A DNA stretch of 64,000 bases from Amphiscolops sp. MND2022. Lineage: Eukaryota. Shown here one piece after another: positions 1 to 64,000 of this stretch (positions within the stretch are counted from its first letter, which is position 1; each line of letters begins with the position of its first letter). The stretch lies in assembly GCA_964187785.1 (NCBI GenBank), contig OZ076414.1, positions 40,982,001 through 41,046,000 on the forward strand, given 5' to 3'. The position numbers were made by a program, and so were the translations under genes. The notes below the pieces were generated by a model. The model saw nothing but the letters and a program-made list of their open reading frames with translations, searched no databases and was not told where the DNA came from.

Positions 1-4800
<4,800 letters not shown>

Positions 4801-5216
4801 CTGTAACAGAATTGGCGCAATCAACAAAAGAGTATATTACAATTGCTAAATTGATAAGCCAATAAAAGCAAATTTTTTGTTCTATTTGCATCAAACATTT
4901 CTGGTAATGTTTGTAGGTACATTAGAGCACCAGATATTATAACCACTCGACGAAATTATACTTTCCAAAGCTTCAGATTTTTAAATGGTGGCGAATGTTC
5001 CGAAACTTTTGTCATTGTTTTTTTTCGAGTCAATTAAAACTATTGGTTGGGCCTTTCAATATCAATTATTTCTTGGTTGGCTCAATCCAATATAGTGGCA
5101 ACTACTATCAATTCTTGTCCAGTACCTAATGACTTGATACTGACAAAATTTTGCACGTATTTTTTCAATGTCGGGGAAGTTGAAATGCTTACCAATTTCA
5201 GAGTTTTTAGTCGGCG

Positions 5217-5291
5217 AGTAGTTTGATTTTATATGGGACCGTGCTAAACACGGGGGGGGGGGGTTTGAAATTTTACAAAATTTTTGCCAAG
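5217..5291 (+). repeat. E1 left terminal inverted repeat
   Basis: Reverse complement of 22878-22947; differs only in G-run length (G12 versus C7). Confidence 0.95.
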
Positions 5292-5319
5292 CTTGTAAAT
5301 TTGTATATGTACACTTTTC

Positions 5320-5640
5320 TTCGCGTGACAAACGTCAAAAAATGATAACTTTCAGCTGCGTGTACAATCGTCTAAAATATTTACCTTCGCATTTCTGCGT
5401 GACCATTGTCAAAAATGATGTACTTTCCATTTCCGCGTGATAAAATGTCTAAAAATGAATAACTTTCTATTTCCGCGTGAATATCCTCAAATATGATCTA
5501 CTTTCTATTTCCACGTGAATATCATCAAAAATGATCTACTTTCTATTTCCGCGTGATAAAATGTTTTAAATTAACTTTCTATTTCCGCGTGACTATCCTC
5601 AAAAATGATCTACTTTTCATTTCCGCGCGACTAACGTAAA
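5320..5640. repeat. Subterminal tandem repeat, about 9 degenerate units of 37-41 bp with core TTTCCGCGTGA
   Basis: Core GCGTG/ACGTG/GCGCG recurs at about 39-bp spacing directly inside the left TIR. Confidence 0.85.
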
Positions 5641-6252
5641 AAATAACCAACCTACAAGCTAAATCGTTACCAAAAGTCGAAATTTGTTACCTTTCGACTT
5701 AGTATCTTTCAACAATCAGTTCTAGAATATTCCACAGACTCATCCAGGCTTTCTAAAGGCGGGGAACTTGAGAAGGCCGTCGCTTTGGTTTGTCTGGAAC
5801 TTTTGTTGATTTTAACACTTGTCTTGACTTGTCTTAATTAGTCACACTGAAAGATTGCTACAGCTAGCTTAAATCAACGAATGCCTACTTTTGTTCAAAA
5901 TTTAATAAATCACTGATTATACGCTAAGTTTTACAGTTTTCTTTGCAGATATTGTTCAAATAAAAGAAGAGATGAATTTTCTCGGGTTTTATTGTTTGGT
6001 CAATCTTTTGTCTAATTTCCTGGTGCTTTTTGTTTAGGTAATCATTCACAAACTTCTTGAGAGCACCTGTTTAGGCAAATCAGATGCAAATATCTTTTCA
6101 ACCTGACTATAGCACCAGAAAACTGAAAAAAAATTGTGAAAAGACATCTTTGAATCTTGCAAATTTCAACTGCCAAAACCCGAATTTTACCTCAAACTTT
6201 CTCAATACCTAATAATCTTCCTTCCATAGTAAACAAGTCGATTTTCCTCAAA

Positions 6253-6774
6253 ATGGATTACCTAAGAAGTGTTTGGGGTTTAGATCAAACTCGGGTCGGT
6301 TTTCTCGAATATGGACAATCTGCAACTTTCGAGCCCCCGGTGAAAAAATCTAAACTAGAGCCTGAAATAAAAGTGGAAGTTCTCAAAACTATTCCACTTA
6401 ATAATGAGAATGGTAGATCGGGAAAGCAACGTTCTCGTTATAGAGTTTTTGTTGTCGCGTCTGATGGAAAGGGGCTAGTCGGCCTAGGCATCAAAGTTCA
6501 TCGCAACAAAGAAACTGCTAATAAATGTGCCGGTGATCAAGCCAAAGCAGAAATGTTCCAAATATCTTTGAGCTCCTTTGATCCCGAATGTCCAGAAAAA
6601 CATACAATACCACAACAACTTTTCGGTGAATATGGAGACCTGAAAGTTACTCTAAATCCTGCCGCTCGAGACACTGGTATTGAATCCTCGCCTCTCGCAA
6701 GATTTCCTCTGCACCTCATTGGAATCAAAGACTGTGTCGTTATGCCTGAATCTAGTAAGATGCCTGCCTACTAA
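6253..6774 (+). CDS. Ribosomal protein uS5 (RPS2)-like protein carried by E1, 173 aa, intronless and diverged
   Basis: IKVEVLKTIP..GKQRSRYRVFVVASDGKGLVGLGIK..HTIP..G..GDLKVTLNPAARDTGIESSP....LHLIGIKDC aligns collinearly with uS5 [60 protein letters not shown]....LMMAGIDDC. First ATG is 6253; the track's 6157 start is TTG. Confidence 0.85.
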   Translation: MDYLRSVWGLDQTRVGFLEYGQSATFEPPVKKSKLEPEIKVEVLKTIPLNNENGRSGKQRSRYRVFVVASDGKGLVGLGIKVHRNKETANKCAGDQAKAEMFQISLSSFDPECPEKHTIPQQLFGEYGDLKVTLNPAARDTGIESSPLARFPLHLIGIKDCVVMPESSKMPAY

Positions 6775-6865
6775 ATTGTGAATGAAGACTTTTTTCTCAT
6801 GGTCTTGAATAAATTCTTTTTATAGCACAAAACGACAATTCAGCATCTTTCGCTTTGGCTACTTT

Positions 6866-7327
6866 CAATGCCCTTGGTAAAGACTTGCAGACGAAATAAT
6901 GGTGAGCAGAATTTATTTTGTTTCGAGGCCTAACTTTTTTCGACGTTGTTTTTTCTCATTCCCCTTTTCTAATCAACAGCAAATAAAAGCCATGATGTTT
7001 GTTGCGGTGTAGTCAACGCTTCGAACTCCTGGATTTTTTTGTTTGCTGTCGATCACCCACCCTTTGTGTCAATACATACTCAACAATTTTTAGGAAACGT
7101 AATTAACGGCACTTTCTTTCGTTTTGTTTTTTTCCCAATGCCATTGGTAAAAACTTGCAGACAAAATAATGATGAGCAGACTTTGTCCTGTTTCGAGACC
7201 TAACTTTTTCGCGGCTGTTTTTCTCGTTCCCTCATGTTAATCAACAGCAAACAAAAGCCTTGATGTTTGTTGCGGTGTAGTCAACGCTTCGAACTCCTGG
7301 ATTTTTTTTGCTGTCGATCACCCACCC
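6866..7327. repeat. Direct duplication of about 195 bp (6866-7062 and 7136-7327)
   Basis: Shared blocks such as TTGGTAAA(G/A)ACTTGCAGAC and TGATGTTTGTTGCGGTGTAGTCAACGCTTCGAACTCCTGG, ending GATCACCCACCC. Confidence 0.85.
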
Positions 7328-7920
7328 ACCATTTCTGTCGGAAAATGCACAACATTTTTTTAGATTATTATTTTTCTAATCCTCACTTTCAACCTTACTA
7401 ATGCCACTCTACGGTTATGTAACGTCAAACCTGTGACAACAATCAACACTACCAAATCCCTAGACCATATGTTTTCCAATTTACTGCGAGAGACCCAATT
7501 GAGCCTTTGGGCACGGCATTTAGTTATGAGGCCGCGATTAGACCTGCGGGGCGGTATTAAAGCCCAGTCTTTTGCTTTGCTAGCCAGTTTTTTTCAGTTT
7601 ACGGCTATAGGGCGGCAAAAAGGCCCGTGTTTTGTTTTTTAAATCATTTATGGACTAGTTTTTCAACTGAAATCTTTTATTCTACGGCTTTTGGGGAATC
7701 TTCGATGCTATTAGACAACACGACGGCGAATAAAATGAGAGCAAAACATGACTGAATTTCTGAAATTAGCAAAGATCTGATATCTACTTGAAAATTCACT
7801 CAAGTACTTGAGAACAATGCAAAGTGAAACAATAAACACGGCACCCATCTATACAGTGCGAGAATGGACATTTTCTTTCGCTCGGTTTACAACTTCCTCA
7901 TTGGACTGCAGGGGCGACTT

Positions 7921-9185
7921 TTAAGGCCAATATTCTGTTTTTCTAGCCAAGTTTTTTTCCATTTTACGCTTATGGGGGCGGAATTAGGCCTGCGGGGGCG
8001 GCATTAAAGCCCATCATTTTGCTTTTTACGCCAAGCATTTTCCATTTTACGCTTATGGGGGCGCGATTAGGCCTACGGGGGCGGCATTAAAGCCCAGTAT
8101 TTTGCTTTTTAAGCCAACCAATTTCCATTTTACGCTTATGGGGGGCGCAATTAGGCCTGCGGGGGCGGCATTAAAGCCCAGCATTTTGCTTTTTACGCCA
8201 AGCATTTTCCATTTTACGCTTATGGGGGCGCGATTAGGCCTACAAGGGCGGCATTAAAGCCCAGTATTTTGCTTTTCAAGCCAACCAATTTCCATTTTAC
8301 GCTTATGGGGGCGCAGTAAGACCTGCGGGGGCGGCAATGAAGCCTAGTATTTTGCTTTTTTACCCAAGTTTTTTCCATTCTACGGCTGTGGGGCTGCGAT
8401 TAGGCCTACGGGGGCGGCATTAAAGCCCAGTATTTTGCTTTTTAAGCCAACCAATTTCCATTTTACGCTTATGGGGGGCGCAATTAGGCCTGCGGGGGCG
8501 GCATTAAAGCCCAGCATTTTGCTTTTTACGCCAAGCATTTTCCATTTTACGCTTATGGGGGCGCGATTAGGCCTACAAGGGCGGCATTAAAGCCCAGTAT
8601 TTTGCTTTTCAAGCCAACCAATTTCCATTTTACGCTTATGGGGGCGCAGTAAGACCTGCGGGGGCGGCAATGAAGCCTAGTATTTTGCTTTTTTACCCAA
8701 GTTTTTTCCATTCTACGGCTGTGGGGCTGCGATTACGCCTGCGGGGGCGGCATTAAAGCCCAGCATTTTGCTTTTTACGCCAAGCATTTTCCATTTTACG
8801 CTTATGGGGGCGCAATTAGGCCTACGGGGGCGGCATTAAAGCCCAGTATTTTGCTTTTTAAGCCAACCAATTTCCATTTTACGCTTATGGGGGCGCAGTA
8901 AGACCTGTGGGGGCGGCAATAAAGCCTAGTATTTTGCTTTTTTACACAAGTTTTTTCCATTTTACGGCTGTGGGGCCGCGATTAGGCCTGCGGGGGCGGC
9001 TTTAATGCCCAGTATTTTGCTTTTTCAGCCAAGCAATTTCCATTTTACGCTTATGGGGGGCGCAATTAGGCCTGCGGGGCGGCGATAAAGCCTAGTATTT
9101 TGCTTTTTTACCCAAGATTTTTCCATTTTACGGCTATAGGACCGTAAAAAGACCTACGGGGAGCCTTTAAAGCCCAGTATTTTCT
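7921..9185. repeat. Tandem array of about 15 units of 83-84 bp, with an approximately 333-bp four-unit higher-order repeat
   Basis: Unit TCCATTTTACGCTTATGGGGGCGC(A/G)ATTAGGCCT(A/G)CGGGGGCGGCATTAAAGCCCAG(T/C)ATTTTGCTTTTT..; unit starts at 8041, 8124 and 8208; variant order from 8068 recurs at 8401. Confidence 0.95.
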
Positions 9186-9452
9186 TTTTAAAATCATTTA
9201 TGGACTAGTTTTTCAACTGAAAGGTTTTATTCTACGGCTTTTGGAGAATCTCCTATGCTATTAGACAACGTGTCAGCCAATAAAATGAGAGCAAAACAAC
9301 ATTGAATTCACAGTTACTGAAGCACTTGTAACTCCTTGAAAGTTTACTCAACAGGTACTTGAGAACAATACAAAGTAAAACAATAAACTTAGCACAAAGA
9401 CTAGCTAGTAGCATATGAAGTAACATGAAGTCCTATTCGCTCTCGCTGTCGC

Positions 9453-12400
9453 TCACAATATCCATCCGTCTCCTTTTGCTCTTTTTATCCGGTTCACAAA
9501 TTCATCATCGCTGAACCAATTGTCAAAATCGATTAGGTATTCCAAGTCTTCGATGGCGTTTGCCTCATCTTCCGTTAGTGTCTCAACAATCACGCAGTCA
9601 TTTGGGTCCGATTCATCCTCTTCTCCTTCGAGCTGGCCATCTGCATCGGAAACTTCTGTCGCCTCGTCGTCGATGAATGGGTTTCTGGGAGGGCTCTGCT
9701 CTTCTCGAGTTTCGTCCAAGTTTATTTCGCCTTCCAGCTCGGAATCACTGTACTCTCTTTGATGCATCCCCGGATCAGGTGGTGACCATGCTTCCATCAA
9801 TTCTTGAGTGAGTGAGATTGACTCGTCTTCAGGTAGTCGCAATGGTGACGGAAGACGGGCATTCCCCGGCATCGGAGCCTCATCTGGAAAGACTTGGGAG
9901 ATTGTGTTCTGGGGATCCATACCGTTTAGTTCATCCCAAGTGGGACTTGTTGGCATTTCTTCGTCTTCATATCCCCGTTCTGGTTCATCCAAAATATCTT
10001 GCTCAACATGAGTATCCCTGATCATGTAGTGACCATGGGGTAAGGTTGAGATGCCGTCTTCTAATACATAGCGCTTATCATCAAAGGAGCTCAGCGACAG
10101 CTTGCTGGTCTTGATAGTTTGCAATTGATGTCGGGTTGATCCGATCCGCGTGTTTAAGGTCTTGAAAGAATCACCCGTCTGCAGAATTGTTTTGAAAAGC
10201 TCATGTGTTAGCTTTCGTTGAGCGAATCTAGTGATGCCCTTCGCTGATAACTTTTGCTTCCCGCCTGCCAAGATGGAATACACTTTTGGCTTGAGGCCTA
10301 CAAATTCTTCGATGGGTGTTCCTCCTAGCTCATCTTTGAATTTGAGTGTTACCATTTTGTTGTCGGCGTTATAGAGTTTATGATCTGTGGGGTAATTTGA
10401 CAAGTCAAAATATTGACGCAACTCTGCGTTTCTGGCAAGCTCTTCATAGAAATCTGTGTTTCACTTCGTATAGCAGTGAGTCTGTGTCCGAGTACAACAC
10501 AAAGCAATTGAGATGTTTCTTCATCACATTGTAATGGAAATCAAACATGATGTATTTTGCCAAGTCTAGTACAGCAGCCCCAACTATTGTGGGTTTGTTC
10601 CACGTGATGGATCTTTTTCTTGAAGATATAGCTGCTAGATTCTCGTGGAAAATCTTGAACTCATGAAAAAAAGGGGTGTCTGTCCTCCACAGTAGAGCTT
10701 CGCTGTTGGCGATAAGGTGTACACTCACGCGGTTCCGTTTACTTTCCAGAGTTTTACCGTAGCAAGAATTGTTCATGAGTTTGAAGAAACTCTCTTCGAA
10801 CTTGTTCCGAGATTCTTTTCTCTTTGCGGTATTTAGCTCCATATATGGTTTCAACCATTTTGTTTGTTTGAACTTTAACACTCGATGTACTTTCTTCACT
10901 TCCATGCCAAGGCTAACGTAGAGCTTCAGTGTTATATAATGGACAGTATAGTTCTTTTTGTCAGACAGTGATTGAATCAACTTTTTATCTTGACTAAAAG
11001 GTCTAGTTTCACCCATCTTTTCCAACAACTCCTGTTGACTTTCTCCCAGACTTTTGTAGTAGATTCTTTCTTTTGTTGGAGCCAGTGGAAAATCTTCATC
11101 TCCATCATGAAGCTTATCGGGGTAATGAAAGTCCACTTCTAGAATGTATCCTTCTTCAGAGTCGTTAGATGTTTCCAATATTTTGCTCAGGTTAATGTTT
11201 TGAACTGTTTCAAAGCTGTTCAATGGCAGTGGTAGTTTTTCCATGACACCGCCATACAAGTTGTTTGCGTCGAGTAATACACCATATGTGTCATATTCTC
11301 CGGTGTTGTGGTCATCTAGGTATCTGTTGTTTGCCTTGAAAAGTCTCTTGTCAAACACTGAAGATACACCTCCTCTAATCATACTTTCAACCATTTCCAG
11401 GTGGGACCGATCAGTTAAAAGTTCAATGTCTGCCCGACATATTTTCAAGAAAGCATCGCCAGATAAGTGGGAGCAAGTAAAATAGTGTGCACTGTCCAAG
11501 CCATAGGTCTTATAACAGAGGCTACGAAATTCTTCAACCACGCATGCCAAGAGTAGAGTGTCAGTTAGAAGGTACAAATTGTGGTAATCACCCAAGTTTT
11601 CGCATTGGAACTGCTCGTAAACCTTTTCTGCGTGTTGCCATTGGTCCTCAGTAACCATAACTTCTCCATTGCGCAGCGAATCTTTCCATTGTTCTCTCGG
11701 TGGTAGCTTCTCTTCTTGAAACTTTTCAAAGTTGTCAAAGTAGGAGTATGGATAATAGCCCTTTTGATGTTAGAGGTTTCGTTCTTCTTTAGAATAATCA
11801 GGAAAGACTTTGTCAAGTATTTCAAACTTATCTTCTGGCAAGTATGAAACTAATTTTTCTAGCGAAGCACCCATGAATCGGTAGGAGTCTATAAATCGCA
11901 GATACTCGAATACTGTCTTTGTCACCCCATTTTTATCTTGGTATGTTCTAACAGGCACTCCGATTGACAATGTTATGTATTTTTCATCTGTTGACGGTAT
12001 TACATCAAGTTTGCAACCTTCGCAGATCCAACAAAATTGTGCTTCTTGAGGTCTTTCTGGTAGTGCATCAGAAAAGTAACGATGGTTTTGCTTTCTTGTA
12101 TTCATTTTCTGAGCAATTTTCTCAAGCGCTTCAATGAATTTCTCCATGCAGTTTTCAGAACGTTCAAGCTGCATGAAAATTGGTGTAGAGTTACCATGTT
12201 CAATACCAACAAAGCAGAAGCCGCTAGGTTGGTGTAGTTCAGTGATGCTTGTTGATTCGTTTTCTTTTTGGCAGCCGACTAGTGGTTGAAGGATTGATTC
12301 GAGATCAAAGTAGATATCCACCGGGGCAAACCATCTCGCAGCCAAGTGTTTGAATTTCAACCGGTTTTTTTCTGGCTGAGGCATTTTCACAACAGCGGGC

Positions 12401-13602
12401 TCGTGATGCAAACAACTAATTTGGTGACGTTTGTAAATGTTTTCATCAGTGCAGACGTGAAAACAATTTCGGCAGAGTACTCTCTGAAACAACGATGTTG
12501 TTCCTTTGATCAAGTTGACGAGTCTCAAAAGGTCCAGTATCAAAACGTAGTGATACTCCTGTCCATCGTCCACTAACAATAAATCAACATTGAAAGTGCT
12601 GTCTTCACGGGAAACGGTATAACGGAAGACGTGAACGTTGCACTTGTTCAATTTCTCAAATCGTAGCATTTGTCCATATCCCATGGGCATTTCATAGTCA
12701 CCCACTGCTTGATGAGCTAATTGATTTCGTGGGGAATACGTTTCAGGGTTCGTTCGTCTCCCAATTGAATCCCGGCTAGCCACATAGAGTAGAGGTCCAT
12801 GTTTCAGGTGCCACGCAGCTGTAAAGCAGTACAAGAAGCAATTGTGATCTTGTCGGTTGCGAATGTTGAGCAGTAAATGCGGTGCCTCCAGTTCTGTTGG
12901 AGTAGGAAGGTAGGAGGATCCCCGAATTGGATTGAAGGTGGCAAATTTAATGTCTAGCTCAATTATTTTATCCAGTATCCACCCACTTCCGGAAGCAGTG
13001 AATGTAAACAAAGTGTTGATCATTTTGTCCACTGCTGCCAGGAAATCGTTTTGCGGCAGGGTATTGCCGTAAACAGGTACCATGTGTGATCGAAGAAAAA
13101 GTTCAGTTTCTTCTCCATTTGTTGGCTTTGAAAGCTCTGTTCTCAAAACGAGTTGCATTTTCTGACTTGTGCGGTTTACATTCTCGCTAACCAGTTGATC
13201 AATTTGTGGTCTGACATCAGTCATGAACTGCAGCAAGTCGTTTTCTCCTGATCCAATAATTTTGAATACTTTGAGAGCCCCAGTGAAAGCGGATGAGATT
13301 GGTTTCGTTTTCTCCTTGATAGAATCGATAGGTGGTGGTAGTCCATGTTTCTCTAACAACTGTTTGAAGAATTTTTGGGCGTCATCGAATCCTACTCCAC
13401 AATAGACGCAAATTTTTTCCAGCTGGGTTCCGTGTTTCGCGCGGAAGTGTTGATCAGATAAAGCAACGGATAGTTCCATCTTGTGACAAACTTCGCATTC
13501 CATGGGGAAGAGATTAGCAGGGATTTTGTGAACATTTCGTCGATGTTGACGAAGATTGTTTTTGTTGGGAAATGTTTTTTGACACCTGTCGCAGGTTCTC
13601 AT
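9453..13602 (-). pseudogene. Protein-primed family B DNA polymerase (pPolB) of E1, split into three ORFs (13602-11770, 11658-10444, 10421-9453)
   Basis: N-terminal C2H2 fingers, YFDLES (Exo I), LLDANNLY (motif A), KLMNNSCYGK (motif B), YSDTDS (motif C), GLKPKVY. Two frameshifts and an in-frame deletion of the EndoVII/Exo II segment relative to E2. Confidence 0.95.
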
Positions 13603-13879
13603 TTTGACTAAAATATTTGATTGAAACTACTATATCAGATTAATTTGTTGCCGAAACAAAACCTCGCTATAATAAAAGTAAATTTTTTCTCAAAAAGTCT
13701 AGTCAAGTTCACTCTGAAATAGTATTTTCAATCAAATATTGCAGGTGAGATTTGGTGATTTTCAACAGGATTTTTCGGTAAGGGTAACTGATTCTCAACA
13801 AAGTTGGAGATTTTTGATTTTATTTTTGAGAAATTGTTTCAAAATTGAGCTATCGGGGGTTGTTCGGGTTCGACGACAG

Positions 13880-14100
13880 ACGCAAGCTGACGCACACCAC
13901 TCAGACAATCGTCGGTTAATCTCGTTTCAACCGGTTAGAAAACGCAAGCTGACGCACCCCTCTCAGACAATCGGCGGTTAATCTCGTTTCAACCAGCAAA
14001 ACAAATGCAACCTGACGCACCCCCTCCCAGACAATCGGCGGTTGATTTCGTTTGAACCGGCAAGATAACAAAGCGCAACTATTGATTCACATCCCCTCTA
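13880..14100. repeat. Three to four tandem units of about 62 bp upstream of E1 pPolB
   Basis: GCAA(G/C)CTGACGCAC..CAGACAATCG(G/T)CGGTT(A/G)AT(C/T)TCGTTT(C/G)AACC at about 13882, 13945 and 14007, plus a degenerate copy at about 14074. Confidence 0.85.
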
Positions 14101-14362
14101 GACACGCTACGCAGTAAAAGTTCCCCTAGAAAATGGCTTGTTTTTAATTTTTCTCAGCATTCGATCGTAAAAATGCAAGCTGTTGCTCGCCGCCGCCGGA
14201 CTTATCTGGCTGAGGGTCAAAATCATTTGCTTCTTGCCTGATTTTAAAATCAACTGCTCTTCAATTTCAACTTTTTCCTCTTCGCTGCTTCAACTATCTT
14301 GTGAATCACCTCTGTTCTTTCGCTGAAATCTCCTGTAATCGTCTTCAACACTTCTAAGAGAA

Positions 14363-14745
14363 ATGTCTCAACACACCGTTTTCCCCATCAGATCGTGCCT
14401 CAAAATCGACGACGACTGGTTTCCAATTTTGGACCCCCGCTGAGAAAAACAGTCACTTTCAGCAGTTATATACGAGTGTTTCCAGCTTTAACCCCGCTCG
14501 ATCAGCCATCATCACTGTCTACAAAATTGCATCCCCAGCCCGAAAAATCATCCTTCAAGAGCCTGTCCTCTCAACGAATGAGACTCAGGGTCAGTTTCTC
14601 CCCCTTCTACAATACGATTGAGACTGATGGCAGGACTTACACTTCCGTAACGGCCCTAGAGGAGGAGGATGACTGTTGGAAGCCAGGAGCTCTGGATGGT
14701 GAGGCTTATTATAAAAAGAACTGTCGAAACTTGGTTTGTTTTTGA
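14363..14745 (+). pseudogene. Candidate PP1-docking protein (RSCLK plus two RVxF-like motifs), apparently frameshifted in a C5 run
   Basis: ATG at 14363 reads MSQHTVFPIRSCLKIDDDWFPILDP. One extra C at 14434-14438 joins it to PLRKTVTFSSYIRVF...RLRVSFSPF (track ORF 14395-14745). Confidence 0.4.
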
Positions 14746-14910
14746 TTTTGTGTTTGTTGTTTCATCACTATTTTGATTTTGTTATTTGAATATTTGATTT
14801 TGTGTTTGTCAATTAGTCTACCTTTTATCGTTCCCAACTCAATTTAGTCTTGCTTATTTTCTTTTCAAAAAAGTGGTAAAGAAAAAAACATGAATTAGAC
14901 AACAACAGCC

Positions 14911-15339
14911 TTAAATGAAATGTTTTACAAATCTCATTAGTTCTTGTTCACTAATATACGGAATTAGGGGAAAATGAGCGCCAAATACATAATGAGCTAT
15001 ATAAATGCAATAAAGTCCACACAAGTTTGAGTTTAAGTTTTGCAGAGGAGCTTGTATAATCTCTGTCACTTCTAAATCTGCAAAAGATAGTCGATTACGT
15101 ACGTAAGGATAATTGTTGAGTGCAAGTCCAAGTGGGTCGGCGAATAAAAACTTGTTGTTTCTGTTGCAAAGCAAAAGCCAGTGTGTTCCCATTTGAGTAG
15201 CTTTGTCTGAATTGACAATGATAAAGTTGTCATTCTTTAAACTGAGGGGAAAATTATCTGCTGCATAAACACCTGCGAATTTGTACTTCAAGTGTTTACA
15301 CTTGTTGATGAGAGTGCCCAACTGTAGTTCGTCAATCAT
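14911..15339 (-). CDS. Adenain-like cysteine protease (E1)
   Basis: GVYAADN, GTHW (His), FADPLG (Asp), Q..NSNLCGLYC (Gln/Cys); homologous to 36306-36737. Confidence 0.92.
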   Translation of the reverse strand: MIDELQLGTLINKCKHLKYKFAGVYAADNFPLSLKNDNFIIVNSDKATQMGTHWLLLCNRNNKFLFADPLGLALNNYPYVRNRLSFADLEVTEIIQAPLQNLNSNLCGLYCIYIAHYVFGAHFPLIPYISEQELMRFVKHFI

Positions 15340-29337: not shown

Positions 29338-29538
29338 ATGTCTCTGGTGATCATCGATCGGTTTTGGAATTCGTCAACAATCCAGACAACACTGCTTCAA
29401 CTACCCACAAAAACCGTAGATGAGACTAGTAAAGAGTCAATATGTCTTTCCTACGACACTCTGAGCATCATCCAGTTGATTGTTGCATTGGTTATTGTAA
29501 AGATAATTATATGCACTGTATTACATTTGCGTTATTGA
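29338..29538 (+). CDS. Small single-pass membrane protein (E2)
   Basis: Homologous to E1 21794-22003; NSS sequon and C-terminal hydrophobic helix. Confidence 0.72.
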   Translation: MSLVIIDRFWNSSTIQTTLLQLPTKTVDETSKESICLSYDTLSIIQLIVALVIVKIIICTVLHLRY

Positions 29539-29544
29539 AAAGAT

Positions 29545-29907
29545 ATGGCGAAAAACTTGTTTCATATCGAAGATGTTGTTCAGATACAGGAAAATAACCA
29601 AAAATTCCTGTTAAATGACTTCAGAGCAAACGTTATCATTCTCTGCAGACAACTGTTCCCTCAGCTGCCTCATGATTTGTTGATTAAACTCTGTCCCAAA
29701 AAACCAATGGTTAAATTTGATTGGTTCTATAGAAAGTGTAAGGTGTATCGTCTAACCTGTATTTTGAAAGCAGCAAATGAAGTTCTAACCAATAACAGTG
29801 AAGAGTTGTCTATAGAGGTTTCAACTCACGCATCAGTCAGTCTACTTCGTCTCGCTGTAGAAGTAAGAACCTTTCACAGTGACTTTCTCAAGAATTTGCA
29901 ATGCTAA
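29545..29907 (+). CDS. Accessory ORF X of unknown function (E2)
   Basis: 120-aa ORF; K.KVYRL motif shared with the frameshifted E1 copy. Confidence 0.7.
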   Translation: MAKNLFHIEDVVQIQENNQKFLLNDFRANVIILCRQLFPQLPHDLLIKLCPKKPMVKFDWFYRKCKVYRLTCILKAANEVLTNNSEELSIEVSTHASVSLLRLAVEVRTFHSDFLKNLQC

Positions 29908-30491
29908 GTCATCAACCTGTCGTTATTGACTTTGAGGGATTCCGTTACTCAGATCAACCTTTTGTCATCAAGGAACTATCAGTTAGAGGACACGATTACC
30001 ACGACACACTATTATTCAAACCACCGCACGATTCGAGTTTACTCTCCACCAAAGCGAAAAAAGTTTACTCTTGGTTATCCAAAAACCTGCATGGTCTTCA
30101 TTGGGAAGCGGGTGTTTACGACTACTCCTTCTTGTTCTGCTTCTACATTAGCCTCAAAATACGTTTCCCGAATATAACTGTTTATGCTAAAGGTATTGAG
30201 AAGTGTAAATACCTCCAGTGTTTCTTTCCCCACGTGATAGACTTGGATCAACTACATTGTCCTAAAGCCTCACAGCTACATCAAGTTCCATTTTTTGTGT
30301 GCCCCAACCACAATAGCCAATACTTACGTGATCACTGCTCCAGAGAAAAGGTAAATTTGTTCTTCGACTGGCTTTGCCGAGCAGGAAATTTGTGTGAACA
30401 TTGTAGCGGATTGAATGCTCAGAAACAAGCTACATCTAACGTTATCCCCGACCCTAACAATCAACATTGCAACAACGTGCAGTACAGCTAG
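29901..30491 (+). CDS. DEDD-superfamily exonuclease-like protein with a Cys/His Zn site (E2)
   Basis: VIDFEGF, KELSV, DLD, CPNH...HCSREK. Confidence 0.72.
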   Translation: MLSHQPVVIDFEGFRYSDQPFVIKELSVRGHDYHDTLLFKPPHDSSLLSTKAKKVYSWLSKNLHGLHWEAGVYDYSFLFCFYISLKIRFPNITVYAKGIEKCKYLQCFFPHVIDLDQLHCPKASQLHQVPFFVCPNHNSQYLRDHCSREKVNLFFDWLCRAGNLCEHCSGLNAQKQATSNVIPDPNNQHCNNVQYS

Positions 30492-30735
30492 CAAAGACGT
30501 GGACGATAGCACGATAGAACTAGCTAAAGAAGAGTACAAACTTGTTGGAGATCATAAGTTGTTGAAGAAAACTGTCTTGTCACTATCGCATTCTGAATAT
30601 TGTCAGCTCAAAACTTGTATAACTACTCTAGACTCGTTTCTCGATTTTATCAAGATCCAACATGTCCAATCAACGGATACATCGCCTGATGAAAGAACAC
30701 AAAATTCCACAAATATCAATTCCCAAACTCCCTGA
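30415..30735 (+). CDS. PC4/whirly-like putative ssDNA-binding protein (E2)
   Basis: Homologous to E1 20859-21209; LSLSHSEYCQLKTCI..LD helix. Confidence 0.5.
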   Translation: MLRNKLHLTLSPTLTINIATTCSTASKDVDDSTIELAKEEYKLVGDHKLLKKTVLSLSHSEYCQLKTCITTLDSFLDFIKIQHVQSTDTSPDERTQNSTNINSQTP

Positions 30736-30916
30736 ACCTGTAATTCTATCAGGCGTAAACGACCCCATGTTGCCAGAACAAATCGCCAAAGATTTGAAAG
30801 CAAGAGACGACATCCTTGAGGTGGCATACTTCCCAGCTTACAAAAAACTGAGGTGTCAATATCGAATCACATTCAAGAAAACAAATGACTTCAATATGTG
30901 CATGTTTTATGTTTGA
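30662..30916 (+). CDS. Conserved small Polinton protein (E2)
   Basis: Homologous to E1 20684-20950. Confidence 0.7.
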   Translation: MSNQRIHRLMKEHKIPQISIPKLPEPVILSGVNDPMLPEQIAKDLKARDDILEVAYFPAYKKLRCQYRITFKKTNDFNMCMFYV

Positions 30917-30972
30917 TCATTCATATACTATCCATTGTAATTGAAATTTGTCTCAAATCATTTTTTCTTGAA

Positions 30973-31254
30973 ATGGAAGAGCAAGCAGTTGATAGCCACG
31001 ACACCTCAATTGGCGTTAACCATTTGGTGTTTCAAAATAATCAGAGTGAAAGATCTTCTTGGAAGTTTTGTAATTCTACAACACTACCAAGATCAGAGGT
31101 CGTTTTTTTCTTCCAAGCAATTACATTACTAATTCTCATAATCACCAGTTTAGCAAAATTAGTGTTTTATGACGTTCCATGTGAAGATATGCCACTCTGG
31201 GTCTCACTCTTGTCGGCGGCAGTTGGATATATTCTTCCTAGTCCACACCTATGA
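30973..31254 (+). CDS. Small two-transmembrane-helix protein (E2)
   Basis: Homologous to E1 20360-20632; its stop overlaps the ATPase ATG. Confidence 0.75.
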   Translation: MEEQAVDSHDTSIGVNHLVFQNNQSERSSWKFCNSTTLPRSEVVFFFQAITLLILIITSLAKLVFYDVPCEDMPLWVSLLSAAVGYILPSPHL

Positions 31255-31979
31255 ATAAAATCATATTTACCAACGATCGGCTCTTTATGGCGGTTGTTGG
31301 CCCTGGTGGCTCCGGAAAAACACGGCTTATTTTTTCAATGCTAGCATCCCAAACCTTTCATCCTGGTTTCAGCAAAGTTTTTTACTTCTACAAAGAATAT
31401 CAACCACTGTTCAGCGAAATGGAAAAAAACTTGAATATCGAGTTTGTGCCTTGCCTTGATTTCGACATGATAAAAAATTTAGAAGACTGTCTATTGATTT
31501 TTGACGATTCTTGTGAAGAAATATATCAGGAGAAAGAATTCGTGAAGCTAGCAGTTGCTGGTAGACACAAAAAAGTTCATTGCATTTTCGTTAAACACAA
31601 CCTATTCCATCAAAGCAAGTGGTCGCGTACAATTGATCTCAACACAACTCATATCGTTTTATTCAAATCACCTCGCGATTTACAACAGATTGATCATTTT
31701 GGACGGCAGCTGAAAAAAGTAGAATTTCTGAGAGATTGTTACACTCAGGCAACTGCATTGCCTTACGGACATTTACTCATAGACTTGGATCCCAAAACAA
31801 GTGAAGTTTTACGTTTTGGTTCGAATATTACGGCTCCCGGACCAACGATATTCCATTTACCGTCAGCAATCGCGAAAGAAACCGATCTCGACAATGAACG
31901 AGAAAGACGCGCATACACTGAAGCTCTGGCAAAACAGAAAAACAAAGAAAGACTACAAAAAATTTCTTTGCCAGTGTGA
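31251..31979 (+). CDS. A32/FtsK-HerA-type packaging ATPase (E2)
   Basis: GPGGSGKT, LLIFDD, AGRH. Confidence 0.95.
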   Translation: MNKIIFTNDRLFMAVVGPGGSGKTRLIFSMLASQTFHPGFSKVFYFYKEYQPLFSEMEKNLNIEFVPCLDFDMIKNLEDCLLIFDDSCEEIYQEKEFVKLAVAGRHKKVHCIFVKHNLFHQSKWSRTIDLNTTHIVLFKSPRDLQQIDHFGRQLKKVEFLRDCYTQATALPYGHLLIDLDPKTSEVLRFGSNITAPGPTIFHLPSAIAKETDLDNERERRAYTEALAKQKNKERLQKISLPV

Positions 31980-32199
31980 CCCTAACGCTATCACATTTTT
32001 GTGTGAATGTGCACTCAATATAGTGAACGGCAACGTCCCTGTGAATATCAGAAAACTCTATCCATTTGAGAGCCAATTAAAAATTTTGTGCAGAAACAAA
32101 ACGTCCAACAACAAACGCCGAAAGACGCTCTGTTCAGCCAAAGGAATCAAATTACTTCAACAGATCAGTCGGCCCATATCTTTATACTTCAAACGCTGA
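31894..32199 (+). CDS. Conserved small basic Polinton protein (E2)
   Basis: FLCECALNIVNGNVP; homologous to E1 19409-19717; first ATG at 31894. Confidence 0.75.
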   Translation: MNEKDAHTLKLWQNRKTKKDYKKFLCQCDPNAITFLCECALNIVNGNVPVNIRKLYPFESQLKILCRNKTSNNKRRKTLCSAKGIKLLQQISRPISLYFKR

Positions 32200-32873
32200 T
32201 GTCTCAACAATTCATTTTGATTCCAAAGGAGAACTATATCAAGAAACAGTCAAAAAGTTTAGAGATTTTAGAGGACGACACGGTGAATGAGAAGGCGAAA
32301 CTACTAACTTTACTACAGAGACAGAGAAAACCCAAGAGAACAGTCGGAGAAACAAAAACGCCACAAGCTTCCCAACCAAGAGCGTCTGATAGAGAAATAG
32401 TCGAGAAACGAGTGCTGAAATCGTTGTCAATGATGAAACCATGGCAACTAGAGAAATCGAAGCCAATACTTCGAAAAATTTACGATGACCCCGACATATC
32501 AATAAATGAAGAAGGCTTATTAACAGTAGGTGATCAAACCACTTCACTAGAGGCCAAAAACTTTCTCTTCGATCTCCAACAACCCAAAAAAGGACTACAT
32601 GATCCTGATTACAGGAGAATTCTCGAGAAGCTCGAGGTCTCTCCACACCTGATACCCAATTCCCAAGCTAAGAAATTATTACAATCATCCACGGGAAGGA
32701 AAAAAGTTGCAGTCAAACCAAGAATCAAAAGCCCTGGAAAACAATCAGCAAGAAGAACTCGAAAAATAGAAATCGAAGATGAAGAAGCAGAATCAATTGA
32801 TGAAGATTCTGAAGACGAAGCGAACACTTCGAAACGCTGGGATCGTCTCGACAGCAGAACAGAAGTCGCTTGA
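32199..32873 (+). CDS. Conserved Polinton protein of unknown function (E2)
   Basis: Homologous to E1 18774-19412; ATG at 32199 overlaps the upstream TGA. Confidence 0.75.
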   Translation: MSQQFILIPKENYIKKQSKSLEILEDDTVNEKAKLLTLLQRQRKPKRTVGETKTPQASQPRASDREIVEKRVLKSLSMMKPWQLEKSKPILRKIYDDPDISINEEGLLTVGDQTTSLEAKNFLFDLQQPKKGLHDPDYRRILEKLEVSPHLIPNSQAKKLLQSSTGRKKVAVKPRIKSPGKQSARRTRKIEIEDEEAESIDEDSEDEANTSKRWDRLDSRTEVA

Positions 32874-33768
32874 AGCTCTGTACAGAAAAGGTCCATCTGC
32901 CTACGGAAGTATTTACAATCTGTCAAAAGCAAGTAATCTTTCCAGACGAAAAGTTGAAACCTTTTTGCAGGGGAAAAATGCACATACAAAGTATCGCCAG
33001 TCACGTCGTCATTTTCCACGTCTCAAAGTAATTGCTTACGACATTAATGAAATTTGGTCAATTGATTTAGCTTATGTTGATAAGCTAGCCAAGTACAACA
33101 ATGGTGTCAAATACTTGCTTGTTGCAGTTGATGTGTTGTCGCGAAAATTGCGAGTTGAACCAATGCGGTCCAAAACAGCAGAAGAAACAGCAAAAACGTT
33201 CGCTAGAATGACATCGATGACAAAGCCCAAGAAAGTATGGTCTGACAAGGGTACTGAATTCAGAGGAGCATTCAAAGATTTTTGCAACCGGAAAGGAATC
33301 GAAACATACACTACACACAGTGAGGCAAAGTCCGCGTTTGCTGAAAGAAACATTCGTTCACTTAAAAACATAATATACAAACACTTGGAAAATATCTGGT
33401 CCTATCGATACATCAATGAACTTCAATCATTTGTGAGAACAATAAATTCCCGCGTCAACAGAATGACTGGAATGGCTCCTAACAAAGTGGCTCAAAAACA
33501 TGTTAAGCGACTACTGTCATTAACAGCGGAACGGTCGAGCAAGCTAGTTAGAACACCAAAATTCAAAATCGGCGACAGAGTCAGAATAGCGAAGCAAGAC
33601 TTACCGTTCAAAAAAGGATACAAACAAAGCTTCACTGACGAGCTGTTCCGTATAACGAGCGTGAAAACATTCAGTCCACCAACATATTCACTAGCAGACG
33701 CTGAAGGCGAAGACATCCAAGGTAAATTCTACGAACCAGAGCTAACAAAAGTCAAGTGGAATGGATGA
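32779..33768 (+). CDS. Retrovirus-like (rve) DDE integrase (E2), intact
   Basis: WSIDLAYVD, VWSDKGTEF, AFAERNIRSLKN, KKGYKQSFT.E.F, GKFYEPEL. Confidence 0.96.
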   Translation: MKKQNQLMKILKTKRTLRNAGIVSTAEQKSLEALYRKGPSAYGSIYNLSKASNLSRRKVETFLQGKNAHTKYRQSRRHFPRLKVIAYDINEIWSIDLAYVDKLAKYNNGVKYLLVAVDVLSRKLRVEPMRSKTAEETAKTFARMTSMTKPKKVWSDKGTEFRGAFKDFCNRKGIETYTTHSEAKSAFAERNIRSLKNIIYKHLENIWSYRYINELQSFVRTINSRVNRMTGMAPNKVAQKHVKRLLSLTAERSSKLVRTPKFKIGDRVRIAKQDLPFKKGYKQSFTDELFRITSVKTFSPPTYSLADAEGEDIQGKFYEPELTKVKWNG

Positions 33769-34618
33769 GTTCGATATTTACTTGGAGTCCACTGGTTCTA
33801 TGGAAACCTATCAAGATAACAAGATGGCTTGCTTTAGAAATGTTCTTTCTGAACCTCTTCAGCTAGAGGGAGACTGGAGAGTTGCCCTGGCTGAAATTAT
33901 ACACCCCACGAGCATTAAAAATGTTACTACTTCTGAATACATGATCTACACACCCAAGACACCCTATGACATGGTACCAAAAATTACGAAACATTCGGAT
34001 GCTACCATAATCAAACGAGAAGATTGGTCAAACAATGCCTTGTTCCCAGAGGGAGAATATATTAGCGTCGAAAAAATTTTGAAGCAGCTAAAAAAAGGAC
34101 ATGAATCAAGGAAACCGCTCGAGGACGCCACTGTTTCGGATGACAATTACGTAGAGCTCAAATTTGCTGAAGGCCATGGAATCAGTGTTCGTGACCGAAG
34201 TATTCTGGACGTGTTAGGGTTCCAAGGAACACCAGACAAAAACAGAGGAGGATACTTCATTGGGACAAACTCGAACGCTCAAATTACAAGCCAACCAATG
34301 AAAGGCGACTTTCCAGCTGACATAACAGCAGGAACAAACATCTTTTTCACCTATTGTAACATTATCGAACATCAAAAAGTTGCTGGAGTAAAGGCACCAG
34401 TGTTACGAGTCATTGATAGTAAAAGAAAGCTGAAAGACGGTGAGCTCTTCAATACATCTGCAACTACTCATAAATCATTCTCCGAGCTGCAGTTCAAGAA
34501 ACTGGTTTTGAGCTCAATTCGAGAAATTTTCATTGAGCTGGTTACACCTACAGGAAAATACGTTCCGTTTGTCGGTACAGGAAGGGTGGTGATCACTTTG
34601 AAATTCAGAAAGTTTTAG
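33761..34618 (+). CDS. Minor capsid protein (penton-like) (E2)
   Basis: Homologous to E1 17026-17880; typical Polinton position. Confidence 0.87.
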   Translation: MDEFDIYLESTGSMETYQDNKMACFRNVLSEPLQLEGDWRVALAEIIHPTSIKNVTTSEYMIYTPKTPYDMVPKITKHSDATIIKREDWSNNALFPEGEYISVEKILKQLKKGHESRKPLEDATVSDDNYVELKFAEGHGISVRDRSILDVLGFQGTPDKNRGGYFIGTNSNAQITSQPMKGDFPADITAGTNIFFTYCNIIEHQKVAGVKAPVLRVIDSKRKLKDGELFNTSATTHKSFSELQFKKLVLSSIREIFIELVTPTGKYVPFVGTGRVVITLKFRKF

Positions 34619-34622
34619 CTAC

Positions 34623-35003
34623 ATGGAGACGTACTACACACGTCAGGCTACGATGCCCCACTTCTCAGGGCAGACAAGACAAAGAGGTAGTGGCATTGGA
34701 TCTTTAGCGCTCGGTGTTGGACGAGTTGCCCTGCCATTTGCTAAAAAAGTTCTTTTACCAGCTGTAAAGTCCATTGGGAAAGAGCTCTTTGTTCAAAGTC
34801 TACCAGAGTTAATGGAAGTTGCAACAAATAAAAAATCCCTTAAAAAAGCAGCTAAATCAACTTTAAGAAAGACAGCGAAAAAACAATTCGGAGCTGGAAC
34901 AAGACAGCGGAGCAGAAAAACTAGAAAGCGAAACAGTCGACAAAAAAGAAAGCTGAAGAGAAGTCGGTCCGATTTTTTCTCCAGAGTCAAAAATGTTACC
35001 TAA
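34623..35003 (+). CDS. Small basic core/pX-like protein (E2)
   Basis: RQRGSGIG motif, strongly K/R-rich C-terminal half, FGAG putative adenain site. Confidence 0.72.
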   Translation: METYYTRQATMPHFSGQTRQRGSGIGSLALGVGRVALPFAKKVLLPAVKSIGKELFVQSLPELMEVATNKKSLKKAAKSTLRKTAKKQFGAGTRQRSRKTRKRNSRQKRKLKRSRSDFFSRVKNVT

Positions 35004-36309
35004 TAATTTACCATTTGAAGCTTCTCATAGTTCTCTGGATTTATTCGAACGGTCTCCACTCTTGATCAATTTCGAGGCTTCATTCGAACAAAAAGTTGGA
35101 CCACTCTATGCTCCTAATGGACCAACACTAGAATTTGAAGTTACTGGCGACCGGACAAACTTCATCGACCTGCAAAATATATACTTGGAGGTTAAATGTA
35201 GAATACTTCAAGCGAACGGCAATGACTTACGATATGACGCAGCAGCCGCAGCGAACAGTGATTTGCCCTGTTTCGTTAACAACTCCCTTCATTCTCTTTT
35301 TGCAGATTGCAATGTTACAGCAGAAGGTGTTCAAATATCATCGTCAAACGGTAATTACGCTCATAAAGCGTTCTTAGAAACTGAATTCTCTCATAACCAA
35401 GAAGCAAAAAACACTTGGTTAAAATGTCAAGGTTACTGCTATGAGAAAACACCAAACAATTTTACCGATGAAGTCTTCACCAAGAGAGTGGCCGAGACAC
35501 GACAGTCACAATCAATAACGCTCATTGGGAGAGTAGCGTCAGACTTCTTTTCTTGCGATAAATACCTACTCAGTGGTGTAACTCTACGCATAACTTTCCT
35601 GAGAAATCGGCCAGAATTCTGTTTAATTTATGATGCGGATGCAAAAGAATACAAGGTTGAAATATCGCAAGCCAATCTTTATGTGCGGAAAATGACGGTC
35701 ACTGAACAAAATTTTGCAGCAATTGAAACCACGCTGGCTAAAAGTAACGCGTTCTATCATTACACTGAAATTATACCGAAGACATTTCTCGTGTCAAAAG
35801 ATAGCAGGAGCTGGAATCATGAAGACATTTTCAATCATGAACCCATCAGAAGATTTGCGCTGGCAATGGTAACAAATGAAGCTTTCCTCGGGGCGAAGAC
35901 AGTGAACCCTTTTCATTTTCAAAAGTTCAACTTGCAAAGCATCACTGTATACAGAAACGGATACCCTATTGCTGGGACACCACTACAGACAGAAAATGAC
36001 AAAAAACTTTATCTCAATTCACTGGAAGCTCTTCAATTCAAAACCCATGGACATGGTGTTCCATTCGAAGACTATGAAAATCATTATGTTCTAGTATTTG
36101 ACCTGACAAGCACTCAACAGGCATCATATGATTATTTGTATCCCGAGTTGACGAACGCTTCGATATCTATTGATTTGCGGTTCAAAGAAGACCTTCCCTC
36201 AAGCGTCGAACTTTTCTTCCTGGGTGAAAAAGCATCAACCATTTACGTCAACTCCGACCGTCAAGTTTCAAAAAACAGACAACTTAAAACTAAAACTGAG
36301 ACAAGATGA
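34993..36309 (+). CDS. Double jelly-roll major capsid protein (E2), 438 aa, intact
   Basis: SSLDLF, GPTLEFEV.GD...FIDL.N.YL.V, NN.LHSLF, P.RF..AMV, NPF.FQ.F, FDLTST; lies upstream of the protease. Confidence 0.93.
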   Translation: MLPNNLPFEASHSSLDLFERSPLLINFEASFEQKVGPLYAPNGPTLEFEVTGDRTNFIDLQNIYLEVKCRILQANGNDLRYDAAAAANSDLPCFVNNSLHSLFADCNVTAEGVQISSSNGNYAHKAFLETEFSHNQEAKNTWLKCQGYCYEKTPNNFTDEVFTKRVAETRQSQSITLIGRVASDFFSCDKYLLSGVTLRITFLRNRPEFCLIYDADAKEYKVEISQANLYVRKMTVTEQNFAAIETTLAKSNAFYHYTEIIPKTFLVSKDSRSWNHEDIFNHEPIRRFALAMVTNEAFLGAKTVNPFHFQKFNLQSITVYRNGYPIAGTPLQTENDKKLYLNSLEALQFKTHGHGVPFEDYENHYVLVFDLTSTQQASYDYLYPELTNASISIDLRFKEDLPSSVELFFLGEKASTIYVNSDRQVSKNRQLKTKTETR

Positions 36310-36737
36310 TTGGCGAAGTGGGACTGTGGGAGCTCATCAACAGATGCAAGTTTTTGAAATACAAGTTTGCAGGAGTGTACGCCGCCGATAACTTTCCAAC
36401 GCGACTGGACCAAAATACCTTCGTTATTGTGAACTCTGACAACTCAGATGAAGCAGGCAGGCATTGGCTTCTCTACTGTAAAAATACAGAGGACTATGCT
36501 TTCGGTGACCCCTTGGGACTACAACTCCGAAATTACCCAAACATCAACAAACGCTTAGCCTATGCCGATTTGAACATAAAAGAACTCATAGATTATCCGC
36601 TCCAAAAACCTACATCTAACCTATGTGGACTCTATTGTATATATATAGCGCACTATGCTTTAGGAGGCAGCTACCTAACAATTCCTGTGATATCTGAGAC
36701 AGAACTGATTCGATTTGTTACACACATGCAACAGTAG
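36306..36737 (+). CDS. Adenain-like cysteine protease (E2)
   Basis: GVYAADN, GRHW, FGDPLG, QKPTSNLCGLYC. Confidence 0.93.
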   Translation: MIGEVGLWELINRCKFLKYKFAGVYAADNFPTRLDQNTFVIVNSDNSDEAGRHWLLYCKNTEDYAFGDPLGLQLRNYPNINKRLAYADLNIKELIDYPLQKPTSNLCGLYCIYIAHYALGGSYLTIPVISETELIRFVTHMQQ

Positions 36738-36909
36738 ATACTAACATATATGCACTAACTCAAACTTTTCAAGGAAACGGTCTTTGTAAATAACCTTTTT
36801 TCGTGTAAACTTCTGCTTACTTCATACTATTCTCAAATTATTCTCTTTCATTGAAACTTTCATCTACTCTCGAATAAATATTTTAAAGCGCAAGAATTTG
36901 TTTTAAATT

Positions 36910-37593
36910 CTAAGATTGAAGTACAAAATGAATAGTATCAGTTCTGATTGATCCATTTCCTCTCACCAAAATGTCCATGATTGTTAGAAAAACAGATGAA
37001 TGAGGTCCGTTCAGCAAAATACATAAACGATTCAGGAAATTTAAAGCACTTTCGGGCACTCGTTCAACTTTGTCGAATAACTTCAGGCATGGAATTTTTT
37101 CTTTGTTTTTCTTCGGGCGCTTGAAAAAAACATTTTCCCCCAATTTTTCATTGTAGTCAACAGCCAGCTGCAACCTCAAGATGATCTCGCCGTTGCGTTT
37201 CAATTTTCGGCATTTATGCAACAGGAAGAAATATGTAGAATAGAGACAAGGCACAATGTGTCCACGTTCGTCTGATTGACCACTGCGCGCAATTTCAAGA
37301 AGAAGATGATAATGCGGTAGTGAAAATTGACAGTAAAAATCATGTTCCTCGGAATGGAAGCCAAACACAAAGTTCACCGTAGACTTGAAGTCCTCTCCAA
37401 TTTTTGGTTCAGTATATGAAACAAGAAAGCGAAAATCTTTTCGGAATTTTAGGAAAAACTCAGGCGTTCGCTCAACCATTGCTTCCACCATTTTCCGACT
37501 GAAAAAAAGCTTTAGTTGATCGAGAGAAAATAATACCATCACACAAGAAAAACACTTGGTATAAACTAAAACAAAGACAAAAAGTGAATCCAA
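36910..37593 (-). CDS. E2-specific hypothetical protein (likely start about 37490)
   Basis: Long ORF antisense to the core genes; no recognised family. Confidence 0.6.
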   Translation of the reverse strand: MDSLFVFVLVYTKCFSCVMVLFSLDQLKLFFSRKMVEAMVERTPEFFLKFRKDFRFLVSYTEPKIGEDFKSTVNFVFGFHSEEHDFYCQFSLPHYHLLLEIARSGQSDERGHIVPCLYSTYFFLLHKCRKLKRNGEIILRLQLAVDYNEKLGENVFFKRPKKNKEKIPCLKLFDKVERVPESALNFLNRLCILLNGPHSSVFLTIMDILVRGNGSIRTDTIHFVLQS

Positions 37594-37628
37594 AGTAATG
37601 TAAATTATTAGCTTTTATACAAACGCTT

Positions 37629-37982
37629 TCAAATAGTACTAGAAGGTGACAATTTTTTAAATTTGGAAACGCCAGTAGCAATAATTTGTTTCTCGGGTCG
37701 CTTCAGGATTCCAACCACACATTCTTTCACAGGTTGTGGTCCCATGTTGATATTCTCCGAATTATTGATCAAAGCTTGAAACTCCGGTGCGGTTAGGGTA
37801 ATGCGTTGGTCGATGTGAAATTCGCCATCAGAGCCCATTTTGAACAGCTTCAGGAAGATGTAAGTTCCGGTCGCTTCGTAGGTCTTCGTCGTGACTCTGA
37901 TCAATCTCCTATCGGTTTTCGAAATATCGAGGAAACTGTCGCCAAATTCTTGGTCAGTAGTGGAAGTAAAACGACCGCTCAT
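37629..37982 (-). CDS. E2-specific PC4-like putative ssDNA-binding protein
   Basis: RRLIRVTTKTY..TGTYIFLKLFK..SDGEF..DQRITLTAPEFQAL has the beta-beta-beta-helix pattern of PC4. Tentative. Confidence 0.55.
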   Translation of the reverse strand: MSGRFTSTTDQEFGDSFLDISKTDRRLIRVTTKTYEATGTYIFLKLFKMGSDGEFHIDQRITLTAPEFQALINNSENINMGPQPVKECVVGILKRPEKQIIATGVSKFKKLSPSSTI

Positions 37983-38435
37983 TGCTTTTGAGAGATCAAA
38001 TTGAAAACGGAATAATGATCACAACTGATTGCAAAATCTCGAAAGTGTAGAATAGCCGCAGTTTTCAGGTAAAAAGAAGTTTACATTTAATGTTTGAGTT
38101 CAGATTTCACTTGTTAGCGTTGAGTCTAGACAAAGAAAACATTAAATGTTTACAAACAATAAAAATATCAAATAGTTTTCATCAAGTTTTATGCTTTTCA
38201 TACAGAGCAGAACAAAGTTAATCATTTTAATTGGCCAGCAATAAAAAATGACCAAAAATCAACTGTTTGTTTGTTAAACGTCTAGGAACTTTTATGAAAA
38301 ACAAATAAACGATGATGATTAATCGAAACTTTTCCGGTTTTAGATTCATTAAAACACAATTCGCTGTTATGAAAAGACGGTATTTAACTTGAAACTCAAT
38401 CATCGAAGAACCATTCTGTCTTTCGGATCTTCATA

Positions 38436-39104
38436 ATGAAATTCGACATACAAGTACTAACTGATTCCGACGAAGCTACACGATACACTCTGTATGAAAC
38501 TTGGTTCAATAGAAAGATCACAATAGTTCTCGAACAAAAAATCGCTCATTCCTGGGAAGTGATTAATTCCCTTTCTGTGCCTAAAGCAGTCTTGAACGTT
38601 TTACAGACAGACACGAAACTTATGAGCCTCACCAAGGGGCTTCAAGGTGAAGAATCAGCTGATAAGAACTTCGATCATAGCACTATTTATGATCGCTTCC
38701 AACTACCGCCTGAAGTCAGGAGAGTTTTATTCGAGCGGGACTGCGAGGAAATTCCCATGTCAGAGAATCAAATGGGATACTTCAGTGACCTAGAGACCCT
38801 TGAATGGTTTTGGGAAATTGTTCAAGAATCTAGTCAAAGAAAAGAAGTGTCACCGCCATCCCCATTGAAGACGCCACCCCAAGAAGACAGCACTCAAGAG
38901 GGTGAAATGCTTTTGGAAGACGAACAAGAACCGCAGCGAATGGTTGAGCAGGCGGATGACAGCACTTTCATATGCGAAACATCAGTCACACCAACAAGAA
39001 AACAGTCATCAGATGACGCATTGTGCCCACCAGCGCCAAAGAAGAGCAGGATTCCTAGAGTTAACCCATCCGAACTGGAAACTTTAGATTTTTCACAGTT
39101 TTGA
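38436..39104 (+). CDS. E2-specific hypothetical protein with acidic/Ser-Pro-rich C-terminus and NLS-like PKKSR
   Basis: 222-aa ATG-initiated ORF between the protease and pPolB. Confidence 0.65.
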   Translation: MKFDIQVLTDSDEATRYTLYETWFNRKITIVLEQKIAHSWEVINSLSVPKAVLNVLQTDTKLMSLTKGLQGEESADKNFDHSTIYDRFQLPPEVRRVLFERDCEEIPMSENQMGYFSDLETLEWFWEIVQESSQRKEVSPPSPLKTPPQEDSTQEGEMLLEDEQEPQRMVEQADDSTFICETSVTPTRKQSSDDALCPPAPKKSRIPRVNPSELETLDFSQF

Positions 39105-39440
39105 CTTTCTTTCGAGTCAAGCTTTTGATATCCTGAAAAAAGTACCGCTTATGTATGTGAGTGCTCAGGCTTCCAATTCTTTGAAAATATAAATTGCTTT
39201 CATATTGTTTTCGATTCAATAGCATACGAAAAGAAATAGTTCCAGCATGAAAGTTCCAAGAAACTCTAATATTTATAAGCAGGTTATTAATTTTCAGCAA
39301 AAAACAACCAATCAGAGAGCAACAACAAAATCTAATTTGAACATAAACACTCAGCAAATTCATAACCTAAAATCAACCAATGATAGAACAACAAGTCTAA
39401 TTGATTACAAAAATTAAATTCTTAAAACTTAACTAGCGAA

Positions 39441-42400
39441 ATGCAGCGTTGTGATATCTGTACCAAAACATTTGCTAACCGACAAAACTTGAATCGCCAC
39501 CGCAAAAACATTCATGGCGTAAGGCGGAACGTCCAAGAAATATTTTGTAGTCTCTGCAACTTCAGATCGCATTCACTGCTAGAAATGCAATCACACCTAT
39601 CAACAGAGCACGAAGGAAACCCAGTTAGGGTTTGCGTTTACTGTAAAAAAGTCTTTATTCAAGAGAAGGAATTCAAAAATCATTTACACAGTGAACATTC
39701 TTTACCTGCGTCCCAACCAATTGATCCGTCTGAAAACATTCGAACGAAATCAGCGTTTAAAAACACGTTCCAAAGTTTTTACGTAGATGGTGATGGTAGC
39801 ATTGACCTCATTCAATTCATGCTACAGAACGAGCTGATTGTTCGTCAAACTTTACTGGAAAATGCACAAAGTTCGCCACTGAAAATGCAAATGAGTGCAA
39901 ACATTCGACTGCAGAAACCTGTCGAAGAAAATCCAGAAACAATAGAGATCCACTTGAACACGGAAATGAGAACTGTTTTCGCAGATGGGCTTTCCACCGA
40001 GGATTACTTCGATATGATTGACAACATGCTAGCTATTCTATGTTCCTTCACAGCTCATGGCAGCGGATGGGCTCTGGAAAAAATAAACCACCTCGAAGTG
40101 AAAATGGCGAAATTTACACCAGTCAGAGGCTCGTCTTACATTGCACTACCCGGTGAGTTACAAGGTCTTCGCAGCCTTTTGAATATACGCAATCATCGCG
40201 ACAACAAGTGTTTCCTTTATTGCTTTACTGCCGCTTATCACTCACATCATGGCCCAGAACTTGAAACGGATACATGGCGAACAGTAACCAGTCCAACTCT
40301 CTATAGTTCTAACAACCCGTCAGCTCACCAAGCAAACGGGTTATACGACATGCCGATGGGCTTCAAAGATTTGCCGAGGTTTGAAAACTTGAACAGCGTG
40401 CAGGTTAATATATTCAGATACGAAAAAAAGCAGCTCTACCCTCTCCGGTTATCCAAGCGAACAGACCATGGTTTCACAATGGACTTGCTATTGTTACAAG
40501 AGGACGACGTCTACCATTATGTTTTGATAAAAAATTTATTGAATCTTGTGAATCACGTGAGACAACGTCGTCCCCGAACTGGAGACCTTATTTGCCGTAA
40601 TTGTTTCCATATCTGCACGCCAATCAATTACGAAAAGCACCGTGGTAATTGCTGTAAATTCGAACCTGCGGCTATTGAGATGCCATCCGAAGAACAAAAG
40701 AAAATAAAATTTCAAAACTTCAGTGCCCGGGCCAACGCACCAGTGGTTATTTACTTCGACTTAGAATCGCTGATCGTTCCCACAAATGTGAGCCAGAATC
40801 AGGATAGCAAAACTCGAGTTTTAGAAAAGCATGAACCATGCGGATTCTGTTTCGCCATAATTGAAGAAGGATCTGATCAACCTGCTTATCTATCGATCGA
40901 CAGATCTGAATCATGTATGAAAAAACTGGCGCATCAACTCCAGTCAGTGGCCAGAGAAGTCTATCAACGAAAACAAAGCCATCGAGTCTTTCAGGGAAGA
41001 CCACCTTACACAAGTGATCAAGCAACAGAATGCTGGATTTGTTGCTCACCCTTTGTAGATGAGACAAAAGTGTTGGACCACTGTCATTATTCAGGCAAGT
41101 TCCTGGGATACGCTCACAACCAATGTAATTTGAAGAGGAGAAGCACAAACTACGTGCCAGTTATAGCACATAATTCTTCAAATTATGATATTCATCATTT
41201 GTGTAAAAACTTGCACGAATTTGACCCTGAATGCAAAGTTGACATTATCCCTTTGACAGACGAAAAGTACGTCACCTTGTCCATTGGCGTCAAAGTGAAT
41301 TCTTTCACTGATAAAAACGGCGTTACAAAGAATGTATACGAATATTTACGATTCATTGATTCGTATCGCTTCTTACCATCATCATTGGACAAATTGGTTA
41401 GTTACCTACCACCAGAAAATTTCAAAATAATGGACACTTACTTTGAAAACTATCAACCTGTTGAAAAAGAATTATTGCACAAGAAAGGATTTTATCCTTA
41501 CAATTACTTTACAAACTTTGATAAGTTTGCAGAGAAAGAGTTACCTCCCCTAAAGTATTGGACAAACAGCTTGAAGGGTAACGAAACATCTATTACTGAA
41601 ACAGAGTACGCGCATGCACAGAAAGTTTTTGCAATTTTCGGATGCCAATGTCTCGGAGATTATCATGATCTTTACCTAAAAAGCGACACATTGTTGCTGG
41701 CGTGCGTGGTGGAGGCATTCAGAAAACTTTGCTATGACACTTATAGTCTCGACCCTGTTCACTACTTCACGTCCTCACATTTGTCAGGTGATGCATTCCT
41801 AAAAACATGTAATGCTGATATCGAGCTGCTCACAGACAGAGAACATCTAGAAATGACAGAAAACATGATTCGAGGTGGTGTAGCATCAGTTTTCTCCAAG
41901 AGGTTTTTCAAAGCTAACAATAAATATCAAATGTCCTTCAATCCAGACGAAGAGTCGACTTTTGGGTTCCTAGTTGATGCCAACAACCTGTATGGCGGAG
42001 TGATGGAGAAATTACCTCTTCCAACGAAAGACTTCAGAAAAGTTAACGTCACGCTGGAACACGTTCTACAAACACCAATTGATTCTCCCGTTGGTTATAT
42101 ACTAGAAGTTGATTTGGAGTATCCTGATGCTCTACACGACCTTCAAGAGGATTTTCCTTTAGCTCCAACCAAAGAGATTGTTGACGGAGCCTTTCTTAGT
42201 GACTATCAGCTAAACATTCTAGAACGAATGGGCATGAAAAATGTGAAAACAGCCAAACTGGTACAAACGCTGAACAGCAAAAACAATTATACTCTACACT
42301 ATTTAAATTTAAAACTGTATGTAGAGCTGGGTCTAGTCGTTCGAAAAGTTCATCGAGTACTTCAATTTCAGCAATCCACTTGGTTGAAACCCTACATAGT

Positions 42401-43709
42401 GAAAAATACGGAGAAGAGACAACAGTCAAACAACAAATTCGAGGAAAGTTTCTTCAAACTCATGAATAACAGCTGCTATGGAAAAACCTTGGAGAGTAAA
42501 AGAAACCGCGTAAATGTTCACCTGGTTAGAACTATACTAGCAGCTCAAAAGGCGGTTGATAAATCTCTGTTGAAAACATTCAAGATCTTCGACGAAAATC
42601 TTGCTGCGGTGACTCTGAAGCAGACCAAAATTTATTGGAATAAACCAACAATCGTGGGAGCATGCGTATTGGAGCTAGCTAAATATCACATGTACAACTT
42701 CCACTACAAAGTCATGAAAAAGTTTTTCGATTGCCAGCTTGTCTATTCAGACACTGATTCCTTACTTTACGAAATAAAGCACCCGGACTTGTACCAAGAA
42801 CTGGTAGAAAACCATGAGCTTAAACAAAACTTTGACTTTTCGAATTATCCAAGAAATCACCCTCTCTTCAGTGACAATAACAAAATGGTAACTTTGCTTT
42901 TCAAAGACGAAATGGGAGGAAAAATTATGGAAGAGTTTGTTGGCTTAAAGCCAAAGATGTATTCCATCAAGTTCGATGATGGTAAGCAAAAATTGTCTGC
43001 CAAGGGAGTTTCACGCTTCGCTCAAACATCATTGAAACATGACGTGTATAAAAACGTCCTTACAACGAATAACCTGATCCGAACAAACAACATAAGAATT
43101 GGTTCCCATAACCATCAATTGGAGACAATTTGCAACAACAAAATAGCTTTATCCGCTTTCGATGACAAGCGATTCATTCAAGAAAACGGTATTCAGACCC
43201 TGCCTTTCGGTCACTATCTAATAAGAGACATCGCAGCTTTCAGAGAAATACTGCAAGATCCTGATTGGGGCGAAGAAGAAATGGTAGGAAGTCCTGAGTG
43301 GGACACTCTTTTGCGAGATTATGGACCGGAACATTTTGACGACAGATCAAACAGGACACTACCTGAGCAACGAACACCTCCGCCAAGATCAGCCCTGAAC
43401 AGAACGCTAACACAGCTGAACGACAGTTGGTCACCGCCCGACCCTGGCTTTCATCAAGACGAATACACTGAGTCTGACTTGGATGAAGGAACCTTAGAAA
43501 TCATGGCAGAAGTTATGGGAACCCACATTTCCGACTTTTATGCAACGTATGGAGAAGAAATTTCAGAGCCTGTCAGAAATCCATACATAGATGATGAGGC
43601 AGAAGAAAGTGAAGTGATTTCAATCGATCCGGTGGGAGAAGAGGAACAACCTTCAAGAAAACGACGACGACATGTGATCATACTGAGTTCTGATGATGAT
43701 TCTCAATAG
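39441..43709 (+). CDS. Protein-primed family B DNA polymerase (pPolB) polyprotein, 1422 aa, intact (E2)
   Basis: C2H2 fingers; terminal protein/vOTU-like region (NHRDNKCFLYC); YFDLES; EndoVII-like CWIC..DHCH..G...G.AH..CN; HNSSNYD; DANNLY; KLMNNSCYGK; YSDTDS; acidic tail. Confidence 0.97.
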   Translation: MQRCDICTKTFANRQNLNRHRKNIHGVRRNVQEIFCSLCNFRSHSLLEMQSHLSTEHEGNPVRVCVYCKKVFIQEKEFKNHLHSEHSLPASQPIDPSENIRTKSAFKNTFQSFYVDGDGSIDLIQFMLQNELIVRQTLLENAQSSPLKMQMSANIRLQKPVEENPETIEIHLNTEMRTVFADGLSTEDYFDMIDNMLAILCSFTAHGSGWALEKINHLEVKMAKFTPVRGSSYIALPGELQGLRSLLNIRNHRDNKCFLYCFTAAYHSHHGPELETDTWRTVTSPTLYSSNNPSAHQANGLYDMPMGFKDLPRFENLNSVQVNIFRYEKKQLYPLRLSKRTDHGFTMDLLLLQEDDVYHYVLIKNLLNLVNHVRQRRPRTGDLICRNCFHICTPINYEKHRGNCCKFEPAAIEMPSEEQKKIKFQNFSARANAPVVIYFDLESLIVPTNVSQNQDSKTRVLEKHEPCGFCFAIIEEGSDQPAYLSIDRSESCMKKLAHQLQSVAREVYQRKQSHRVFQGRPPYTSDQATECWICCSPFVDETKVLDHCHYSGKFLGYAHNQCNLKRRSTNYVPVIAHNSSNYDIHHLCKNLHEFDPECKVDIIPLTDEKYVTLSIGVKVNSFTDKNGVTKNVYEYLRFIDSYRFLPSSLDKLVSYLPPENFKIMDTYFENYQPVEKELLHKKGFYPYNYFTNFDKFAEKELPPLKYWTNSLKGNETSITETEYAHAQKVFAIFGCQCLGDYHDLYLKSDTLLLACVVEAFRKLCYDTYSLDPVHYFTSSHLSGDAFLKTCNADIELLTDREHLEMTENMIRGGVASVFSKRFFKANNKYQMSFNPDEESTFGFLVDANNLYGGVMEKLPLPTKDFRKVNVTLEHVLQTPIDSPVGYILEVDLEYPDALHDLQEDFPLAPTKEIVDGAFLSDYQLNILERMGMKNVKTAKLVQTLNSKNNYTLHYLNLKLYVELGLVVRKVHRVLQFQQSTWLKPYIVKNTEKRQQSNNKFEESFFKLMNNSCYGKTLESKRNRVNVHLVRTILAAQKAVDKSLLKTFKIFDENLAAVTLKQTKIYWNKPTIVGACVLELAKYHMYNFHYKVMKKFFDCQLVYSDTDSLLYEIKHPDLYQELVENHELKQNFDFSNYPRNHPLFSDNNKMVTLLFKDEMGGKIMEEFVGLKPKMYSIKFDDGKQKLSAKGVSRFAQTSLKHDVYKNVLTTNNLIRTNNIRIGSHNHQLETICNNKIALSAFDDKRFIQENGIQTLPFGHYLIRDIAAFREILQDPDWGEEEMVGSPEWDTLLRDYGPEHFDDRSNRTLPEQRTPPPRSALNRTLTQLNDSWSPPDPGFHQDEYTESDLDEGTLEIMAEVMGTHISDFYATYGEEISEPVRNPYIDDEAEESEVISIDPVGEEEQPSRKRRRHVIILSSDDDSQ

Positions 43710-44204
43710 AACTTTTCCTGGACTTTCCTAACTACATATTTCATTCAGTTCTTGTCCAGTATTCATGATTTTGTTATTATTCATATCTGTTCAGTATCAT
43801 AAAACTTGGCTGACTTGTATTTTACGAGTTAGTAGATAGACACAACCACAAGAAATTCGCATACCTAAGCAAACATATTATTCAGGTATGTGTTCAAAGT
43901 AGGACAGGTTGAGGAGACAAAGAGAGACGCGATGACCCAGAAGCGTGTAATAGGAGAGAAAAACTAACGCTGAAGCGAAGCAAGCGTAAACAAAAGCTTG
44001 CGAACTTTCAAGGTGTTCTCTAGAGGCATCAAGTGTTGTTTTGTTTTGGTTATTCAACTGAAGAACCTATTCTAGTTGAAAGAAGACTAGTAAAAGTGAA
44101 AACTGAAACATAGCTCGACCACTCATTGGCTGATGCGAGCCAGTAATGTTCATCGATTAAGATTTTAAGCAATCTATACTGTTGCCTCCGCTAAATTCAT
44201 CATT

Positions 44205-46110
44205 TTTCTTTTCAAAAACCATGAAAAAAGTCGACAAAATAAAAACCCAGCGTGGGGGGCTATACCCCCTAGGAAGTACATTCAATGCTGAATCGAATGG
44301 TACCAACCCCCCACTCGTATCTTTACTATACGTGGAGAAATCGACAAAACATTTTTTGTAATTTTTTCAAATTTTTAGATTTTTTTCAAAAACCATCAAA
44401 AAAGTCGGGAAAATAAAAAACCCAGCGTGGGGGGCTATACCCCCTAGGAAGTACATTCAATGCTGAATCGAATGGTACCAACCCCCCACTCGTATCTTTA
44501 CTATACGTGGAGAAATCGACAAAACATTTTTTGTAATTTTTTCAAATTTTTAGATTTTTTCAAAAACCATCAAAAAAAGTCGGGAAAATAAAAAACCCAG
44601 CGTGGGGGGCTATACCCCCTAGGAAGTACATTCAATGCTGAATCGAATGGTACCAACCCCCCACTCGTATCTTTACTATACGTGGAGAAATCGACAAAAC
44701 ATTTTTTGTATTTTTTTTCAAATTTTTAGATTTTTTCAAAAACCATCAAAAAAAGTCGGGAAAATAAAAAAACCAGCGTGGGGGGCTATACCCCCTAGGA
44801 AGTACATTCAATGCTGAATCGAATGGTACCAACCCCCCACTCGTATCTTTACTATACGTGGAGAAATCGACAAAACATTTTTTGTAATTTTTTCAAATTT
44901 TTAGATTTTTTTCAAAGACCATCAAAAAAAGTCGGGAAAATAAAAAACCCAGCGTGGGGGGCTATACCTCCTAGGAAGTATATTCAATGCTGAATCGAAT
45001 GGTACCAACCCCCCACTCGTATCTTTACTATACGTGGAAAAATCGACAAAACATTTTTTGGATTTTTTTCAAATTTTTAGTTTTTTTCAAAAACCATCAA
45101 AAAAAGTCCGGAAAATAAAAAACCCAGCGTGGGGGGCTATACCCCCTAGGAAGTACATTCAATGCTGAATCGAATGGTACCAACCCCCCACTCGTATCTT
45201 TACTATTCGTGGAGAAATCGACAAAACATTTTTTGTAATTTTTTCAAATTTTTAGATTTTTTTCAAAAACCATCAAAAAAAGTCGGGAAAATAAAAAACC
45301 CAGCGTGGGGGGCTATACCCCCTAGGAAGTACATTCAATGCTGAATCGAATGGTACCAACCCCCCACTCGTATCTTTACTATACGTGGAGAAATCGACAA
45401 AACATTTTTTGTATTTTTTTCAAATTTTTAGATTTTTTTCAAAAACCATCAAAAAAAGTCGGGAAAATAAAAAACCCAGCGTGGGGGGCTATACCCCCTA
45501 GGAAGTACATTCAATGCTGAATCGAATGGTACCAACCCCCCACTCGTATCTTTACTATACGTGGAGAAATCGACAAAACATTTTTTGTATTTTTTTTCAA
45601 ATTTTTAGATTTTTTCAAAAACCATCAAAAAAAGTCGGGAAAATAAAAAACCCAGCGTGGGGGCTATACCCCCAAGGAAGTACAATCAATGCTGAATCGA
45701 ATGGTACCAACCCCCCACTCGTATCTTTACTATACGTGGAGAAATCGACAAAACATTTTTTGTATTTTTTTCAAATTTTTAGATTTTTTCAAAAACCATC
45801 AAAAAAAGTCGGGAAAATAAAAAACCCAGCGTGGGGGGCTATACCCCCAAGGAAGTACATTCAATGCTGAATCGAATGGTACCAACCCCCCACTCGTATC
45901 TTTACTATACGTGGAGAAATCGACAAAACAAATTCAAAAAATTTTCATTTTTTTTTTATTTTTTCGAAAAAACATTTAAAAAAGTCTGGAAAATGAAACA
46001 CCCAGCTTGTTGGGTTATATCCCGCTGGAAGCCCTTTTCATAACGAAGCGAATGGTACCACTTTCATGTGTGTATCTTTCTTGTACGAAGAGAAATTAAC
46101 AAAAATATTT
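44205..46110. repeat. Tandem array of 10 near-identical units of about 176 bp plus one degenerate unit
   Basis: CCCAGCGTGGGGGGCTATACCCCCTAGGAAGTACATTCAATGCTGAATCGAATGGTACCAACCCCCCACTCG.. recurs every 175-177 bp; variation is mostly in homopolymer lengths. Confidence 0.97.
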
Positions 46111-46248
46111 TCAAAAAATACCAAAAATAATGATTTTTCCCATTTTTTCCCTTAAAAAATCAATGAAAAATGGGTAAAAACGTTTCTTATCCACAAAAAA
46201 AACCTTCACACCATGGTTTCTATGCACCAGAAGCTTAAAAAAACTCAT

Positions 46249-46512
46249 AAAAAATTTTCCCGATCGGGGTTCGAACCCGACCCCTACCGGGGTGCCACCC
46301 CAATAAAAGTGCTCGGAATGCCTTTTTAGGGCATTTTTAGGTCTTTTTAGGGCGCTAGGGCGAAAATTTCGGGCACCCCCTAGGGCGCCAGGATGGTAAA
46401 ACCCCTTAGGTTTTTTGTCCGGGAAGCGGCGAACCCAAGGCGATTTTTAGTGCTCCCGTCCGCCCGCAAAGCGTGATTGTTCCCGTTGACTTAACCACTA
46501 CGCCAACGGGCC
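46249..46512 (-). ncRNA. Candidate Pol III transcript: tRNA 5' and 3' halves separated by an approximately 200-nt GC-rich insert
   Basis: TATTTATATA at -25 to -34; A box TGGCGTAGTGG (46505-46495); T arm TCGGG-TTCGAAC-CCCGA (46280-46264); acceptor CCCG/CGGG in register; T6 at 46254-46249. Confidence 0.55.
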
Positions 46513-46572
46513 ATTGAAATCAATAATTTTTACTACTATATAAATAAACAAAACGGTCGTAAAATTTTTATT

Positions 46573-46664
46573 ACGGTCGTAAAAATCAAGGATTAGACCC
46601 GTTGTTAACTGCCAAATCCCAAAGGACACCCCCCGTTGTGAACCCTCCCATCTTCCATACTACT
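46573..46664 (-). repeat. E2 right terminal inverted repeat
   Basis: Reverse complement of 28719-28810; ends ACTACT, followed by TSD AACATA. Confidence 0.96.
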
Positions 46665-46869
46665 AACATAGAAAAGTGAAACCTACTTCAATTGGAAGGT
46701 ACATGAAAATATATCTTGCATAGAGAACATATACAAAAGTCTACAGACTTTTTGGTGTGATGAAGTATCAAGTCGGCGCACTGCTTAATTAACAACTAGA
46801 AATTGAACTGACTATAAACTCTCATAAACAGCTGGAATTTATCTGTTCACAGCAGGGGGTGTCGAAAAA

Positions 46870-47460
46870 CTCAGTTTTGACCATATCAAAAGACTTTTGT
46901 TTCCAACTTGTTAACCCCAATTGACCTGGGCGTTTTTTGAAAAATTTCAAAAAATTGACAAAAAATTTTCAATCATCAATATCTCCACAACTACGCGTAC
47001 CAAAGAAACGAACTGTAGCGCGTTCGAAAGGTCTGGTATTGGGCTTTCATTTTGGTTAGGTGAGTCTGTCGCCGCGCGCTCATTCCTTCAGAATTTAAGT
47101 CTCTTTCCGGTACCGCCGCCTCGCGGCAGTTCCGCACTTCGCGACTTGTAGTAACAAAAGAATATTATAGGGGTTTGTTGCACCAGGACTTGTTGTGGAA
47201 GGGTATGTGGTTAGTTTTTTCTATTGATCAAAGACTTTTGAGAAAACTGGATTTTGTCAAAAACTGAATTGAGAAAATATAACTATTTTTTGTGCAAAAA
47301 ACCCATTTTTCTCATTTTTGGAGACATATTCCCTTTTTCTAATGCTTGTGCCATTCAAATCAATCTAGGTACCAATTACTTGCTGAAAAAAACTGTGCTA
47401 GAGAAAATGGGCTACTGGCAAAAGGAATCAGAACTCCGAAAGCGGGTACTTTAGGCTCTA
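46870..47460 (+). repeat. Host dispersed repeat family C
   Basis: TTTCCGGTACCGCCG..TCGCGGC..TTCCGCACTTC and downstream blocks match the reverse complement of about 61540-61930. Confidence 0.7.
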
Positions 47461-47894
47461 ACAACGCTCTTCATCTAAATTAAGACATCAAAAAATCACA
47501 ATGAGTGAAATTGCGCACACAGAAAATCATTAAAAAATGCCCAAAAATATGAGCTGGAAAAACCTAAAAGGGACCCTTTAATGAAATTCAGAACAGATCA
47601 AAAAAGTCGCACAATGCCGACAAAATCTCAAAAGTCATTGACTTTCATAGATCAGGTAAAAGTGCAGAATATTCAAAGGGGGTCGTCCTTTGGCCTCTTT
47701 GACCCGCAAGCAAAAATTTGTAGAACTATTTGGGTCACTCAGAAGGGATTGAAAAAAAAGACGGAAAATCACTATAATTGATAAAAAAAACGACTAATGA
47801 CGAATAACTTTGACGGTCGGCTCTATATTCATATGATCGCAGACTAAAATGGCTACAACAAAGTTCATGTAGTACAACGACGAGAAATAGGAAC

Positions 47895-50800
47895 CTGAGA
47901 TGTATTTCCTTGCACTCGAACAATTCAGGAGGGCACTTGTATCCGTGCTCAGAGGTCAAGTCGGCGGTGCAATGGGTGTCGGGTATCATGAGGTCATCTA
48001 GTTGGATGTCACTGACATTGGCACCTTTGCGCACACAGTGGTGCTTCAACTCTCCAAAGAACTGTACCCCCACTAGTCCGTACAGCGAAAGGAAAAATAG
48101 AAAGAACATCGTCACGTTCCACACTTGCTTGCCTGAACGCCTGAAATGATGCATTCAAGTTTATTGAAGTTGAAGGGTAAAAATTACTCTGTAAAAAAAT
48201 CACACCAGTGTAAAAGAGCCCAAAACTCTTTTTTTTTTCAAATGAATCTTTATACTGTCGAATCTTTATACTTTTTGTACTGGTTAAAAGGATCCGACAC
48301 CTGAACTGTACGATTAACGTCGTGTTAATAAAAGAGAATTTAAAACGCCTAGGACTTGCACAAGTTTTCCACTTCTCTGCTCGAGTCGAGCAGAGAAGTG
48401 GAAAACTTGTGCAAGTCCTAGGCGTTTTAAATTCTCTATTATTAACACGACGTTAAACTACAAGACAATAGAAACAGGAACATCTCAGTAGATCCTTCGT
48501 TCACTTATTCTGCTTCATCCAAAAATCACTGATGAATTTTGAGACGAACTGAGCAACTTGAACAATTTCGACAGGTTTCAGGAAATAAGAAGAGAGAATC
48601 TACGTCAGTCAAACGCTTCATAACAATGAGCAACGCATGACAGCATCATTCAGGCGACTAAGGAAGAACACTTCTAAAAACGAAACGCTTTCTAGGAATG
48701 AAGGCCACATTTTATATACATGTTTATGGAAAAGTATCGACACAACAAGACTTATACTATGTTTTCAAAGAAATACAGATGACTAATAGTCACACTTTTC
48801 TGAAAAAACAATAATCAACGTAGAATTACCACATATTTAAACGGAAGCTTTTGATGGCTCAGAAACAGGAAACGATGTTTGCCTCTCAATAAAAACTATT
48901 CATTGACAAATGACGTCATTAGCAGTCATCCACAGCAAGTAACAGTTAAAAAGCAGCTAGGCATTTTCACGGATAAATAGGACAGCACATTCTGATGTTC
49001 GTGTGTAACGACAACAAACTCGAGTTCGTGTTTGACGAATCCAACAAAGCAATGCATTTCGTCCATTGTGAATTACAGTTTCGCACGATGAAACGACATG
49101 ATATATAGCGAGGGCATTATTTTACGCAGATCAGCCAATAAAATAAGCGAATACGAGAAATGATATTCTTGATTTTCACTCAGTTTTGCCATACAAATCG
49201 AGAAACTCCATTCTTCCCAACAACCCGCAAACAAAACTCTAATGCAAGAGCTTGCAAAAGCAAATTCCCATTACATCTTGAAACAAGACATTTCCAGCAA
49301 ATTTAATGGCAAAACCTTGCCCACCGCCATTTTTCTCATATTCGTGTCCAACAGAAACAAAAAATGAAAATCTTTTTGGGTTTGCAAGTAAATTTGCAAT
49401 GGTGCCGAGAATTTCCTGCAGAAAAATACATTTCTAGTTCACTTTGCCCACAATTCATGGATAAAACTGTTTTCAAAACATAATATATATCATGTATCTT
49501 TGGGAACTTACAATAGTATTTGCTTAGGAACTTTGGGATAATATTTGTCGAAGACAGGAAACGAAACAGATTTCTCATTTTTATTCATACTTTGGCCGTC
49601 TATCTGCTGTAGAGAGAAGTCGAATAATCAACAAACCTGAATATTTTGGAGACTTTGTTATCCTCGGAAGTCAGGCTGACTGACTTGTTGGCTGACACCC
49701 TGAAGGATAAGTAGTGTCTCAGGGGCTTAAGGATGATCAGAGTGCGGGGCAGACGCAACATGCCGATTCCCCCGTTGGGCTTGAACCAGTTGAACAACAG
49801 CATCATCTTAAACAGCAAAAACATAGGAAGCTAGACAGTCTTTTATGATGAATGGTTCCGTTGCACCATTCGAAAACAATGTCTGTACTCGAAGATAGTG
49901 CATCGCAAATATGATTTGGGACCGTTTAAACAATTTATAGAATCCAGAGAAAGTGTAATAATCCAGAATTCATTGGAAACCAGCCAGAGCACTGACAGAG
50001 ATCTTCGATCAAGCAAAGCTTTAAACTTCTGGCGTCAAAGTAATGGGAAAACTGTCAGAAAAATTAATACTCACAAATTGTGTTGCAGGTGCGGTCACGT
50101 GATTTAACAGTGCCAAGAAATGGCACGAGATCTAGAAACTTCGACAACTAACCTGGATTGCCAAGGAAATCCAATGAAATGTGGTTACAATTGCATCGAA
50201 GCCCCTCCAGAATGAAAACAACCTGGTAGAACCCGCGTCCGTCGCCTTCGATCTCTAAAACATCATGTTTGGTACCATCTCAAATACTGGTAGAATCGAA
50301 ATCGGATGTGGTATCACACGCCGGAAGCTATTCAACATCGTTGAATAGACTGGAACGTGAATTTTCAAGTAAGATGCAGATCAAAACTTCAACAAAACGC
50401 TCAGTTTAGACCAAGTTCTGTTCAGCATGGAATATTGAGAAAGCTGAAAAAAGAAACACTCTGAGAAACAGCAAGTTTTTAAAATCCCTTGGTACTTGGA
50501 TGGCTCAATAACTTTATCTTACAGCAATGTGTGAGAGAATCTGTCAAGACGAAGGGAGATTTATAAAATTTATGAACAAAAACTTTGTTTCTTTCATTAT
50601 TTTCATTAAAATCTGTAACAATATGTCAACGATGGGCATCTTGTTGAGTCTCGGCGAAAAAAATTCGAGTGCACCGTTATATCGATCATGGCATCCCATG
50701 AAGGATAAGGGAATCATTTGGGATTAAAAACCTGATGATCTATTTGCAAACAACCAGTAATTTAATGCGGCATCAGTCAGAAGATATTGGACAATACACT

Positions 50801-53471
50801 TAGAAGCATTCAGTCACATTACATTGGCAACTGACATCATTTATGAGGAATGAAATTTTTACTAACTCGTTTACACACATGACGGAAAGTGGACAACGAC
50901 TCGAGAGTGAAGACAATGGCGAGGAACAAGTCAACTGTGAATATGCCCCAGAACACAGTAAGATTGGGCTCGTAGTGCACAAGGTTGGGGTTACCCCCCG
51001 GACCTGCCCCGTACAGTTTCTGAGAGGTCTCCACTCTGGTGAACAACATCTTGGGAGTGTTCATGCAGATAGAGACGAAGCTGATGAAGGAGCTCAGCCA
51101 AAGGAGACACCTGGCCCACTGAAACAATGCAACAGTGCCCAGACAAAATACACTTTAGACTCAAAAAGGTTTTTCTCTTTGGCGAACCCTTTGGTGAAAA
51201 TTTCAATAAAAAACAAGAGGGGACCCTTTGATCAAACATGCAGTTTCGTAGTTTAAGTAAAAATTTGGTGAATATTTCAATTTAAAAAAAGGACCTTTTG
51301 ATCAAATCATGCAGTCTCGTAGTTTAAGTAAAAATTTCCAAGTGGGGCTTCCTCTTAGGTAAACTTTATGTCGTGGGCTGGAAGGTCTGTGAAAATTTAA
51401 ACAATTTAGACATATGCTGAGGCTTGACAAAAAACTAGTCACTGTAATAGTCGGGCACTTTTTAAACAAAGAAAGAGTATATCAAACAAGACGGGAACGT
51501 CCCAAGTCGGCGCCATATCTTAGGCTCAAAAATATTCAAGGAACAACTATTGGAAAAATTTGGAAAAAAAAATTTTTTTCAAAAAAAAAATTTTGATTTT
51601 TTTTCGAAAAAAAAGTATTTTTTAGGTCGCACAATGCCGAAAAACTCATTAAAAAATTTATGGTTTAGTGCGGGATTCGAACCCACGCTCTCCGGCTGGG
51701 TCGAAGATGAAAGATGAACAAATATGAAAGATGAACAAAAATTGTAAGAAAAGTGGACCACTCAGAGTGAGATTGTCAACTGAAAAAAAAAAACTACTCA
51801 CTGTAAGAGTCGGGCTTTTTTCCTTAAGGGAAAAGGCGCCGACTAATAACTTTCCAAAAATGTCTACCCCTAAATGTTTTGAACTGCTTTCGGAAAAAGG
51901 CTAAAACTAGTTCAATGGAAACACGACTAGAGTGAATGAATTATTTATTGATTTGTTACCCGTGGGCGTACAAATTACAAACGATAAAGAAAATGATAAT
52001 TAGCTAGTACTAGTTGTATAAGCTTTACAAATAATACCGCACAGGGCGGACACTTTTTTTAGTAATTCAATATTCACGGTGTTCATCAGCTGGTCAAATT
52101 TCACCATATTCGGATACGAGTAATAAAAATCCGGAAGAAGTTCAACCCTACTATCTCTAAAATATTCACATACCATAATCATGTGATATTCATCGGCTTT
52201 ACATTGCTTACAGCAGAACGGACAATTTTGGTTATAGTTGTCCGTTATTCTCTCTGTCACTCTCGGTGACGTGTACGGTGCGCAGCGAAATTGGCTTAGT
52301 TGCACCCTTTGTTTACCCTTCCTTTTCTGTAGGTAAGGTTCTAGAAGCAGCCGATGTTTGAATCCCCTATAGCAGTCGCAAAGTGAGGTGGAATGTAGCA
52401 TCGTATGCCAGGATTGAATAGCTAAGTCTTCGCATTGTCGCTTAATATACTTCTTGAACTCGGTGTCTCTGATGTAATTCACGTATGTATCTACCATAGG
52501 TATTCCGCAGCTAACCATAATATTTTCCACACTCAGAATCCATTTGTTCTCATATTCGTTAGAATTGATTAGCCAAAACATCGAATTCGAAAAACTTTTT
52601 TTATCGTACGAAAGTTTTTTCCGAAAAGATGCCATTCTTTGCCATCTTGTAAATTTCAGTTCTTTTTGGCCTAACTCCCCATATGTCATTGCTTTAGGGG
52701 CACTTTTTCGTATACGAAGCAGACTTCTGAGAAAATTACGGTGAAAAACTTCAATCTGCTCAATGTCCTCATGGCCCCACACTTCACAACCATATTGTAA
52801 AATGGGCTTTATCATCACGTCAAAAAGGTGTATTTTGGTGTCTATTTCGAGATCGATTTTACTCATAAGAACATCCAATTTGAATAGTGCCTTTTTAGCT
52901 TTATCGACATTGTTTTTCATTGCAGCTTGAAACGTGTTGTTGTACTTTAACATGACTCCGAGGTAGCAAAATTTATTGACACGCTCAATTGCAGTTCTAT
53001 TAATCAATTGCCCGGAACAAAGAGGCTTTTTCATTTCACTCTTGAAGTAATTTTTAGATTACTAGTAAAAACAATTTTCAATTAGAAAACTATTGTCTCG
53101 CAATTATAACGTGAAGGATGTTTGAAGTAAGAGACACTGGCCTGTTTCAACAATTTTCCAATAGGATAACTTTAAAAAAGACTTGATATGATAACCTTTT
53201 TGTCGAGCCATTCTGGGTTGAGCGGTCCAATAACAGTAGCGTTAGTATCCAGCCTGTCGTCGAAAGCGGCGGCTTCAGCCATAGCAGCCACATTGGGAGG
53301 TGAGGGAAGATTTGCCGCATTCGAGGGGGGATGGCCGGTAGCTGCAGTTGAGGCTGGCTGGTTAACCCCGCCAACAACAGACTGTGCATTATTGCCCACG
53401 GCACCAGTGACTCCCCCTTGCGAGGCCATGGCCCCTCCACCTGTTGCTGTTGTTGATACTGGGTCCAACAT
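47895..53471 (-). CDS. NALCN: NALCN 5' block (N-terminus and domain I). Exons 53471-53196, 51118-50867, 50254-50153, 49806-49685, 48140-47895
   Basis: EWLDKK|WARCLL..SICMNTP, WRGFDAIV..WISLAIQ, GMLRLPRTLII (S4), K|RSGKQVW..LYGLVGVQFFG..HCV, IPDTHC. GT-AG junctions are in phase. The first exon is low-complexity and less certain. Confidence 0.92.
48314..48456. repeat. 143-bp near-perfect palindrome (71-bp arms, 1-nt loop)
   Basis: Centre CTGCTCGA-G-TCGAGCAG; one arm mismatch. Confidence 0.93.
51484..51850. repeat. Composite host repeat (family A head, B-box-like fragment, family B)
   Basis: Family A head at 51484; GGGATTCGAACCC at 51672; CACTGTAAGAGTCGGGC..GGCGCCGACTAA at about 51799-51846. 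Confidence 0.6.
51935..53040 (-). mobile_element. 5'-truncated non-LTR retrotransposon (LINE) in NALCN intron 1; RT C-terminal/thumb region and CCHC-like tail (ORF 52000-53034)
   Basis: F.YLG, I.PIL.YG.EVWG, FHRNFLR..L, YGELG, CPFC..DEYH...C motifs typical of the LINE ORF2 C-terminus. Boundaries are approximate. Confidence 0.85.
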
Positions 53472-53879
53472 GATTGCTTATAACTGCGACACATGTAGTT
53501 TCAGCATGTGTTGAATGGGTGGTTTATTTTCACTGGGTAAAAGAACAAGCAAAAGCTTGCTTGCTTTTAGGCTGGCATAATGTTTTCCAAAGCACTGGAT
53601 GCTGAGTTTGAGTTATAAAAACTTCTAACCCGCGAGGTATATCAGCGGCCAATGAGTTTACTCAATGAGGCATCATGCTGCACTAAAAATAAAGAATATC
53701 AACATCCAAAATTAAAATCGGAAAACGAAAGTGAAACAGAATTTTCAAATGAAAAAGCTATGTCAACAATCTTGCTTGCATGAAATATGCAAAGGAAGTC
53801 TAGAAGTGAACCAGAGCCGCATGTGTGAAGGAGTCGGAAACGAATTAAAACATTGAACAACAAATCAAAAATGAATTGT

Positions 53880-54340
53880 ATGGGCAGTTTTTGAGAAAAT
53901 CAAAAAAGACCAAAAATGGCCGTTTATGTCATTTTTGGACTACCTTTGGCAATGTTTCTCAAATTCCAGTTATACAATTATGATGCCATTGCACCCATAG
54001 GACCCTAATATGGCGAAGAATGACTGTAAAAAATCTCGTTCGAATCGCACGGAGTTTTTGAGAAAATCGAAAAAAGCCCATAAATTGCCGTTTTTTGGTC
54101 ATTTTTGGACTTATTTTGGCTATTAGTCCAAAAATTTTTTCGGTCAAATGCCCGACTCAGATCTTTGTGATAATATTTTGATGCCATTGCGCACGCAGGA
54201 GCACCTTTGGGTGTAGAGTGCCTGTGCTAAAGTTTGAAAAAATCGAATGGACAGTTTTGAGAAATTTGAAAGGTCGGGGAAAAACGGCACAATTGCATAA
54301 GTAGTCGAAAACTTTTAGACTCCTAAAAAAACTAGAGGCC
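53880..54340. repeat. Host dispersed repeat with internal duplications
   Basis: GTTTTTGAGAAAATC(A/G)AAAAA and ATGATGCCATTGC(A/G)C repeated internally. Confidence 0.55.
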
Positions 54341-54779
54341 AAATGCCTTTACACACGACCGCGGGACATGCGTTCCTGAATATTTTTTGCATGAGAAAAA
54401 TACTAACACTTACGTTTTTCGGTGAGTTAAATGATGAATCAACGAGAAGGGAACAGCATAAGTCGGCGCAACGCTTAAGGCTCAACAAGAGCAAAAGTAC
54501 TCCCAATCGGAATCATTAGAGCTGAGCCTACTTTCGCTTTTGTTACTCGACGCTTTGTGGAATGAATCGCGACTATTTTAGAAGCTTTTCGTTGTTTTTA
54601 GTCGTGCACTATGCAAGAAAATGTGCCCGACTATTTCAATGTCTAGCTTTTTTCGCTAGAGCACAAAATGTATGCGTAGCGTCCACTTTTTGAGCAGAGT
54701 TTGTTTAAACCGCCAGTAGTTAGGATGGGCGCTTCCCAGGGAGACGACCGTCAGGTCGATGTCTGATGAGGACTTGAAA

Positions 54780-56280
54780 TCTTTGTTCACAAACCCTTTA
54801 CGTGTCAAAGGGACCCGCTTTTGATTTTTGGCACTGTGGAACTTTTTGGATTTTTGGATTGTTTTTCGAAAGGTTCCCCTTCAGTTTTTCCAGTGTTTCA
54901 ACTTCCTAAAGTGTCTCATATTAGGGTTTTTCAGCACCACGCGACTTGATTCTCGTATTTTTTGGTCTTCTTCATCATCAGAAAAGAAGCGTTTTTTGAG
55001 GCTGCATGTCCCCCTTCGGATATTTTTGCCACTCTAAAAATTATGAAAGTTTCCCGAAAACAACCCTGACCATTTCTATGAGACTACGCCGGTTTTTAGT
55101 CGGCGCTTTTTGTGTAAATAAAAAATGGTGGACTCTTAGTGACTTTATCCACCAGGCAGAACTAACACTGAAAGGTCCACTTTTTACAGAATTTCTCTAG
55201 GCAACCTCACTAGTAAGTAATATCAGTAATACCTGGTGCTTCCACAGGGTACCACCTTTGGCTACCTCAGTTTTTAAAGCTTTTGTTGTAACCAGATAAC
55301 TTAAAAGTTCGATTTTACTGGTTTTTCGGCATTGAGACTTTCCAAAATTTCTCGATGTTAAAGGGTTAGCCTCTTTGGTTATTTTGATTTTCTGCAACAA
55401 ACTCGATCATGAAAAAGCCCAAAAGCTGACTCTTTTGCGTTTCTCGACGTTTTTATTTATGCTTGCAAAGGTACAGGAAAGACCAAAGGGTCCCCTCTTT
55501 GTGTTTTTTGGACATTTCAGATTTCTTGAAACAACCGAGTTGCCCTTCTTTTAGAAACAGCGTTTTGCGAGTACAAAAGGCTGCTTAGATATTTCAGCTC
55601 TATTCGATTTATCGAAGACATTTGAAAAATTGATACCAAAAAAAGTTGGAAGAAATTTTTCTACTCAATTTTCAGTTTTTTGAGGCTTTGTGTTAACAAA
55701 GTTCGTTTTCCGAGCCTTATGGGTGACATCTTAGGTTATTCTTTGGTCCTGTGGGACTGATGAGATTTTCCTCAAAACCTGTTCGGACAAAGGGTACCTT
55801 TTTGTTTGAAAAGTTCTTATCATGGAAAAAGCGTTTTTGCGTGCTTACAGCTCTTCTTTCGGCAATCTGGTATTTTTTTCTGAAAACTTTTTACGAGAAA
55901 ATGATGTTTCTAGTCAGAAAAAAAAGGTTTTTGAGTCTTCGGCGGCAGAAAAACAAGTACACCTTCGCGTTTTTTGGCACTGTATGATCCGTCTGGTTTG
56001 TTGGCTTTCATGATCACCGGAAATTTTTCCAAGTTTTTCGGACGTCACGATTGTGTAAGTAGTCGAAAATCATGGAGACAATTTTCAATATTTTTTTTTC
56101 AAAAAAATGTCTTCGATAAGTCGCAAAGTGCCGAAAAACTTTAAGGGACATTCTCTGCTTGCAAAACGCGTTTTGTTTGCTAGAAATCGAAGGGGGGCTT
56201 CCGTGAAAAAAATCATAAAAAAGTCGCGTGGTGCCAAAAAAGAATCCAAGAAGGGAAGACCAATTGGTCAAACCGCCGAC
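54780..56280. repeat. Cluster of decayed family A/B host repeats
   Basis: Repeated AAGGGTCCC(C/T), TTTTCGGCATTG(T/A)GACT and AGTCGGCG motifs; no coding potential. Confidence 0.55.
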
Positions 56281-56962
56281 TAAGAATTCAAATTAAAAAC
56301 CAAGAAGTAAAAACATTCCTATTGCAGTTCATTTCTGACCATCTGCCCTCCGATTTAAAGCCCTCCTCCGGAATTAAGCACTTCAAAATACATCCTAATT
56401 GGAGAAAGTTTGAAACAACTAATTCACACAATTCCGTAACACACAATGGTAAAAACCGATGTTTGAAAACAATTATTACTGCTCAAAATTATATTTAACG
56501 AAAGAAACCACAACAAATGGAAAACTAAAGAGCTCTCAAACTTGAAATGGACAATTATTCCCTACAATTGCTTACACTAATGTTTAAAATATAAAGGTTA
56601 AGTGCGACAAACGGGCAGGGATATTTTCTACAATTTCGTTTCATCTTGCATATTGATCCACTCATTTACAAATTCGTGCTCTCATTCCCAACTGTCAGCA
56701 CAGAAAACCCGACCCTTTGCCCAGACATGGTTTCCAAAAAGTTAACATTCCAGTCAAATTTCATCCTAATTGACAGAGAAATATGGAAACTCTCAGCATC
56801 AATCTTTAAGTTTCAAACAGTTTCATCAGGTCAAAGACTTTTCACAACTTGAACGACGACTGCCGAAAGTTAAACTGAGAACAGAACTTTTTGGGACTAG
56901 AATAACCAAGAAATTTGACTGATGAAATATTTTGACTAATAATAAATTATCAAACTCATCTT

Positions 56963-59900
56963 TCACTTTTTCAAGTTTTCGATTCTCTTTTCGAGTGCCG
57001 CTAAACTTGTCTGTATTGTGTCCATGTTTTGGGTCATGTTTGACCTCAGCTGCTCTAGACTAGCGGTGTTGGCCTTTGTCGTTGAACTGACTTGTTGTTG
57101 CACCCCGTCAATAGCATTCAAGGCTTGGCTAAACTGCAGCGTCTGTTGATAGAAGCACAGGAATGACCAAAGATTTTCCAAAATAAAATTTATAAAATTT
57201 TAGAAAAATGAAAAGAACAAATATGTCACGTCACATCAAAGCTGCATTGCATATGAAAGGCGAATGCTATTAGGAAATGACCTTAGTGAAAGTCTTTAAA
57301 ATGCTAAGAATTTTTGGCAGCTACTACCAAAAACTATTTTTCAGGACAGAGAGTGTTTTTAAATTATCTGACAAAACGTTCCGTCAAGTAGAGGCGTCAT
57401 ATATTGAATTTAGTCAACATGACAGTTTTTGGATTCAGATGACTTGAAAATGAAAACCTTCAAATAAAGAGTATGGGATGGCCAAAAAATGTAAGCACAT
57501 TATGCAAATGTCAATTTTAAAAATGGAAATAGGCTGCTATATGCCATCTATTTACATGATATCTATGTTGGTGACTACTTTACTTTTGCACATGCACAAG
57601 GAAATCAACCTGAAATACTTTTTTTATTTGTTGTGTCTTGCAGATATACGAGATACAGTAACTTCATATTGGAGATGATATACATTTTCAACAGTCATCC
57701 CTGTTGATGAATTGTATCCAAGGCCGATAGTCTATCTACGATAGAGGGCAAAGAATCTGCAACTGAGTCCCACTTCTGTGCTATCTCCAACATCTCCGAT
57801 ACTTTGGTAAGTTTTTCCGAAGGAATGGGCTTCGATTTGATTTCCTTCAGCTTGTCCATCAAAGACTGCAGCCGCATTTCCAACATGTCCAAATTGACTT
57901 TATCCAGAAAGAAAACCTTTTCCTCCAGTTTTTCAAGGGCTGAGACAAGATTGGGTTCAGAGCCCATGGTAGCTATTTCTTTGCCGTCTGTTGACCCGAT
58001 TGCTTTTTCAAGCACTGCCATTCTTTTCTCCAGGTCTAAAATCCTGAAAAACACCCAATAATGAAAGAATTAGGTCCCCAGGCGTTCTCTCAAAGCTGAA
58101 TAAATATGCCCACTCTAAGACAAAGTGGAGTGACGCGTAATGCAGCTGTCGAAATATTAGAAGAAAGTAATCAACCAATGACAATTAATTTAATGCAGCC
58201 GATCAGTTTGAATAGGTGGAATTTTCGCTCTAAATTTTTCGCGCTATTAGCAACTATTTGTCATTGATTTCTGAATTATACTTCAAATGAACAATACTTT
58301 CATCATCAAAAAAAAATCAATTTTGTTTATTGTAGATGGTGCAATCGTTTCCTTGGTCTTTAAATATAAATAATAAAAAATAATGTTGGCCTACGTCTTG
58401 AGGAAAGATGATGTGACATGAAGAAAGATGACGGCAACGTCTTAAGTCAGCAATTGAAAAATCTCATAGTGTCAGAAAGCATCGGAAACAGTTGTATATT
58501 GCCGAAAAAAAAACGATTTCGTTTAGTTTCCAATTTAGGCAAAAAAACGTACTAAAACCGAAAGCCGAAAATATTCAGTGTGAATCTGTTGTCTGGAGGG
58601 GTAAAGTTTCCTTATAAAAGCCGCGTACTAAAACCAAATACCTATGACAAGGCTGTGAAAATTTTTAACACTAACAACTGCACTCTTGGACACCAGTCTT
58701 ACAGATCATGGCAAAACTCTGATCAAATGTATGTTATGTTACAATTTTTGTAACTGATAGCTTCAATTTCCCCAAACACAAAAATATCGATGTCATTTAA
58801 AAAAGAACTGCGGAAAATGTTCTCAAAACCTTCAAAGTCCTGAAAAATAAAATTGAAACACTAAAAAGTGCCTGAAACTTTTAGTAATTTAAAAGTCCAT
58901 TAGATATTCACATTCTCATATTCCACGATAAACGTGACTTACATGCTACTTTTGCCTCCATAGTTGGATGGCACATAAACCTCGTATCTCGCCATGGAAT
59001 CGGAGCTGGCATCTGCACCCGACGATGAGTCACCTTTAGAAGATGCAGCAGCAGCTGTGCTCTTCAATGACGAGATCTCATTGGCTAATTTTTTGCTCAC
59101 ACTCCCGTCAGGATCTAACACTGATTCTTCACACTTGATAACTTTGTCCAGGTGAATCTCTTGCAGTTGATTCAGCATCATTTTTGCACTTTCCCGCATT
59201 TCCATCGGGTTGGGAATTTCCACAGCATCTTCACTCTCGTTCACACGATTGACCATTTGGATAAATTCGGAAAATTCCGATTTGAGTCGATCGTACCTTT
59301 GAATCGATGTTGAAAACTACTTATATGGAATACATTGTTACGCATTCCTACATCTGTTATACTTCATTAAAAACCAACAAAAAAATCATAAAACAGGGAG
59401 CGACAAAAGCGTCGCATATTCGTACACCGTGTTACATGTGATTCCTGCCTCAGCTTTTACGACACTTTTCGGACATTTTTCATCAAGTAGTGACACCAAA
59501 ATAAGTGGGACTAAGTTGAGATCACAGTTCTACCTTAACGATTTATTTTGAATTAAGATAAAAATTAATCAAGATCTATTAAAACGGAAAAATCTTCTCA
59601 AATCTTCTCACAGAGTTTTCAACATTTTCGTTGACTGATTGATATATACCTTTGTGTAGGAGTCTCGAGGCTACGTTCGTTGACTATCTCGTACTCGGAG
59701 CGAGGGAAATAGCCGAAGTTGAAGCTCCTGTTCTGGAACAACTCGTCCTTCTTGTCTCTCGCTTCCTCGTTCCGAACAAACTGCTTCTGAGCATCCGTGA
59801 AAGAAATTTCAATTCGCTCAACTGCCTCACTGTTGTCTTGACCTGGAAAACAATTCGAAAAACTAAACTTTCGGATGATGATCACTTTTCATACAGATCC

Positions 59901-60558
59901 AAGAGGGAACATGTTTTTTAAGAGAATGAAGCCCTGGATTTAAACGAACAAGCCAAGCCGGTAGCGGTAAAAAATTGGCACCCGCGTAAGATTCAAAACG
60001 AGCTAAGTCTAACGTTACCGTAAAGTTCAGAGCCAAAAATACCCAAAAAAGCCCTGAGACTCGAAAAACGCTTTTCTCCAACTGAAAACCCTATTTGCTG
60101 AAGTGCCTTTTTAGAAAAAAGTCACTGAGTGCCGAAAACCTCAAAGGGGACCCTTCAAACTTGTAAAACGCTTTTCCTTACTAAAAACATCAAAAGCCTA
60201 ATTTTTTTTCTGAACAGAAAAATTCATGCTGATCAACTCAATTTCAGTTTTCCCACGCTTTTTTTGAATGACGAACTCAACGCTTACACAACACAGCAAG
60301 AAATTTTTACTTTCATGCAAATGCATGGTTTCGATCTTTTTGCCGTAAATAACTTGTCTTTTGGTAAATCACGTATAACCGTGTATTTTTCAGCCTAAAA
60401 CTTAAAAAAATGAATGAGAAAGATACGTGAAGCTTGAATCATGAACCTGATCTGAATAATCGTTCTATCTGGTCCACTTCGGGGAGATCTGATGACTCAT
60501 AGAAGTCGGCATTGTGCGTGTCTATGCCAGGCAAGTTGGAGAAGCGAGACAGATCCAT
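56963..60558 (-). CDS. DCTN2: Dynactin subunit 2 (dynamitin/p50), about 393 aa. Exons 60558-60447, 59842-59650, 59296-58943, 58043-57701, 57142-56963
   Basis: MDLSRFSNLPGID..DFYESSDLPEVDQ matches the DCTN2 N-terminus; ETPTQRY.RL, LEKR, LD.LE.RLQ, KWDSVADSLPSIVDRL, IHQQ|TLQFSQ. Phases are consistent; the last intron has a GG donor. Confidence 0.92.
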
Positions 60559-60957
60559 TTTCAAGCATAAACTAAGTCTGAAAACAAACAATATAGTTGG
60601 AAAATGTATACTGAAAACTGATCAAAAATAACATTAAAAAATTTTTTTGAAGTCATGTCTACACAAGCTCAATAATTTATTATTTGCTGATCTCATTTTT
60701 CACAAGCTATTCACATAAATCGAAATGCAAGAGGAAAGTTTCTTATGTTTTCATATTAGTACAGGTGAGCCCAAAGACATGTTCCATTGTTCGATATCGG
60801 ATGTTCCGCATCGAGATTCTCGTTTTACCAATGAAGGTCAAAGTGCACTTCCAGGAACCAATGTGAATGAAAGTGGAACCAAACCTAGACGGCTTATATA
60901 ACACTGAAATTTTCAATTTTTGGTAAAACGAGAATCTCGATGCGGAACATCCGATAC

Positions 60958-61158
60958 ACCAAATTATACTCTTGAAGATACAACTTGAAATACTAAGTTG
61001 ATTGGATTTCATAACGGTAGTCGAAGTGACCATCCATTCTCGATGAAATGAAAACAAGTTGTTTTCATTTCATCGAGAATGGATGGTCACTTCGACTACC
61101 ATTATGAAATCCAATCAACTTAGTATTTCAAGTTGTATCTTCAAGAGTATAATTTGGT
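60958..61158. repeat. 201-bp near-perfect palindrome (100-bp arms, 1-nt loop), with an adjacent 35-bp inverted repeat pair at 60796-60830 / 60921-60955
   Basis: Centre GAAAACAA-G-TTGTTTTC; one arm mismatch. Confidence 0.93.
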
Positions 61159-61539
61159 TTATAGTCTTTCTGAAATTATCCTCGCTAGATGAACCGAGAA
61201 AACCCAACATAAAACCCCGCTCAAACCTCAGAAACCACAAAATTGTGAAATATAGAAGGCCCCTTGAACAATTGAAAACAGTCTCCTGAAAAGCACAGAA
61301 GTATTTGTACTTGACTAGGAAAATGTGACTCAAATTTATAAGTGAGCAGAATGTAAAAAACCAACAAACTAATCAGAAAGTGATTCAAATACGGCATCTT
61401 TTCGAATTAAAGATCAAATGCAAACCAAGAGAACAATTTGCTGGTCTGTTTTGAAAAAAAAAGACAAAGACCCATTAAAGAGTAAACCGCGGACAGTCAT
61501 TTTGAACCCTAAATAGCATAGGGGTACTAGAAAGGAGCT

Positions 61540-61930
61540 TATATTTTTTTCAATTTCCGATGTTTTGCCAGAAGCCCATCTTCCTTTTATTCAACAACTT
61601 TTTGGTACCGTGTTTGGCCCGAACGGCAGAAGCATTAGCAAAAAAGGTTTCTAGAACGCTTAGAAAAATGGGCTTATATGGCGAAAACAATTTTTTTCTC
61701 AAAAGTCGGCCCATGAAGAAAGGCAATCCCAAATCTTTTTACAGCAACAAAACCAAATGATATGCTGTTGATACTACAAGCAAACGCGCAGTGAGCCGCA
61801 GGAAGTGCGGAATGGCCGCGAAACGGCGGTACCGGAAAAAAACAAATTCGGAAGGCACCCGGCGACAGGGGCTCACTGAACCAAAATGAAAGCCCAGTAT
61901 CAATACTCTGGTATGGGTAGCTGGGGAGAT
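61540..61930 (-). repeat. Host dispersed repeat family C copy
   Basis: Reverse complement matches 47040-47420. Confidence 0.7.
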
Positions 61931-63209
61931 AATAATGATTGAAAAAATATGTGAGCACTTTATCAAGAATTACTCCGCGGAAACCATAACTGATTTGTGA
62001 AGCTCATTGAAGCCCGCGTAGAACTCATAAAAGCATTGTCTTTAAATATGCAAAAAAGGTGGCTTGTAAAAAAAACAGATATGAAAAATAACTCAATACT
62101 GAAAAAGGTAGGTGGAAAACTCGTCGAAAACAGCTCGCCAAAATAGAAGGACGGATAACTGATCAAAAATTAACTCGTCGGTTATTAGGTACAAACTAGT
62201 CGAAAAAGTAAAATTACCAATTGGCTGTTATTAACTCACCAGAAAAGATCCTTTTATTTTTACACATAATATAGCAATATAGCTTTTCCAGGTGTATATT
62301 TGCCTATTCAAATGTCTTATTTTTAGTCAGCGCTTTCGTAAAAAGAGCAGACTATAGTAGTGACTTACGACCAACGAACTGACAAAAGTTCTACAAAAAG
62401 TTCTTCGATTTTGGCAAAGTCCATTTTGGCCAACTACCTACTACATTTGAGCTGTAAAGGATAACGCAACCCATACCGGATTTAACGCAAACCGGATATA
62501 ACGAATTCCGGATATAACGTACACCGGATATAACAATTCTTGGAAAAATTTTGAATGTTACAAAAGGGTCCCCTTTTCAATTGTTAGGATAATTAGAGTT
62601 GATGCAAAATCATATGAAGCCAAAGGTTCCCCTTTGTGTTTTTTCGCTATTGTGAGACCTTACTTTTCAATTTAACCGAACAGCTGCTTTAATCTCAATA
62701 CTTTATCATACTTTGAGCATTTTCGGCTTTGAACATTTTTTCCGAAACTTTATTTGGTCAAAGGGTACCCTCTCAACTCTATAGCTGATTTGGGCTTGAA
62801 AAAAATTGATTTTTTTTGTGTTGCCAGTTGGGGAAAACGTGGTTTCCGCGTCTTATGTGTATCCTTTCGGGTATTTTTCGGCACTGAGAAATTGATAAAA
62901 TTTCAACACTAAGGTCATTTGCATATTTAGGAGCCTCGCTTTTTTGAAACTTGGGCGGGGCGCCGACATGGGCCGGTCCTGGCTTGTTGTAGTTTACAGT
63001 ATAAACCTTAGGGCACCCCGAAAATACCAAAAATGGAGTCTTCGGTGAGAAACTTGTTTTAAAAAGTCGTAGTAGCAGAAAAACTACAAAAGGTCAGGTA
63101 TGTGTCTTCAAAAAGAACAATAGTGTATACAAAAGAAAACTATCGATGGTAGATTCCGTTGGCAATTTGGTACTTCTAATTAGATTTTATAAAATTCATA
63201 AAAGGGTGA

Positions 63210-64000
63210 GGTGAATAAAACAAGCCGGGACCGGCCCAAGTCGGCGCCATATCCAAGGCTCAAAATTGGGCGCCATATCCAAGGCCCAATCCAAGGCTCA
63301 TATCCAAGGCTCAAAAAGGCTCTATAAAATTCATAAAAGGGTGAGGTGAATACAACAAGCCGGGACCGGCCCAAGTCGGCGCCATATCCAAGGCTCAAAA
63401 AGACACTTCTGAAATTGTCAACATTTTTGTCGCAGTTGAAGGGGGACCCTTTGGAGAAAAAACAAATTTCCGAAAAAAAGTCTCACAATGCCGAAAAACT
63501 GAAAGGGGGAACCTTTGGAATTTTAAACACCAATCTGTTGTAAAATATCAAAGAAATTGAAGGGGAACCCTTTGAAGAGAAAAAATCGAAAAAAGTACAT
63601 ACTTAAAAAAATGGACCGAATGGCGCGCTAAAGTCTCACAATGCCGAAAAACTGAAAAAGGGGACCCTTTGAGGTTTTTCAACATCCATTCTGTCGCAAA
63701 ACATGAAAAAATTGAAGAAAACAAAATTTTTTATTTTCGGGAAAAAGTCTCACAATGCCGAAAAACTGAAAGGAGGAACCCTTTGGGATTTTCCAACATC
63801 CATTCTGTCGCAAAACATCAAAAAAATGCAGGGGGGACCCTTTGAGGAAAAAAATTCCGAAAAAAAATGTCTCGCAGTGCTGAAAAAAATTGAAAGGGGG
63901 GACTCTTTGGTCTCGCCCGGTATGGTATGTTATGCGGAAAAACAGGAAAAACCTTTTTGGTTCAGTTCGCTAGGCCAAATGGTGCAATTTGACACAATAT
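63210..64000 (+). repeat. Host dispersed repeat family A with duplicated head and tandem TCACAATGCCGAAAAACTGAAAGGGG sub-repeats
   Basis: Heads at about 63218 and 63353; sub-repeats at about 63483, 63635, 63750 and 63872. Confidence 0.75.

Follow-up and report, generated by a model that had tools for sequence, protein, structure and literature searches.

Our analysis of a 64,000-nt stretch of genomic DNA (hereafter, the window) revealed a Polinton, E1, that carries close to its left terminal inverted repeat (TIR) a gene for a protein with both domains and the predicted fold of uS5 (RPS2), a small-subunit ribosomal protein. We estimate at roughly 85% the probability that this is a maintained, non-ribosomal accessory gene that resides in a cassette swapped between elements. 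The features of E1 are the following:

5211–5216, no strand: left target-site duplication (TSD), 6 bp, repeated at 22948–22953
5217–5258, plus strand: left TIR of Polinton E1, 42 bp
5292–7900, plus strand: exchangeable terminal cassette with subterminal repeats, uS5 gene and hairpin; right edge approximate
5367–5644, plus strand: subterminal short direct repeats, repeat family D5
6253–6754, plus strand: uS5-like gene, exon 1, with both Pfam domains and the uS5 fold
6755–6825, plus strand: predicted GT-AG intron, 71 nt, phase 1
6826–6899, plus strand: predicted second exon, which encodes the final uS5 helix and the stop codon
6972–7053, plus strand: predicted long RNA hairpin, conserved apex at 7004–7019
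7808–9271, no strand: 83-bp tandem array, from repeat analysis and element comparison
9453–13602, minus strand: protein-primed DNA polymerase B (pPolB), interrupted in E1, convergent with uS5
14911–20363, minus strand: homologues of protease and ATPase, with putative integrase and major and minor capsid genes
22906–22947, minus strand: right TIR of E1, 42 bp

E1 has the hallmarks of Polintons (Mavericks), namely TIRs starting with AGT, a 6-bp TSD, a pPolB, an A32-type ATPase and an adenain-type protease, the last as a sub-threshold match. Pfam searches with the core ORFs returned DNA_pol_B_2 (1e-10), Pox_A32 (5.5e-5) and, under the Pfam cut-off, Peptidase_C5 (1.4e-3), so that the protease and ATPase labels rest on weak matches. 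The putative integrase and capsid ORFs had no Pfam match; they are so labelled from gene order and from 60–67% identity to ORFs of a second Polinton, E2. The uS5 gene sits ~1 kb inward of the left TIR and points towards the 3' end of pPolB, and the subterminal repeats at 5367–5644 are its candidate promoter region. The initial annotation of this DNA, made from the sequence alone, had placed the ORF in a TSD-bounded element, antisense to the core genes, and had noted that it stays open where other E1 genes are broken; all of this was confirmed, with the pPolB, integrase and major capsid frames interrupted in the E1 copy. E2 occupies positions 28719–46664, with 100-bp TIRs, a 6-bp TSD and an open 1422-aa pPolB. 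Its core proteins are 46–77% identical to those of E1, and its matching end holds a 175-bp tandem array without uS5. At the opposite end both elements carry a small EGF-like ORF, membrane-anchored or secreted (22452–22721 in E1, with a Pfam EGF match at 4.8e-5; 28950–29279 in E2), and a tRNA-like stretch was seen by eye just inside the right TIR of E1 (~22806–22880; not called by ARAGORN).

The ORF at 6253–6774 (plus strand, 173 aa) matched Ribosomal_S5 (E=1.1e-8) and S5_C (E=3.3e-6), both above the Pfam cut-off, and its top PDB sequence matches were eukaryotic RPS2 (E ~1e-16), in agreement with the initial recognition of both uS5 domains and of the missing Gly/Arg-rich N-terminus. The S5_C match ends at profile position 44 of 71; the coding sequence for the last helix follows 70 nt downstream, in a different frame. 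The two exons can be joined in phase 1 by splicing from a GT donor at 6755 to an AG acceptor that ends at 6825. Judging from these reading frames, the gene, at first described as intronless, is probably not so. Since predicted exon 2 encodes the last helix, what is missing is just the tail that would follow it, and the earlier claim of a lost C-terminal part applies to the tail and not to the helix. When 69 loci were examined (6 of them unscorable, and 3 subgroup copies broken at the intron site), the intron was found in 23 copies, all from the window's subgroup, always in phase 1 and 70–177 nt long. Introns of different subfamilies match at only 32–50% of positions, yet exon 2 is still recognisable, and groups outside this subgroup encode the last helix in frame, without an intron. 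The database protein P0004, from the same subgroup, reads uninterrupted through the helix, with the junction residue as predicted. The host RPS2 genes L046 and L047, a pair with 98% protein identity, dS ~0.35–0.44 and the intron at the same site, each contain one phase-1 intron with the same codon count before the last helix; counted from upstream, the host intron is one codon nearer. In the trees, the intron-bearing Polinton genes constitute one clade nested among intronless ones; the intron therefore either arrived by DNA-level capture and was then lost several times, or arose a single time at a site that happens to coincide. We rejected the idea that exon 2 was recaptured from the host, because exon 2 resembles that of the intronless sister L042. 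In addition, a GT donor-like motif 2–10 nt past the stop codon, in the window (~6902) and in L010, L020, L034, L038 and L039, suggests a possible 3'-UTR intron.

The uS5 gene is not a one-off retrocopy. We identified at least 150 genome matches to the protein, at 30–100% identity (150 scored of 361 candidates), and additional searches of the genome found further uS5 places beyond these. Forty loci fetched with 5-kb flanks comprised 36 Polinton-type loci, 2 host RPS2 genes and 2 other S5 fragments, and a convergent pPolB was present within 5 kb in 30 of the 36. When pPolB loci were chosen for having no listed uS5 nearby, 16 of 20 held a more divergent uS5, although these loci were drawn from the best 150 of 2062 candidates for the pPolB of E1, so that the count describes the relatives of E1 and not all Polintons. 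Two of the other four look deleted or rearranged and two have other cargo; the latter occupies the same terminal slot (L089:2117-5713 and L090:2074-5466) and consists of ORFs of ~420 and 210–240 aa without a Pfam match. Single linkage at 60% identity sorted 65 proteins into 19 groups. Tandem runs were also observed, one of uS5-like fragments or genes with a 748-bp period (G000:C12:37258358-37273669) and one of five copies (G000:C7:42172001-42189140), as were inverted uS5 gene pairs 11–13 kb apart (L008/L009 and L013/L014), which are possibly elements with a cassette at both ends. The best genome identities of the database relatives P0004 and P0203 are 65% and 48%; as neither is in the assembly at high identity, the family extends to other genomes. 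BFVD contained no uS5 match, pattern scans of IMG/VR viral contigs with two single proteins recovered no relative, and a metagenome scan returned 26 loci at 27–44% identity, which by their table entries look like ordinary uS5.

Statistical analysis indicated purifying selection on the family. Eight disjoint, moderately diverged pairs gave a pooled pN/pS of 0.37 (p=5e-15, uncorrected for multiple hits); six of the eight were individually significant, and the pair with the window copy gave 0.55 (p=0.059). Between subfamilies, maximum-likelihood dN/dS ranged from 0.01 to 0.19, with dN of 0.16–0.48 and dS near or at saturation. The youngest copies look neutral (0 synonymous and 4 non-synonymous changes in comparison to L002), as expected after insertion, which means that the window copy may be decaying; some uS5 copies in the genome are broken. 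The proposal of the initial annotation that a eukaryotic-type uS5 was captured, exapted and retained under purifying selection is thus upheld by the genome-wide copies, pN/pS and the trees. Profile matches were found, and the gene is not a single copy with dN/dS near 1.

Comparison of elements indicated that the uS5 region is likely exchanged separately from the rest of the element. Eight elements whose uS5 is only 24–47% identical to that of the window match E1 at 90–100% across the core segments compared (pPolB, protease, capsid, integrase and ATPase where present; one element lacks two of them), a backbone match equal to that of two elements with 92–97% identical uS5. The intergenic segment between those elements and E1 is 82–98% identical. 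Positions 5292–7900, on the other hand, were compared with 20 listed elements that carry a different uS5 type; 19 have no DNA match there, and the exception, L045, has only the subterminal repeats in common with E1 in this stretch. Elements with other uS5 types share the ~75-bp TIR end, a sequence also present in elements with unrelated cassettes, and then everything from the 83-bp array inward. Near-identical backbones with diverged uS5 mean that the stretch from TIR to array behaves as an exchangeable cassette, and crossover in the 83-bp array is likely to be the simplest reading of the exchange.

Phylogenetic analysis with only animal outgroups placed all 35 Polinton-type proteins in one clade (100/100) inside the host-like RPS2 group (97/95). 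In a wide tree including archaea, bacteria and other eukaryotes, the Polinton proteins and two database proteins again formed one clade (99/96), on the eukaryote side (99/100) and outside, or sister to, all cellular RPS2. An AU test against grouping the host with the Polintons gave p=0.024, with long branches in play. A eukaryotic-type source is therefore supported, but the placement beside the host differs between trees. We infer that a eukaryotic gene was captured a single time, long ago. For one variant, archaeal clusters came out on top by Atlas features (0.89), which is a lead only. Exon 1 of host RPS2 is 90% identical to the cluster that holds Convolutriloba macropyga RPS2, which makes an acoel the probable host.

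Structure prediction agreed with the domain assignment. AlphaFold models of window exon 1 (pLDDT 80.6) and of the intronless relative L042 (pLDDT 81.9) lie ~2 Å RMSD from uS5 chains over ~130 and ~154 columns, respectively, although the alignments used for folding held only homologues (including 11 RPS2 rows for L042), so that the folds are not independent of sequence homology. With both domains over the cut-off and the predicted fold, the protein belongs to the uS5 family. The sequence on this fold has been extensively remodelled. At 79 core positions that are conserved across 17 eukaryotic RPS2 proteins, the average retention in 25 Polinton proteins is 46% for non-polar and 29% for polar residues; for 10 archaeal proteins the figures on the same columns are 65% and 47%. 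Almost nothing is left of the hairpin-loop and RRGYWG residues, and Lys83, Gly113, Ala129, Ala133 and Gly193 (host numbering) are the only residues present in every one of the 25. Core net charge ranges from +1 (window) to +17, in comparison to +16 for host RPS2, and three representatives of the intron-bearing subgroup have +1 to +3. The window's group has its own conserved N-terminal start. An NLS-like PPVKKSKL, initially read as a new feature, has not been preserved in sister subfamilies. In the alignment with host RPS2, the Pro and the first Lys of this motif fall on conserved Pro62 and Lys64; the NLS reading was rejected as the motif is not conserved.

Downstream of the uS5 gene, the window's group has a hairpin with a fixed-sequence apex, a 6-bp stem and a 4-nt loop, which caps a long variable helix; a second copy of the apex (7272–7287) derives from a 268-bp duplication. 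In 12 sequences, 81% of the cells are paired, with 21 double changes, and 0 of 500 shuffles scored as high, the scored structure being derived from the same 12 sequences and the shuffle ignoring their relatedness; slid controls gave 33–52%, and two of the five measures in the shuffle test were not exceptional. Sense-strand folding z-scores were −3.8 to −7.1 in the six subgroup members folded (6/6). Five antisense controls gave −1.0 to −4.4, with the sense strand stronger in four of the five comparisons; for L042, antisense folding equals sense folding in strength. A strong hairpin (z ≤ −4) was detected in 8 of 28 Polinton representatives, i.e., all seven of the subgroup and L071, in a scan that picked the best window and used 25 shuffles. 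Rfam returned no match at E up to 5 in window positions 5200–9500, and SECIS, HDV-type and hammerhead ribozymes, snoRNA, pre-miRNA and VA RNA do not fit convincingly. A protein-coding reading of the block was rejected: third codon positions are equally fixed and the pairing covaries, which makes a nucleic-acid element more likely. Other uS5 groups have different conserved downstream motifs that fold weakly. In L045, L051, L052, L056, L057, L063, L069 and L095 a CACC-like tract followed by GGTG lies 90–380 nt after the stop, and L074, L079 and L087 share a third type of conserved block.

How such a cassette might act is a more tentative matter. In the sequence of events that we propose, Polintons would have captured a eukaryotic-type uS5 once, long ago; transcription would run from the element end through the cassette; the uS5-like protein would bind the RNA of its own cassette and thereby tune the processing of the transcript running towards pPolB; cassettes would be exchanged among near-identical elements by crossover in the shared tandem array; and a rare-type advantage, through self/non-self specificity among co-resident elements, would keep many old variants. 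That the uS5-fold product is a cassette-specific regulator binding the structured RNA just downstream is a proposal we advance tentatively, with odds somewhat against it. The uS5 N-domain is dsRNA-binding-like (PMC10216425, in the part available), and an RNA-binding ancestral fold next to a conserved RNA element particular to each cassette type favours a regulator over a decoy. Nevertheless, the subgroup with the clearest hairpin has lost most of its positive charge, the strong hairpin is limited to 8 of the 28 representatives, and with protein type and RNA type in one cassette, their association is expected from linkage alone. It would be bolder still, and we think it rather unlikely, that the uS5-fold proteins, each with the structured RNA of its own cassette, form a multi-allelic specificity system in which swapping lets an element escape control by resident relatives; equally speculative is the thought that such a system might be the eukaryotic equivalent of the immunity modules of phages, assembled around a ribosomal protein.

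Old alleles under purifying selection that are exchanged as blocks are what a specificity module would give, and an arms-race gene would give them as well. The protein may thus be a decoy or mimic that engages a host factor recognising the uS5 fold (a uS5 partner such as PRMT3 or ZNF277, a ligase involved in quality control, or a factor acting in silencing or immunity), with an arms race driving diversity and swapping, which we consider possible but doubtful. It would account for a fold that is kept while the rRNA-type surface and charge erode, and for the few surface residues strongly kept (Lys83 in 25/25, Arg98 in 80% and Glu80 in 76%, host numbering). Moreover, many of the partners of uS5 are not ribosomal (PMC10216425), the PDCD2 homologue of the fly, which binds RpS2, is a repressor of some transposons (PMC4726551), and other Polintons carry BIR and PP1-binding host-interaction domains (PMC3597677, supplement), as far as the accessible portions of these sources go. 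However, PDCD2 needs the N-terminal FxxGFG segment of RPS2 (PMC13127195, accessible part), and no aligned Polinton protein contains this motif in either of two alignments; all that the window's subgroup has here is a shorter aromatic-Gly motif, whose relation to FxxGFG is uncertain. A PDCD2 decoy, raised by the initial annotation, is therefore unlikely on sequence. A single conserved target should also fix a surface, yet the variants share only 24–47% identity, and the conserved downstream RNA elements would be left unexplained.

Entry of the protein into pre-40S or 40S particles, either as a uS5 replacement favouring element mRNAs or as a dominant-negative slowing host translation, appears improbable. 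The whole two-domain fold is kept, one large group retains the helical segment preceding the core, several groups are basic, and phage bS21 and bL12 become part of ribosomes (PMC6375957, text available in part). On the other side, Gln88, Trp145, Lys162, Ser165, Thr205, Thr207 and Asn210 (host numbering), invariant in eukaryotes and archaea, are each kept in at most 28% of the Polinton proteins, loops have been deleted or have grown longer, there is no C-terminal arm and N-termini vary by group. Universal loop and surface residues and both arms of a 40S protein are thus largely lacking, which speaks against normal ribosome entry, and the diversity is far above that among cellular RPS2. Still less probable is an addiction or incompatibility module, in which the protein would do harm to cells or embryos, with the linked RNA, or else the architecture of the transcript, neutralising it: TIR-adjacent, intron-bearing cargo of a nematode Maverick has given rise to a toxin-antidote element (10.1101/2022.07.12.499685, partial text), and many old alleles and swapping fit allele-specific systems, but the predicted fold has no catalytic feature, no second ORF stood out as conserved in the cassette regions examined, and hundreds of copies coexist in one genome. 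A neutral passenger, i.e., an RPS2 retrocopy or DNA fragment drifting in the element, is almost certainly the wrong reading, being already contradicted by the selection results: non-synonymous changes are not depleted among the youngest copies, and there are broken copies, but frames are open across the 19 groups at the pooled pN/pS given above, the fold is kept at saturated dS, and splice sites are conserved around the introns.

The maintained accessory gene in a swapped cassette is, judging from sequence comparison, likely a cargo not previously described for Polintons in the literature searched. Titles and abstract openings gave no uS5 in a Polinton or eukaryotic virus, with subscription papers, Repbase entries and bioRxiv supplements as places that could hold a mention. 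The string 'ribosom' is absent from the main text of PMC8502044, PMC11131425, PMC3597677 and 10.64898/2026.10.13.758929, and uS5 has zero mentions in the accessible text of PMC6375957 and PMC11499249. For a BEL retrotransposon of a planarian, a uL16/RPL10 domain is recorded (PMC3597677 supplement file 3, as available), which gives a further mobile element with a ribosomal domain. A core 40S protein has been captured by a Polinton group, is present in most of the elements sampled from it and exists in at least 19 deeply diverged variants; the likely exchange of variants on near-identical backbones points to active frequency-dependent selection on animal Polintons. The family provides a natural allelic series for how a ribosomal fold gets repurposed, and a testable handle on mutual control among co-resident Polintons or by the host.

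In comparison to eukaryotic uS5/RPS2 (PF00333 and PF03719), the Polinton proteins have the same two-domain fold (RMSD ~2 Å), and the host intron has the phase of that in the window's subgroup, at a position within one codon; they are ~35% identical to RPS2, lack the RG-rich or FxxGFG extension and the C-terminal arm, have the conserved loops replaced and differ among themselves (24–47% identity). Ribosomal protein genes are a rarity in eukaryotic viruses, with eL40 and S27a named as cases in the accessible part of PMC13595923. Virus-encoded examples include eL40 (FloV-SA2), eL40 and S27a (ChrysoHV), eS30 (FBR-MuSV) and phage bS21 and bL12 (PMC11499249, PMC13595923 and PMC6375957); as far as the available text goes, these were likewise captured by a virus-like genome and are under purifying selection, but they are small or exchangeable proteins, whereas the Polinton uS5 is a remodelled core small-subunit protein with many alleles. 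Comparable cargo is that of nematode Mavericks (proteases termed WASP, and kinases termed KRMA), which, by the portion of 10.1101/2022.07.12.499685 available, is intron-containing, host-derived and located in a variable region by one TIR, with recombination between elements as we infer here. The present cargo differs in having a ribosomal-protein fold, in its presence in most sampled elements of the group, in the diversification of uS5 within one genome and in the conserved RNA elements downstream. In lambdoid phages, the N/nut and immunity regions are diverged regulator alleles that are swapped, with their cis element, as a block among similar backbones. The uS5 cassettes may work like these modules, an analogy that implies no homology.

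Follow-up and report, generated by a model that had tools for sequence, protein, structure and literature searches.

The yeast SNR6 gene combines a TATA element at -30, an A box near the start and a distant B box that lies beyond the terminator, with a T run between two boxes that stand 202 bp apart and are joined by a nucleosome (PMC9136082). Viral Pol III genes offer a further set of comparisons. In the BLV pre-miRNA genes, the A box sits inside a 5' hairpin and the terminators lie between the A and B boxes (PMC4267658, PMC8223928), and the TMERs of MHV68 are tRNA-derived viral Pol III units with hairpins (PMC4378190). VA RNAI, VA RNAII, and the EBERs share a type 2 promoter, a virus-like DNA genome, a probable tRNA ancestry, and alternative terminators (PMC7589676, PMC4378190); a tRNA derivation has been hypothesized for the VA genes (PMC7589676), and the EBERs have an upstream TATA-like element (PMC4378190). 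Among mobile elements, the TRIMp3 retrotransposons (Cassandra, Helenus, and Ajax) carry tRNA or 5S promoters in their LTRs, that is, the Pol III promoter of a small-RNA gene kept in or at a terminal repeat, possibly acquired via a SINE (PMC10886601). Polinton-like viruses and virophages contain tRNA-type sequences inside Polinton-class genomes (PMC12220804, PMC8502044), and the tRNAs of the Polinton-like viruses are detectable by ARAGORN or Rfam and have been read as translation aids (PMC12220804). In the available text of PMC8502044, predicted tRNAs are mentioned once, in a legend on other MELD viruses, and neither tRNA nor polymerase III occurs in the main text of PMC8097293. Within the mainly open literature searched, we found no description of Pol III noncoding RNAs (ncRNAs) of animal Polintons.

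We describe here a stretched tRNA-type unit beside one terminus of such an element which, by its anatomy and its conservation, is a real, selected, and new form of the viral tRNA-derived Pol III unit; its transcription is predicted, and by its predicted structure it is not a VA RNA. The window, by which we mean the whole 64,000-nt stretch of Amphiscolops DNA that was analyzed, holds two Polinton/Maverick elements, E1 (5217-22947) and E2 (28719-46664). The 1.07-Gb genome is rich in such elements: a search with a polymerase fragment gave 2119 first-look candidates, of which the best 150 were scored. E2 is a Polinton/Maverick by its packaging ATPase (31251-31979) and integrase (rve; 32779-33768), both above the Pfam cut-off, its protease-like ORF (36306-36737; a weak Pfam match to adenoviral-type protease, E 0.008), its 1422-aa polymerase ORF (39441-43709, plus strand; labeled by reading of the ORF, with Pfam matching zinc fingers only), its terminal inverted repeats (TIRs), and a 6-bp target duplication, AACATA, that flanks both outer ends. 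The right, polymerase-end TIR (46565-46664) is 96% identical over 100 nt to its partner at 28719-28818.

Several other features of the two elements and their surroundings deserve mention. Small terminal ORFs of both elements show, by eye, an EGF-like cysteine pattern (E1, 22452-22721, minus strand; E2, 28950-29279, plus strand), and Pfam gave no match for that of E2. Between polymerase and TIR, E1 has a 173-aa ORF (6253-6774, plus strand) that matches both ribosomal protein S5 domains (PF00333, E 1e-8; PF03719, E 3e-6). Unrelated tandem arrays occupy the same place between polymerase and terminus, with an 83-bp repeat in E1 (7808-9271) and a 175-bp repeat in E2 (44177-46055). Two near-perfect palindromes with 1-nt centers lie at 48314-48456 (71-bp arms) and 60954-61162 (104-bp arms), where the Rfam miRNA matches fall below the cut-off.

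The E2 unit begins 53 nt inward of the inner TIR edge, is encoded on the minus strand, and points inward, toward the 175-bp array. Numbering it from +1 at G46512, we find a TATA element, TATTTATATA (46546-46537), with TATATA at -30 to -25; an A box, TGGCGTAGTGG (46495-46505), at +8 to +18, which correspond to tRNA positions 8-18; and a hairpin covering the A box (46482-46510), which is a D arm extended so as to take in the 5' acceptor strand. A GC-rich insert of about 200 nt follows (46281-46481), made up of short CCTAAAAA-type repeats and three T4 runs, at 46401-46398, 46366-46363, and 46308-46305, that start at +112, +147, and +205. Beyond it lie a canonical T arm, TCGGG-TTCGAAC-CCCGA (46264-46280; +233 to +249), whose B box, GGTTCGAACCC (46277-46267), begins at +236; an acceptor remnant, CGGG (46259-46262; +251 to +254), in tRNA register with CCCG at +3 to +6; and a T6 terminator (46254-46249) from +259. 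The first-pass annotation had listed the TATA, the A box at position 8, the GC-rich insert, the T arm, the CCCG/CGGG register, and the T6, and every one of them is present; the hairpin that it placed over the A box is also there, at 9 bp including one G-U pair rather than 7 bp.

These signals are unlikely to have come together by chance. TATA, A box, T arm, and a run of T4 or longer occurred together in 0/300 dinucleotide shuffles of the 18-kb E2 and in 0/5000 shuffles of the local 400 nt, in which the T arm alone arose seven times. The four-base-pair acceptor register has a chance probability of about 1.3%. Four of the seven acceptor pairs of a tRNA are kept and there is no anticodon arm, so that the unit does not form a tRNA cloverleaf; ARAGORN made no call on it, and neither did Rfam at E up to 1, which returned no VA match and no U6 sequence. 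A hidden ORF was considered and rejected: the longest frame through the unit, of 111 codons on the minus strand, has no ATG inside it, and the rest are shorter than 60 codons.

The distance between the A and B boxes, 217 bp, lies outside the roughly 30 to 60 bp usual for type 2 Pol III genes, a range that the functional SNR6 gene also exceeds. With a TATA at -30, a first stop at +112 to +115, and a B box 217 bp past the A box, the layout closely parallels those of SNR6 and the BLV genes. Unlike SNR6, however, the unit has no U6 sequence, sets its B box in a tRNA T arm that is followed by an acceptor remnant and a T6, and is borne by a mobile element, and nucleosome bridging is only proposed for it. 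It differs from the BLV genes and TMERs in having no hairpin of pre-miRNA length over the A box, a gap of 217 rather than 30-60 bp, and no upstream cloverleaf, and from the VA RNAs and EBERs in its far longer A-B distance, its internal T4 runs, its position at a genome end, and the absence of a predicted terminal stem, apical stem, and central domain. In contrast to the tRNAs of Polinton-like viruses, it escapes both scanners, lacks an anticodon arm, and adjoins a TIR. TRIMp3 elements are nonautonomous LTR retrotransposons that need their own RNA copy, whereas a Polinton replicates as DNA; the promoter must therefore serve another purpose here than in TRIMp3.

Where transcription would stop can be judged from the host. 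We compared 70 distinct tRNA gene contexts of the host (65 Lys, 5 Arg) over 45 nt: the first T run was T5 in 52 and T4 in 11, and 7 had none. The tRNA-Phe gene of the window is followed by a T4. Since host tRNA genes end at T4-T5, the internal T4 runs plausibly terminate too, probably giving nested RNAs, which we infer to end near +115, +150, +208, and +264. In human cells, one T4 lowered the output of a Pol III reporter no more than about twofold (PMC8223928). The first-pass annotation envisaged one product of about 264 nt, which, with three internal T4 runs and host stops at T4-T5, is doubtful as the sole product. A TATA at -40 to -20 was seen in 0/70 of the host tRNA contexts against 17/25 outward-pointing Polinton units, the latter scored with a looser pattern and thus not strictly comparable.

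The unit belongs to the element and not to the genome at large. A genome search gave 29 matches, all adjoining a TIR of the E2 family, which reduce to 25 insertion sites (four matches make up a single tandem array, two are fragments of the same copy, and one is the window itself); in copy L018 the TIR is displaced from the unit by about 600 nt. The insert searched alone gave 25 matches, 25/25 at E2-family unit sites, although its presence elsewhere in the genome is not strictly disproved because very common words are passed over by the DNA search. A head pattern of 21 nt, allowing 2 mismatches, matched 30 times, 26 of them within the family and the other 4 in tRNA-like repeats scattered through the host genome, and 23 of the 25 matches to a 25-nt tail pattern (up to 3 mismatches) were in the E2 family. 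A dispersed host SINE, the finding that had been named as one that would undo the proposal, is ruled out by the confinement of all 29 matches to TIR-adjacent sites and of all 25 insert matches to identical places. Insertion of a MITE into a tRNA-like gene was likewise rejected, the insert not being found outside the E2 family in a search that skips very common words. These results support a tRNA-type Pol III cassette fixed in a Polinton terminus. At G000:C2 53.94-53.95 Mb (L020-L023), four tandem copies of the E2-family terminus, each with TIR and unit, follow one another at intervals of about 1975 bp.

Divergence within the E2 family provides evidence that the unit is constrained. The family comprises two subfamilies, E2a (the window) and E2b (L050/L051), whose polymerase DNA is about 75% identical. 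Between them the unit differs at 10/263 sites (3.8%), and the three lowest of 343 sliding windows over 18 kb overlap it, against a median of 11.8%. Divergence is 7.6% in the ATPase and integrase, 9.0% in the major capsid-like ORF, 24.6% in the polymerase (58% at four-fold sites), and 6-31% in other noncoding stretches; the TIR, though nearer the end, has diverged by 6-7%, with subfamily-specific variants. A polymerase block at about 25% and a structural block at 8-9% meet at sharp borders, pointing to module exchange between subfamilies. Because E2 is a mosaic, the fair test is a local one that sets the unit against the sequence directly downstream. The alignment of the genomic matches was made without five truncated ones (L025-L029) and the self match, and signals, terminator, and A-B gap were compared in eight of the 28 matches other than the window.

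Over the five diverged copies taken together, shared lineage variants occupy 6/262 columns of the unit versus 24/255 downstream (p=0.0005). The insert by itself, with shared lineage variants at 5/185 columns, shows no less constraint than the boxes do. Taken singly, three of the five copies give a significant contrast, and L019 (p=0.13) and L020 (p=0.084) do not. Lineage changes in L017 and L018 number 17 in the unit and 57 downstream, whereas private, post-insertion mutations in 15 young copies number 16 and 10; the contrast between private and lineage changes is significant both against these 17/57 (p=0.0006) and in a second comparison (p=0.002). Private mutations are as frequent in the unit as in the spacer, and low mutability thus does not explain the conservation. 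Conservation between lineages drops directly after the T6, and the young copies, like L017, have kept all four signals (TATA, A box, B box, and T6) intact. These contrasts indicate that purifying selection spans the whole unit, from TATA to T6 and including the insert, and they add selection to the element-fixed cassette first proposed. Because E2 is a recombinational mosaic, recent exchange of the segment could mimic constraint, and the similarity of the unit could reflect one recent conversion tract; the TIR, however, is more diverged than the unit.

The predicted fold of the whole 263-nt RNA is weak (z -1.68; 10/200 shuffles as good), and only the 5' hairpin over the A box is more stable than in shuffled sequence (z -4.4; 0/300 shuffles), the insert helices being matched by 14-78 of 300 shuffles. 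The B box sits in an interrupted 13-bp 3' hairpin (z -1.6). In L017, both 5'-stem changes and the single 3'-stem change preserve pairing by G-U/G-C or U-A/U-G exchanges; the events are few, and the stems are rich in G+C. Among the insert changes at paired sites in L017 and L018, the best-preserved diverged copies, five break predicted pairs and two keep them. The ends thus resemble RNA hairpins, and the fold of the insert is unsupported. Covariation across copies, which the first-pass annotation had put forward as a check, gave no significant support for the insert fold (22-82 of 500 shuffles on four measures, 17/500 on a fifth). No complementary target longer than 12-15 nt for the unit RNA was found within the 64-kb window.

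We favor, with a probability of about 0.45, the reading that the E2 unit is an ncRNA gene of Pol III, maintained for the sake of its RNA. In this view TFIIIC, helped by the TATA, would span the nucleosome-sized 217-bp gap by binding both boxes, A and B, as on SNR6; Pol III would start near 46512; and leaky stops would fall at the T4 runs (+115, +150, +208) or else at the T6 (+264). The TFIIIC and Pol III steps draw on known Pol III biology, whereas the anatomy of the unit, its place in the element, and its purifying selection are shown by the sequence comparisons. The RNA appears to have swapped its cloverleaf for local hairpins, an extended D arm at the 5' end and a hairpin over the T arm at the 3' end. 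By analogy with VA RNAs, EBERs, and TMERs (PMC4378190, PMC7589676), the likeliest use of such nested, hairpin-bearing short RNAs would be as decoys for the element; this role against host RNA-silencing or RNA-sensing proteins is the most speculative step and, taken on its own, doubtful.

The rival that survives best, possible if on the unlikely side, is that the unit acts as DNA, as a chromatin boundary or nucleosome organizer: TFIIIC and TFIIIB held beside the TIR would keep the terminal origin and promoters open, and the RNA would be a by-product. tRNA genes and TFIIIC sites can insulate. Much of what bears on this proposal comes from other Polintons. E1 has a tRNA-like unit of ordinary length (22812-22892, plus strand) that points outward, head to head with its EGF-like ORF, so that, as first noted, the E1 and E2 units differ in end (the EGF-like ORF end in E1) and in direction. 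In the E1 clade, where 15 ends were assigned by TIR type only and L053 and L054 are absent from the tree, 25/33 located polymerase ends carry a B-box unit no farther than 420 nt from the terminus; 22 of these also have an A box matching the pattern, and 8/33 ends have no intact B box; six of the 39 polymerase-end stretches (L044, L143-L147), with no TIR end in range, went uncounted. At the EGF-like ends of this clade a unit is present at 12/12 (11 plus E1's own), two of which carry a single B-box change, and unit and ORF stand head to head around a shared TATA. The counts are not independent, because many of these units are copies of the same subfamilies. E1-clade units are of ordinary length, point outward, have several different heads, and occur singly or in pairs. 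In one outward type an 11-bp hairpin covers the A box, with one pair that is U-A at 10 loci, U-G at 4, and C-G at 1. ARAGORN at default settings called 1/4 outward-unit loci. E1 also contains two 91-nt copies (6950-7040 and 7218-7308, plus strand) in which TTCGAACTCC precedes a long T run and which may be additional degenerate units of the Pol III type.

Such terminal units lie 60-400 bp from the termini across families, a position that a boundary explains better than an RNA gene does. A boundary also finds support where, in several families, the TIR runs into the unit and duplicates the B box at both ends while the A-box halves differ (L031/L059, L041/L062, L032/L069, and others), in the TATA held in common at EGF-like ends, in the weak RNA fold, and in an A-B gap of nucleosome size that varies by no more than about 2 nt in L017, L018, and L019. 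Yet an insert as conserved as the boxes, with conservation stopping at the terminator, is more than a spacer needs; the 10-11 bp AT/GC periodicity of the insert is only borderline (52/1000 shuffles as strong); the G-U-tolerant hairpin changes point to RNA pairing; and the E2 unit, unlike the other units, points inward and lies outside the TIR. The RNA-gene and boundary readings are not mutually exclusive.

The tree bears on how the E2 line came by its unit. A split of the E1 clade from E2, L030, and L037 has support of 99/98 on a 126-column tree, and the nearest E2 relatives examined (L030; L037/L092) have no unit at either end. These absences, together with the 8/33 ends without an intact B box, show that such units are not essential for all Polintons. 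The TATA of E2 aligns with an AT-rich motif in the longer TIR of the sister family L030, which suggests that the unit was acquired behind a terminal element that was already present and faced inward. The simplest reading that fits the tree and the unit-less relatives is a separate gain in the E2 line, with loss in L030 and L037/L092 a possible alternative. The original statement that such cassettes were gained twice is consistent with this for E2; as a count, it says too little about a clade in which terminal units with several different heads are habitual, often at both ends. No relatives of the units in other organisms were found among viral contigs, and three metagenome matches to the E1-type motif were set aside as they looked like ordinary tRNA-type sequences.

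It is improbable that the unit is the relic of a captured tRNA-derived host repeat, without present function and alike in the subfamilies because of recent recombination close to the end of the element. In L017 the head agrees at 24/25 nt, much of it generic A box, with a single copy of an old host tRNA-derived repeat whose family has 1115 first-look candidates, and the tail of the unit matches a different decayed host element at 22/25 nt; one of two distant tail matches was rejected as chance-like. The mosaic nature of E2 and the relatives without a unit would also suit a relic. Against it stand the TIR, nearer the end and more diverged than the unit, with its subfamily-specific variants; the coincidence of the conservation drop with the T6; and the intactness of all four signals in the young copies and L017. 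The same matches bear on the origin from a split tRNA first proposed: the in-register CCCG/CGGG mildly favors a single split parent, and it is the single parent that is weakened by a head and a tail that resemble two different host repeats. A parent tRNA was not found in a host tRNA search that gave mostly Lys and Arg arrays, and a search with a Glu-type pattern had no match. Among the arrays, the tandem tRNA-Lys(TTT) arrays L101-L130 contain many copies with altered anticodons (TTC, TCT, TTA, and others). At 51630-51715 (minus strand) of the window, a T arm with a B box and without an A box lies inside an abundant host repeat (1095 candidates; the best 40 scored at 100% identity), which gave no further match to the 3' flank of the unit.

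Less probable still is a true counterpart of VA RNA, a single 264-nt RNA, closed by a terminal stem, that would inhibit a PKR-like kinase. The two internal boxes, a T-run terminator, a virus-type host element, strong conservation, and the tRNA derivation hypothesized for VA genes all recall VA, and 5'/3' acceptor pairing can be forced at a cost of only 4.5 kcal/mol. The predicted structure, however, does not. The probability of terminal (acceptor) pairing is about 2e-4 and that of the T stem about 0.05, each strand being captured locally, and the CGGG is predicted to pair locally rather than with the 5' end. We see no terminal stem holding the A box and no long stable apical stem holding the B box; GGGU and ACCC tetramers both occur in the unit, with no matching three-domain fold predicted by a method without pseudoknots. 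Three T4 runs inside the unit, where host tRNA genes stop at T4-T5, and the absence of a Rfam VA match also speak against it. PKR is, moreover, largely a vertebrate protein, and the host tRNA-Lys differs from the vertebrate form. The VA-RNA analogue first suggested thus fails on predicted structure, for want of a terminal stem, a strong fold, and covariation. Least probable of all is a Pol III precursor of small guide RNAs in the manner of BLV or the TMERs, its T4-ended hairpins cut by Dicer, since the two predicted hairpins that are followed directly by a T4 run, as in BLV genes (+69 to +112 and +124 to +141), are each short or interrupted and no better than in shuffled sequence, the 5' hairpin has only 9 bp with the first T4 as far away as +112, covariation is lacking, and the window holds no target.

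If the preferred reading of a Pol III ncRNA gene is extended, one can speculate, as a long shot, that the ends of animal Polintons are a nursery of viral Pol III RNAs, in which tRNA-type promoters would repeatedly be captured beside the TIR, lose their cloverleaf, and gain new hairpins; the E2 unit, stretched by 200 nt into a defense-blocking RNA with its tRNA ends still readable, would then be a living intermediate between tRNA and VA RNA. Polintons have been described almost only by their proteins, and E2 carries a noncoding unit that exceeds its capsid, ATPase, and integrase in conservation. That unit is invisible to tRNA and Rfam scanners, and Polintons of the other clade bear simpler units at most of their ends. 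If these units are transcribed, they would be Pol III ncRNAs of an animal Polinton and would offer a graded natural series on which to test the tRNA origin of VA-type RNAs. Should they act as DNA instead, a virus-like element would be bracketing itself with the insulators of its host.
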